A stretch of 64,000 nt of DNA, from contig OZ024745.1 in assembly GCA_964016885.1 (NCBI GenBank), positions 64,418,001 through 64,482,000 on the forward strand, in the 5' to 3' direction. Positions within the stretch are counted from its first letter, which is position 1. Each line of letters opens with the position of its first letter. A model generated the notes under the pieces. That model was not told where the DNA came from. It made no database searches and saw only the letters and a program-made list of their open reading frames with translations. This stretch comes from Eledone cirrhosa (taxonomy: Eukaryota). The position numbers were made by a program, and so were the translations under genes. Positions 1 through 64,000 of the stretch are shown here, in pieces.

Positions 1-924
1 AAAACGGAGCACCCAAATAAAAAACAGGGTACCCAAATAAAAAACGGGGCACCCAAATAAAAAACGGGGCACCCAAATAAAAAAACGGACCCCCCCATAA
101 AAAAAACTGGGCACCCAAATAAAAAACGGACCCCCCATAAAAAAACGGGGCACCCAAATAAAAAACGGGGTACCCAAATAAAAAACGGACCCTCCCCCAT
201 ATAAAAACGGGTCACCCAAATAAAAAACGGACCCCCCCATAAAAGAACGGGGCACCCAAATAAAAAACGGACCACCGCATAAAAAAACGGGGCACCCAAA
301 TAAAAAACGGACCCCCCCATAAAAGAACGGGGCACCCAAATATAAAACGGACTCCCCCATGAAAAAACGGGGCACCCAAATAAAAAACGGACACCCCCAT
401 AAAAAACGGGGCACCCAAATAAAAAACGGGGTACCCAAATAAAAAACGGACCCCCCCATAAAAAAACAGGGCACCCAAATAAAAAACTGAGCCCCCCCAT
501 GAAAAAACGGGGCACCCAAATAAAAAACGGGGTACACAAATGAAAAACGCCCCCCCATAAAAAAACGTGGCACCCAAATAAAAAACGGGGTACCCAAATA
601 AAAAACGGACCCCCCATAAAAAAATGGGGCACCCAAATAAAAAACGGACCCCCCCATAAATAAACCGGGCACCCAAATAAAAAACGGGGTACCCAAATAA
701 AATACGGACCCCCCCATAAAAACACGGGTCACCCAAATAAAAAACGGACCCCCCCATAAAAAACGGGGCACCCAAATAAAAAACGGGGTACCCAAATAAA
801 AAAAAGACCCCCCCCATAAAAAAACGAGGCACCCAAATAAAAAACGGGGTACCCAAATAAAAAACGGGGCACCCAAATAAAAAACGGGGCACCCAAATAA
901 AAAACGGGGCAACCAAATAAAAAA

Positions 925-2104
925 TGGATCCCATAAATAAAAAATGGATCACCCAAATAAAAAATGGATCCCATAAATAAAAAATGGATCACCCAAATAA
1001 AAAATGGATCACCCAAATAAAAAAAGGGATCCCCCAAATAAAAAATGGATCACCCAAATAAAAAATGGATCACCCAAATATAAAATGGATCACTCAAATA
1101 AAATATGGATCACCCAAATAAAAAATGGATCACCCAAATAAAAAATGGATGCCCCAAATAAAAAATGGATCACCCAAATAAAAAATGGATCACCCAAATA
1201 AAAAATGGATCCCCCAAATAAAAAATGGATCACCCAAATAAAAAATGGGTCACCCAAATAAAAAATGGATCACCCAAATAAAAAATGGATCCCCCAAATA
1301 AAAAATGGGTCACCCAAATAAAAAATGGATCACCCAAATAAAAAATGGATCCCCCAAATAAAAAATGGATCCCCCAAATAAAAAATGGATCCCACAAATC
1401 AAAAATGGATCACCCAAATAAAAAATGGATCTCCCAAATAAAAAATGGATCACCCAAATAAAAAATGGATCCCACAAATAAAAAATGGATCCCCCAAATA
1501 AAAAATGGATCACCCAAATAAAAAATGGATCCCCCAAATAAAAAATGGATCACCGAAATAAAAAATGGATCACCCAAATAAAAAATGGATCCCCCAAATA
1601 AAAAATGGATCCCCCAAATAAAAAATGGATCACCCAAATAAAAAATGGATCACCCAAATAAAAAATGGATCCCCTAAATAAAAAATGGACCACCCAAATA
1701 AAAAATGGATCCCCCAAATAAAAATTGGATCCCCCAATTAAAAAATGGATCACCCAAATAAAAAATGGATCACCCAAATAAAAAATGGATCCCCCAAATA
1801 AAAAATGGATCCACCAAATAAAAAATGGATCACCCAAATATAAAATGTATCACCCAAATAAAAAATGGATCCCCCAAATAAAAAATGGATCACCCAAATA
1901 AAAAATGGATTCCCCAAATAAAAAATGGATCTCCCAAATAAAAAATGGATCACCCAAATAAAAAATGGATCCCCCAAATAAAAAATGGATCCCCAAAATA
2001 AAAAATGGATCACCCAAATAAAAAATGGATCACCCAAATAAAAAATGGATCCCCCAAATAAAAAATGATCACCCATATAAAAAGTGAATCCCCCAAATAA
2101 AAAA
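925..2104 (+). repeat. Representative family A domain (TGGATC[A/C]CCCAAATAAAAAA)n, A-rich orientation
   Basis: About 59 monomers, nearly all with a GATC core; only one CpG-bearing variant seen (caccgaaata at ~1551). Confidence 0.95.
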
Positions 2105-3378
2105 TGGACCCCCCCATAAAAAACGGGGCACCCAAATAAAAAACGGGGTACCCAAATAAAAAACGGACCCCCCCATATAAAAACTGGGCACCCAAATAAA
2201 AAACGGGGTACCCAAATAAAACCGGACCCCCCCCGTAAAAAAAGGGGCACCCAAATAAAAAACGGGGTACACAAATGAAAAACGCCCTCCCCCATAAAAA
2301 AACGGGGCACCCAAATAAAAAACGGGGTACCCAAATAAAAAACGGACCCCCCATAAAAAAATGGGGCACCCAAATAAAAAACGGACCCCCCATAAAAAAA
2401 CCGGGCACCCAAATAAAGAACGGGGTACCCAAATAAAATACGGACCCCCATAAAAACACGGGTCACCCAAATAAAAAACGGACCCCCCATAAAAAAACGG
2501 GGCACCCAAGTAAAAAACGGGGTACCCAAATAAATAACGAACCCCCCCATAAAAAAACGAGGCACCCAAATAAAAAACGGGGTACCCAAATAAAAAACGG
2601 AGCACCCAAATAAAAAACGGGGCACACTAATAAAAAATGGATCCCCCAAATAAAAAATGGATCCCCCAAATAAAAAATGGATCACCCAAATAAAAAATGG
2701 ATCCCATAAATAAAAAATGGATCACCCAAATAAAAAATGGATCACCCAAATAAAAAATGGATCCCCCAAATAAAAAATGGATCACCCAAATAAAAAATGG
2801 ATCACCCAAATATAAAATGGATCCCTCAAATAAAAAATGGATCACCCAAATAAAAAATGGATCACCCAAATAAAAAATGGATGCCCCAAATAAAAAATGG
2901 ATCACCCAAATAAAAAATGGATCACCCAAATAAAAAATGGATCCCCCAAATAAGAAATGGATCACCCAAATAAAAAATGGATCACCGAAATAAAAAATGG
3001 ATCCGCCAAATAAAAAATGGATCCCCCAAATAAAAAATGGATCACCCAAATAAAGAATGGATCACCCAAATAAAAAAATGGATCACCCAAATAAAAAATG
3101 GATCACCCAAATAAAAAATGGATCACCCAAATAAAAAATGGATCCCCCAAATAAAAAATGGATCCCCCAAATAAAAAATGGATCACCCAAATAAAAAATG
3201 GATCACCCAAATAAAAAATGGATCCCCCAAATAAAAAATGGATCCCCCAAATAAAAAATGGACCCCCCAAATAAAAAATGGATCCCCCAAATAAAAAATG
3301 GATCCCCCAAATAAAAAATGGATCACCCAAATAAAAAATGGATCACCCAAATAAAAAATGAATCCCCCAAATAAAAAA

Positions 3379-4460
3379 TGGACCCCCCCATAAAAAATCG
3401 GTGCACCCAAATAAAAAACGGACCCCTCCATAAAAAAACGGGGCACCCAAATAAAAAACGGGGTACCCAAATAAAAAACGGACCCTCCCATAAAAAAACG
3501 GAGCACCCAAATAAAAAACAGGGTACCCAAATAAAAAACGGGGCACCCAAATAAAAAACGGGGCACCCAAATAAAAAAACGGACCCCCCCTAAAAAAACG
3601 GGGCACCCAAATAAAAAACGGACACCCCCATAAAAAACGGGGCACCCAAATAAAAAACGGGGTACCCAAATAAAAAACGGACCCTCCCCCATATAAAAAC
3701 GGGGCACCCAAATAAAAAACGGACCCCCCATAAAAGAACGGGGCACCCAAATAAAATACGGAAGCCGCATAAAAAAACGGGGCACCCAAATAAAAAACGG
3801 ACCCCCCCATAAAAGAACGGGACACCCAAATAAAAAACGGACCCCCCCATGAAAAAACGGGGCACCCAAATAAAAAACGGACACCCCCATAAAAAAACGG
3901 GGCACCCAAATAAAAAACGGGGTACCCAAATAAAAAACGGACCCCCCCCATAAAAAAACGGGGCACCCAAATAAAAAACGGGGTACCCAAATAAACAACG
4001 GACACCCCCATAAAAAACGAGGCACCCAAATAAAAAACGGGGTACCCAAATAAAAGACGGACCCCCCCATAAAAAAACGGGACACACAAATAAAGAACGA
4101 GGTACCCAAATAAAAAACGGACCCCCCCATAAAAAAACGGGTCACCCAAATAAAAAACGGGGTACCCAAATAAGAAACGGACCCCCCCATAAAAATACGG
4201 GTCACCCAAATAAAAAACGGGGTACCCAAATAAAAAACGGACCCTCCCCATAAAAAAACGGGGCACCCAAATAAAAAACGGACCCTCCCCATAAAAAAAC
4301 GGGGCACCCAAATAAAAAACGGACCCCACCATATAAAAACGGGGCACCCGAATAAAAAACGGGGTACCCAAATAAGAAACGGAACCCCCCGTAAAAAAAC
4401 GGGGCACCCAAATAAAAAACGGGGTACCCAAATAAAAAACGGGGCACCCAAATAAAAAAA
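3379..4460 (+). repeat. Representative family B domain: monomers B1 CGGGGCACCCAAATAAAAAA, B2 CGGGGTACCCAAATAAAAAA, B3 CGGACCCCCCCATAAAAAAA
   Basis: Same 20-bp frame as family A but C instead of T before GG and a different core; monomers ordered as B1-B2-B3 or B1-B3 (e.g. 3898-4000). Confidence 0.93.
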
Positions 4461-4524
4461 TGGATCACCCAAATAAAAAATGGATCCCCCAAATAAAAAA
4501 TGGTTCCGCCAAATAAAAAAGGGA

Positions 4525-5478
4525 TCCATTTTTTATTTGGGTGATCCATTCTTTATTTGGGTGATCCATTTTTTATTTGGGTGATCCATTTTTCATTTGG
4601 GTGATCCATTTTTTATTTGGGGGATCCATTTTTTATTTGGGGGATCCATTTTTTATTTGCGTGATCCATTTTTTATTTGGGGGATCCATTTTTTATTTGG
4701 GGGATCCATTTTTTATTTGGGTGATCCATTTTTTATTTGGGTGATCCATTTTTTATTTTGGGGATCCAGATTTTATTTGGGTGATCCATTTTTTATTTGG
4801 GGGATCCATTTTTTATTTGTGTGATCCATTTTTTATTTGGATGATCCATTTTTTATTTGGGGGATCCATTTTTTATTTGGGTGATCCATTTTTTATTTGG
4901 GGGATCCTTTTTTTATTTGGGGGATCCATTTTTTATTTGGGTGATCCATTTTTTATTTGGGTGATCCATTTTTTATTTGGGGGTTCCATTTTTTATTTGG
5001 GGGATCCATTTTTTATTTGGGGGATCCATTTTTTATTTGGGTGATCCATTTTTTATTTGGGTGATCCATTTTTTATTTGGGGGATCCATTTTTTATTTGG
5101 GTGATCCATTTTTTATTTGTGGGATCCATTTTTTATTTGGGTGATCCATTTTTTATTTGGGGATCCACTTTTTATTTGGGTGATCCATTTTTTATTTGGG
5201 TGATCCATATTTTAATTGGGGGATCCATTTTTTATTTGGGTGATCCATTTTTTATTTGGGTGATCCATTTTTTATTTGGGGGATCCATTTTTTATTTGGG
5301 TGATCCATTTTTTATTTGGGTGATCCATTTTTTATTTGGGGGATCTATTTTTTATTTGGGTTATCCATTTTTTATTTGGGTGATCCATTTTTTATTTGGG
5401 TGATCCATTTTTTATTTGGGGGATCCATTTTTTATTTGGGTGATCCATTTTTTATTTGGGTGATCCATTTTTTATTTG
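4525..5478 (-). repeat. Inverted family A cassette 1 (about 954 bp)
   Basis: Polarity flips at aaataaaaaagGGATCCattttttattt (GGATCC 4522-4527) and flips back at ttatttgatGGATCCccaaaataaaaa (GGATCC 5481-5486). Confidence 0.97.
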
Positions 5479-7125
5479 ATGGATCCCCAAAATAAAAATG
5501 GAACCCCCAAATAAAAAATGGATCCCTCAAATAAAAAATGAACCCCCCAAATAAAAAATGGATCCCCCAAATAAAAAATGGATCGCCCAAATAAAAAATG
5601 GATCACCCAAATAAAAAATGGATCACCCAAATAAAAAATGGATCCCCCAAGTAAAAAATGGATCACCCAAATAAAAAATGGATCCCCCAATTAAAAAATG
5701 GATCTCCCAAATAAAAAATGGATCACCCAAATAAAAAATGGATCCCCCAAATAAAAAATGGGTCACCCAAATAAAAAATGGATCACCCAAATAAAAAATG
5801 GATCCCCCAAATAAAAAATGGATCAGCCAAATAAAAAATGGATCACCCAAATAAAAAATGGATCCCCTAAATAAAAAATGGATCACCCAAATTAAAAATG
5901 GATCCCCCAAATAAAAAATGGATCACCCAAATAAAAAATGGATCACCCAAATAAAAAATGAATCCCCCAAATAAAAAATGGACCCCCCCATAAAAAATCG
6001 TCGCACCCAAATAAAAAACGGACCCCTCCATAAAAAAACGGGGCACCCAAATAAAAAACGGGGTACCCAAATAAAAAACGGACCCCCCCATAAAAAAACG
6101 GAGCACCCAAATAAAAAACAGGGTACCCAAATAAAAAACGGGGCACCCAAATAAAAAACGGGGCACCCAAATAAAAAAACGGACCCCCCTAAAAAAACGG
6201 GGCACCCAAATAAAAAACGGACACCCCCATAAAAAACGGGGCACCCAAACAAAAAACGGGGTACCCAAATAAAAAACGGACCCTCCCCCATATAAAAACG
6301 GGGCACCCAAATAAAAAACGGACCCCCCATAAAAGAACGGGGCACCCAAATAAAATACGGACCGCCGCATAAAAAAACGGGGCACCCAAATAAAAAACGG
6401 ACCCCCCCATAAAAGAACGGGACACCCAAATAAAAAACGGACCCCCCCATGAAAAAACGGGGCACCCAAATAAAAAACGGACACCCCCATAAAAAAACGG
6501 GGCACCCAAATAAAAAACGGGGTACCCAAATAAAAAACGGACCCCCCCCATAAAAAAACGGGGCACCCAAATAAAAAACGGGGTACCCAAATAGTAAACG
6601 GACACCCCCATAAAAAACGAGGCACCCAAATAAAAAACGGGGTACCCAAATAAAAGACGGACCCCCCCATAAAAAAACGGGACACACAAATAAAGAACGA
6701 GGTACCCAAATAAAAAACGGACCCCCCCATAAAAAAACGGGTCACCCAAATAAAAAACGGGGTACCCAAATAAGAAACGGACCCCCCCATAAAAAAAACG
6801 GGTCACCCAAATAAAAAACGGGGTACCCAAATAAAAAACGGACCCTCCCCATAAAAAAAAGGGGCACCCAAATAAAAAACGGACCCTCCCCATAAAAAAA
6901 CGGGGCACCCAAATAAAAAACGGACCTCCCCATATAAAAACGGGGCACCCGAATAAAAAACGGGGTACCCAAATAAAAAACGGAACCCCCCGTAAAAAAA
7001 CGGGGCACCCAAATAAAAAACGGGGTACCCAAATAAAAAACGGGGCACCCAAATAAAAAAATGGATCACCCAAATAAAAAATGGATCCCCCAAATAAAAA
7101 ATGGTTCCGCCAAATAAAAAAGGGA

Positions 7126-8119
7126 TCCATTTTTTATTTGGGTGATCCATTCTTTATTTGGGTGATCCATTTTTTATTTGGGTGATCCATTTTTCATTTG
7201 GGTGATCCATTTTTTATTTGGGGGATCCATTTTTTATTTGGGGGATCCATTTTTTATTTGCGTGATCCATTTTTTATTTGCGGGATCCATTTTTTATTTG
7301 GGGGATCCATTTTTTATTTGGGTGATCCCTTTTTTATTTGGGTGATCCATTTTTTATTTTGGGGATCCAGTTTTTATTTGGGTGATCCATTTTTTATTTG
7401 GGGGATCCATTTTTTATTTGTGTGATCCATTTTTTATTTGGGTGATCCATTTTTTATTTGGGGGATCCATTTTTTATTTGGGTGATCCATTTTTTATTTG
7501 GGGGATCCTTTTTTTATTTGGGGGATCCATTTTTTATTTGGGTGATCCATTTTTTATTTGGGTGATCCATTTTTTATTTGGGGGTTCCATTTTTTATTTG
7601 GGGGATCCATTTTTTATTTGGGGGATCCATTTTTTATTTGGGTGATCCATTTTTTATTTGGGTGATCCATTTTTTATTTGGGGGATCCATTTTTTATTTG
7701 GGTGATCCATTTTTTATTTGTGGGATCCATTTTTTATTTGGGTGATCCATTTTTTATTTGGGGATCCACTTTTTATTTGGGTGATCCATTTTTTATTTGT
7801 GTGATCCATATTTTATTTGGGGGATCCATTTTTTATTTGGGTGATCCATTTTTTATTTGGGTGATCCATTTTTTATTTGGGGGATCCATTTTTTATTTGG
7901 GTGATCCATTTTTTATTTGGGTGATCCATTTTTTATTTGGGGGATCCATTTTTTATTTGGGTTATCCATTTTTTATTTGGGTGATCCATTTTTTATTTGG
8001 GGGATCCATTTTTTATTTGGGGGATCCATTTTTTATTTGGGTGATCCATTTTTTATTTGGGGGATCCATTTTTTATTTGGGTGATCCATTTTTTATTTGC
8101 GTGATCCATTTTTTATTTG
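7126..8119 (-). repeat. Inverted family A cassette 2 (about 994 bp)
   Basis: Same two junction sequences (GGATCC at 7123-7128 and 8122-8127); entry junction is 2,601 bp from that of cassette 1. Confidence 0.97.
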
Positions 8120-10642
8120 ATGGATCCCCAAAATAAAAATGGAACCCCCAAATAAAAAATGGATCCCCCAAATAAAAAATGGATCACCCAAATAAAAAAT
8201 GGATCCCCCAAATAAAAAATTGATCACCCAAATAAAAAATGGATCACCCAAATAAAAAATGGATCCCCTAAATAAAAAATGGATCACCCAAATAAAAAAT
8301 GGATCCCCCAAATAAAAAATGGATCACCCATATAAAAAATGAATCCTCCAAATAAAAAATGGACCCACCCCATAAAAAATCGGTGCACCCAAATAAAAAA
8401 ACGGACCCCTCCATAAAAAACGGGGCACCCAAATAAAAAACGGGGTACCCAAATAAAAAACGGACCCCCCCATAAAAACACGGGTCACCCAAATAAAAAA
8501 CGGGGTACACAAATGAAAAACGCCCTCCCCCATAAAAAAACGGGGCACCCAAATAAAAAACAGGGTACCCAAATAAAAAACGGGGCACCCAAATAAAAAA
8601 CGGGGCACCCAAATAAAAAAACGGAACCCCCATAAAAAAAACTGGGCACCCAAATAAAAAACGGACCCCCCCATAAAAAAACGGGGCACCCAAATAAAAA
8701 ACGGCGTACCCAAATAAAAAACGGACCCTCCCCCATATAAAAACGGGGCACCCAAATAAAAAACGGCGTACCCAAATAAAAAACGGACCCTCCCCCATAA
8801 AAGAACGGGGCACCCAAATAAAAAACGGACACCCCCATAAAAAGACGGGGCACCCAAATAAAAAACGGGGTACCCAAATAAAAAACGGACCCCCCCATAA
8901 AAAAACGGGGCACCCAAATAATTAACTGAGCCCCCCCATAAAAAAACGGGGCACCCAAATAAAAAACGGGGTACACAAATGAAAAACGCCCCCCCATAAA
9001 AAAACGTGGCACCCAAATAAAAAACGGGGTACCCAAATAAAAAACGGACCCCCCATAAAAAAATGGGGCACCCAAATAAAAAACGGACCCCCCCATAAAT
9101 AAACCGGGCACCCAAATAAAAAACGGGGTACCCAAATAAAATACGGACGCCCCCATAAAAACACGGGTCACCCAAATAAAAAACGGACCCCCCCCATAAA
9201 AAAACGGGGCACCCAAATAAAAAACGGGGTACCCAAATAAAAAAAAGACCCCCCTATAAAAAAACGAGGCACCCAAATAAAAAACGGGGTACCCAAATAA
9301 AAAACGGGGCACCCAAATAAAAAACGGGGCACCAAAATAAAAAACGGGGCAACCAAATAAAAAACGGGGTACCCAAATAAAAAACGGACCCTCCCCATAA
9401 AAAAACGGGGCACCCAAATAAAAAACGGACCCCCCATATAAAAACGGGGCACCCGAATAAAAAACGGGGTACCCAAATAAAAAACGGACCCCCCGTAAAA
9501 AAACGGGGCACCCAAATAAAAAATGGATCTCCCAAATAAAAAATGGATCACCCAAATAAAAAATGGATCCCCCAAATAAAAAATGGATCACCCAAATAAA
9601 AAATGGATCACCCAAATGAAAAATGGATCCCCCAAATAAAAAACCGGGCACCCGAATAAAAAATGGATCCCCCAAATAAAAAATGGATCCTCCAAATAAA
9701 AAATGGATCCACCAAATAAAAAATGGATCCCCCAAATATAAAATGGATCCCCCAAATAAAAAATGGATCCCCCAAATAAAAAATGGATCACCCAAATAAA
9801 AAATGGATCCCCCAAATAAAAAATGGATCACCCAAATAAAAAATGGATCCCCCAAATAAAAAATGAATCCCCAAGTAAAAAATGGATCACCCAAATAAAA
9901 AATGGATCACCCAATTAAAAAATGGATCTCCCAAATAAAAAATGGATCACCCAAATAAAAAATGGATCCCCCAAATAAAAAATGGGTCACCCAAATAAAA
10001 AATGGATCACCCAAATAAAAAATGGATCCCCCAAATAAAAAATGGATCACCCAAATAAAAAATGGATCACCCAAATAAAAAATGGATCCCCTAAATAAAA
10101 AATGGATCACCCAAATAAAAAATGGATCCCCCAAATAAAAAATTGATCACCCAAATAAAAAATGGATCACCCAAATAAAAAATGGATCCCCTAAATAAAA
10201 AATGGATCACCCAAATTAAAAATGGATCCCCAAAATAAAAAATTGATCACCCAAATAAAAAATGGATCACCCAAATAAAAAATGGATCCCCCAAATAAAA
10301 AATGGATCACCCATATAAAAAATGGATCCCCCAAATAAAAAATGGATCACCCAAATAAAAAATGGATCACCCAAATAAAAAATGGATCCCCTAAATAAAA
10401 AATGGATCACCCAAATAAAAAATGGATCCCCCAAATAAAAAATTGATCACCCAAATAAAAAATGGATCACCCAATTAAAAAATGGATCCCCTAAATAAAA
10501 AATGGATCACCCAAATTAAAAATGGATCCCCAAAATAAAAAATTGATCACCCAAATAAAAAATGGATCACCCAAATAAAAAATGGATCCCCCAAATAAAA
10601 AATGGATCACCCATATAAAAAATGAATCCTCCAAATAAAAAA

Positions 10643-12269
10643 TGGACCCCCCCCCCATAAAAAATCGGTGCACCCAAATAAAAAACGGACCCGTCCATAA
10701 AAAAACGGGGCACCCAAATAAAATACGGGGTACCCAAATAAAAAACGGACCCCCCCATAAAAAAACGGAGCACCCAAATAAAAAACAGGGTACCCAAATA
10801 AAAAACGGGGCACCCAAATAAAAAACGGGGCACCCATATAAAAAAACGGACCCCCCATAAAAAAACGGGGCACCCAAATAAAAAACGGACCCCCCCATAA
10901 AAAAACGGGGCACGCAAATAAAAAACGGGGTACCCAAATAAAAAACGGACCCTCCCCCATATAAAAACGGGGCACCCAAATAAAAAACGGACCCCCCCAT
11001 AAAAGAACGGGGCACCCAAATAAAAAACGGACCACCGCATAAAAAAACGGGGCACCCAAATAAAAAACGGACCCCCCCATAAAAGAACGGGGCACCCAAA
11101 TAAAAAACGGACTCCCCCATGAAAAAACGGGGCACCCAAATAAAAAACGGACACCCAAATAAAAAAACGGGGCACCCAAATAAAAAACGGGGTACCCAAA
11201 TAAAAAACGGACCCCCCCATAAAAAAACGGGGCACCCAAATAAAAAACTGAGCCCCCCCATAAAAAACGGGGCACCCAAATAAAAAACGGGGTACACAAA
11301 TGAAAAACGCCCCCCCCCCCATAAAAAAACGTGGCACCCAAATAAAAAACGGGGTACCCAAATAAAAAACGGACCCCCCATAATAAAATGGGGCACCCAA
11401 ATAAAAAACGGACCCCCCCATAAATGAACCGGGCACCCAAATAAAAAACGGGGTACCCAAATAAAATACGGACCCCTCCATAAAAACACGGGTCACCCAA
11501 ATAAAAACCGTCCCCTCCATAAAAAAACGGGGCACCCAAATAAAAGACGGGGTACCCAAATAAAAAAAAGACCCCCCCATAAAAAAACGAGGCACCCAAA
11601 TAAAAAAAGGGGTACCCAAATAAAAAACGGGGCACCCAAATAAAAAACGGGGCACCCAAATAAAAAACGGGGCAACCAAATAAAAAACGGGGTACCCAAA
11701 TAAAAAACGGACCCTCCCCATAAAAAAACCGGGGCACCCAAATAAAAAACGGACACCCCATATAAAAACGGGGCACCCGAATAAAAAACGGGGTACCCAA
11801 ATAAAAAACGGACCCCCCCGTAAAAGAACGGGGCACCCAAATAAAAAACGGGGTACACAAATGAAAAACGCCCTCCCCCATAAAAAACGGGGTACCCAAA
11901 TAAAAAACGGACCCCCCATAAAAAAATGGGGCACCCAAATTAAAAACGGACCCCCCCCCATAAAAAAAACCGGGCACCCAAATAAAAAACGAGGTACCCA
12001 AATAAATAACGGACCCCCCCATAAAAAACGAGGCACCCAAATAAAAAACGGGGTACCCAAATAAAAAACGGGGCACCCAAATAAAAAACGGGACACCCAA
12101 ATAAAAAACGGGGCAACCAAATAAAAAACGGGGTACCCAAATAAAAAACGGACCCTCCCCATAAAAAAACGGGGCACCCAAATAAAAAACGGACCCCCCA
12201 TATAAAAACGGGGCACCCGAATAAAAAAAAGGGATACCCAAATAAAAAACGGACCCCCCCGTAAAAAAA
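10643..12269 (+). repeat. Longest family B domain (about 1.6 kb)
   Basis: Continuous B1/B2/B3 monomers. Shares private variants with 1-924 and 13288-14473, e.g. ggtacacaaatgaaaaacgcccc and cgtggcaccc; ggaccaccgcat is shared with 1-924. Confidence 0.9.
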
Positions 12270-15200
12270 TGGATCACCCAAATAAAAAATGGATCCCCCA
12301 AATAAAAAATGGATCACCCAAATAAAAAATGGATCACCCAAATGAAAAATGGATCCCCCAAATAAAAAACCGGGCACCCAAATGAAAAATGGATCCCCCA
12401 AATAAAAAATGGATCCTCCAAATAAAAAATAGATCACCCAAATAAAAAATGGATCCACCAAATAAAAAATGGATCCCCCAAATATAAAATGGATCCCCCA
12501 AATAAAAAATGGATCCCCCAAATAAAAAATGGATCACCCAAATAAAAAATGGATCCCCCAAATAAAAAATGGATCACCCATAAAAAAATGGATCCCCCAA
12601 ATAAAAAATGGATCCCCAAGTAAAAAATGGATCACCCAAATAAAAAATGGATCACCCAATTAAAAAATGGATCTCCCAAATAAAAAATGGATCACCCAAA
12701 TAAAAAATGGATCCCCCAAATAAAAAATGGGTCACCCAAATAAAAAATGGATCACCCAAATAAAAAATGGATCCCCCAAATAAAAAATGGATCACCCAAA
12801 TAAAAATGGATCACCCAAATAAAAAATGGATCCCCTAAATAAAAAATGGATCACCCAAATTAAAAATGGATCCCCAAAATAAAAAATTGATAACCCAAAT
12901 AAAAAATGGATCACCCAAATAAAAAAATGGATCCCCCAAATAAAAAATGGATCACCCATATAAAAAATGGATCCCCCAAATAAAAAATGGATCACCCAAA
13001 TAAAAAATGGTTCACCCAAATAAAAAATGGATCCCCTAAATAAAAAATGGATCACCCAAATAAAAAATGGATCCCCCAAATAAAAAATTGATCACCCAAA
13101 TAAAAAATGGATCACCCAAATAAAAAATGGATCCCCTAAATAAAAAATAGATCACCCAAATTAAAAATGGATCCCCAAAATAAAAAATTGATCACCCAAA
13201 TAAAAAATGGATCACCCAAATAAAAAATGGATCCCCCAAATAAAAAATGGATCACCCATATAAAAAATGAATCCTCCAAATAAAAAATGGACCCCCCCCC
13301 CATAAAAAATCGGTGCACCCAAATAAAAAACGGACCCCTCCATAAAAAAACGGGGCACCCAAATAAAATACGGGGTACCCAAATATAAAACGGACCCCCC
13401 CCCATAAAAAAACGGAGCATCCAAATAAAAAACAGGGTACCCAAATAAAAAACGGGGCACCCAAATAAAAAACGGGGCACCCATATAAAAAAACGGACCC
13501 CCCCATAAAAAAACGGGGCACCCAAATAAAAAACGGACCCCCCCATAAAAGAACGGGGCACCCAAATAAAAAACGGACTCCCCCATGAAAAAACGGGGCA
13601 CCCAAATAAAAAACGGACACCCCCGTAAAAAAACGGGGCACCCAAATAAAAAACGGGGTACCCAAATAAAAAACGGACCCCCCCATAAAAAAACGGGGCA
13701 CCCAAATAAAAAACGGGGTACACAAATGAAAAACGCCCCCCCCCCCCACATAAAAAAACGTGGCACCCAAATAAAAAACGGGGTACCCAAATAAAAAACG
13801 GACCCCCCATAAAAAAATGGGGCACCCAAATAAAAAACGGACCCCCCATAAATAAACCGGGCACCCAAATAAAAAACGGGGTACCCAAATAAAATACGGA
13901 CCCCTCCATAAAAACACGGGTCACCCAAATAAAAACCGTCCCCCCCATAAAAAAACGGGGCACCCAAATAAAAAACGGGGTACCCAAATAAAAAAAAGAC
14001 CCCCCCATAAAAAAACGAGGCACCCAAATAAAAAACGGGGTACCCAAATAAAAAACGGGGCACCCAAATAAAAAACGGGGCACCCAAATAAAAAACGGGG
14101 CAACCAAATAAAAAACGGGGTACCCAAATAAAAAACGGACCCTCCCCATAAAAAAACCGGGGCACCCAAATAAAAAACGGACACCCCATATAAAAACGGG
14201 GCACCCGAATAAAAAACGGGATACCCAAATAAAAAACGGACCCCCCCGTAAAAGAACGGGGCACCCAAATAAAAAACGGGGTACACAAATGAAAAACGCC
14301 CTCCCCCATAAAAAACGGGGTACCCAAATAAAAAACGGACCCCCCATAAAAAAATGGGGCACCCAAATTAAAAACGGACCCCCCCATAAAAAACGAGGCA
14401 CCCAAATAAAAAACGGGGTACCCAAATAAAAAACGGGGCACCCAAATAAAAAACGGGGCACACTAATAAAAAATGGATCCCCCAAATAAAAAATGGATCC
14501 CCCAAATAAAAAATGGATCACCCAAATAAAAAATGGATCACCCAAATAAAAAATGGATCACCCAAATAAAAAATGGATCACCCAAATATAAAATGGATCC
14601 CTCAAATAAAAAATGGATAACCCAAATAAAAAATGGATCACCTAAATAAAAAATGGATCACCGAAATAAAAAATGGATCCGCCAAATAAAAAATGGATCC
14701 CCCAAATAAAAAATGGATCACCCAAATAAAAAATGGATCGCCCAAATAAAAAATGGATCCCCCAAATAAAAAATGGATCACCCAAATGAAAAATGGATCC
14801 CCCAAATAAAAAAATGGATCCCCCAAATAAAAAATGGATCCCCCAAATAAAAAATGGATCCCCCAAATAAAAAAAGGATCCTCTAAATAAAAAATGGATC
14901 ACCCAAATAAAAAATGGATCCACCAAATAAAAAATGGATCCCCCAAATAAAAAATGGATCCCCCAAATAAAAAATGGATCCCCCAAATAAAAAATGGATC
15001 ACCCAAATAAAAAATGGATCCCCCAAATAAAAAATGGATCACCCAAATAAAAAATGGATCACCCAAATAAAAAATGGATCCCCAAGTAAAAAATGGATCA
15101 CCCAAATAAAAAATGGATCACCCAATTAAAAAATGGATCTCCCAAATAAAAAATGGATCACCCAAATAAAAAATGGATCCCCCAAATAAAAAATGGGTCA

Positions 15201-18200
15201 CCCAAATAAAAAATGGATCACCCAAATAAAAAATGGATCCCCCAAATAAAAAATGGATCCCCAAAATAAAAAAATTGATCACCCAAATAAAAAATGGATC
15301 ACCCAAATAAAAAATGGATCCCCCAAATAAAAAATGGATCACCCATATAAAAAATGAATCCCCCAAATAAAAAATGGACCCCTCCATAAAAAAACGGGGC
15401 ACCCAAATAAAAAACGGGGTACCCAAATAAAAAACGGACCCCCCCATAAAAAAACGGAGCACCCAAATAAAAAACAGGGTACCCAAATATAAAACGGGGC
15501 ACCCAAATAAAGAAACGGACCCCCCCCCATAAAAAAAACGGGGCTCCCAAATAAAAACGGACCCCCCCATAAAAAAACGGGGCACCCAAATAAAAAACGG
15601 GGTACCCAAATAAAAAACGGACCCTCCCCCATATAAAAACGGGGCACCCAAATAAAAAACGGACCCCCCCATAAAAGAACGGGGCACCCAAATAAAAAAC
15701 GGACCACCGCATAAAAAAACGGGGCACCCAAATAATAAAACGGGGCACCCAAATAAAAAACGGGGTACCCAAACAAAAAACGGACCCCCGTAAAAAAAAC
15801 GGGGTACACAAATAAAAAACGGATCCCCCCATATAAAAACGGGGCACCCGAATAAAAACCGGGGTACCCAAATAAAAAACGGACCCCCCCCCCGTAAAAA
15901 AACGGGGCACCCAAATAAAAAACGGTGTAGCCAAATAAAATACGGACCCCCCCATAAAAACACGGGTCACCCAAATAAAAAACGGACCCCCCCATAAAAG
16001 AACGGGGCACCCAAATAAAAAACGGGGTACCCAAATAAAAAACGGGGCACCCAAATAAAAAACGGGGCACACTAATAAAAAATGGATCCCCCAAATAAAA
16101 AATGGATCCCCCAAATAAAAAATGGATCCCCCAAATAAAAAATGGATCCCCCAAATAAAAAATGGATCCTCCAAATAAAAAATGGATCACCCAAATAAAA
16201 AATGGATCCACCAAATAAAAAATGGATCCCCCAAATAAAAAATGGATCCCCCAAATAAAAAATGGATCCCCCAAATAAAAAATGGATCGCCCAAATAAAA
16301 AATGGATCCCCCAAATAAAAAATGGATCACCCAAATAAAAAATGGATCACCCAAATAAAAAATGGATCCCCAAGTAAAAAATGGATCACCCAAATAAAAA
16401 ATGGATCACCCAATTAAAAAAATGGATCTCCCAAATAAAAAATGGATCCCCCAAATAAAAAATGGGTCACCCAAATAAAAAATGGATCACTCAAATAAAA
16501 AATGGATCCCCCAAATAAAAAATGGATCACCCAAATAAAAAATGGATCACCCAAATAAAAAATGGATCCCCTAAATAAAAAATGGATCACCCAAATTAAA
16601 AATGGATCCCCCAAATAAGAAATGGATCACCCAAATAAAAAATGGATCACCCAAATAAAAAATGGTTCCCCCAAATAAAAAATGGATCCCCAAAATAAAA
16701 ATATTGATCACCCAAATAAAAAATGGATCACCCAAATAAAAAATGGATCCCCCAAATAAAAAATGGATCACCCATATAAAAAATGAATCTCCCAAATAAA
16801 AAATGGACCCCCCCATAAAAAATCGGTACACCCAAATAAAAAACGGACCCCTCCATAAAAAAACGGGGCACCCAAATAAAAAACGGGGTACCCAAATAAA
16901 AAACGGACCCCCCCATAAAAAAACGGAGCACCCAAATAAAAAACAGGGTACCCAAATAAAAAATGGATCACCCAAATAAAAAATGGATCCCCTAAATAAA
17001 AAATGGATCACCCAAATAAAAAATGGATCCCCCAAATAAAAAATGGATCACCCAAATAAAAAATGGATCCCCAAAATAAAAAAATTGATCACCCAAATAA
17101 AAAATGGATCACCCAAATAAAAAATGGATCCCCCAAATAAAAAATGGATCACCCATATAAAAAATGAATCCCCCAAATAAAAAATGGACCCCTCCATAAA
17201 AAAACGGGGCACCCAAATAAAAAACGGGGTACCCAAATAAAAAACGGACCCCCCCATAAAAAAACGGAGCACCCAAATAAAAAACAGGGTACCCAAATAT
17301 AAAACGGGGCACCCAAATAAAGAAACGGACCCCCCCCATAAAAAAAACGGGGCTCCCAAATAAAAACGGACCCCCCCATAAAAAAACGGGGCACCCAAAT
17401 AAAAAACGGGGTACCCAAATAAAAAACGGACCCTCCCCCATATAAAAACGGGGCACCCAAATAAAAAACGGACCCCCCCCATAAAATAACGGGGTACCCA
17501 AATAAAAAACGGACCACCGCATAAAAAAACGGGGCACCCAAATAAAAAACGGGGCACCCAAATAAAAAACGGGGTACCCAAATAAAAAACGGACCCCCGT
17601 AAAAAAACGGGGTACCCAAATAAAAAACGGATCCCCCCATACAAAAACGGGGCACCCGAATAAAAACCGGGGTACCCAAATAAAAAACGGACCCCCCCGT
17701 AAAAAAACGGGGCACCCAAATAAAAAACGGACCCCCCATAAAAAAATGGGGCACCCAAGTAAAAAACGGACCCCCCCCATAAAAAAACCGGGCACCCAAA
17801 TAAGAAACGGTGTAGCCAAATAAAATACGGACCCCCCCATAAAAAATCGGTACACCCAAATAAAAAACGGACCCCTCCATAAAAAAACGGGGCACCCAAT
17901 TAAAAAACGGGGTACCCAAATAAAAAACGGACCCCCCCATAAAAAAACGGAGCACCCAAATAAAAAACAGGGTACCCAAATAAAAAATGGATCACCCAAA
18001 TAAAAAATGGATCCCCTAAATAAAAAATGGATCACCCAAATTAAAAATGGATCCCCCAAATAAAAAATGGATCACCCAAATAAAAAATGGATCACCCAAA
18101 TAAAAAATGGATCCCCCAAATAAAAAATGGATCACCCAAATAAAAAATGGATCCCCAAAATAAAAAAATTGATCACCCAAATAAAAAATGGATCACCCAA

Positions 18201-21200
18201 ATAAAAAATGGATCCCCCAAATAAAAAATGGATCACCCATATAAAAAATGAATCCCCCAAATAAAAAATGGACCCCCCCATAAAAAATTTGTGCACCCAA
18301 ATAAAAAACGGACCCCTCCATAAGAAAACGGGGCACCCAAATAAAAAACGGGGTACCCAAATAAAAAACGGACCCCCCCATAAAAAAACGGAGCACCCAA
18401 ATAAAAAACAGGGTACCCAAATATAAAACGGGGCACCCAAATAAAAAAACCGACCCCCCCCATAAAAAAACGGAGCTCCCAAATAAAAAACGGACCCCCC
18501 CATAAAAAAACGGGGCACCCAAATAAAAAACGGGGTACCCAAATAAAAAACGGACCCTCCCCCATATAAAAACGGGGCACCCAAATAAAAAACGGACCCC
18601 CCCTTAAAAGAACGGGGCACCCAAATAAAAAACGGACCACCGCATAAAAAAACGGGGCACCCAAATAAAAAACGGACCCCCCCATAAAAGAACGGGGCAC
18701 CCAAATAAAAAACGGGGCACCCAAATAAAAAACGGGGTACCCAAATAAAAACGGACCCCCCATAAAAAAAACGGGGCAACCAAATAAAAAACGGGGTACC
18801 CAAATAAAAAACGGACCCTCCCCATAAAAAACGGGACACCCAAATAAAAAATGGACCCCCCCATATAAAAACGGGGCACCCGAATAAAAACCGGGGTACC
18901 CAAATAAAAAACGCACCCCCCCGTAAAAAAACGGGGCACCCAAATAAAAAACGGGGTACACAAATGAAAAACGCCCTCCCCCATAAAAAAACTGGGCACC
19001 CATATAAAAAACGGGGTACCCAAATAAAAAACGGACTCCCCATAAAAAAATGGGGCACCCAAGTAAAAAATGAACCCCCCCCATAAAAAAAGGGCACCCA
19101 AATAAAAAACGGTGTACCCAAATAAAATACGGACCCCCCCATAAAAACACGGGTCACCCAAATAAAAAACAGACCCCCCCATAAAAAAACGGGGCACCCA
19201 AATTAAAAACGGGGTACCCAAATAAATAACGGAACCCCCATAAAAAAACGAGGCACCCAAATAAAAAACGGGGTACCCAAATAAAAAACGGGGCACCCAA
19301 ATAAAAAACGGGGCACACAAATAAAAAATGGATTCCCCAAATAAAAAATGGATCCCCCAAATAAAAAATGGATCCCCCAAATAAAAAATGGATCCCCCAA
19401 ATAAAAAATGGATCCCCCAAATAAAAAATGGATCCTCCAAATAAAAAATGGATCACCCAAATAAAAAATGGATCCACCAAATAAAAAATGGATCCCCCAA
19501 ATAAAAAATGGATCCCCCAAATAAAAAAAGGATCCCCCAAATAAAAAATGGATCACCCAAATAAAAAATGGATCCCCCAAATAAAAAATGGATCCCCAAA
19601 ATAAAAATATTGATCACCCAAATAAAAAATGGATCACCCAAATAAAAAATGGATCCCCCAAATAAAAAATGGATCACCCATATAAAAAATGAATCCCCCA
19701 AATAAAAAATGGACCCCCCCATAAAAAATCGGTGCACCCAAATAAAAAACGAACCCCTCCATAAAAAAACGGGGCACCCAAATAAAAAACGGGGTACCCA
19801 AATAAAAAACGGAACCCCCCATAAAAAAACGGAGCACCCAAATAAAAAACAGGGTACCCAAATAAAAAATGGATCACCCAAATAAAAAATGGATCCCCTA
19901 AATAAAAAATGGATCACCCAAATTAAAAATGGATCCCCCAAATAAAAAATGGATCACCCAAATAAAAAATGGATCACCCAAATAAAAAATGGATCCCCCA
20001 AATAAAAAATGGATCACCCAAATTAAAAATGGATCCCCAAAATAAAAAAATTGATCACCCAAATAAAAAATGGATCACCCAAATAAAAAATGGATCCCCC
20101 AAATAAAAAATGGATCACCCATATAAAAAATGAATCCCCCAAATAAAAAAACCGACACCCCCATAAAAAAACGGAGCTCCCAAATAAAAAACGGACCCCC
20201 CCATAAAAAAACGGGGCACCCAAATAAAAAACGGGGTACCCAAATAAAAAACGGACCCTCCCCCATATAAAAACGGGGCACCCAAATAAAAAACGGACCC
20301 CCCCTTAAAAGAACGGGGCACCCAAATAAAAAACGGACCACCGCATAAAAAAACGGGGCACCCAAATAAAAAACGGACCCCCCCATAAAAGAACGGGGCA
20401 CCCAAATAAAAAACGGGGCACCCAAATAAAAAACGGGGTACCCAAATAAAAACGGACCCCCCATAAAAGAAACGGGGCAACCAAATAAAAAACGGGGTAC
20501 CCAAATAAAAAACGGACCCTCCCCATAAAACACGGGACACCCAAATAAAAAATGGACCCCCCCATATAAAAACGGGGCACCCGAATAAAAACCGGGGTAC
20601 CCAAATAAAAAACGCACCCCCCCGTAAAAAAACGGGGCACCCAAATAAAAAACGGGGTACACAAATGAAAAACGCCCTCCCCCATAAAAAAACGGGGCAC
20701 CCAAATAAAAAACGGGGTACCCAAATAAATAACGGAACCCCCATAAAAAAACGAGGCACCCAAATAAAAAACGGGGTACCCAAATAAAGAACGGGGCACC
20801 CAAATAAAAAACGGGGCACACAAATAAAAGATGGATTCCCCAAATAAAAAATGGATCCCCCAAATAAAAAATGGATCCCCCAAATAAAAAATGGATCCCC
20901 CAAATAAAAAATGGATCCCCCAAATAAAAAATGGATCCTCCAAATAAAAAATGGATCACCCAAATAAAAAATGGATCCACCAAATAAAAAATGGATCCCC
21001 CAAATAAAAAATGGATCCCCCAAATAAAAAAAGGATCCCCCAAATAAAAAATGGATCACCCAAATAAAAAATGGACCCCCAAATAAAAAATGGATCACCC
21101 AAATTAAAAATGGATCCCCCAAATAAAAAATGGATCACCCAAATAAAAAATGGATCACCCAAATAAAAAATGGATCCCCAAAATAAAAAATTGATCACCC

Positions 21201-22515
21201 AAATAAAAAATGGATCACCCAAATAAAAAATGCATCCCCCAAATAAAAAATGGATCACCCATATAAAAAATGAATCCCCCAAATAAAAAATGGACCCCCC
21301 CATAAAAAATCGGTGCACCCAAATAAAAAACGGACCGCTCCATAAAAAAACGGGGCACCCAAATAAAAAACGGGGTACCCAAATAAAAAACGGACACCCC
21401 CATAAAAAAACGGAGCACCCAAATAAAAAACAGGGTACCCAAATAAAAAACGGGGCACCCAAATAAAAAACGGGGCACCCAAATAAAAAAACGGACCCCC
21501 CCATAAAAAAACGGGGCACCCAAATAAAAAACGGACACACACATAAAAAAACGGGGCACCCAAATAAAAAACGGGGTACCCAAATAAAAAACGGATCCTC
21601 CCCCAAATAAAAAATGGATCCCCAAAATAAAAAATTGATCACCCAAATAAAAAATGGATCACCCAAATAAAAAATGGATCCCCCAAATAAAAAATGGATT
21701 ACCCAAATAAAAAATGGATCACCCAAATAAAAAATGGATCCCCCAAATAAAAAATGGATCCCCAAATAAAAAATGGATCCCACAAATAAAAAATGGATCA
21801 CCCAAATAAAAAACGGACCCCCCATAAAAGAACGGGGCACCCAAATAAAAAACGGACCGCCGCATAAAAAAACGGGGCACCCAAATAAAAAATGGACCCC
21901 CCCATAAAAGAACGGGACACCCAAATAAAAAACGGACCCCCCCATGAAAAAACGGGGCACCCAAATAAAAAACGGACACCCCCATAAAAAAACGGGGCAC
22001 CCAAATAAAAAACGGGGTACCCAAATAAAAAACGGACCCCCCCATAAAAAAACGGGGCACCCAAATAAAAAACGGGGTACCCAAATAAAAAACGGACACC
22101 CCCATAAAAAACGAGGCACCCAAATAAAAAACGTGGAACCCAAATAAATAGCGGACCCCCCCATAAAAAAACGGGACACACAAATAATGAACGAGGTACC
22201 CAAATAAAAAACGGACCCCCCATAAAAAAACGGGTCACCCAAATAAAAAACGGACCCTCCCCATAAAAAAACGGGGCACCCAAATAAAAAACGGACCCCC
22301 CCATATAGAAACGGGGCACCCGAATAAAAAGCGGGGTACCCAAATAAAGAACGGAACCCCCCGTAGAAAAACGGGGCACCCAAATAAAAAACGGGGTACG
22401 CAAATAAAAAACGGGGTACCCAAATAAAAAACGGGGCACCTAAATAAAAAATGGATCAGCCAAATAAAAAATGGATCCCCCAAATAAAAAATGGTTCCGC
22501 CAAATAAAAAAGGGA

Positions 22516-23527
22516 TCCATTTTTTATTTGGGTGATCCATTCTTTATTTGGGTGATCCATTTTTTATTTGGGTGATCCATTTTTCATTTGGGTGATCCAT
22601 TTTTTATTTGGGGGATCCATTTTTTATTTGGGGGATCCATTTTTTATTTGGGTGATCCATTTTTTATTTGGGGGATCCATTTTTTATTTGGGGGATCCAT
22701 TTTTTATTTGGGTGATCCATTTTTTATTTGGGTGATCCATTTTTTATTTTGGGGATCCAGTTTTTATTTGGGTGATCCATTTCTTTGGGGGGGTCCATTT
22801 TTTATTTGTGTGATCCATTTTTTATTTGGGTGATCCATTTTTTATTTGGGGGATCCATTTTTTATTTGGGTGATCCATTTTTTATTTGGGGGATCCTTTT
22901 TTTATTTGGGGGGTCCATTTTTTATTTGGGGGATCCATTTTTTATTTGGGTGATCCATTTTTTATTTGGGGGTTCCATTTTTTATTTGGGGGATCCATTT
23001 TTTATTTGGGGGATCCATTTTTTATTTGTGTGATCCATTTTTTATTTGGGTGATCCATTTTTTATTTGGGGGATCCATTTTTTATTTGGGTGATCCATTT
23101 TTTATTTGTGGGATCCATTTTTTATTTGGGTGATCCATTTTTTATTTGGGGATCCACTTTTTATTTGGGTGATCCATTTTTTATTTGTGTGATCCATATT
23201 TTATTTGGGGGATCCATTTTTTATTTGGGTGATTCATTTTTTATTTGGGTGATCCTTTTTTTATTTGGGGGATCCATTTTTTATTTGGGTGATCCATTTT
23301 TTATTTGGGTGATCCATTTTTTATTTGGGGGATCCATTTTTTATTTGGGTTATCCATTTTTTATTTGGGTTATCCATTTTTTATTTGGGTGATCCATTTT
23401 TTATTTGGGTGATCCATTTTTTATTTGGGGGATCCATTTTTTATTTGGGGGATCCATTTTTTATTTGGGTGATCCATTTTTTATTTGGGGGATCCATTTT
23501 TTATTTGGGTGATCCATTTTTTATTTG
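22516..23527 (-). repeat. Inverted family A cassette 3 (about 1,012 bp)
   Basis: Same junctions (GGATCC at 22513-22518 and 23530-23535) and the same internal markers (attcttt, ttttcattt, ccactttt, catatttt, gttatcc). Confidence 0.97.
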
Positions 23528-24517
23528 ATGGATCCCCAAAATAAAAATGGAACCCCCAAATAAAAAATGGATCCCCCAAATAAGAAATGGATCACCCAAA
23601 TAAAAAATGGATCCCCCAAATAAAAAATTGATCACCCAAATAAAAAATGGATCACCCAAATAAAAAATGGATCCCCTAAATAAAGAATGGATCACCCAAA
23701 TTAAAAATGGATCCCCAAAATAAAAAATGGACCCCTCCATAAAAAAACGGCGCACCCAAATAAAAAACGGTGTACCCAAATCAAAAACGGACATCCCCAT
23801 AAAAAAACGGAGCACCCAAATGAAAAACAGGGTACCCAAATAAAAAACGGGGCACCCAAATAAAAAACGGGGCACCCAAATAAAAAAACGTACCTCCCCA
23901 TAAAATAAACTGTGCACACAAATAAGAAACGGACCCCCCCATAAAAAAACGGGGCACCCAAATAAAAAACGGCGTACCCAAATAAAAAACGGACCCTCCC
24001 CCATATAAAAACGGGGCACCCAAATAAAAAACGGACCCCCCATAAAAGAACGGGGCACCCAAATAAAAAACGGACCACCGCATAAAAAAACGGGGCACCC
24101 AAATAAAAAACGGGGTACCCAAATAAAAAACGGGGTACCCAAATAAAAAAACGGACCCCCCCATAAAAAAACGGGTCACCCAAATAAAAAACGGGGTACC
24201 CAAATAAAAAACGGACCCTCCCCATATAAAAACGGGGCACCCAAATAAAAAACGGACCCTCCCCATAAAAGAACGGGGCACCCAAATAAAAAACGGACCC
24301 CCCCATATAGAAACGGGGCACCCGAATAAAAAACGGGGTACCCAAATAAAAAACGGAACCCCCCGTAGAAAAACGGGGCACCCAAATAAAAAACGGGGTA
24401 CGCAAATAAAAAACGGGGTACCCAAATAAAAAACGGGGCACCCAAATAAAAAATGGATCACCCAAATAAAAAATGGATCCCCCAAATAAAAAATGGTTCC
24501 GCCAAATAAAAAAGGGA

Positions 24518-25311
24518 TCCATTTTTTATTTGGGTGATCCATTCTTTATTTGGGTGATCCATTTTTTATTTGGGTGATCCATTTTTCATTTGGGTGATCC
24601 ATTTTTTATTTGGGGGATCCATTTTTTATTTGGGGGATCCATTTTTTATTTGGGTGATCCATTTTTTATTTGGGGGATACTTTTTTTATTTGGGGGATCC
24701 ATTTTTTATTTGGGTGATCCATTTTTTATTTGGGTGATCCATTTTTTATTTGGGGGTTCCATTTTTTATTTGGGGGATCCATTTTTTATTTGGGGGATCC
24801 ATTTTTTATTTGGGTGATCCATTTTTTATTTGGGTGATCCATTTTTTATTTGGGGGATCCATTTTTTATTTGGGTGATCCATTTTTTATTTGTGGGATCC
24901 ATTTTTTATTTGGGTGATCCATTTTTTATTTGGGGATCCACTTTTTATTTGGGTGATCCATTTTTTATTTGGGTGATCCATATTTTATTTGGGGGATCCA
25001 TTTTTTATTTGGGTGATCCATTTTTTATTTGGGTGATCCATTTTTTATTTGGGGGATCCATTTTTTATTTGGGTGATCCATTTATTATTTGGGTGATCCA
25101 TTTTTTATTTGGGGGATCCATTTTTTATTTGGGTTATCCATTTTTTATTTGGGTGATCCATTTTTTATTTGGGTGATCCATTTTTTATTTGGGGGATCCA
25201 TTTTTTATTTGGGGGGTCCATTTTTTATTTGGGTGATCCATTTTTTATTTGGGGGATCCATTTTTTATTTGGGTGATCCATTTTTTATTTGGGTGATCCA
25301 TTTTTTATTTG
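24518..25311 (-). repeat. Inverted family A cassette 4 (about 794 bp, internally shortened)
   Basis: Entry GGATCC at 24515-24520, 2,002 bp after that of cassette 3. Exit junction reads ttatttgatGGAACCccaaaa at ~25311, with the core mutated. Confidence 0.96.
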
Positions 25312-25810
25312 ATGGAACCCCAAAATAAAAATGGAACCCCCAAATAAAAAATGGATCCCCCAAATAAAAAATGGATCACCCAAATAAAAAATGGATCCCC
25401 CAAATAAAAAATTGATCACCCAAATAAAAAATGAATCCTCCAAATAAAAAATGGACCCACCCCATAAAAAATCGGTGCACCCAAATAAGAAACGGACCCC
25501 TCCATAAAAAAACGGCGCACCCAAATAAAAAACGGGGTACCCAAATAAAAAACGGACATCCCCATAAAAAAACGGAGCACCCAAATGAAAAACAGGGTAC
25601 CCAAATAAAAAACGGGGCACCCAAATAAGAAACGGGGCACCCAAATAAAAAAACGTACCTCCCCATAAAAAAACTGGGCACCCAAATAAGAAACGGACCC
25701 CCCCATAAAAAAACGGGGCACCCAAATAAAAAACGGCGTACCCAAATAAAAAACGGACCCTCCCCCATATAAAAACGGGGCACCCAAATAAAAAACGGAC
25801 CCCCCATAAA

Positions 25811-25830
25811 AGAACGGGGGATCCATTTTT
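25811..25830. other. Major array polarity switch: family B (A-rich on +) joined to family A (T-rich on +)
   Basis: cataaaagaacGGGG-gatccattttttatt; the G run at 25816-25820 fits both parental monomers (CGGGGCACCC and TTTGGGGGATCC). Confidence 0.95.
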
Positions 25831-26394
25831 TATTTTGGGTGATCCATTTTTTATTAGGGGAATCCATTTTTTATTTGGGTGATCCATTTTTATTTGTAGA
25901 TCCATTTTTTAATTGGGGGATCCATTTTTTATTTAGTTGATCCATTTTTTAATTGGGTGATCCATTTTTTATTTGGGGGATCCATTTTTTATTTGGGGGA
26001 TCCATTTTTTATTTGGGGGATCCATTGTTTATTTGGGTGATCCATTTTTTATTTGGGTGATCCATTTTTTATTTGGGGGATTCATTTTTTATTTGGGTGA
26101 TCCATTTTTTATTTGGGTGATCCATTTTTTATTTGGGTGATCCATTTTTTATTTGTGGGATCCATTTTTTATTTGGGGGATCCATTTTTTATTTGGGTGA
26201 TCCATTTTTTAATTGGGTGATCCATTTTTTATTTGGGGGATCCATTTTTTATTTGGGTGATCCATTTTTTATTTGGGTGGTCCATTTTTTATTTGGGTGA
26301 TCCATTTTTTATTTGGGGGATCCATTTTTTATTTGGGTGATCCATTTTTTATTTGGGGATCCATTTTTTATTTGAGTGATCCATTTTTTATTTG

Positions 26395-28720
26395 GGTGAT
26401 CCATTTTTTATTTGGGTGATCCATTTTTTATTTGGGGGGTCCATTTTTTATTTGGGGGATCCATTTTTATTTGGGTGATCCATTTTTTATTTGGGGGATC
26501 CATTTTTTATTTGGGTGATCCATTTTTTATTTGGGTTGATCCCTTTTTTATTTGGGTGATCCATTTTTTATTTGGGTGATCCATTTTTTATTTGAGGGAT
26601 CCATTTTATATTTGGGTGATCCATTTTTTATTTGGGTGATCCATTTTTTATTTGGGGGATCCATTTTTTATTTTGGGTGATCCATTTTTTATTAGGGGGA
26701 TCCATTTTTTATTTGGGTGATCCATTTTTATTTGTAGATCCATTTTTTATTTGGGTGATCCGTTTTTTAATTGGGTGATCCATTTTTTATTTGGGGGATC
26801 TATTTTTTATTTGGGGGATCCATTATTTATTTGGGTGATCCATTTTTATTTGGGTGATCCATTTTTTATTTGGGTGATCCATTTTTTATTTGGGTGATCC
26901 ATTTTTTATTTGGGTGATCCATTTTTTAATTGGGTGATCCATTTTTATTTGGGTGATCCATTTTTTACTTGGGCGATGAATCTTTTATTTGGGTGATCCA
27001 TTTTTTGTTTTGCTGATTCATTTTTTATTTGGGTGATCCATTTTTTATTTGGTGGATCCATTTTTTATTTGGGTGATCCATTTTTTATTTGGGGGATCCA
27101 TTTTTTATTTGAGTGATCCATTTTTTATTTGGGTGATCCATTTTTTATTTGGGGGATCCAATTTTTATTTGGGTGATCCATTTTTTATTTGGGTGATCCA
27201 TTTTTTATTTGGGGGATCCATTTTTTATTTGGGGCATCCATTTTTTATTTGGGTGATCCATTTTTATTTGGAGATCCATTTTGTATTTGGGTGATCCATT
27301 TTTTAATTGGGTGATCCATTTTTTATTTGGGTGATCCATTTTTTATTTGGGGGATCCAATTTTTATTTGGGTGATCCATTTTTTATTTGGGTGATTCATT
27401 TTTTTTATTTGGCGGTACATTTTTTATTTGGGTGATCCATTTTTTATTTGGGTGATCCATTTTTTATTTGGGGGATCCAGTTTTTATTTGGGTCATCCAT
27501 TTTTTATTTGGGGTATCCATTTTTTATTTGGGGGATCCATTTTTTATTTTGGGTGATCCATTTTTTATTTGGGTGATCCATTTTTTATTTGGGGGGTCCA
27601 TTTTTTATTTGGGGGATCCATTTTTATTTGGGTGATCCATTTTTTATTTGGGGGATCCATTTTTTATTTGGGTGATCCATTTTTTATTTGGGTTGATCCC
27701 TTTTTTATTTGGGTGATCCATTTTTTATTTGGGTGATCCATTTTTTATTTGAGGGATCCATTTTATATTTGGGTGATCCATTTTTTATTTGGGTGATCCA
27801 TTTTTTATTTGGGGGATCCATTTTTTATTTTGGGTGATCCATTTTTTATTAGGGGGATCCATTTTTTATTTGGGTGATCCATTTTTATTTGTAGATCCAT
27901 TTTTTATTTGGGTGATCCATTTTTTAATTGGGTGATCCATTTTTTATTTGGGGGATCTATTTTTTATTTGGGGGATCCATTATTTATTTGGGTGATCCAT
28001 TTTTATTTGGGTGATCCATTTTTTATTTGGGTGATCCATTTTTTATTTGGGTGATCCATTTTTTATTTGGGTGATCCATTTTTTAATTGGGTGATCCATT
28101 TTTATTTGGGTGATCCATTTTTTACTTGGGCGATGAATCTTTTATTTGGGTGATCCATTTTTTGTTTTGCTGATTCATTTTTTATTTGGGTGATCCATTT
28201 TTTATTTGGTGGATCCATTTTTTATTTGGGTGATCCATTTTTTATTTGGGGGATCCATTTTTTATTTGAGTGATCCATTTTTTATTTGGGTGATCCATTT
28301 TTTATTTGGGGGATCCAATTTTTATTTGGGTGATCCATTTTTTATTTGGGTGATCCATTTTTTATTTGGGGGATCCATTTTTTATTTGGGGCATCCATTT
28401 TTTATTTGGGTGATCCATTTTTATTTGGAGATCCATTTTGTATTTGGGTGATCCATTTTTTAATTGGGTGATCCATTTTTTATTTGGGTGATCCATTTTT
28501 TATTTGGGGGATCCAATTTTTATTTGGGTGATCCATTTTTTATTTGGGTGATTCATTTTTTTTATTTGGCGGTACATTTTTTATTTGGGTGATCCATTTT
28601 TTATTTGGGTGATCCATTTTTTATTTGGGGGATCCAGTTTTTATTTGGGTCATCCATTTTTTATTTGGGGTATCCATTTTTTATTTGGGGGATCCATTTT
28701 TTATTTTGGGTGATCCATTT
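26395..28720. repeat. 1,157-bp tandem higher-order duplication
   Basis: Rare variants recur at exactly +1,157: ggggggtcc 26434/27591, cgatgaatct 26974/28131, ggcggtaca 27411/28568. Identical ORF-track entries at 27049/28206. Confidence 0.92.
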
Positions 28721-31700
28721 TTTATTAGGGGGATCCATTTTTTATTTGGGTGATCCATTTTTATTTGTAGATCCATTTTTTATTTGGGTGATCCATTTTT
28801 TAATTGGATGATCCATTTTTTATTTGGGAGATCCATTTTTTATTTGGGGGATCCATTATTTATTTGGGTGATCCATTTTTTATTTGGGTGATCCATTTTT
28901 TATTTGGGGGATCCATTTTTTATTTGGGTGATCCATTTTTTATTTGGGTGATCCATTTTTTAATTGGGGGATCCATTTTTTATTTAGTTGATCCATTTTT
29001 TAATTGGGTGATCCATTTTTTATTTGGGGGATCCATTTTTTATTTGGGGGATCCATTGTTTATTTGGGTGATCCATTGTTTATTTGGGTGATCCATTTTT
29101 TATTTGGGTGATCCATTTTTTATTTGGGGGATCCATTTTTTATTTGGGGGATCCATTTTTTATTTGGGTGATCCATTTTTTATTTGGGTGATCCATTTTT
29201 TATTTGTGGGATCCATTTTTTATTTGGGGGATCCATTTTTTATTTGGGGGATCCTTTTTTTATTTGGGTGATCCATTTTTTATTTGGGTGATCCATTTTT
29301 TATTTGGGGGATCCATTTTTTATTTGGGTGATCCATTTTTTATTTGGGTGATCCATTTTTTATTTGGGGGATCCATTTTTTATTTGGGTGATCCATTTTT
29401 TATTTGGGGGATCCATTTTTTATTTGGGGGATCCATTTTTTATTTGGGTGATACATTTTTTATTTGGGTGATCCATTTTTTATTTGGGTGATACATTTTT
29501 AATTTGGGTGATCCATTTTTTATTTGGGGGATCCATTTTTTATTTGGGTGATCCATTTTTTATTTGGGGGATCCATTTTTTATTTGGGTGATCCATTTTT
29601 TATTTGGGTGATCCATTTTTTAATTGGGTGATCCATTTTTTATTTGGGGGATCCATTTTTTATTTGGGTGATCCATTTTTTATTTGGGTGGTCCATTTTT
29701 TATTTGGGTGATCCATTTTTTATTTGGGGGATCCATTATTTATTTGGGTGATCCATTTTTTATTTGGGGATCCATTTTTTATTTGGGTGATCCATTTTTT
29801 ATTTGGGTGATCCATTTTTTATTTGGGGGATCCATTTTTTATTTGGGTGATCCATTTTTTATTTGGGGGGTCCATTTTTTATTTGGGGGATCCATTTTTA
29901 TTTGGGTGATCCATTTTTTATTTGGGGGATCCATTTTTTATTTGGGTGATCCATTTTTTATTTGGGTTGATCCCTTTTTTATTTGGGGGATCCATTTTTT
30001 ATTTGGGTGATCCATTTTTTATTTGGGGGATCCATTTTTTATTTGGGGGATCCATTTCTTATTTGGGTGATCCATTTTTTATTAGGGGGATCCATTTTTT
30101 ATTTGGGTGATCCATTTTTATTTGGAGATCCATTTTTTATTTAGGTGATCTATTTTATAATTGGGCGATCCATTTTTTATTTGGGGGATCCATTTTTTAT
30201 TTGGGGGATCCATTTTTTATTTGGGTGATCCATTTTTTATTTGGGGGATCCATTTTTTATTTGGGTGATCCATTTTTTATTTGGGGGATTCATTTTTTAT
30301 TTCGGGGATCCATTTTTTATTTGGGTGATTCATTTTTTATTTGGGGGATCCATTTTTTTTATTTGGGGGTCCATTTTTTATTTGGATGATCCATTTTTTA
30401 TTTGGGTGATCCATTTTTTATTTGGGGGATCCATTTTTTATTTGGGTCATCCATTTTTTATTTGGGGAACCATTTTTTAATTGGGGATCCATTTTTTATT
30501 TAGTTGATCCATTTTTTAATTGGGGGATCCATTTTTTATTTGGGTGATCCATTTTTTATTTGGGTATTCCATTTTTTATTTGTGGGATCCATTTTTTATT
30601 TGGGGGATCCATTTTTTATTTGGGGGATCCAATTTTATTTGGGTGATCCATTTTTTATTTGGGTGATCCATTTTTTATTTGGGGTATCCAATTTTTATTT
30701 GGGTGATCCATTTTTTATTTGGGTGATACATTTTTTATTTGGGGGATCCATTTTTTATTTGGGTGATCCATTTTTTATTTGTGGAATCCATTTTTTATTT
30801 GGGGGATCCATTTTTTATTTGGGTGATCCATTTTTTATTTGGGTGATCCATTTTTTATTTGGGGGATCCATTTTTAATTTGGGTGATCCATTTTTTATTT
30901 GGGGGGTCCATTTTTTATTTGGGTGATCCATTTTTTATTTGGGGGATCCATTTTTTAATTGGGTGATCTATTTTTTATTTGGGGGATCCATTTTTTATTT
31001 GGGTGATCCATTTTTTATTTGGGGGATCCATTTTTTATTTGGGTGATCCATATTTTATTTGGGTGATCCATTTTTTATTTGGGGGATCCTTTTTTTATTT
31101 GGGTGATCCATTTTTTATTTGGGGGATTCATTTTTTATTTGGGTGATCCATATTTTATTTGGGTGATCCATTTTTTATTTGGGGGATCCATTTTTTATTT
31201 GGGTGATCCATTATTTATTTGCGGGATCCATTTTTTATTTGGGGGATCCATTTTTTATTTGGGTGATCCATTTTTTATTTCGGGGATCCATTTTTTATTT
31301 GGGTGATCCATTTTTTATTTGTGGGATCCATTTTTTATTTGGGGGATCCATTTTTTATTTGGAGGATCCATTTTTTATTTGGGTGATCCATTTTTTATTT
31401 GGGTGATCCATTTATTATTTGGGGGATCCATTTTTTATTTGGGGGCAGAATTTTTATTTGGGTGATCCATTTTCTATTTGGGTGATCCATTTTTTATTTG
31501 GGTGATCCATTTTTTATTTGGGGGATCCATTTTTTATTTGGGGGCAGAATTTTTATTTGGGTGATCCACTTTCTATTTGGGTGATCCATTTTTTATTTGG
31601 GGGATCCATTTTTTATTTGGGGGATCCTTTTTTATTTGGGTGATCCATTTTTTATTTGGGGGATCCATTTTTTATTTGGGTGATCCATTTTTTATTTGTG

Positions 31701-34700
31701 GGATCCATTTTTTATTTGGGGGATCCATTTTTTATTTGGGGGATCCATTTTTTATTTGGGTGATCCATTTTTTATTTGGAGGATCCATTTTTTATTTGGG
31801 TGATCCATTTTTTATTTGGGTGATCCATTTTTTATTTGGGGGATCCATTTATTATTTGGGGGATCCATTTTTTATTTGGGTGATCCATTCTTTATTTGGG
31901 TGATCCATTTTTTATTTGGGGGATCCATTTTTTATTTTGGGTGATCCATTTTTTATTAGGGGGATCCATTTTTTATTTGGGTGATCCATTTTTATTTGTA
32001 GATCCATTTTTTATTTGGGTGATCCATTTTTTAATTGGATGATCCATTTTTTATTTGGGGGATCCATTTTTTATTTGGGGGATCCATTATTTATTCGGGT
32101 GATCCATTTTTTATTTGGGTGATCCATTTTTTATTTGGGGGATCCATTTTTTATTTGGGTGATCCATTTTTTATTTGGGTGATCCATTTTTTAATTGGGG
32201 GATCCATTTTTTATTTAGTTGATCCATTTTTTAATTGGGTGATCCATTTTTTATTTGGGGGATCCATTTTTTATTTGGGGGATCCATTGTTTATTTGGGT
32301 GATCCATTGTTTATTTGGGTGATCCATTTTTTATTTGGGTGATCCATTTTTTATTTGGGGGATCCATTTTTTATTTGGGGGATCCATTTTTTATTTGGGT
32401 GATCCATTTTTTATTTGGGTGATCCATTTTTTATTTGTGGGATCCATTTTTTATTTGGGGGATCCATTTTTTATTTGGGGGATCCTTTTTTTATTTGGGT
32501 GATCCATTTTTTATTTGGGTGATCCATTTTTTATTTGGGGGATCCATTTTTTATTTGGGTGATCCATTTTTTATTTGGGTGATCCATTTTTTATTTGGGG
32601 GATCCATTTTTTATTTGGGTGATCCATTTTTTATTTGGGGGATCCATTTTTTATTTGGGGGATCCATTTTTTATTTGGGTGATACATTTTTTATTTGGGT
32701 GATCCATTTTTTATTTGGGTGATACATTTTTAATTTGGGTGATCCATTTTTTATTTGGGGGATCCATTTTTTATTTGGGTGATCCATTTTTTATTTGGGG
32801 GATCCATTTTTTATTTGGGTGATCCATTTTTTATTTGGGTGATCCATTTTTTAATTGGGTGATCCATTTTTTATTTGGGGGATCCATTTTTTATTTGGGT
32901 GATCCATTTTTTATTTGGGTGGTCCATTTTTTATTTGGGTGATCCATTTTTTATTTGGGGGATCCATTATTTATTTGGGTGATCCATTTTTTATTTGGGG
33001 ATCCATTTTTTATTTGGGTGATCCATTTTTTATTTGGGTGATCCATTTTTTATTTGGGGGATCCATTTTTTATTTGGGTGATCCATTTTTTATTTGGGGG
33101 GTCCATTTTTTATTTGGGGGATCCATTTTTATTTGGGTGATCCATTTTTTATTTGGGGGATCCATTTTTTATTTGGGTGATCCATTTTTTATTTGGGTTG
33201 ATCCCTTTTTTATTTGGGGGATCCATTTTTTATTTGGGTGATCCATTTTTTATTTGGGGGATCCATTTTTTATTTCGGGGATCCATTTTTTATTTGGGTG
33301 ATTCATTTTTTATTTGGGGGATTCATTTTTTATTTGGGTGATCCATTTTTTTTATTTGGGGGTCCATTTTTTATTTGGGTGATCCATTTTTTATTTGGGT
33401 GATCCATTTTTTATTTGGGGGATCCATTTTTTATTTGGGTCATCCATTTTTTATTTGGGGAACCATTTTTTATTTGGGGGATCCATTTTTTATTTTGGGT
33501 GATCTATTTTTTATTAGGGGGATCCATTTTTTATTTGGGTGATCCATTTTTATTTGTAGATCCATTTTTTAATTGGGGGATCCATTTTTTATTTAGTTGA
33601 TCCATTTTTTAATTGGGTGATCCATTTTTTATTTGGGTGATCCATTTTTTATTTGGGTATTCCATTTTTTATTTGTGGGATCCATTTTTTATTTGGGTGA
33701 TCCATTTTTTATTTGGGGGATCCAGTTTTTATTTGGGTCATCCATTTTTTATTTGGGGTATCCATTTTTTATTTGAGGGATCCATTTTTTATTTTGGGTG
33801 ATCCATTTTTTATTAGGGGGATCCATTTTTTATTTGGGTGATCCATTTTTATTTGTAGATCCATTTTTTATTTGGGTGATCCATTTTTTAATTGGATGAT
33901 CCATTTTTTATTTGGGGGATCCATTTTTTATTTGGGGGATCCATTATTTATTTGGGTGATCCATTTTTTATTTGGGTGATCCATTTTTTATTTGGGGGAT
34001 CCATTTTTTATTTGGGTGATCCATTTTTTATTTGGGTGATCCATTTTTTAATTGGGGGATCCATTTTTAATTTAGTTGATCCATTTTTTAATTGGGTGAT
34101 CCATTTTTTATTTGGGGGATCCATTTTTTATTTGGGGGATCCATTGTTTATTTGGGTGATTCATTGTTTATTTGGGTGATCCATTTTTTATTTGGGTGAT
34201 CCATTTTTTATTTGGGGGATCCATTTTTTATTTGGGGGATCCATTTTTTATTTGGGTGATCCATTTTTTATTTGGGTGATCCATTTTTTATTTGTGGGAT
34301 CCATTTTTTATTTGGGGGATCCATTTTTTATTTGGGGGATCCTTTTTTTATTTGGGTGATCCATTTTTTATTTGGGTGATCCATTTTTTATTTGGGGGAT
34401 CCATTATTTATTTGGGTGATCCATTTTTTATTTGGGTGATCCATTTTTTATTTGGGGGATCCATTTTTTATTTGGGGGATCCATTATTTATTTGGGTGAT
34501 CCATTTTTTATTTGGGGGATCCATTTCTTATTTGGGTGATCCATTTTTTATTAGGGGGATCCATTTTTTATTTGGGTGATCCATTTTTATTTGGAGATCC
34601 ATTTTTTATTTAGGTGATCTATTTTATAATTGGGCGATCCATTTTTTATTTGGGGGATCCATTTTTTATTTGGGGGATCCATTATTTATTTGGGTGATCC

Positions 34701-37700
34701 ATTTTTTATTTGGGTGATCCATTTTTTATTTGGGTGATCCATTTTTTATTTGGGTGATCCATTTTTTATTTGGGTGATCCATTTTTTATTTGGGGGATCC
34801 ATTTTTTATTTGGGTGATCCATTTTTTATTTGGGTGATCCATTTTTTATTTGAGGGATCCATTTTATATTTGGGTGATCCATTTTTTATTTGGGTGATCC
34901 ATTTTTTATTTGGGGGATCCATTTTTTATTTGGGGGATCCATTTTTTATTTGGGGGATCCATTTTTTATTTGGGTGATCCATTTTTTATTTGGGGGATCC
35001 ATTTTTTATTTGGGTGATACATTTTTTATTTGGGGGATCCATTTTTTATTTCGGGGATCCATTTTTTATTTGGGTGATTCATTTTTTATTTGGGGGATCC
35101 ATTTTTTTTATTTGGGGGTCCATTTTTTATTTGGATGATCCATTTTTTATTTGGGTGATCCATTTTTTATTTGGGGGATCCATTTTTTATTTGGGTCATC
35201 CATTTTTTATTTGGGGAACCATTTTTTATTTGGGGGATCCATTTTTTATTTTGGGTGATCTATTTTTTATTAGGGGGATCCATTTTTTATTTGGGTGATC
35301 CATTTTTATTTGTAGATCCATTTTTTAATTGGGGGATCCATTTTTTATTTAGTTGATCCATTTTTTAATTGGGGGATCCATTTTTTATTTGGGTGATCCA
35401 TTTTTTATTTGGGTATTCCATTTTTTATTTGTGGGATCCATTTTTTATTTGGGGGATCCATTTTTTATTTGGGGGATCCAATTTTATTTGGGTGATCCAT
35501 TTTTTATTTGGGTGATCCATTTTTTATTTGGGGTATCCAATTTTTATTTGGGTGATCCATTTTTTATTTGGGTGATACATTTTTTATTTGGGGGATCCAT
35601 TTTTTATTTGGGTGATCCATTTTTTATTTGTGGAATCCATTTTTTATTTGGGGGATCCATTTTTTATTTGGGTGATCCATTTTTTATTTGGGTGATCCAT
35701 TTTTTATTTGGGGGATCCATTTTTTATTTGGGGGGTCCATTTTTTATTTGGGTGATCCATTTTTTATTTGGGGGATCCATTTTTTAATTGGGTGATCCAT
35801 TTTTTATTTGGGGGATCCATTTTTTATTTGGGTGATCCATTTTTTATTTGGGGGATCCATTTTTTATTTGGGTGATCCATATTTTATTTCGGTGATCCAT
35901 TTTTTATTTGGGGGATCCTTTTTTTATTTGGGTGATCCATTTTTTATTTGGGGGATTCATTTTTTATTTGGGTGATCCATATTTTATTTGGGTGATCCAT
36001 TTTTTATTTGGGGGATCCATTTTTTATTTGGGTGATCCATTATTTATTTGCGGGATCCATTTTTTATTTGGGGGATCCATTTTTTATTTGGGTGATCCAT
36101 TTTTTATTTCGGGGATCCATTTTTTATTTGGGTGATCCATTTTTTATTTGTGGGATCCATTTTTTATTTGGGGGATCCATTTTTTATTTGGAGGATCCAT
36201 TTTTTATTTGGGTGATCCATTTTTTATTTGGGTGATCCATTTATTATTTGGGGGATCCATTTTTTATTTGGGGGCAGAATTTTTATTTGGGTGATCCATT
36301 TTCTATTTGGGTGATCCATTTTTTATTTGGGTGATCCATTTTTTATTTGGGGGATCCATTTTTTATTTGGGGGCAGAATTTTTATTTGGGTGATCCACTT
36401 TCTATTTGGGTGATCCATTTTTTATTTGGGGGATCCATTTTTTATTTGGGGGATCCTTTTTTATTTGGGTGATCCATTTTTTATTTGGGGGATCCATTTT
36501 TTATTTGGGTGATCCATTTTTTATTTGTGGGATCCATTTTTTATTTGGGGGATCCATTTTTTATTTGGGGGATCCATTTTTTATTTGGGTGATCCATTTT
36601 TTATTTGGGGGATCCATTTTTTATTTGGGTGATCCATTTTTTATTTGGGTGATCCATTTTTTATTTGGGGGATCCATTTATTATTTGGGGGATCCATTTT
36701 TTATTTGGGTGATCCATTCTTTATTTGGGTGATCCATTTTTTATTTGGGGGATCCATTTTTTATTTTGGGTGATCCATTTTTTATTAGGGGGATCCATTT
36801 TTTATTTGGGTGATCCATTTTTATTTGTAGATCCATTTTTTATTTGGGTGATCCATTTTTTAATTGGATGATCCATTTTTTATTTGGGGGATCCATTTTT
36901 TATTTGGGGGATCCATTATTTATTCGGGTGATCCATTTTTTATTTGGGTGATCCATTTTTTATTTGGGGGATCCATTTTTTATTTGGGTGATCCATTTTT
37001 TATTTGGGTGATCCATTTTTTAATTGGGGGATCCATTTTTCATTTAGTTGATCCATTTTTTAATTGGGTGATCCATTTTTTATTTGGGGGATCCATTTTT
37101 TATTTGGGGGATCCATTGTTTATTTGGGTGATCCATTGTTTATTTGGGTGATCCATTTTTTATTTGGGTGATCCATTTTTTATTTGGGGGATCCATTTTT
37201 TATTTGGGGGATCCATTTTTTATTTGGGTGATCCATTTTTTATTTGGGTGATCCATTTTTTATTTGTGGGATCCATTTTTTATTTGGGGGATCCATTTTT
37301 TATTTGGGGGATCCTTTTTTTATTTGGGTGATCCATTTTTTATTTGGGTGATCCATTTTTTATTTGGGGGATCCATTTTTTATTTGGGTGATCCATTTTT
37401 TATTTGGGTGATCCATTTTTTATTTGGGGGATCCATTTTTTATTTGGGTGATCCATTTTTTATTTGGGGGATCCATTTTTTATTTGGGGGATCCATTTTT
37501 TATTTGGGTGATACATTTTTTATTTGGGTGATCCATTTTTTATTTGGGTGATACATTTTTAATTTGGGTGATCCATTTTTTATTTGGGGGATCCATTTTT
37601 TATTTGGGTGATCCATTTTTTATTTGGGGGATCCATTTTTTATTTGGGTGATCCATTTTTTATTTGGGTGATCCATTTTTTAATTGGGTGATCCATTTTT

Positions 37701-40700
37701 TATTTGGGGGATCCATTTTTTATTTGGGTGATCCATTTTTTATTTGGGTGGTCCATTTTTTATTTGGGTGATCCATTTTTTATTTGGGGGATCCATTATT
37801 TATTTGGGTGATCCATTTTTTATTTGGGGATCCATTTTTTATTTGGGTGATCCATTTTTTATTTGGGTGATCCATTTTTTATTTGGGGGATCCATTTTTT
37901 ATTTGGGTGATCCATTTTTTATTTGGGGGGTCCATTTTTTATTTGGAGGATCCATTTTTATTTGGGTGATCCATTTTTTATTTGGGGGATCCATTTTTTA
38001 TTTGGGTGATCCATTTTTTATTTGGGGGATCCAATTTTTATTTGGGTGATCCATTTTTTATTTGGGTGATCCATTTTTTATTTGGGTGATCCATTTTTTA
38101 TTTGGGGGATCCAATTTTTATTTGGGTGATCCATTTTTTATTTGGGTGATCCATTTTTTATTTGTGGGATCCATTTTTTATTTGGGGCATCCATTTTTTA
38201 TTTGGGTGATCCATTTTTTATTTGGGGGATCCAATTTTTATTTGGGTGATCCATTTTTTATTTGGGTGATCCATTTTTTATTTGGGTGATCCATTTTTTA
38301 TTTGGGGGATCCAATTTTTATTTGGGTGATCCATTTTTTATTTGGGTGATCCATTTTTTATTTGTGGGATCCATTTTTTATTTGGGGCATCCATTTTTTA
38401 TTTGGGTGATCCATTTTTATTTGGAGATCCATTTTGTACTTGGGTGATCCATTTGTTAATTGGGTGATCCATTTTTTATTTGGGTGATCCATTTTTTATT
38501 TGGGGGATTCATTTTTTATTTGGGTGATCCATTTTTTATTTGGGTGGTCCATTTTTTATTTGGGTGATCCATTTTTTATTTGGGGGATCCATTTTTTATT
38601 TGGGTGATCCATTTTTTATTTGGGGATCCATTTTTTATATGGGGGATCCATTCTTTATTTGGGTGATCCATTTATTATTTGGGTGATCCATTTTTTATTT
38701 GGGGATCCATTTTTTATTTGGGGGATTCATTTTTTATTTGGGTGATCCATTTTTTATTAGGGGGATCCATTTTTTATTTGGGTGATCCATTTTTATTTGG
38801 AGATCCATTTTTTATTTAGGTGATCCATTTTATAATTGGGTGATCCATTTTTTATTTGGGGGATCCATTTTTTATTTGGGGGATCCATTATTTATTTGGG
38901 TGATCCATTTTTTATTTGGGTGATCCATTTTTTATTTGGGTGATCCATTTTTTATTTGGGTGATCCATTTTTTATTTGGGTGATCCATTTTTTATTTGGG
39001 GGATCCATTTTTTATTTGGGTGATCCATTTTTTATTTGGGGGATCCATTTTTTATTTGGGTGATCCATTTTTTATTTGGGGAATCCATTTTTTATTTCGG
39101 GGATCCATTTTTTATTTGGGTGATTCATTTTTTATTTGGGGGATTCATTTTTTATTTGGGTGATCCATTTTTTTTATTTGGGGGTCCATTTTTTATTTGG
39201 GTGATCCATTTTTTATTTGGGTGATCCATTTTTTATTTGGGGGATCCATTTTTTATTTGGGTCATCCATTTTTTATTTGGGGAACCATTTTTTATTTGGG
39301 GGATCCATTTTTTATTTTGGGTGATCTATTTTTTATTAGGGGGATCCATTTTTTATTTGGGTGATCCATTTTTATTTGTAGATCCATTTTTTAATTGGGG
39401 GATCCATTTTTTATTTAGTTGATCCATTTTTTAATTGGGTGATCCATTTTTTATTTGGGTGATCCATTTTTTATTTGGGTATTCCATTTTTTATTTGTGG
39501 GATCCATTTTTTATTTGGGTGATCCATTTTTTATTTGGGGGATCCAGTTTTTATTTGGGTCATCCATTTTTTATTTGGGGTATCCATTTTTTATTTGAGG
39601 GATCCATTTTTTATTTTGGGTGATCCATTTTTTATTAGGGGGATCCATTTTTTATTTGGGTGATCCATTTTTATTTGTAGATCCATTTTTTATTTGGGTG
39701 ATCCATTTTTTAATTGGATGATCCATTTTTTATTTGGGGGATCCATTTTTTATTTGGGGGATCCATTATTTATTTGGGTGATCCATTTTTTATTTGGGTG
39801 ATCCATTTTTTATTTGGGGGATCCATTTTTTATTTGGGTGATCCATTTTTTATTTGGGTGATCCATTTTTTAATTGGGGGATCCATTTTTAATTTAGTTG
39901 ATCCATTTTTTAATTGGGTGATCCATTTTTTATTTGGGGGATCCATTTTTTATTTGGGGGATCCATTGTTTATTTGGGTGATTCATTGTTTATTTGGGTG
40001 ATCCATTTTTTATTTGGGTGATCCATTTTTTATTTGGGGGATCCATTTTTTATTTGGGGGATCCATTTTTTATTTGGGTGATCCATTTTTTATTTGGGTG
40101 ATCCATTTTTTATTTGTGGGATCCATTTTTTATTTGGGTGATCCATTTTTTATTTGGGGGATCCTTTTTTTATTTGGGTGATCCATTTTTTATTTGGGTG
40201 ATCCATTTTTTATTTGGGGGATCCATTTTTTATTTGGGTGATCCATTTTTTATTTGGGTGATCCATTTTTTATTTGAGGGATCCATTTTATATTTGGGTG
40301 ATCCATTTTTTATTTGGGTGATCCATTTTTTATTTGGGGGATCCATTTTTTATTTGGGGGATCCATTTTTTATTTGGGGGATCCATTTTTTATTTGGGTG
40401 ATCCATTTTTTATTTGGGGGATCCATTTTTTATTTGGGTGATCCATTTTTTATTTGGGGGATCCATTTTTTATTTCGGGGATCCATTTTTTATTTGGGTG
40501 ATTCATTTTTTATTTGGGGGATCCATTTTTTTTATTTGGGGGTCCATTTTTTATTTGGATGATCCATTTTTTATTTGGGTGATCCATTTTTTATTTGGGG
40601 GATCCATTTTTTATTTGGGTCATCCATTTTTTATTTGGGGAACCATTTTTTATTTGGGGGATCCATTTTTTATTTTGGGTGATCTATTTTTTATTAGGGG

Positions 40701-43400
40701 GATCCATTTTTTATTTGGGTGATCCATTTTTATTTGTAGATCCATTTTTTAATTGGGGGATCCATTTTTTATTTAGTTGATCCATTTTTTAATTGGGGGA
40801 TCCATTTTTTATTTGGGTGATCCATTTTTTATTTGGGTATTCCATTTTTTATTTGTGGGATCCATTTTTTATTTGGGGGATCCATTTTTTATTTGGGGGA
40901 TCCAATTTTATTTGGGTGATCCATTTTTTATTTGGGTGATCCATTTTTTATTTGGGGTATCCAATTTTTATTTGGGTGATCCATTTTTTATTTGGGTGAT
41001 ACATTTTTTATTTGGGGGATCCATTTTTTATTTGGGTGATCCATTTTTTATTTGTGGAATCCATTTTTTATTTGGGGGATCCATTTTTTATTTGGGTGAT
41101 CCATTTTTTATTTGGGTGATCCATTTTTTATTTGGGGGATCCATTTTTTATTTGGGGGGTCCATTTTTTATTTGGGTGATCCATTTTTTATTTGGGGGAT
41201 CCATTTTTTAATTGGGTGATCCATTTTTTATTTGGGGGATCCATTTTTTATTTGGGTGATCCATTTTTTATTTGGGGGATCCATTTTTTATTTGGGTGAT
41301 CCATATTTTATTTGGGTGATCCATTTTTTATTTGGGGGATCCTTTTTTTATTTGGGTGATCCATTTTTTATTTGGGGGATTCATTTTTTATTTGGGTGAT
41401 CCATATTTTATTTGGGTGATCCATTTTTTATTTGGGGGATCCATTTTTTATTTGGGTGATCCATTATTTATTTGCGGGATCCATTTTTTATTTGGGGGAT
41501 CCATTTTTTATTTGGGTGATCCATTTTTTATTTCGGGGATCCATTTTTTATTTGGGTGATCCATTTTTTATTTGTGGGATCCATTTTTTATTTGGGGGAT
41601 CCATTTTTTATTTGGAGGATCCATTTTTTATTTGGGTGATCCATTTTTTATTTGGGTGATCCATTTATTATTTGGGGGATCCATTTTTTATTTGGGGGCA
41701 GAATTTTTATTTGGGTGATCCATTTTCTATTTGGGTGATCCATTTTTTATTTGGGTGATCCATTTTTTATTTGGGGGATCCATTTTTTATTTGGGGGCAG
41801 AATTTTTATTTGGGTGATCCACTTTCTATTTGGGTGATCCATTTTTTATTTGGGGGATCCATTTTTTATTTGGGGGATCCTTTTTTATTTGGGTGATCCA
41901 TTTTTTATTTGGGGGATCCATTTTTTATTTGGGTGATCCATTTTTTATTTGTGGGATCCATTTTTTATTTGGGGGATCCATTTTTTATTTGGGGGATCCA
42001 TTTTTTATTTGGGTGATCCATTTTTTATTTGGGGGATCCATTTTTTATTTGGGTGATCCATTTTTTATTTGGGTGATCCATTTTTTATTTGGGGGATCCA
42101 TTTATTATTTGGGGGATCCATTTTTTATTTGGGTGATCCATTCTTTATTTGGGTGATCCATTTTTTATTTGGGGGATCCATTTTTTATTTTGGGTGATCC
42201 ATTTTTTATTAGGGGGATCCATTTTTTATTTGGGTGATCCATTTTTATTTGTAGATCCATTTTTTATTTGGGTGATCCATTTTTTAATTGGATGATCCAT
42301 TTTTTATTTGGGGGATCCATTTTTTATTTGGGGGATCCATTATTTATTCGGGTGATCCATTTTTTATTTGGGTGATCCATTTTTTATTTGGGGGATCCAT
42401 TTTTTATTTGGGTGATCCATTTTTTATTTGGGTGATCCATTTTTTAATTGGGGGATCCATTTTTCATTTAGTTGATCCATTTTTTAATTGGGTGATCCAT
42501 TTTTTATTTGGGGGATCCATTTTTTATTTGGGGGATCCATTGTTTATTTGGGTGATCCATTGTTTATTTGGGTGATCCATTTTTTATTTGGGTGATCCAT
42601 TTTTTATTTGGGGGATCCATTTTTTATTTGGGGGATCCATTTTTTATTTGGGTGATCCATTTTTTATTTGGGTGATCCATTTTTTATTTGTGGGATCCAT
42701 TTTTTATTTGGGGGATCCATTTTTTATTTGGGGGATCCTTTTTTTATTTGGGTGATCCATTTTTTATTTGGGTGATCCATTTTTTATTTGGGGGATCCAT
42801 TTTTTATTTGGGTGATCCATTTTTTATTTGGGTGATCCATTTTTTATTTGGGGGATCCATTTTTTATTTGGGTGATCCATTTTTTATTTGGGGGATCCAT
42901 TTTTTATTTGGGGGATCCATTTTTTATTTGGGTGATACATTTTTTATTTGGGTGATCCATTTTTTATTTGGGTGATACATTTTTAATTTGGGTGATCCAT
43001 TTTTTATTTGGGGGATCCATTTTTTATTTGGGTGATCCATTTTTTATTTGGGGGATCCATTTTTTATTTGGGTGATCCATTTTTTATTTGGGTGATCCAT
43101 TTTTTAATTGGGTGATCCATTTTTTATTTGGGGGATCCATTTTTTATTTGGGTGATCCATTTTTTATTTGGGTGGTCCATTTTTTATTTGGGTGATCCAT
43201 TTTTTATTTGGGGGATCCATTATTTATTTGGGTGATCCATTTTTTATTTGGGGATCCATTTTTTATTTGGGTGATCCATTTTTTATTTGGGTGATCCATT
43301 TTTTATTTGGGGGATCCATTTTTTATTTGGGTGATCCATTTTTTATTTGGGGGGTCCATTTTTTATTTGGAGGATCCATTTTTATTTGGGTGATCCATTT
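28700..43400. repeat. Overlapping higher-order repeats with periods 3,231, 4,829 and 5,424 bp
   Basis: ORF-track offsets: 28804/32035, 29204/32435 and 29684/32915 (3,231); 31079/35908, 31577/36406 and 32915/37744 (4,829); 34890/40314, 35908/41332 and 37744/43168 (5,424). The gggggcagaa marker at 31441, 36270 and 41694 agrees. Confidence 0.85.
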
Positions 43401-46400
43401 TTTATTTGGGGGATCCATTTTTTATTTGGGTGATCCATTTTTTATTTGGGTTGATCCCTTTTTTATTTGGGGGATCCATTTTTTATTTGGGTGATCCATT
43501 TTTTATTTGGGGGATCCATTTTTTATTTGGGGGATCCATTTCTTATTTGGGTGATCCATTTTTTATTTGGGGGATCCATTTTTTATTTGGGTGATACATT
43601 TTTTAATTGGGTGATCCATTTTTATTTGGGTGATCCATTTTTTACTTGGGGGATCCATTTTTTATTTGGGGGATCCATTTTTTATTTTGCTGATTCATTT
43701 TTTATTTGGGTGATCCATATTTTATTTGGGGGTATCCATTTTTTATTTGGGTGATCCATTTTTTATTTGGGGGATCCATTTTTTATTTGGGTGATCCATT
43801 TTTTATTTGGGTGATCCATTTTTTATTTGGGGGATCCAATTTTTATTTGGGTGATCCATTTTTTATTTGGGTGATCCATTTTTTATTTGTGGGATCCATT
43901 TTTTATTTGGGGCATCCATTTTTTATTTGGGTGATCCATTTTTATTTGGAGATCCATTTTGTACTTGGGTGATCCATTTGTTAATTGGGTGATCCATTTT
44001 TTATTTGGGTGATCCATTTTTTATTTGGGGGATTCATTTTTTATTTGGGTGATCCATTTTTTATTTGGGTGGTCCATTTTTTATTTGGGTGATCCATTTT
44101 TTATTTGGGGGATCCATTTTTTATTTGGGTGATCCATTTTTTATTTGGGGATCCATTTTTTATATGGGTGATCCATTCTTTATTTGGGTGATCCATTTAT
44201 TATTTGGGTGATCCATTTTTTATTTGGGGGGTCCATTTTTTATTTGGGGGATCCATTTTTATTTGGGTGATCCATTTTTTATTTGGGGGATCCATTTTTT
44301 ATTTGGGTGACCCCTTTTTTATTTGGGGGATCCATTATTTATTTGGGTGATCCATTTTTTATTTGGGGATCCATTTTTTATTTGGGGGATTCATTTTTTA
44401 TTTGGGTGATCCATTTTTTATTAGGGGGATCCATTTTTTATTTGGGTGATCCATTTTTATTTGGAGATCCATTTTTTATTTAGGTGATCCATTTTATAAT
44501 TGGGTGATCCATTTTTTATTTGGGGGATCCATTTTTTATTTGGGGGATCCATTATTTATTTGGGTGATCCATTTTTTATTTGGGTGATCCATTTTTTATT
44601 TGGGTGATCCATTTTTTATTTGGGTGATCCATTTTTTATTTGGGTGATCCATTTTTTATTTGGGGGATCCATTTTTTATTTGGGTGATCCATTTTTTATT
44701 TGGGGGATCCATTTTTTATTTGGGTGATCCATTTTTTATTTGGGGAATCCATTTTTTATTTCGGGGATCCATTTTTTATTTGGGTGATTCATTTTTTATT
44801 TGGGGGATTCATTTTTTATTTGGGTGATCCATTTTTTTTATTTGGGGGTCCATTTTTTATTTGGGTGATCCATTTTTTATTTGGGTGATCCATTTTTTAT
44901 TTGGGGGATCCATTTTTTATTTGGGTCATCCATTTTTTATTTGGGGAACCATTTTTTATTTGGGGGATCCATTTTTTATTTTGGGTGATCTATTTTTTAT
45001 TAGGGGGATCCATTTTTTATTTGGGTGATCCATTTTTATTTGTAGATCCATTTTTTAATTGGGGGATCCATTTTTTATTTAGTTGATCCATTTTTTAATT
45101 GGGTGATCCATTTTTTATTTGGGTGATCCATTTTTTATTTGGGTATTCCATTTTTTATTTGTGGGATCCATTTTTTATTTGGGTGATCCATTTTTTATTT
45201 GGGGGATCCAGTTTTTATTTGGGTCATCCATTTTTTATTTGGGGTATCCATTTTTTATTTGAGGGATCCATTTTTTATTTTGGGTGATCCATTTTTTATT
45301 AGGGGGATCCATTTTTTATTTGGGTGATCCATTTTTATTTGTAGATCCATTTTTTATTTGGGTGATCCATTTTTTAATTGGATGATCCATTTTTTATTTG
45401 GGGGATCCATTTTTTATTTGGGGGATCCATTATTTATTTGGGTGATCCATTTTTTATTTGGGTGATCCATTTTTTATTTGGGGGATCCATTTTTTATTTG
45501 GGTGATCCATTTTTTATTTGGGTGATCCATTTTTTAATTGGGGGATCCATTTTTAATTTAGTTGATCCATTTTTTAATTGGGTGATCCATTTTTTATTTG
45601 GGGGATCCATTTTTTATTTGGGGGATCCATTGTTTATTTGGGTGATTCATTGTTTATTTGGGTGATCCATTTTTTATTTGGGTGATCCATTTTTTATTTG
45701 GGGGATCCATTTTTTATTTGGGGGATCCATTTTTTATTTGGGTGATCCATTTTTTATTTGTGGGATCCATTTTTTATTTGGGGGATCCATTTTTTATTTG
45801 GGGGATCCTTTTTTTATTTGGGTGATCCATTTTTTATTTGGGTGATCCATTTTTTATTTGGGGGATCCATTTTTTATTTGGGTGATCCATTTTTTATTTG
45901 GGTGATCCATTTTTTATTTGGGGGATCCATTTTTTATTGGGGTGATCCATTTTTTATTTGGGGGATCCATTTTTTATTTGGGGGATCCATTTTTTATTTG
46001 GGTGATACATTTTTTATTTGGGTGATCCATTTTTTATTTGGGTGATACATTTTTAATTTGGGTGATCCATTTTTTATTTGGGGGATCCATTTTTTATTTG
46101 GGTGATCCATTTTTTATTTGGGGGATCCATTTTTTATTTGGGTGATCCATTTTTTATTTGGGTGATCCATTTTTTAATTGGGTGATCCATTTTTTATTTG
46201 GGGGATCCATTTTTTATTTGGGTGATCCATTTTTTATTTGGGTGGTCCATTTTTTATTTGGGTGATCCATTTTTTATTTGGGGGATCCATTATTTATTTG
46301 GGTGATCCATTTTTTATTTGGGGATCCATTTTTTATTTGGGTGATCCATTTTTTATTTGGGTGATCCATTTTTTATTTGGGGGATCCATTTTTTATTTGG

Positions 46401-49400
46401 GTGATCCATTTTTTATTTGGGGGGTCCATTTTTTATTTGGGGGATCCATTTTTATTTGGGTGATCCATTTTTTATTTAGGGGATCCATTTTTTATTTGTG
46501 TGATCCATTTTTTATTTGGGTTTATCCCTTTTTTATTTGGGGGATCCATTTTTTATTTGGGTGATCCATTTTTTATTTGGGGGATCCATTTTTTATTTGG
46601 GGGATCCATTTCTTATTTGGGTGATCCATTTTTTATTAGGGGGATCCATTTTTTATTTGGGTGATCCATTTTTATTTGGAGATCCATTTTTTATTTAGGT
46701 GATCTATTTTATAATTGGGCGATCCATTTTTTATTTGGGGGATCCATTTTTTATTTGGGGGATCCATTATTTATTTGGGTGATCCATTTTTTATTTGGGT
46801 GATCCATTTTTTATTTGGGTGATCCATTTTTTATTTGGGTGATCCATTTTTTATTTGGGTGATCCATTTTTTATTTGGGGGATCCATTTTTTATTTGGGT
46901 GATCCATTTTTTATTTGGGTGATCCATTTTTTATTTGAGGGATCCATTTTTTATTTGGGTGATCCATTTTTTATTTGGGTGATCCATTTTTTATTTGGGG
47001 GATCCATTTTTTATTTGGGGGATCCATTTTTTATTTGGGGGATCCATTTTTTATTTGGGGGATCCATTTTTTATTTGGGGGATCCATTTTTTATTTGGGT
47101 GATCCATTTTTTATTTGGGGGATCCATTTTTTATTTCGGGGATCCATTTTTTATTTGGGTGATTCATTTTTTATTTGAGGGATCCATTTTTTTTATTTGG
47201 GGGTCCATTTTTTATTTGGGTGATCCATTTTTTATTTGGGTGATCCATTTTTTATTTGGGGGATCCATTTTTTATTTGGGTCATCCATTTTTTATTTGGG
47301 GAACCATTTTTTATTTGGGGGATCCATTTTTTATTTTGGGTGATCTATTTTTTATTAGGGGGATCCATTTTCTATTTGGGTGATCCATTTTTATTTGTAG
47401 ATCCATTTTTTAATTGGGGGATCCATTTTTTATTTAGTTGATCCATTTTTTAATTGGGTGATCCATTTTTTATTTGGGTGATCCATTTTTTATTTGGGTA
47501 TTCCATTTTCTATTTGTGGGATCCATTTTTTATTTGGGGGATCCATTTTTTATTTGGGGGATCCAATTTTATTTGGGTGATCCATTTTTTATTTGGGTGA
47601 TCCATTTTTTATTTGGGGGATCCAATTTTTATTTTGGTGATCCATTTTTTATTTGGGTGATACATTTTTTATTTGGGGGATCCATTTTTTATTTGGGTGA
47701 TCCATTTTTTATTTGTGGAATCCATTTTTTATTTGGGGGATCCATTTTTTATTTGGGTGATCCATTTTTTATTTGGGTGATCCATTTTTTATTTGGGGGA
47801 TCCATTTTTAATTTGGGTGATCCATTTTTTATTTGGGGGATCCATTTTTTATTTGGGTGATCCATTTTTTATTTGGGGGATCCATTTTTTAATTGGGTGA
47901 TCCATTTTTTATTTGGGGGATCCATTTTTTATTTGGGTGATCCATTTTTTATTTGGGGGATCCATTTTTTATTTGGGTGATCCATATTTTATTTGGGTGA
48001 TCCATTTTTTATTTGGGGGATCCTTTTTTTATTTGGGTGATCCATTTTTTATTTGGGGGATTCATTTTTTATTTGGGTGATCCATTTTTTATTTGGGTGA
48101 TCCATTTTTTATTTGGGGGATCCATTTTTTATTTGGGTGATCCATTATTTATTTGGGGGATCCCTTTTTTATTTGGGGGATCCATTTTTTATTTGGGTGA
48201 TCCATTATTTATTTGGGGGATCCATTTTTTATTTGGGTGATCCATTTTTTATTTGGGGGATCCATTTTTTATTTGGGTGATCCATTTTTTATTTGTGGGA
48301 TCCATTTTTTATTTGGGGGATCCATTTTTTATTTGGAGGATCCATTTTTTATTTGGGTGATCCATTTTTTATTTGGGTGATCCATTTATTATTTGGGGGA
48401 TCCATTTTTTATTTGGGGGCAGAATTTTTATTTGGGTGATCCATTTTCTATTTGGGTGATCCATTTTTTATTTGGGTGATCCATTTTTTATTTGGGGGAT
48501 CCATTTTTTATTTGGGGGCAGAATTTTTATTTGGGTGATCCACTTTCTATTTGGGTGATCCATTTTTTATTTGGGTGATCCATTTTTTATTTGGGTATTC
48601 CATTTTTTATTTGTGGGATCCATTTTTTATTTGGGTGATCCATTTTTTATTTGGGGGATCCAGTTTTTATTTGGGTCATCCATTTTTTATTTGGGGTATC
48701 CATTTTTTATTTGGGGGATCCATTTTTTATTTTGGGTGATCCATTTTTTATTAGGGGGATCCATTTTTTATTTGGGTGATCCATTTTTATTTGTAGATCC
48801 ATTTTTTATTTGGGTGATCCATTTTTTAATTGGATGATCCATTTTTTATTTGGGGGATCCATTTTTTATTTGGGGGATCCATTATTTATTTGGGTGATCC
48901 ATTTTTTATTTGGGTGATCCATTTTTTATTTGGGGGATCCATTTTTTATTTGGGTGATCCATTTTTTATTTGGGTGATCCATTTTTTAATTGGGGGATCC
49001 ATTTTTTATTTAGTTGATCCATTTTTTAATTGGGTGATCCATTTTTTATTTGGGGGATCCATTTTTTATTTGGGGGATCCATTGTTTATTTGGGTGATTC
49101 ATTGTTTATTTGGGTGATCCATTTTTTATTTGGGTGATCCATTTTTTATTTGGGGGATCCATTTTTTATTTGGGGGATCCATTTTTTATTTGGGTGATCC
49201 ATTTTTTATTTGGGTGATCCATTTTTTATTTGTGGGATCCATTTTTTATTTGGGGGATCCATTTTTTATTTGGGGGATCCTTTTTTTATTTGGGTGATCC
49301 ATTTTTTATTTGGGTGATCCATTTTTTATTTGGGGGATCCATTTTTTATTTGGGTGATCCATTTTTTATTTGGGTGATCCATTTTTTGGGGGGGGGATCC

Positions 49401-52400
49401 ATTTTTTATTTGGGTGATCCATTTTTTATTTGGGGGATCCATTTTTTATTTGGGGGATCCATTTTTTATTTGGGTGATACATTTTTTATTTGGGTGATCC
49501 ATTTTTTATTTGGGTGATCCATTTTTTATTTGGGTTGATCCCTTTTTTATTTGGGGGATCCATTTTTTATTTGGGTGATCCATTTTTTATTTGGGGGATC
49601 CATTTTTTATTTGGGGGATCCATTTTTTATTTGGGTGATCCATTTTTTATTTGGGGGATCCATTTTTTATTTGGGGGATCCATTGTTTATTTGGGTGATT
49701 CATTGTTTATTTGGGTGATCCATTTTTTATTTGGGTGATCCATTTTTTATTTGGGGGATCCATTTTTTATTTGGGGGATCCATTTTTTATTTGGGTGATC
49801 CATTTTTTATTTGGGTGATCCATTTTTTATTTGTGGGATCCATTTTTTATTTGGGGGATCCATTTTTTATTTGGGGGATCCTTTTTTTATTTGGGTGATC
49901 CATTTTTTATTTGGGTGATCCATTTTTTATTTGGGGGATCCATTTTTTATTTGGGTGATCCATTTTTTATTTGGGTGATCCATTTTTTATTTGGGGGATC
50001 CATTTTTTATTTGGGTGATCCATTTTTTATTTGGGGGATCCATTTTTTATTTGGGGGATCCATTTTTTATTTGGGTGATACATTTTTTATTTGGGTGATC
50101 CATTTTTTATTTGGGTGATACATTTTTAATTTGGGTGATCCATTTTTTATTTGGGGGATCCATTTTTTATTTGGGTGATCCATTTTTTATTTGGGGGATC
50201 CATTTTTTATTTGGGTGATCCATTTTTTATTTGGGTGATCCATTTTTTAATTGGGTGATCCATTTTTTATTTGGGGGATCCATTTTTTATTTGGGTGATC
50301 CATTTTTTATTTGGGTGGTCCATTTTTTATTTGGGTGATCCATTTTTTATTTGGGGGATCCATTATTTATTTGGGTGATCCATTTTTTATTTGGGGATCC
50401 ATTTTTTATTTGGGTGATCCATTTTTTATTTGGGTGATCCATTTTTTATTTGGGGGATCCATTTTTTATTTGGGTGATCCATTTTTTATTTGGGGGGTCC
50501 ATTTTTTATTTGGGGGATCCATTTTTATTTGGGTGATCCATTTTTTATTTAGGGGATCCATTTTTTATTTGTGTGATCCATTTTTTATTTGGGTTGATCC
50601 CTTTTTTATTTGGGGGATCCATTTTTTATTTGGGTGATCCATTTTTTATTTGGGGGATCCATTTTTTATTTGGGGGATCCATTTCTTATTTGGGTGATCC
50701 ATTTTTTATTAGGGGGATCCATTTTTTATTTGGGTGATCCATTTTTATTTGGAGATCCATTTTTTATTTAGGTGATCTATTTTATAATTGGGCGATCCAT
50801 TTTTTATTTGGGGGATCCATTTTTTATTTGGGGGATCCATTATTTATTTGGGTGATCCATTTTTTATTTGGGTGATCCATTTTTTATTTGGGTGATCCAT
50901 TTTTTATTTGGGTGATCCATTTTTTATTTGGGTGATCCATTTTTTATTTGGGGGATCCATTTTTTATTTGGGTGATCCATTTTTTATTTGGGTGATCCAT
51001 TTTTTATTTGAGGGATCCATTTTATATTTGGGTGATCCATTTTTTATTTGGGTGATCCATTTTTTATTTGGGGGATCCATTTTTTATTTGGGGGATCCAT
51101 TTTTTATTTGGGGGATCCATTTTTTATTTGGGTGATCCATTTTTTATTTGGGGGATCCATTTTTTATTTGGGTGATCCATTTTTTATTTGGGGGATCCAT
51201 TTTTTATTTCGGGGATCCATTTTTTATTTGGGTGATTCATTTTTTATTTGGGGGATCCATTTTTTTTATTTGGGGGTCCATTTTTTATTTGGGTGATCCA
51301 TTTTTTATTTGGGTGATCCATTTTTTATTTGGGGGATCCATTTTTTATTTGGGTCATCCATTTTTTATTTGGGGAACCATTTTTTATTTGGGGGATCCAT
51401 TTTTTATTTTGGGTGATCTATTTTTTATTAGGGGGATCCATTTTCTATTTGGGTGATCCATTTTTATTTGTAGATCCATTTTTTAATTGGGGGATCCATT
51501 TTTTATTTAGTTGATCCATTTTTTAATTGGGTGATCCATTTTTTATTTGGGTGATCCATTTTTTATTTGGGTATTCCATTTTTTATTTGTGGGATCCATT
51601 TTTTATTTGGGGGATCCATTTTTTATTTGGGGGATCCAATTTTATTTGGGTGATCCATTTTTTATTTGGGTGATCCATTTTTTATTTGGGGGATCCAATT
51701 TTTATTTGGGTGATCCATTTTTTATTTGGGTGATACATTTTTTATTTGGGGGATCCATTTTTTATTTGGGTGATCCATTTTTTATTTGTGGAATCCATTT
51801 TTTATTTGGGGGATCCATTTTTTATTTGGGTGATCCATTTTTTATTTGGGTGATCCATTTTTTATTTGGGGGATCCATTTTTAATTTGGGTGATCCATTT
51901 TTTATTTGGGGGATCCATTTTTTATTTGGGTGATCCATTTTTTATTTGGGGGATCCATTTTTTAAGTGGGTGATCCATTTTTTATTTGGGGGATCCATTT
52001 TTTATTTGGGTGATCCATTTTTTATTTGGGGGATCCATTTTTTATTTGGGTGATCCATATTTTATTTGGGTGATCCATTTTTTATTTGGGGGATCCTTTT
52101 TTTATTTGGGTGATCCATTTTTTATTTGGGGGATTCATTTTTTATTTGGGTGATCCATTTTTTATTTGGGTGATCCATTTTTTATTTGGGGGATCCATTT
52201 TTTATTTGGGTGATCCATTATTTATTTGGGTGATCCATTTTTTATTTGGGGGATCCATTGTTTATTTGGGTGATTCATTGTTTATTTGGGTGATCCATTT
52301 TTTATTTGGGTGATCCATTTTTTATTTGGGGGATCCATTTTTTATTTGGGGGATCCATTTTTTATTTGGGTGATCCATTTTTTATTTGGGTGATCCATTT

Positions 52401-55400
52401 TTTATTTGTGGGATCCATTTTTTATTTGGGGGATCCATTTTTTATTTGGGGGATCCTTTTTTTATTTGGGTGATCCATTTTTTATTTGGGGGATCCATTT
52501 TTTATTTGGGGGATCCATTTTTTATTTGGGTGATCCATTTTTTATTTGGGTGATCCATTTTTTTTTGGGGGGATCCATTTTTTATTTGGGTGATCCATTT
52601 TTTATTTGGGGGATCCATTTTTTATTTGGGGGATCCATTTTTTATTTGGGTGATACATTTTTTATTTGGGTGATCCATTTTTTATTTGGGTGATCCATTT
52701 TTTATTTGGGTTGATCCCTTTTTTATTTGGGGGATCCATTTTTTATTTGGGTGATCCATTTTTTATTTGGGGGATCCATTTTTTATTTGGGGGATCCATT
52801 TCTTATTTGGGTGATCCATTTTTTATTTGGGGGATCCATTTTTTATTTGGGTGATACATTTTTTAATTGGGTGATCCATTTTTATTTGGGTGATCCATTT
52901 TTTACTTGGGGGATCCATTTTTTATTTGGGGGATCCATTTTTTATTTTGCTGATTCATTTTTTATTTGGGTGATCCATATTTTATTTGGGGGTATCCATT
53001 TTTTATTTGGGGGATCCATTTTTTATTTGGGGGATCCATTTTTTATTTGGGTGATACATTTTTTATTTGGGTGATCCATTTTTTATTTGGGTGATACATT
53101 TTTAATTTGGGTGATCCATTTTTTATTTGGGGGATCCATTTTTTATTTGGGTGATCCATTTTTTATTTGGGGGATCCATTTTTTATTTGGGTGATCCATT
53201 TTTTATTTGGGTGATCCATTTTTTAATTGGGTGATCCATTTTTTATTTGGGGGATCCATTTTTTATTTGGGTGATCCATTTTTTATTTGGGTGGTCCATT
53301 TTTTATTTGGGTGATCCATTTTTTATTTGGGTGATCCATTTTTTATTTGGGTGATCTATTTTTTATTAGGGGGATCCATTTTTTATTTGGGTGATCCATT
53401 TTTATTTGTAGATCCATTTTTTAATTGGGGGATCCATTTTTTATTTAGTTGATCCATTTTTTAATTGGGTGATCCATTTTTTATTTGGGTGATCCATTTT
53501 TTATTTGGGTATTCCATTTTTTATTTGTGGGATCCATTTTTTATTTGGGTGATCCATTTTTTATTTGGGGGATCCAGTTTTTATTTGGGTCATCCATTTT
53601 TTATTTGGGGTATCCATTTTTTATTTGAGGGATCCATTTTTTATTTTGGGTGATCCATTTTTTATTAGGGGGATCCATTTTTTATTTGGGTGATCCATTT
53701 TTATTTGTAGATCCATTTTTTATTTGGGTGATCCATTTTTTAATTGGATGATCCATTTTTTATTTGGGGGATCCATTTTTTATTTGGGGGATCCATTATT
53801 TATTTGGGTGATCCATTTTTTATTTGGGTGATCCATTTTTTATTTGGGGGATCCATTTTTTATTTGGGTGATCCATTTTTTATTTGGGTGATCCATTTTT
53901 TAATTGGGGGATCCATTTTTAATTTAGTTGATCCATTTTTTAATTGGGTGATCCATTTTTTATTTGGGGGATCCATTTTTTATTTGGGGGATCCATTGTT
54001 TATTTGGGTGATTCATTGTTTATTTGGGTGATCCATTTTTTATTTGGGTGATCCATTTTTTATTTGGGGGATCCATTTTTTATTTGGGGGATCCATTTTT
54101 TATTTGGGTGATCCATTTTTTATTTGGGTGATCCATTTTTTATTTGTGGGATCCATTTTTTATTTGGGGGATCCATTTTTTATTTGGGGGATCCTTTTTT
54201 TATTTGGGTGATCCATTTTTTATTTGGGTGATCCATTTTTTATTTGGGGGATCCATTATTTATTTGGGTGATCCATTTTTTATTTGGGTGATCCATTTTT
54301 TATTTGGGGGATCCATTTTTTATTTGGGGGATCCATTATTTATTTGGGTGATCCATTTTTTATTTGGGGGATCCATTTCTTATTTGGGTGATCCATTTTT
54401 TATTAGGGGGATCCATTTTTTATTTGGGTGATCCATTTTTATTTGGAGATCCATTTTTTATTTAGGTGATCTATTTTATAATTGGGCGATCCATTTTTTA
54501 TTTGGGGGATCCATTTTTTATTTGGGGGATCCATTATTTATTTGGGTGATCCATTTTTTATTTGGGTGATCCATTTTTTATTTGGGTGATCCATTTTTTA
54601 TTTGGGTGATCCATTTTTTATTTGGGTGATCCATTTTTTATTTGGGGGATCCATTTTTTATTTGGGTGATCCATTTTTTATTTGGGTGATCCATTTTTTA
54701 TTTGAGGGATCCATTTTATATTTGGGTGATCCATTTTTTATTTGGGTGATCCATTTTTTATTTGGGGGATCCATTTTTTATTTGGGGGATCCATTTTTTA
54801 TTTGGGGGATCCATTTTTTATTTGGGTGATCCATTTTTTATTTGGGGGATCCATTTTTTATTTGGGTGATCCATTTTTTATTTGGGGGATCCATTTTTTA
54901 TTTCGGGGATCCATTTTTTATTTGGGTGATTCATTTTTTATTTGGGGGATCCATTTTTTTTATTTGGGGGTCCATTTTTTATTTGGATGATCCATTTTTT
55001 ATTTGGGTGATCCATTTTTTATTTGGGGGATCCATTTTTTATTTGGGTCATCCATTTTTTATTTGGGGAACCATTTTTTATTTGGGGGATCCATTTTTTA
55101 TTTTGGGTGATCTATTTTTTATTAGGGGGATCCATTTTTTATTTGGGTGATCCATTTTTATTTGTAGATCCATTTTTTAATTGGGGGATCCATTTTTTAT
55201 TTAGTTGATCCATTTTTTAATTGGGGGATCCATTTTTTATTTGGGTGATCCATTTTTTATTTGGGTATTCCATTTTTTATTTGTGGGATCCATTTTTTAT
55301 TTGGGGGATCCATTTTTTATTTGGGGGATCCAATTTTATTTGGGTGATCCATTTTTTATTTGGGTGATCCATTTTTTATTTGGGGTATCCAATTTTTATT

Positions 55401-58400
55401 TGGGTGATCCATTTTTTATTTGGGTGATACATTTTTTATTTGGGGGATCCATTTTTTATTTGGGTGATCCATTTTTTATTTGTGGAATCCATTTTTTATT
55501 TGGGGGATCCATTTTTTATTTGGGTGATCCATTTTTTATTTGGGTGATCCATTTTTTATTTGGGGGATCCATTTTTTATTTGGGGGGTCCATTTTTTATT
55601 TGGGTGATCCATTTTTTATTTGGGGGATCCATTTTTTAATTGGGTGATCCATTTTTTATTTGGGGGATCCATTTTTTATTTGGGTGATCCATTTTTTATT
55701 TGGGGGATCCATTTTTTATTTGGGTGATCCATATTTTATTTGGGTGATCCATTTTTTATTTGGGGGATCCTTTTTTTATTTGGGTGATCCATTTTTTATT
55801 TGGGGGATTCATTTTTTATTTGGGTGATCCATATTTTATTTGGGTGATCCATTTTTTATTTGGGGGATCCATTTTTTATTTGGGTGATCCATTATTTATT
55901 TGCGGGATCCATTTTTTATTTGGGGGATCCATTTTTTATTTGGGTGATCCATTTTTTATTTCGGGGATCCATTTTTTATTTGGGTGATCCATTTTTTATT
56001 TGTGGGATCCATTTTTTATTTGGGGGATCCATTTTTTATTTGGAGGATCCATTTTTTATTTGGGTGATCCATTTTTTATTTGGGTGATCCATTTATTATT
56101 TGGGGGATCCATTTTTTATTTGGGGGCAGAATTTTTATTTGGGTGATCCATTTTCTATTTGGGTGATCCATTTTTTATTTGGGTGATCCATTTTTTATTT
56201 GGGGGATCCATTTTTTATTTGGGGGCAGAATTTTTATTTGGGTGATCCACTTTCTATTTGGGTGATCCATTTTTTATTTGGGGGATCCATTTTTTATTTG
56301 GGGGATCCTTTTTTATTTGGGTGATCCATTTTTTATTTGGGGGATCCATTTTTTATTTGGGTGATCCATTTTTTATTTGTGGGATCCATTTTTTATTTGG
56401 GGGATCCATTTTTTATTTGGGGGATCCATTTTTTATTTGGGTGATCCATTTTTTATTTGGGGGATCCATTTTTTATTTGGGTGATCCATTTTTTATTTGG
56501 GTGATCCATTTTTTATTTGGGGGATCCATTTATTATTTGGGGGATCCATTTTTTATTTGGGTGATCCATTCTTTATTTGGGTGATCCATTTTTTATTTGG
56601 GGGATCCATTTTTTATTTTGGGTGATCCATTTTTTATTAGGGGGATCCATTTTTTATTTGGGTGATCCATTTTTATTTGTAGATCCATTTTTTATTTGGG
56701 TGATCCATTTTTTAATTGGATGATCCATTTTTTATTTGGGGGATCCATTTTTTATTTGGGGGATCCATTATTTATTCGGGTGATCCATTTTTTATTTGGG
56801 TGATCCATTTTTTATTTGGGTGATCCATTTTTTATTTGGGTGATCCATTTTTTAATTGGGGGATCCATTTTTCATTTAGTTGATCCATTTTTTAATTGGG
56901 TGATCCATTTTTTATTTGGGGGATCCATTTTTTATTTGGGGGATCCATTGTTTATTTGGGTGATCCATTGTTTATTTGGGTGATCCATTTTTTATTTGGG
57001 TGATCCATTTTTTATTTGGGGGATCCATTTTTTATTTGGGGGATCCATTTTTTATTTGGGTGATCCATTTTTTATTTGGGTGATCCATTTTTTATTTGTG
57101 GGATCCATTTTTTATTTGGGGGATCCATTTTTTATTTGGGGGATCCTTTTTTTATTTGGGTGATCCATTTTTTATTTGGGTGATCCATTTTTTATTTGGG
57201 GGATCCATTTTTTATTTGGGTGATCCATTTTTTATTTGGGTGATCCATTTTTTATTTGGGGGATCCATTTTTTATTTGGGTGATCCATTTTTTATTTGGG
57301 GGATCCATTTTTTATTTGGGGGATCCATTTTTTATTTGGGTGATACATTTTTTATTTGGGTGATCCATTTTTTATTTGGGTGATACATTTTTAATTTGGG
57401 TGATCCATTTTTTATTTGGGGGATCCATTTTTTATTTGGGTGATCCATTTTTTATTTGGGGGATCCATTTTTTATTTGGGTGATCCATTTTTTATTTGGG
57501 TGATCCATTTTTTAATTGGGTGATCCATTTTTTATTTGGGGGATCCATTTTTTATTTGGGTGATCCATTTTTTATTTGGGTGGTCCATTTTTTATTTGGG
57601 TGATCCATTTTTTATTTGGGGGATCCATTATTTATTTGGGTGATCCATTTTTTATTTGGGGATCCATTTTTTATTTGGGTGATCCATTTTTTATTTGGGT
57701 GATCCATTTTTTATTTGGGGGATCCATTTTTTATTTGGGTGATCCATTTTTTATTTGGGGGGTCCATTTTTTATTTGGAGGATCCATTTTTATTTGGGTG
57801 ATCCATTTTTTATTTGGGGGATCCATTTTTTATTTGGGTGATCCATTTTTTATTTGGGTTGATCCCTTTTTTATTTGGGGGATCCATTTTTTATTTGGGT
57901 GATCCATTTTTTATTTGGGGGATCCATTTTTTATTTGGGGGATCCATTTCTTATTTGGGTGATCCATTTTTTATTTGGGGGATCCATTTTTTATTTGGGT
58001 GATACATTTTTTAATTGGGTGATCCATTTTTATTTGGGTGATCCATTTTTTACTTGGGGGATCCATTTTTTATTTGGGGGATCCATTTTTTATTTTGCTG
58101 ATTCATTTTTTATTTGGGTGATCCATATTTTATTTGGGGGTATCCATTTTTTATTTGGGTGATCCATTTTTTATTTGGGGGATCCATTTTTTATTTGGGT
58201 GATCCATTTTTTATTTGGGTGATCCATTTTTTATTTGGGGGATCCAATTTTTATTTGGGTGATCCATTTTTTATTTGGGTGATCCATTTTTTATTTGTGG
58301 GATCCATTTTTTATTTGGGGCATCCATTTTTTATTTGGGTGATCCATTTTTATTTGGAGATCCATTTTGTACTTGGGTGATCCATTTGTTAATTGGGTGA

Positions 58401-61400
58401 TCCATTTTTTATTTGGGTGATCCATTTTTTATTTGGGGGATTCATTTTTTATTTGGGTGATCCATTTTTTATTTGGGTGGTCCATTTTTTATTTGGGTGA
58501 TCCATTTTTTATTTGGGGGATCCATTTTTTATTTGGGTGATCCATTTTTTATTTGGGGATCCATTTTTTATATGGGTGATCCATTCTTTATTTGGGTGAT
58601 CCATTTATTATTTGGGTGATCCATTTTTTATTTGGGGGGTCCATTTTTTATTTGGGGGATCCATTTTTATTTGGGTGATCCATTTTTTATTTGGGGGATC
58701 CATTTTTTATTTGGGTGACCCCTTTTTTATTTGGGGGATCCATTATTTATTTGGGTGATCCATTTTTTATTTGGGGATCCATTTTTTATTTGGGGGATTC
58801 ATTTTTTATTTGGGTGATCCATTTTTTATTAGGGGGATCCATTTTTTATTTGGGTGATCCATTTTTATTTGGAGATCCATTTTTTATTTAGGTGATCCAT
58901 TTTATAATTGGGTGATCCATTTTTTATTTGGGGGATCCATTTTTTATTTGGGGGATCCATTATTTATTTGGGTGATCCATTTTTTATTTGGGTGATCCAT
59001 TTTTTATTTGGGTGATCCATTTTTTATTTGGGTGATCCATTTTTTATTTGGGTGATCCATTTTTTATTTGGGGGATCCATTTTTTATTTGGGTGATCCAT
59101 TTTTTATTTGGGGGATCCATTTTTTATTTGGGTGATCCATTTTTTATTTGGGGAATCCATTTTTTATTTCGGGGATCCATTTTTTATTTGGGTGATTCAT
59201 TTTTTATTTGGGGGATTCATTTTTTATTTGGGTGATCCATTTTTTTTATTTGGGGGTCCATTTTTTATTTGGGTGATCCATTTTTTATTTGGGTGATCCA
59301 TTTTTTATTTGGGGGATCCATTTTTTATTTGGGTCATCCATTTTTTATTTGGGGAACCATTTTTTATTTGGGGGATCCATTTTTTATTTTGGGTGATCTA
59401 TTTTTTATTAGGGGGATCCATTTTTTATTTGGGTGATCCATTTTTATTTGTAGATCCATTTTTTAATTGGGGGATCCATTTTTTATTTAGTTGATCCATT
59501 TTTTAATTGGGTGATCCATTTTTTATTTGGGTGATCCATTTTTTATTTGGGTATTCCATTTTTTATTTGTGGGATCCATTTTTTATTTGGGTGATCCATT
59601 TTTTATTTGGGGGATCCAGTTTTTATTTGGGTCATCCATTTTTTATTTGGGGTATCCATTTTTTATTTGAGGGATCCATTTTTTATTTTGGGTGATCCAT
59701 TTTTTATTAGGGGGATCCATTTTTTATTTGGGTGATCCATTTTTATTTGTAGATCCATTTTTTATTTGGGTGATCCATTTTTTAATTGGATGATCCATTT
59801 TTTATTTGGGGGATCCATTTTTTATTTGGGGGATCCATTATTTATTTGGGTGATCCATTTTTTATTTGGGTGATCCATTTTTTATTTGGGGGATCCATTT
59901 TTTATTTGGGTGATCCATTTTTTATTTGGGTGATCCATTTTTTAATTGGGGGATCCATTTTTAATTTAGTTGATCCATTTTTTAATTGGGTGATCCATTT
60001 TTTATTTGGGGGATCCATTTTTTATTTGGGGGATCCATTGTTTATTTGGGTGATTCATTGTTTATTTGGGTGATCCATTTTTTATTTGGGTGATCCATTT
60101 TTTATTTGGGGGATCCATTTTTTATTTGGGGGATCCATTTTTTATTTGGGTGATCCATTTTTTATTTGTGGGATCCATTTTTTATTTGGGGGATCCATTT
60201 TTTATTTGGGGGATCCTTTTTTTATTTGGGTGATCCATTTTTTATTTGGGTGATCCATTTTTTATTTGGGGGATCCATTTTTTATTTGGGTGATCCATTT
60301 TTTATTTGGGTGATCCATTTTTTATTTGGGGGATCCATTTTTTATTGGGGTGATCCATTTTTTATTTGGGGGATCCATTTTTTATTTGGGGGATCCATTT
60401 TTTATTTGGGTGATACATTTTTTATTTGGGTGATCCATTTTTTATTTGGGTGATACATTTTTAATTTGGGTGATCCATTTTTTATTTGGGGGATCCATTT
60501 TTTATTTGGGTGATCCATTTTTTATTTGGGGGATCCATTTTTTATTTGGGTGATCCATTTTTTATTTGGGTGATCCATTTTTTAATTGGGTGATCCATTT
60601 TTTATTTGGGGGATCCATTTTTTATTTGGGTGATCCATTTTTTATTTGGGTGGTCCATTTTTTATTTGGGTGATCCATTTTTTATTTGGGGGATCCATTA
60701 TTTATTTGGGTGATCCATTTTTTATTTGGGGATCCATTTTTTATTTGGGTGATCCATTTTTTATTTGGGTGATCCATTTTTTATTTGGGGGATCCATTTT
60801 TTATTTGGGTGATCCATTTTTTATTTGGGGGGTCCATTTTTTATTTGGGGGATCCATTTTTATTTGGGTGATCCATTTTTTATTTAGGGGATCCATTTTT
60901 TATTTGTGTGATCCATTTTTTATTTGGGTTTATCCCTTTTTTATTTGGGGGATCCATTTTTTATTTGGGTGATCCATTTTTTATTTGGGGGATCCATTTT
61001 TTATTTGGGGGATCCATTTCTTATTTGGGTGATCCATTTTTTATTAGGGGGATCCATTTTTTATTTGGGTGATCCATTTTTATTTGGAGATCCATTTTTT
61101 ATTTAGGTGATCTATTTTATAATTGGGCGATCCATTTTTTATTTGGGGGATCCATTTTTTATTTGGGGGATCCATTATTTATTTGGGTGATCCATTTTTT
61201 ATTTGGGTGATCCATTTTTTATTTGGGTGATCCATTTTTTATTTGGGTGATCCATTTTTTATTTGGGTGATCCATTTTTTATTTGGGGGATCCATTTTTT
61301 ATTTGGGTGATCCATTTTTTATTTGGGTGATCCATTTTTTATTTGAGGGATCCATTTTTTATTTGGGTGATCCATTTTTTATTTGGGTGATCCATTTTTT

Positions 61401-64000
61401 ATTTGGGGGATCCATTTTTTATTTGGGGGATCCATTTTTTATTTGGGGGATCCATTTTTTATTTGGGGGATCCATTTTTTATTTGGGGGATCCATTTTTT
61501 ATTTGGGTGATCCATTTTTTATTTGGGGGATCCATTTTTTATTTCGGGGATCCATTTTTTATTTGGGTGATTCATTTTTTATTTGAGGGATCCATTTTTT
61601 TTATTTGGGGGTCCATTTTTTATTTGGGTGATCCATTTTTTATTTGGGTGATCCATTTTTTATTTGGGGGATCCATTTTTTATTTGGGTCATCCATTTTT
61701 TATTTGGGGAACCATTTTTTATTTGGGGGATCCATTTTTTATTTTGGGTGATCTATTTTTTATTAGGGGGATCCATTTTCTATTTGGGTGATCCATTTTT
61801 ATTTGTAGATCCATTTTTTAATTGGGGGATCCATTTTTTATTTAGTTGATCCATTTTTTAATTGGGTGATCCATTTTTTATTTGGGTGATCCATTTTTTA
61901 TTTGGGTATTCCATTTTCTATTTGTGGGATCCATTTTTTATTTGGGGGATCCATTTTTTATTTGGGGGATCCAATTTTATTTGGGTGATCCATTTTTTAT
62001 TTGGGTGATCCATTTTTTATTTGGGGGATCCAATTTTTATTTTGGTGATCCATTTTTTATTTGGGTGATACATTTTTTATTTGGGGGATCCATTTTTTAT
62101 TTGGGTGATCCATTTTTTATTTGTGGAATCCATTTTTTATTTGGGGGATCCATTTTTTATTTGGGTGATCCATTTTTTATTTGGGTGATCCATTTTTTAT
62201 TTGGGGGATCCATTTTTAATTTGGGTGATCCATTTTTTATTTGGGGGATCCATTTTTTATTTGGGTGATCCATTTTTTATTTGGGGGATCCATTTTTTAA
62301 TTGGGTGATCCATTTTTTATTTGGGGGATCCATTTTTTATTTGGGTGATCCATTTTTTATTTGGGGGATCCATTTTTTATTTGGGTGATCCATATTTTAT
62401 TTGGGTGATCCATTTTTTATTTGGGGGATCCTTTTTTTATTTGGGTGATCCATTTTTTATTTGGGGGATTCATTTTTTATTTGGGTGATCCATTTTTTAT
62501 TTGGGTGATCCATTTTTTATTTGGGGGATCCATTTTTTATTTGGGTGATCCATTATTTATTTGGGGGATCCCTTTTTTATTTGGGGGATCCATTTTTTAT
62601 TTGGGTGATCCATTATTTATTTGGGGGATCCATTTTTTATTTGGGTGATCCATTTTTTATTTGGGGGATCCATTTTTTATTTGGGTGATCCATTTTTTAT
62701 TTGTGGGATCCATTTTTTATTTGGGGGATCCATTTTTTATTTGGAGGATCCATTTTTTATTTGGGTGATCCATTTTTTATTTGGGTGATCCATTTATTAT
62801 TTGGGGGATCCATTTTTTATTTGGGGGCAGAATTTTTATTTGGGTGATCCATTTTCTATTTGGGTGATCCATTTTTTATTTGGGTGATCCATTTTTTATT
62901 TGGGGGATCCATTTTTTATTTGGGGGCAGAATTTTTATTTGGGTGATCCACTTTCTATTTGGGTGATCCATTTTTTATTTGGGTGATCCATTTTTTATTT
63001 GGGTATTCCATTTTTTATTTGTGGGATCCATTTTTTATTTGGGTGATCCATTTTTTATTTGGGGGATCCAGTTTTTATTTGGGTCATCCATTTTTTATTT
63101 GGGGTATCCATTTTTTATTTGGGGGATCCATTTTTTATTTTGGGTGATCCATTTTTTATTAGGGGGATCCATTTTTTATTTGGGTGATCCATTTTTATTT
63201 GTAGATCCATTTTTTATTTGGGTGATCCATTTTTTAATTGGATGATCCATTTTTTATTTGGGGGATCCATTTTTTATTTGGGGGATCCATTATTTATTTG
63301 GGTGATCCATTTTTTATTTGGGTGATCCATTTTTTATTTGGGGGATCCATTTTTTATTTGGGTGATCCATTTTTTATTTGGGTGATCCATTTTTTAATTG
63401 GGGGATCCATTTTTTATTTAGTTGATCCATTTTTTAATTGGGTGATCCATTTTTTATTTGGGGGATCCATTTTTTATTTGGGGGATCCATTGTTTATTTG
63501 GGTGATTCATTGTTTATTTGGGTGATCCATTTTTTATTTGGGTGATCCATTTTTTATTTGGGGGATCCATTTTTTATTTGGGGGATCCATTTTTTATTTG
63601 GGTGATCCATTTTTTATTTGGGTGATCCATTTTTTATTTGTGGGATCCATTTTTTATTTGGGGGATCCATTTTTTATTTGGGGGATCCTTTTTTTATTTG
63701 GGTGATCCATTTTTTATTTGGGTGATCCATTTTTTATTTGGGGGATCCATTTTTTATTTGGGTGATCCATTTTTTATTTGGGTGATCCATTTTTTGGGGG
63801 GGGGATCCATTTTTTATTTGGGTGATCCATTTTTTATTTGGGGGATCCATTTTTTATTTGGGGGATCCATTTTTTATTTGGGTGATACATTTTTTATTTG
63901 GGTGATCCATTTTTTATTTGGGTGATCCATTTTTTATTTGGGTTGATCCCTTTTTTATTTGGGGGATCCATTTTTTATTTGGGTGATCCATTTTTTATTT
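40200..64000. repeat. About 14.4-kb tandem higher-order repeat; second copy starts near 54,600 and is cut by the window end
   Basis: ORF-track entries from 40314 to 41830 recur at +14,428 and those from 42688 to 49230 at +14,408, consistent with one monomer lost near 56,800. The rare T6-G9 monomer at 49388 recurs at 63796. Confidence 0.92.

What the first reader, a model, noticed from the sequence alone, without database searches (positions are those of the whole stretch)
4461..25330. Invertible-looking cassette with both ends in register on the monomer's own GGATCC palindrome, then amplified four times
Seen: each of the four inverted blocks starts at AAATAAAAAAg-GGATCC-aTTTTTTATTT and ends at TTATTT-gat-GGATCC-cca-AAATAA (GGAACC in copy 4). 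A conservative flip between two G-type monomers through their GGATCC cores predicts AAAAAAT-GGATCC-ATTTTTT and TTATTT-GGG-GGATCC-CCC-AAATAA. The observed junctions have exactly this spacing, with no gain or loss of bases at the core. All four blocks share the junction variants and internal markers but differ in length (about 954, 994, 1,012 and 794 bp). Inference: one precise inversion through the palindromic core, by microhomology exchange or cut-and-flip at self-complementary GATC ends, was later propagated as part of a higher-order unit. The monomer therefore carries a built-in inversion site.
Basis: partly seen in the sequence, partly recalled or inferred. Interest (0 to 1): 0.72.

Follow-up and report, generated by a model that had tools for sequence, protein, structure and literature searches.

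The report
Copied inversion scars in satellite DNA
Four back-to-front blocks in a 20-base satellite repeat share one pair of joints with about a thousand other joints on two chromosomes, so they are likely copies of a single old inversion rather than proof of a built-in flipping site; this is an ordinary kind of satellite turnover.

Summary
The four inverted blocks are real and in register on GGATCC, but the window holds a ninth switch (25816-25820) that is 3 bp off register, and four more cassettes lie upstream. The joints are not clean: the right one carries GAT where GGG is predicted. The predicted clean head-to-head joint occurs 0 times in the 3.0-Gb genome. The same two joints, with the same rare neighbouring variants, occur about 1,030 times in 1.61 Mb examined, nearly all on chromosome C1. 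So the cassette likely descends from one old event and was spread by tandem duplication, re-inversion between ordinary monomers and transfer between chromosomes. Of 29 other junction classes, 6 lie at the core within 1 bp of register (7 of 30 with the main pair, p about 0.15). None sits on the longer GGGTACCC palindrome, of which there are 4,150 copies. A "built-in inversion site" is therefore not supported as a hotspot; the palindrome may have guided the founding event. This scan reported the same reading for this 20-bp repeat on other DNA (e1-9953286, e1-9524284). Closest known: conserved satellite inversion sites of Tribolium.

The parts
1..25815 (+). Mixed zone of a 20-bp satellite: alternating blocks of A-type (GGATC core) and B-type (CGGGGC/CGGAC/CGGGGTACC) monomers, interrupted by four inverted cassettes
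4462..4521 (+). Three A-type monomers, the last with the rare GGTTCCGCC variant, in front of the left joint; shared by all 8 C5 cassettes (GAC in two), GC-variant shared with C1 joints
4512..4538 (.). Left (tail-to-tail) joint, copy 1; core at 4522; G in place of T before the core
4522..5486 (-). Inverted cassette 1, 959 bp core to core, A-type monomers only
5472..5495 (.). Right (head-to-head) joint, copy 1; core at 5481; GAT in place of GGG; followed by a GGAACC monomer
   Evidence: a short-read contig spans this type
7123..8127 (-). Inverted cassette 2, 999 bp; tandem partner of cassette 1 (period 2,601 bp)
22513..23535 (-). Inverted cassette 3, 1,017 bp
24515..25319 (-). Inverted cassette 4, 799 bp; right core mutated to GGAACC; tandem partner of cassette 3 (period 2,002 bp)
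25816..25824 (.). Ninth, unrelated strand switch: B-type plus monomer joined to the large minus array, 3 bp off register, GGGG overlap
   Evidence: not bridged by any listed contig or read
25819..64000 (-). Start of a pure A-type minus array, sampled as far as about 1.06 Mb downstream without any strand switch

Best explanation
The four blocks are tandem copies of one inverted cassette whose two joints are shared with about a thousand joints on chromosome C1, so they likely descend from a single old inversion and not from repeated use of a built-in site. Shown: the cassette, its fixed flanks, the shared G and GAT signatures and neighbour variants, and the copy numbers. Inferred steps: (1) one founding rearrangement joined plus and minus monomers in register at GGATCC, the longest stretch that the two strands share (6 bp; 8-9 bp if one partner was the GGATCCATC variant monomer that exists on C1); (2) once both orientations were present, ordinary homologous exchange between monomers flipped and resized blocks without making new joints; (3) unequal exchange or slippage multiplied the joints, and a patch holding both was carried between chromosomes, likely from C1 to C5, where it was duplicated with its B-type flank to 8 copies. 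The cassette is most likely a passenger with no function.
For: Signature constancy: 524 of 593 head-to-head switches held carry exactly GAT and about 20 more a one-letter derivative; 485 of 522 tail-to-tail switches are the in-register type, 267 with G. Rare neighbour variants: GC[C/T] one monomer before the left joint in 7 of 7 C5 and 80 of 153 C1 G-type joints, GGAAC one monomer after the right joint in 8 of 8 C5 and 55 of 206 C1 joints, against 1 and 2 of 3,658 monomers in the switch-free array (on the loci held then). Location: 237 of 241 forward and 229 of 231 reverse exact matches lie in three C1 clusters and this window. Re-orientation without new joints: in C1:279 Mb 113 of 159 neighbouring G-type pairs are in mixed orientation, on C5 0 of 12. 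No hotspot: clean head-to-head joint 0 genome-wide; 0 switches at 2,778 GGATCC sites in the adjacent array; 0 joints on GGGTACCC among 2 + 9 B-type hits despite 4,150 such monomers. The reconstructed parent site exists 10 times on C1.
Against: The perfect tail-to-tail form (T; 188 of 485) lacks the G and its GC neighbour, and could be ancestral, reverted or the product of separate in-core events; I could not separate these. Core-centred classes may be mildly enriched: 4 of 30 at strict register, p = 0.06 against a uniform 1 in 20. Two near-clean head-to-head types (C1:295.35 Mb, 2 copies; C1:295.457 Mb, 1 copy) and one on C4 (3 copies) sit on the core in register. Fewer than a third of C1 right joints carry the GGAAC neighbour, so descent of all of them rests on GAT alone. 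No donor for the cassette interior was found, so the direction C1 to C5 is inferred only from numbers and diversity. The GGATCCATC monomers may be derived from the joints rather than their parent.
Confidence: 0.75

Rival explanations
1. Built-in inversion site: the GGATCC palindrome in the monomer is used again and again for precise flips.
For: GGATCC is the longest match between the strands in any register (6 bp against at most 3-5); the dominant joints sit on it; 188 perfect tail-to-tail joints could hide separate events; 3 minor classes also sit on the core in register.
Against: 0 exact clean head-to-head joints; 23 of 29 other classes are elsewhere; 0 switches at 2,778 sampled sites next door; the 8-bp B-type palindrome is never used.
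Confidence: 0.1
2. On the founding event only: two staggered breaks with 9-nt overhangs were rejoined through the central GGATCC, leaving the mismatched flanking bases (1 on the left, 2 on the right); this equals 9 bp lost at one end and 9 bp duplicated inverted at the other.
For: All three deviant bases equal the opposite-strand consensus (1 in 27 if they were random substitutions; sequence). Staggered-break inversions with inverted duplications are described in Drosophila (PMC7584159, passages).
Against: Equal stagger at both ends follows arithmetically from both being in register, so it is no extra evidence; one event only; G before the core is a standing variant (51 in the loci that gave 3,658 monomers) and GGATCCATC monomers exist, which allows a clean crossover in variant monomers.
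Confidence: 0.25
3. On the founding event only: an inverted piece of 20k-1 bp was inserted into a break in the A run by end joining without microhomology, and the register is a 1-in-20 coincidence.
For: Read at face value, both switch points lie 1-2 bp outside the core with no overlap; other classes show no excess overlap over random joins (13 of 28 with 2 bp or more, null 46%, a noisy measure that includes three artefactual values).
Against: Needs the register to be chance; landing in the best-matching register is better explained by pairing at GGATCC.
Confidence: 0.2
4. The joints are kept or spread by selection, as hairpin or cruciform formers or protein sites, as proposed for Tribolium inversion sites.
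For: One pair outnumbers all others about 15 to 1 in the stretches held; each joint folds as a hairpin (z -5.2 and -6.5).
Against: Any strand switch folds so (ninth switch z -3.4); joints are confined to a few clusters and absent from a megabase array of the same repeat; cores decay freely (GGAACC, CGATCC, GGATCA in 5 of 8 C5 cassettes).
Confidence: 0.1
5. Assembly artefact.
For: No long read could be laid; the ninth switch was not bridged.
Against: Cassettes differ by 1.2-7.3% and in length; a contig of run X8 spans the right joint (5449-5523, depth 99) and loose ends show both left-joint forms (X8 and X9 are one sample and may be the assembly's own).
Confidence: 0.04

Closest known systems
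[quoted passage not shown]
   Same: A few junction types, each with its own deviant letters, copied thousands of times (2,044, 3,486 and 6,428 sites at 98% or more identity) and mixed across contigs; the authors allow that conservation may reflect the spreading mechanism.
   Different: There the monomers are 225 and 704 bp, the arrays cover all chromosomes and are likely pericentromeric; here a 20-bp monomer, paired joints around 0.04-2 kb blocks, found in three C1 clusters and one C5 zone; centromere link untested.
Conserved inversion points of Tribolium freemani TfSat01/TfSat03 (PMC12581902; abstract and passages read)
   Same: Same inversion points on non-homologous chromosomes, taken as evidence of joint spread (circular DNA or bouquet contacts).
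   Different: Circular DNA was shown by 2D gels there; nothing of the kind is tested here.
Strand switches in human HSat3 and beta-satellite arrays (bioRxiv 10.1101/2021.07.12.452052 and 10.64898/2026.07.22.740206; passages read)
   Same: Hundreds of switches in some arrays of a family and few in others; the 2026 preprint reads them as by-products of array expansion.
   Different: The passages seen do not resolve junction letters or register within the monomer.
Staggered-break and template-switch models of inversion origin in Drosophila (PMC7584159; passages read)
   Same: An inverted duplication at one end and a loss at the other can arise from staggered cuts or from repair.
   Different: Those footprints are tens to hundreds of bp in unique DNA; here 9 bp in a repeat, with several parses that fit equally.

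Membership tests
Amplified conserved satellite inversion sites (Tribolium type) | Orientation switches within arrays of one satellite | tested here: met
   9 in the window; 1,115 called in 1.61 Mb held
Amplified conserved satellite inversion sites (Tribolium type) | Few junction types, conserved and distinct from ordinary monomers | tested here: met
   about 1,030 of 1,115 switches are one pair of types with G/T and GAT signatures
Amplified conserved satellite inversion sites (Tribolium type) | Same junctions on non-homologous chromosomes | tested here: met
   C1 and C5, with shared rare neighbour variants
Amplified conserved satellite inversion sites (Tribolium type) | Confirmed on raw long reads | not testable with these tools
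   only short-read contigs and RAD-seq reads were offered
Tribolium macro-dyad (peri)centromeric arrays | Multi-megabase (peri)centromeric domains on all chromosomes, roughly symmetric subarrays | tested here: not met
   exact main tail-to-tail joints lie on C1 and C5 only (237 of 241, 229 of 231 located); cassettes are short islands; centromere position itself not tested
Site-specific invertible element (recombinase-flipped segment) | Recurrent conservative exchange at the same core, giving clean reciprocal joints | tested here: not met
   clean head-to-head joint 0 genome-wide; other classes scattered
Site-specific invertible element (recombinase-flipped segment) | Both orientations of the same segment among cells or individuals | not testable with these tools
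   needs long reads from several individuals
Microhomology-mediated inversion | Switch point inside a shared word at both ends | tested here: inconclusive
   true only if the parent was a variant monomer (present on C1); against standard monomers the switches lie 1 and 2 bp outside the core

The most novel reading that the evidence does not exclude
Inversions do recur at the monomer's palindrome, but perfect head-to-head products are purged as unstable palindromes, so only a joint with a 2-bp asymmetry, possibly the scar of a 9-nt staggered cut rejoined through GGATCC, survived and spread to hundreds of copies on two chromosomes. The array would then record a filter on palindrome centres at single-base resolution.
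Probability: 0.12. Interest if true: 0.55.

Novelty: new member of a known kind. Interest (0 to 1): 0.24.

Why it matters
As it stands it is a clear example of a known pattern: many strand switches in a satellite can be one event copied, so counting switches overstates the inversion rate and junction conservation alone is no sign of function. The shared joints are also a lineage marker that shows exchange of satellite DNA between two chromosomes. If the novel case held, it would give a natural test of which palindrome centres a germline tolerates.

Tried and rejected
Donor of the cassette interior: k-mer sharing and monomer-level alignment against local plus blocks, the adjacent minus array and four C1 sets gave scores close to shuffled controls; no donor named. 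Tree of the 8 cassettes: only the two upstream pairs are supported (0.99, 0.88); the four window copies are unresolved. Automatic overlap measure: noisy, three values are artefacts of neighbouring joints; no excess over random joins, so no claim of general microhomology use is made. Reads: RAD-seq runs X14 and X15 showed no read across the right joint and nothing listed bridged the ninth switch; contigs show presence, not absence. Hairpin folding is expected of any switch and was not used as evidence of function. Dropped from the class count: a joint with foreign DNA between the arms (L063), two joints in a tiny patch on C3:187.6 Mb, and one-letter derivatives of the main joints; C11 and C1762 were counted as one class. 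Fold-back priming at the right joint was rejected on the sequence (it would need a hairpin with no loop). Paper searches: the monomer as a text string gave 0 papers; four topic searches listed nothing on this satellite by title or abstract start. Supplements were not read; the Tribolium junction alignments lie there and might show whether those sites fall on short palindromes.
Full report
What is in the window. The whole 64 kb is a 20-bp satellite. Up to about 25.8 kb it runs on the plus strand as alternating blocks of A-type monomers (GGATC core; two main forms, with and without the full GGATCC palindrome) and B-type monomers; from there on it is a pure A-type array on the minus strand. There are nine strand switches. 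The ninth, at 25816-25820, joins a B-type monomer to the large minus array, 3 bp off register, through a GGGG overlap. The window is G000:C5:64418001-64482000 in a 3.0-Gb genome.

The joints are in register but not clean. A flip between two standard monomers predicts T before the left core and GGG before the right core. The window has G and GAT. These three letters are what the opposite strand would have there, so at face value the switches lie 1 and 2 bp before the core. In ordinary monomers of the window G occurs at that place 4 times in 2,017 and the ATC/GAT variant never; in switch-free loci downstream G is more common (51, beside 3,658 monomers counted) and ATC is again absent. Both ends being in register is a single constraint, since the two ends of a conservative flip are linked. 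GGATCC is the longest word shared by the two strands in any register, so it is also where any microhomology-driven join would be expected.

The same two joints are widespread. The exact tail-to-tail pattern has 241 forward and 231 reverse matches in the genome. I fetched 158 stretches and located 237 and 229 of them: all in three clusters on C1 (near 279.5-279.7, 295.2-295.4 and 296.15-296.57 Mb) and this window. In the 1.61 Mb held, 485 of 522 tail-to-tail switches are the in-register type (267 with G, 188 perfect with T, 30 other) and 524 of 593 head-to-head switches carry exactly GAT, about 20 more a one-letter derivative. On C5 there are 8 cassettes, not 4, all with the same B block and three A monomers in front. 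Rare variants in the neighbouring monomers tie C5 to C1: GC[C/T] before the left joint in 7 of 7 C5 and 80 of 153 C1 G-type joints; GGAAC after the right joint in 8 of 8 C5 and 55 of 206 C1 joints; background 1 and 2 in 3,658 (on the loci held at that point). On C5 the joints always keep the cassette order (12 of 12 pairs); in C1:279 Mb 113 of 159 pairs are in mixed orientation, which is what exchange between oppositely oriented ordinary monomers would give without new joints (inference).

Test of the built-in site. (a) Each new flip through the core between standard monomers must leave a clean head-to-head joint; the exact pattern occurs 0 times. Two near-clean types were seen beside the main lineage on C1 (2 copies and 1 copy), and may be derived from it. 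(b) The array that begins in this window was sampled out to about 1.06 Mb: 2,778 GGATCC sites, 0 switches. (c) Off-register searches and all-register B-type searches plus the fetched loci gave 29 other classes after the exclusions listed under Tried and rejected. Six lie at the core within 1 bp of register; with the main pair that is 7 of 30 (p = 0.15 for 3 in 20), and 4 of 30 at strict register (p = 0.06 for 1 in 20) (classes and offsets curated by hand). Two other complete cassettes on C1 (9-11 and 3 copies) use neither end on GGATCC. (d) A B-type monomer with the longer palindrome GGGTACCC has 4,150 exact copies and none of the B-type joints found uses it. Limits: the A-type searches left out in-register spacers by design; the patterns need intact flanks, so old joints are missed; and the 188 perfect tail-to-tail joints could include separate events.

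How the founding event arose is open. Three readings fit. First, a clean crossover in a variant monomer: the reconstructed parent site occurs 10 times, in a sub-array on C1 where GGATCCATC is the commonest monomer; with it the shared word grows to 8-9 bp. That sub-array could equally be derived, by collapse of a cassette to zero length. Second, two 9-nt staggered breaks rejoined through the core. Third, end joining with a chance register. I favour pairing at the palindrome (first or second) at roughly 3 to 1 over chance, and cannot rank further.

Reality of the assembly. Copies differ by 1.2-2.2% in the window and up to 7.3% across C5. A contig of run X8 spans the right joint type, and loose ends in X8 and X9 show both left forms; these are one sample, perhaps the assembly's own. 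RAD-seq reads did not cross the joint, and the ninth switch was not bridged in what was listed. No long reads were available.

Comparison. It works like the conserved inversion sites of Tribolium madens and T. freemani satellites: few junction types, many copies, several chromosomes (PMC13081366: abstract, half of section 7, passages; PMC12581902: abstract, passages). Human HSat3 and beta-satellite arrays also hold hundreds of switches, read in a 2026 preprint as by-products of expansion (passages). It is not a recombinase-type invertible element (no clean reciprocal products) and does not meet the genome-wide macro-dyad pattern. Earlier notes of this scan on other windows of the same genome reached the same reading for a 20-base repeat; my reading was written before I saw them, they are unchecked, and they gave me the Tribolium papers.

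Verdict: observation largely right, mechanism of spread right, built-in site not supported. New member of a known kind; interest 0.24.

Noticed in passing
L061-L063, L137, L138, L153 (C1:295.45-295.54 Mb): A sub-family whose main monomer is GGATCCATC..., giving a 10-bp palindrome per monomer, alternating with a 19-bp monomer; blocks are separated by about 1 kb of non-satellite DNA that recurs, and have their own head-to-head joint 4 bp off register.
   Followed up: partly
L001 around 1-200, also L005, L019 (C1:279.48-279.57 Mb): A second, unrelated inverted island of about 80 bp in 9-11 copies; its left joint is on the monomer's other dyad axis (TA in the A run, also in phase), and its right end is the reverse complement of the variant flank left of the island, as if copied from it.
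   Followed up: partly
L041 8352-9150, L043, L044 (C1:296.24-296.27 Mb): A third cassette of about 760-800 bp in 3 copies, one end with an AT overlap, the other with a short inserted AAAAT repeat.
   Followed up: partly
window 25816-64000 and L033-L039, L056-L058, L157: A pure A-type array of at least about 1.06 Mb (sampled) in opposite orientation to the mixed zone; pure B, mixed and pure A zones follow each other along C5:64.30-65.5 Mb like layers.
   Followed up: partly
L019 6000-6350; L017 120-600; L059 4900-5350: The arrays abut other satellites directly: a 19-bp repeat, a roughly 190-bp repeat, and two short degenerate repeats.
   Followed up: no
L067-L072, L099-L122 (C1:296.30-296.57 Mb): About 270 kb of minus array dotted with islands only 40-80 bp long, bounded by the GAT joint and the perfect-palindrome left joint; a candidate for the oldest form of the cassette.
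   Followed up: partly
L040 around 9156: A non-satellite inverted repeat with long AT-rich arms around a short spacer, resembling a foldback element.
   Followed up: no
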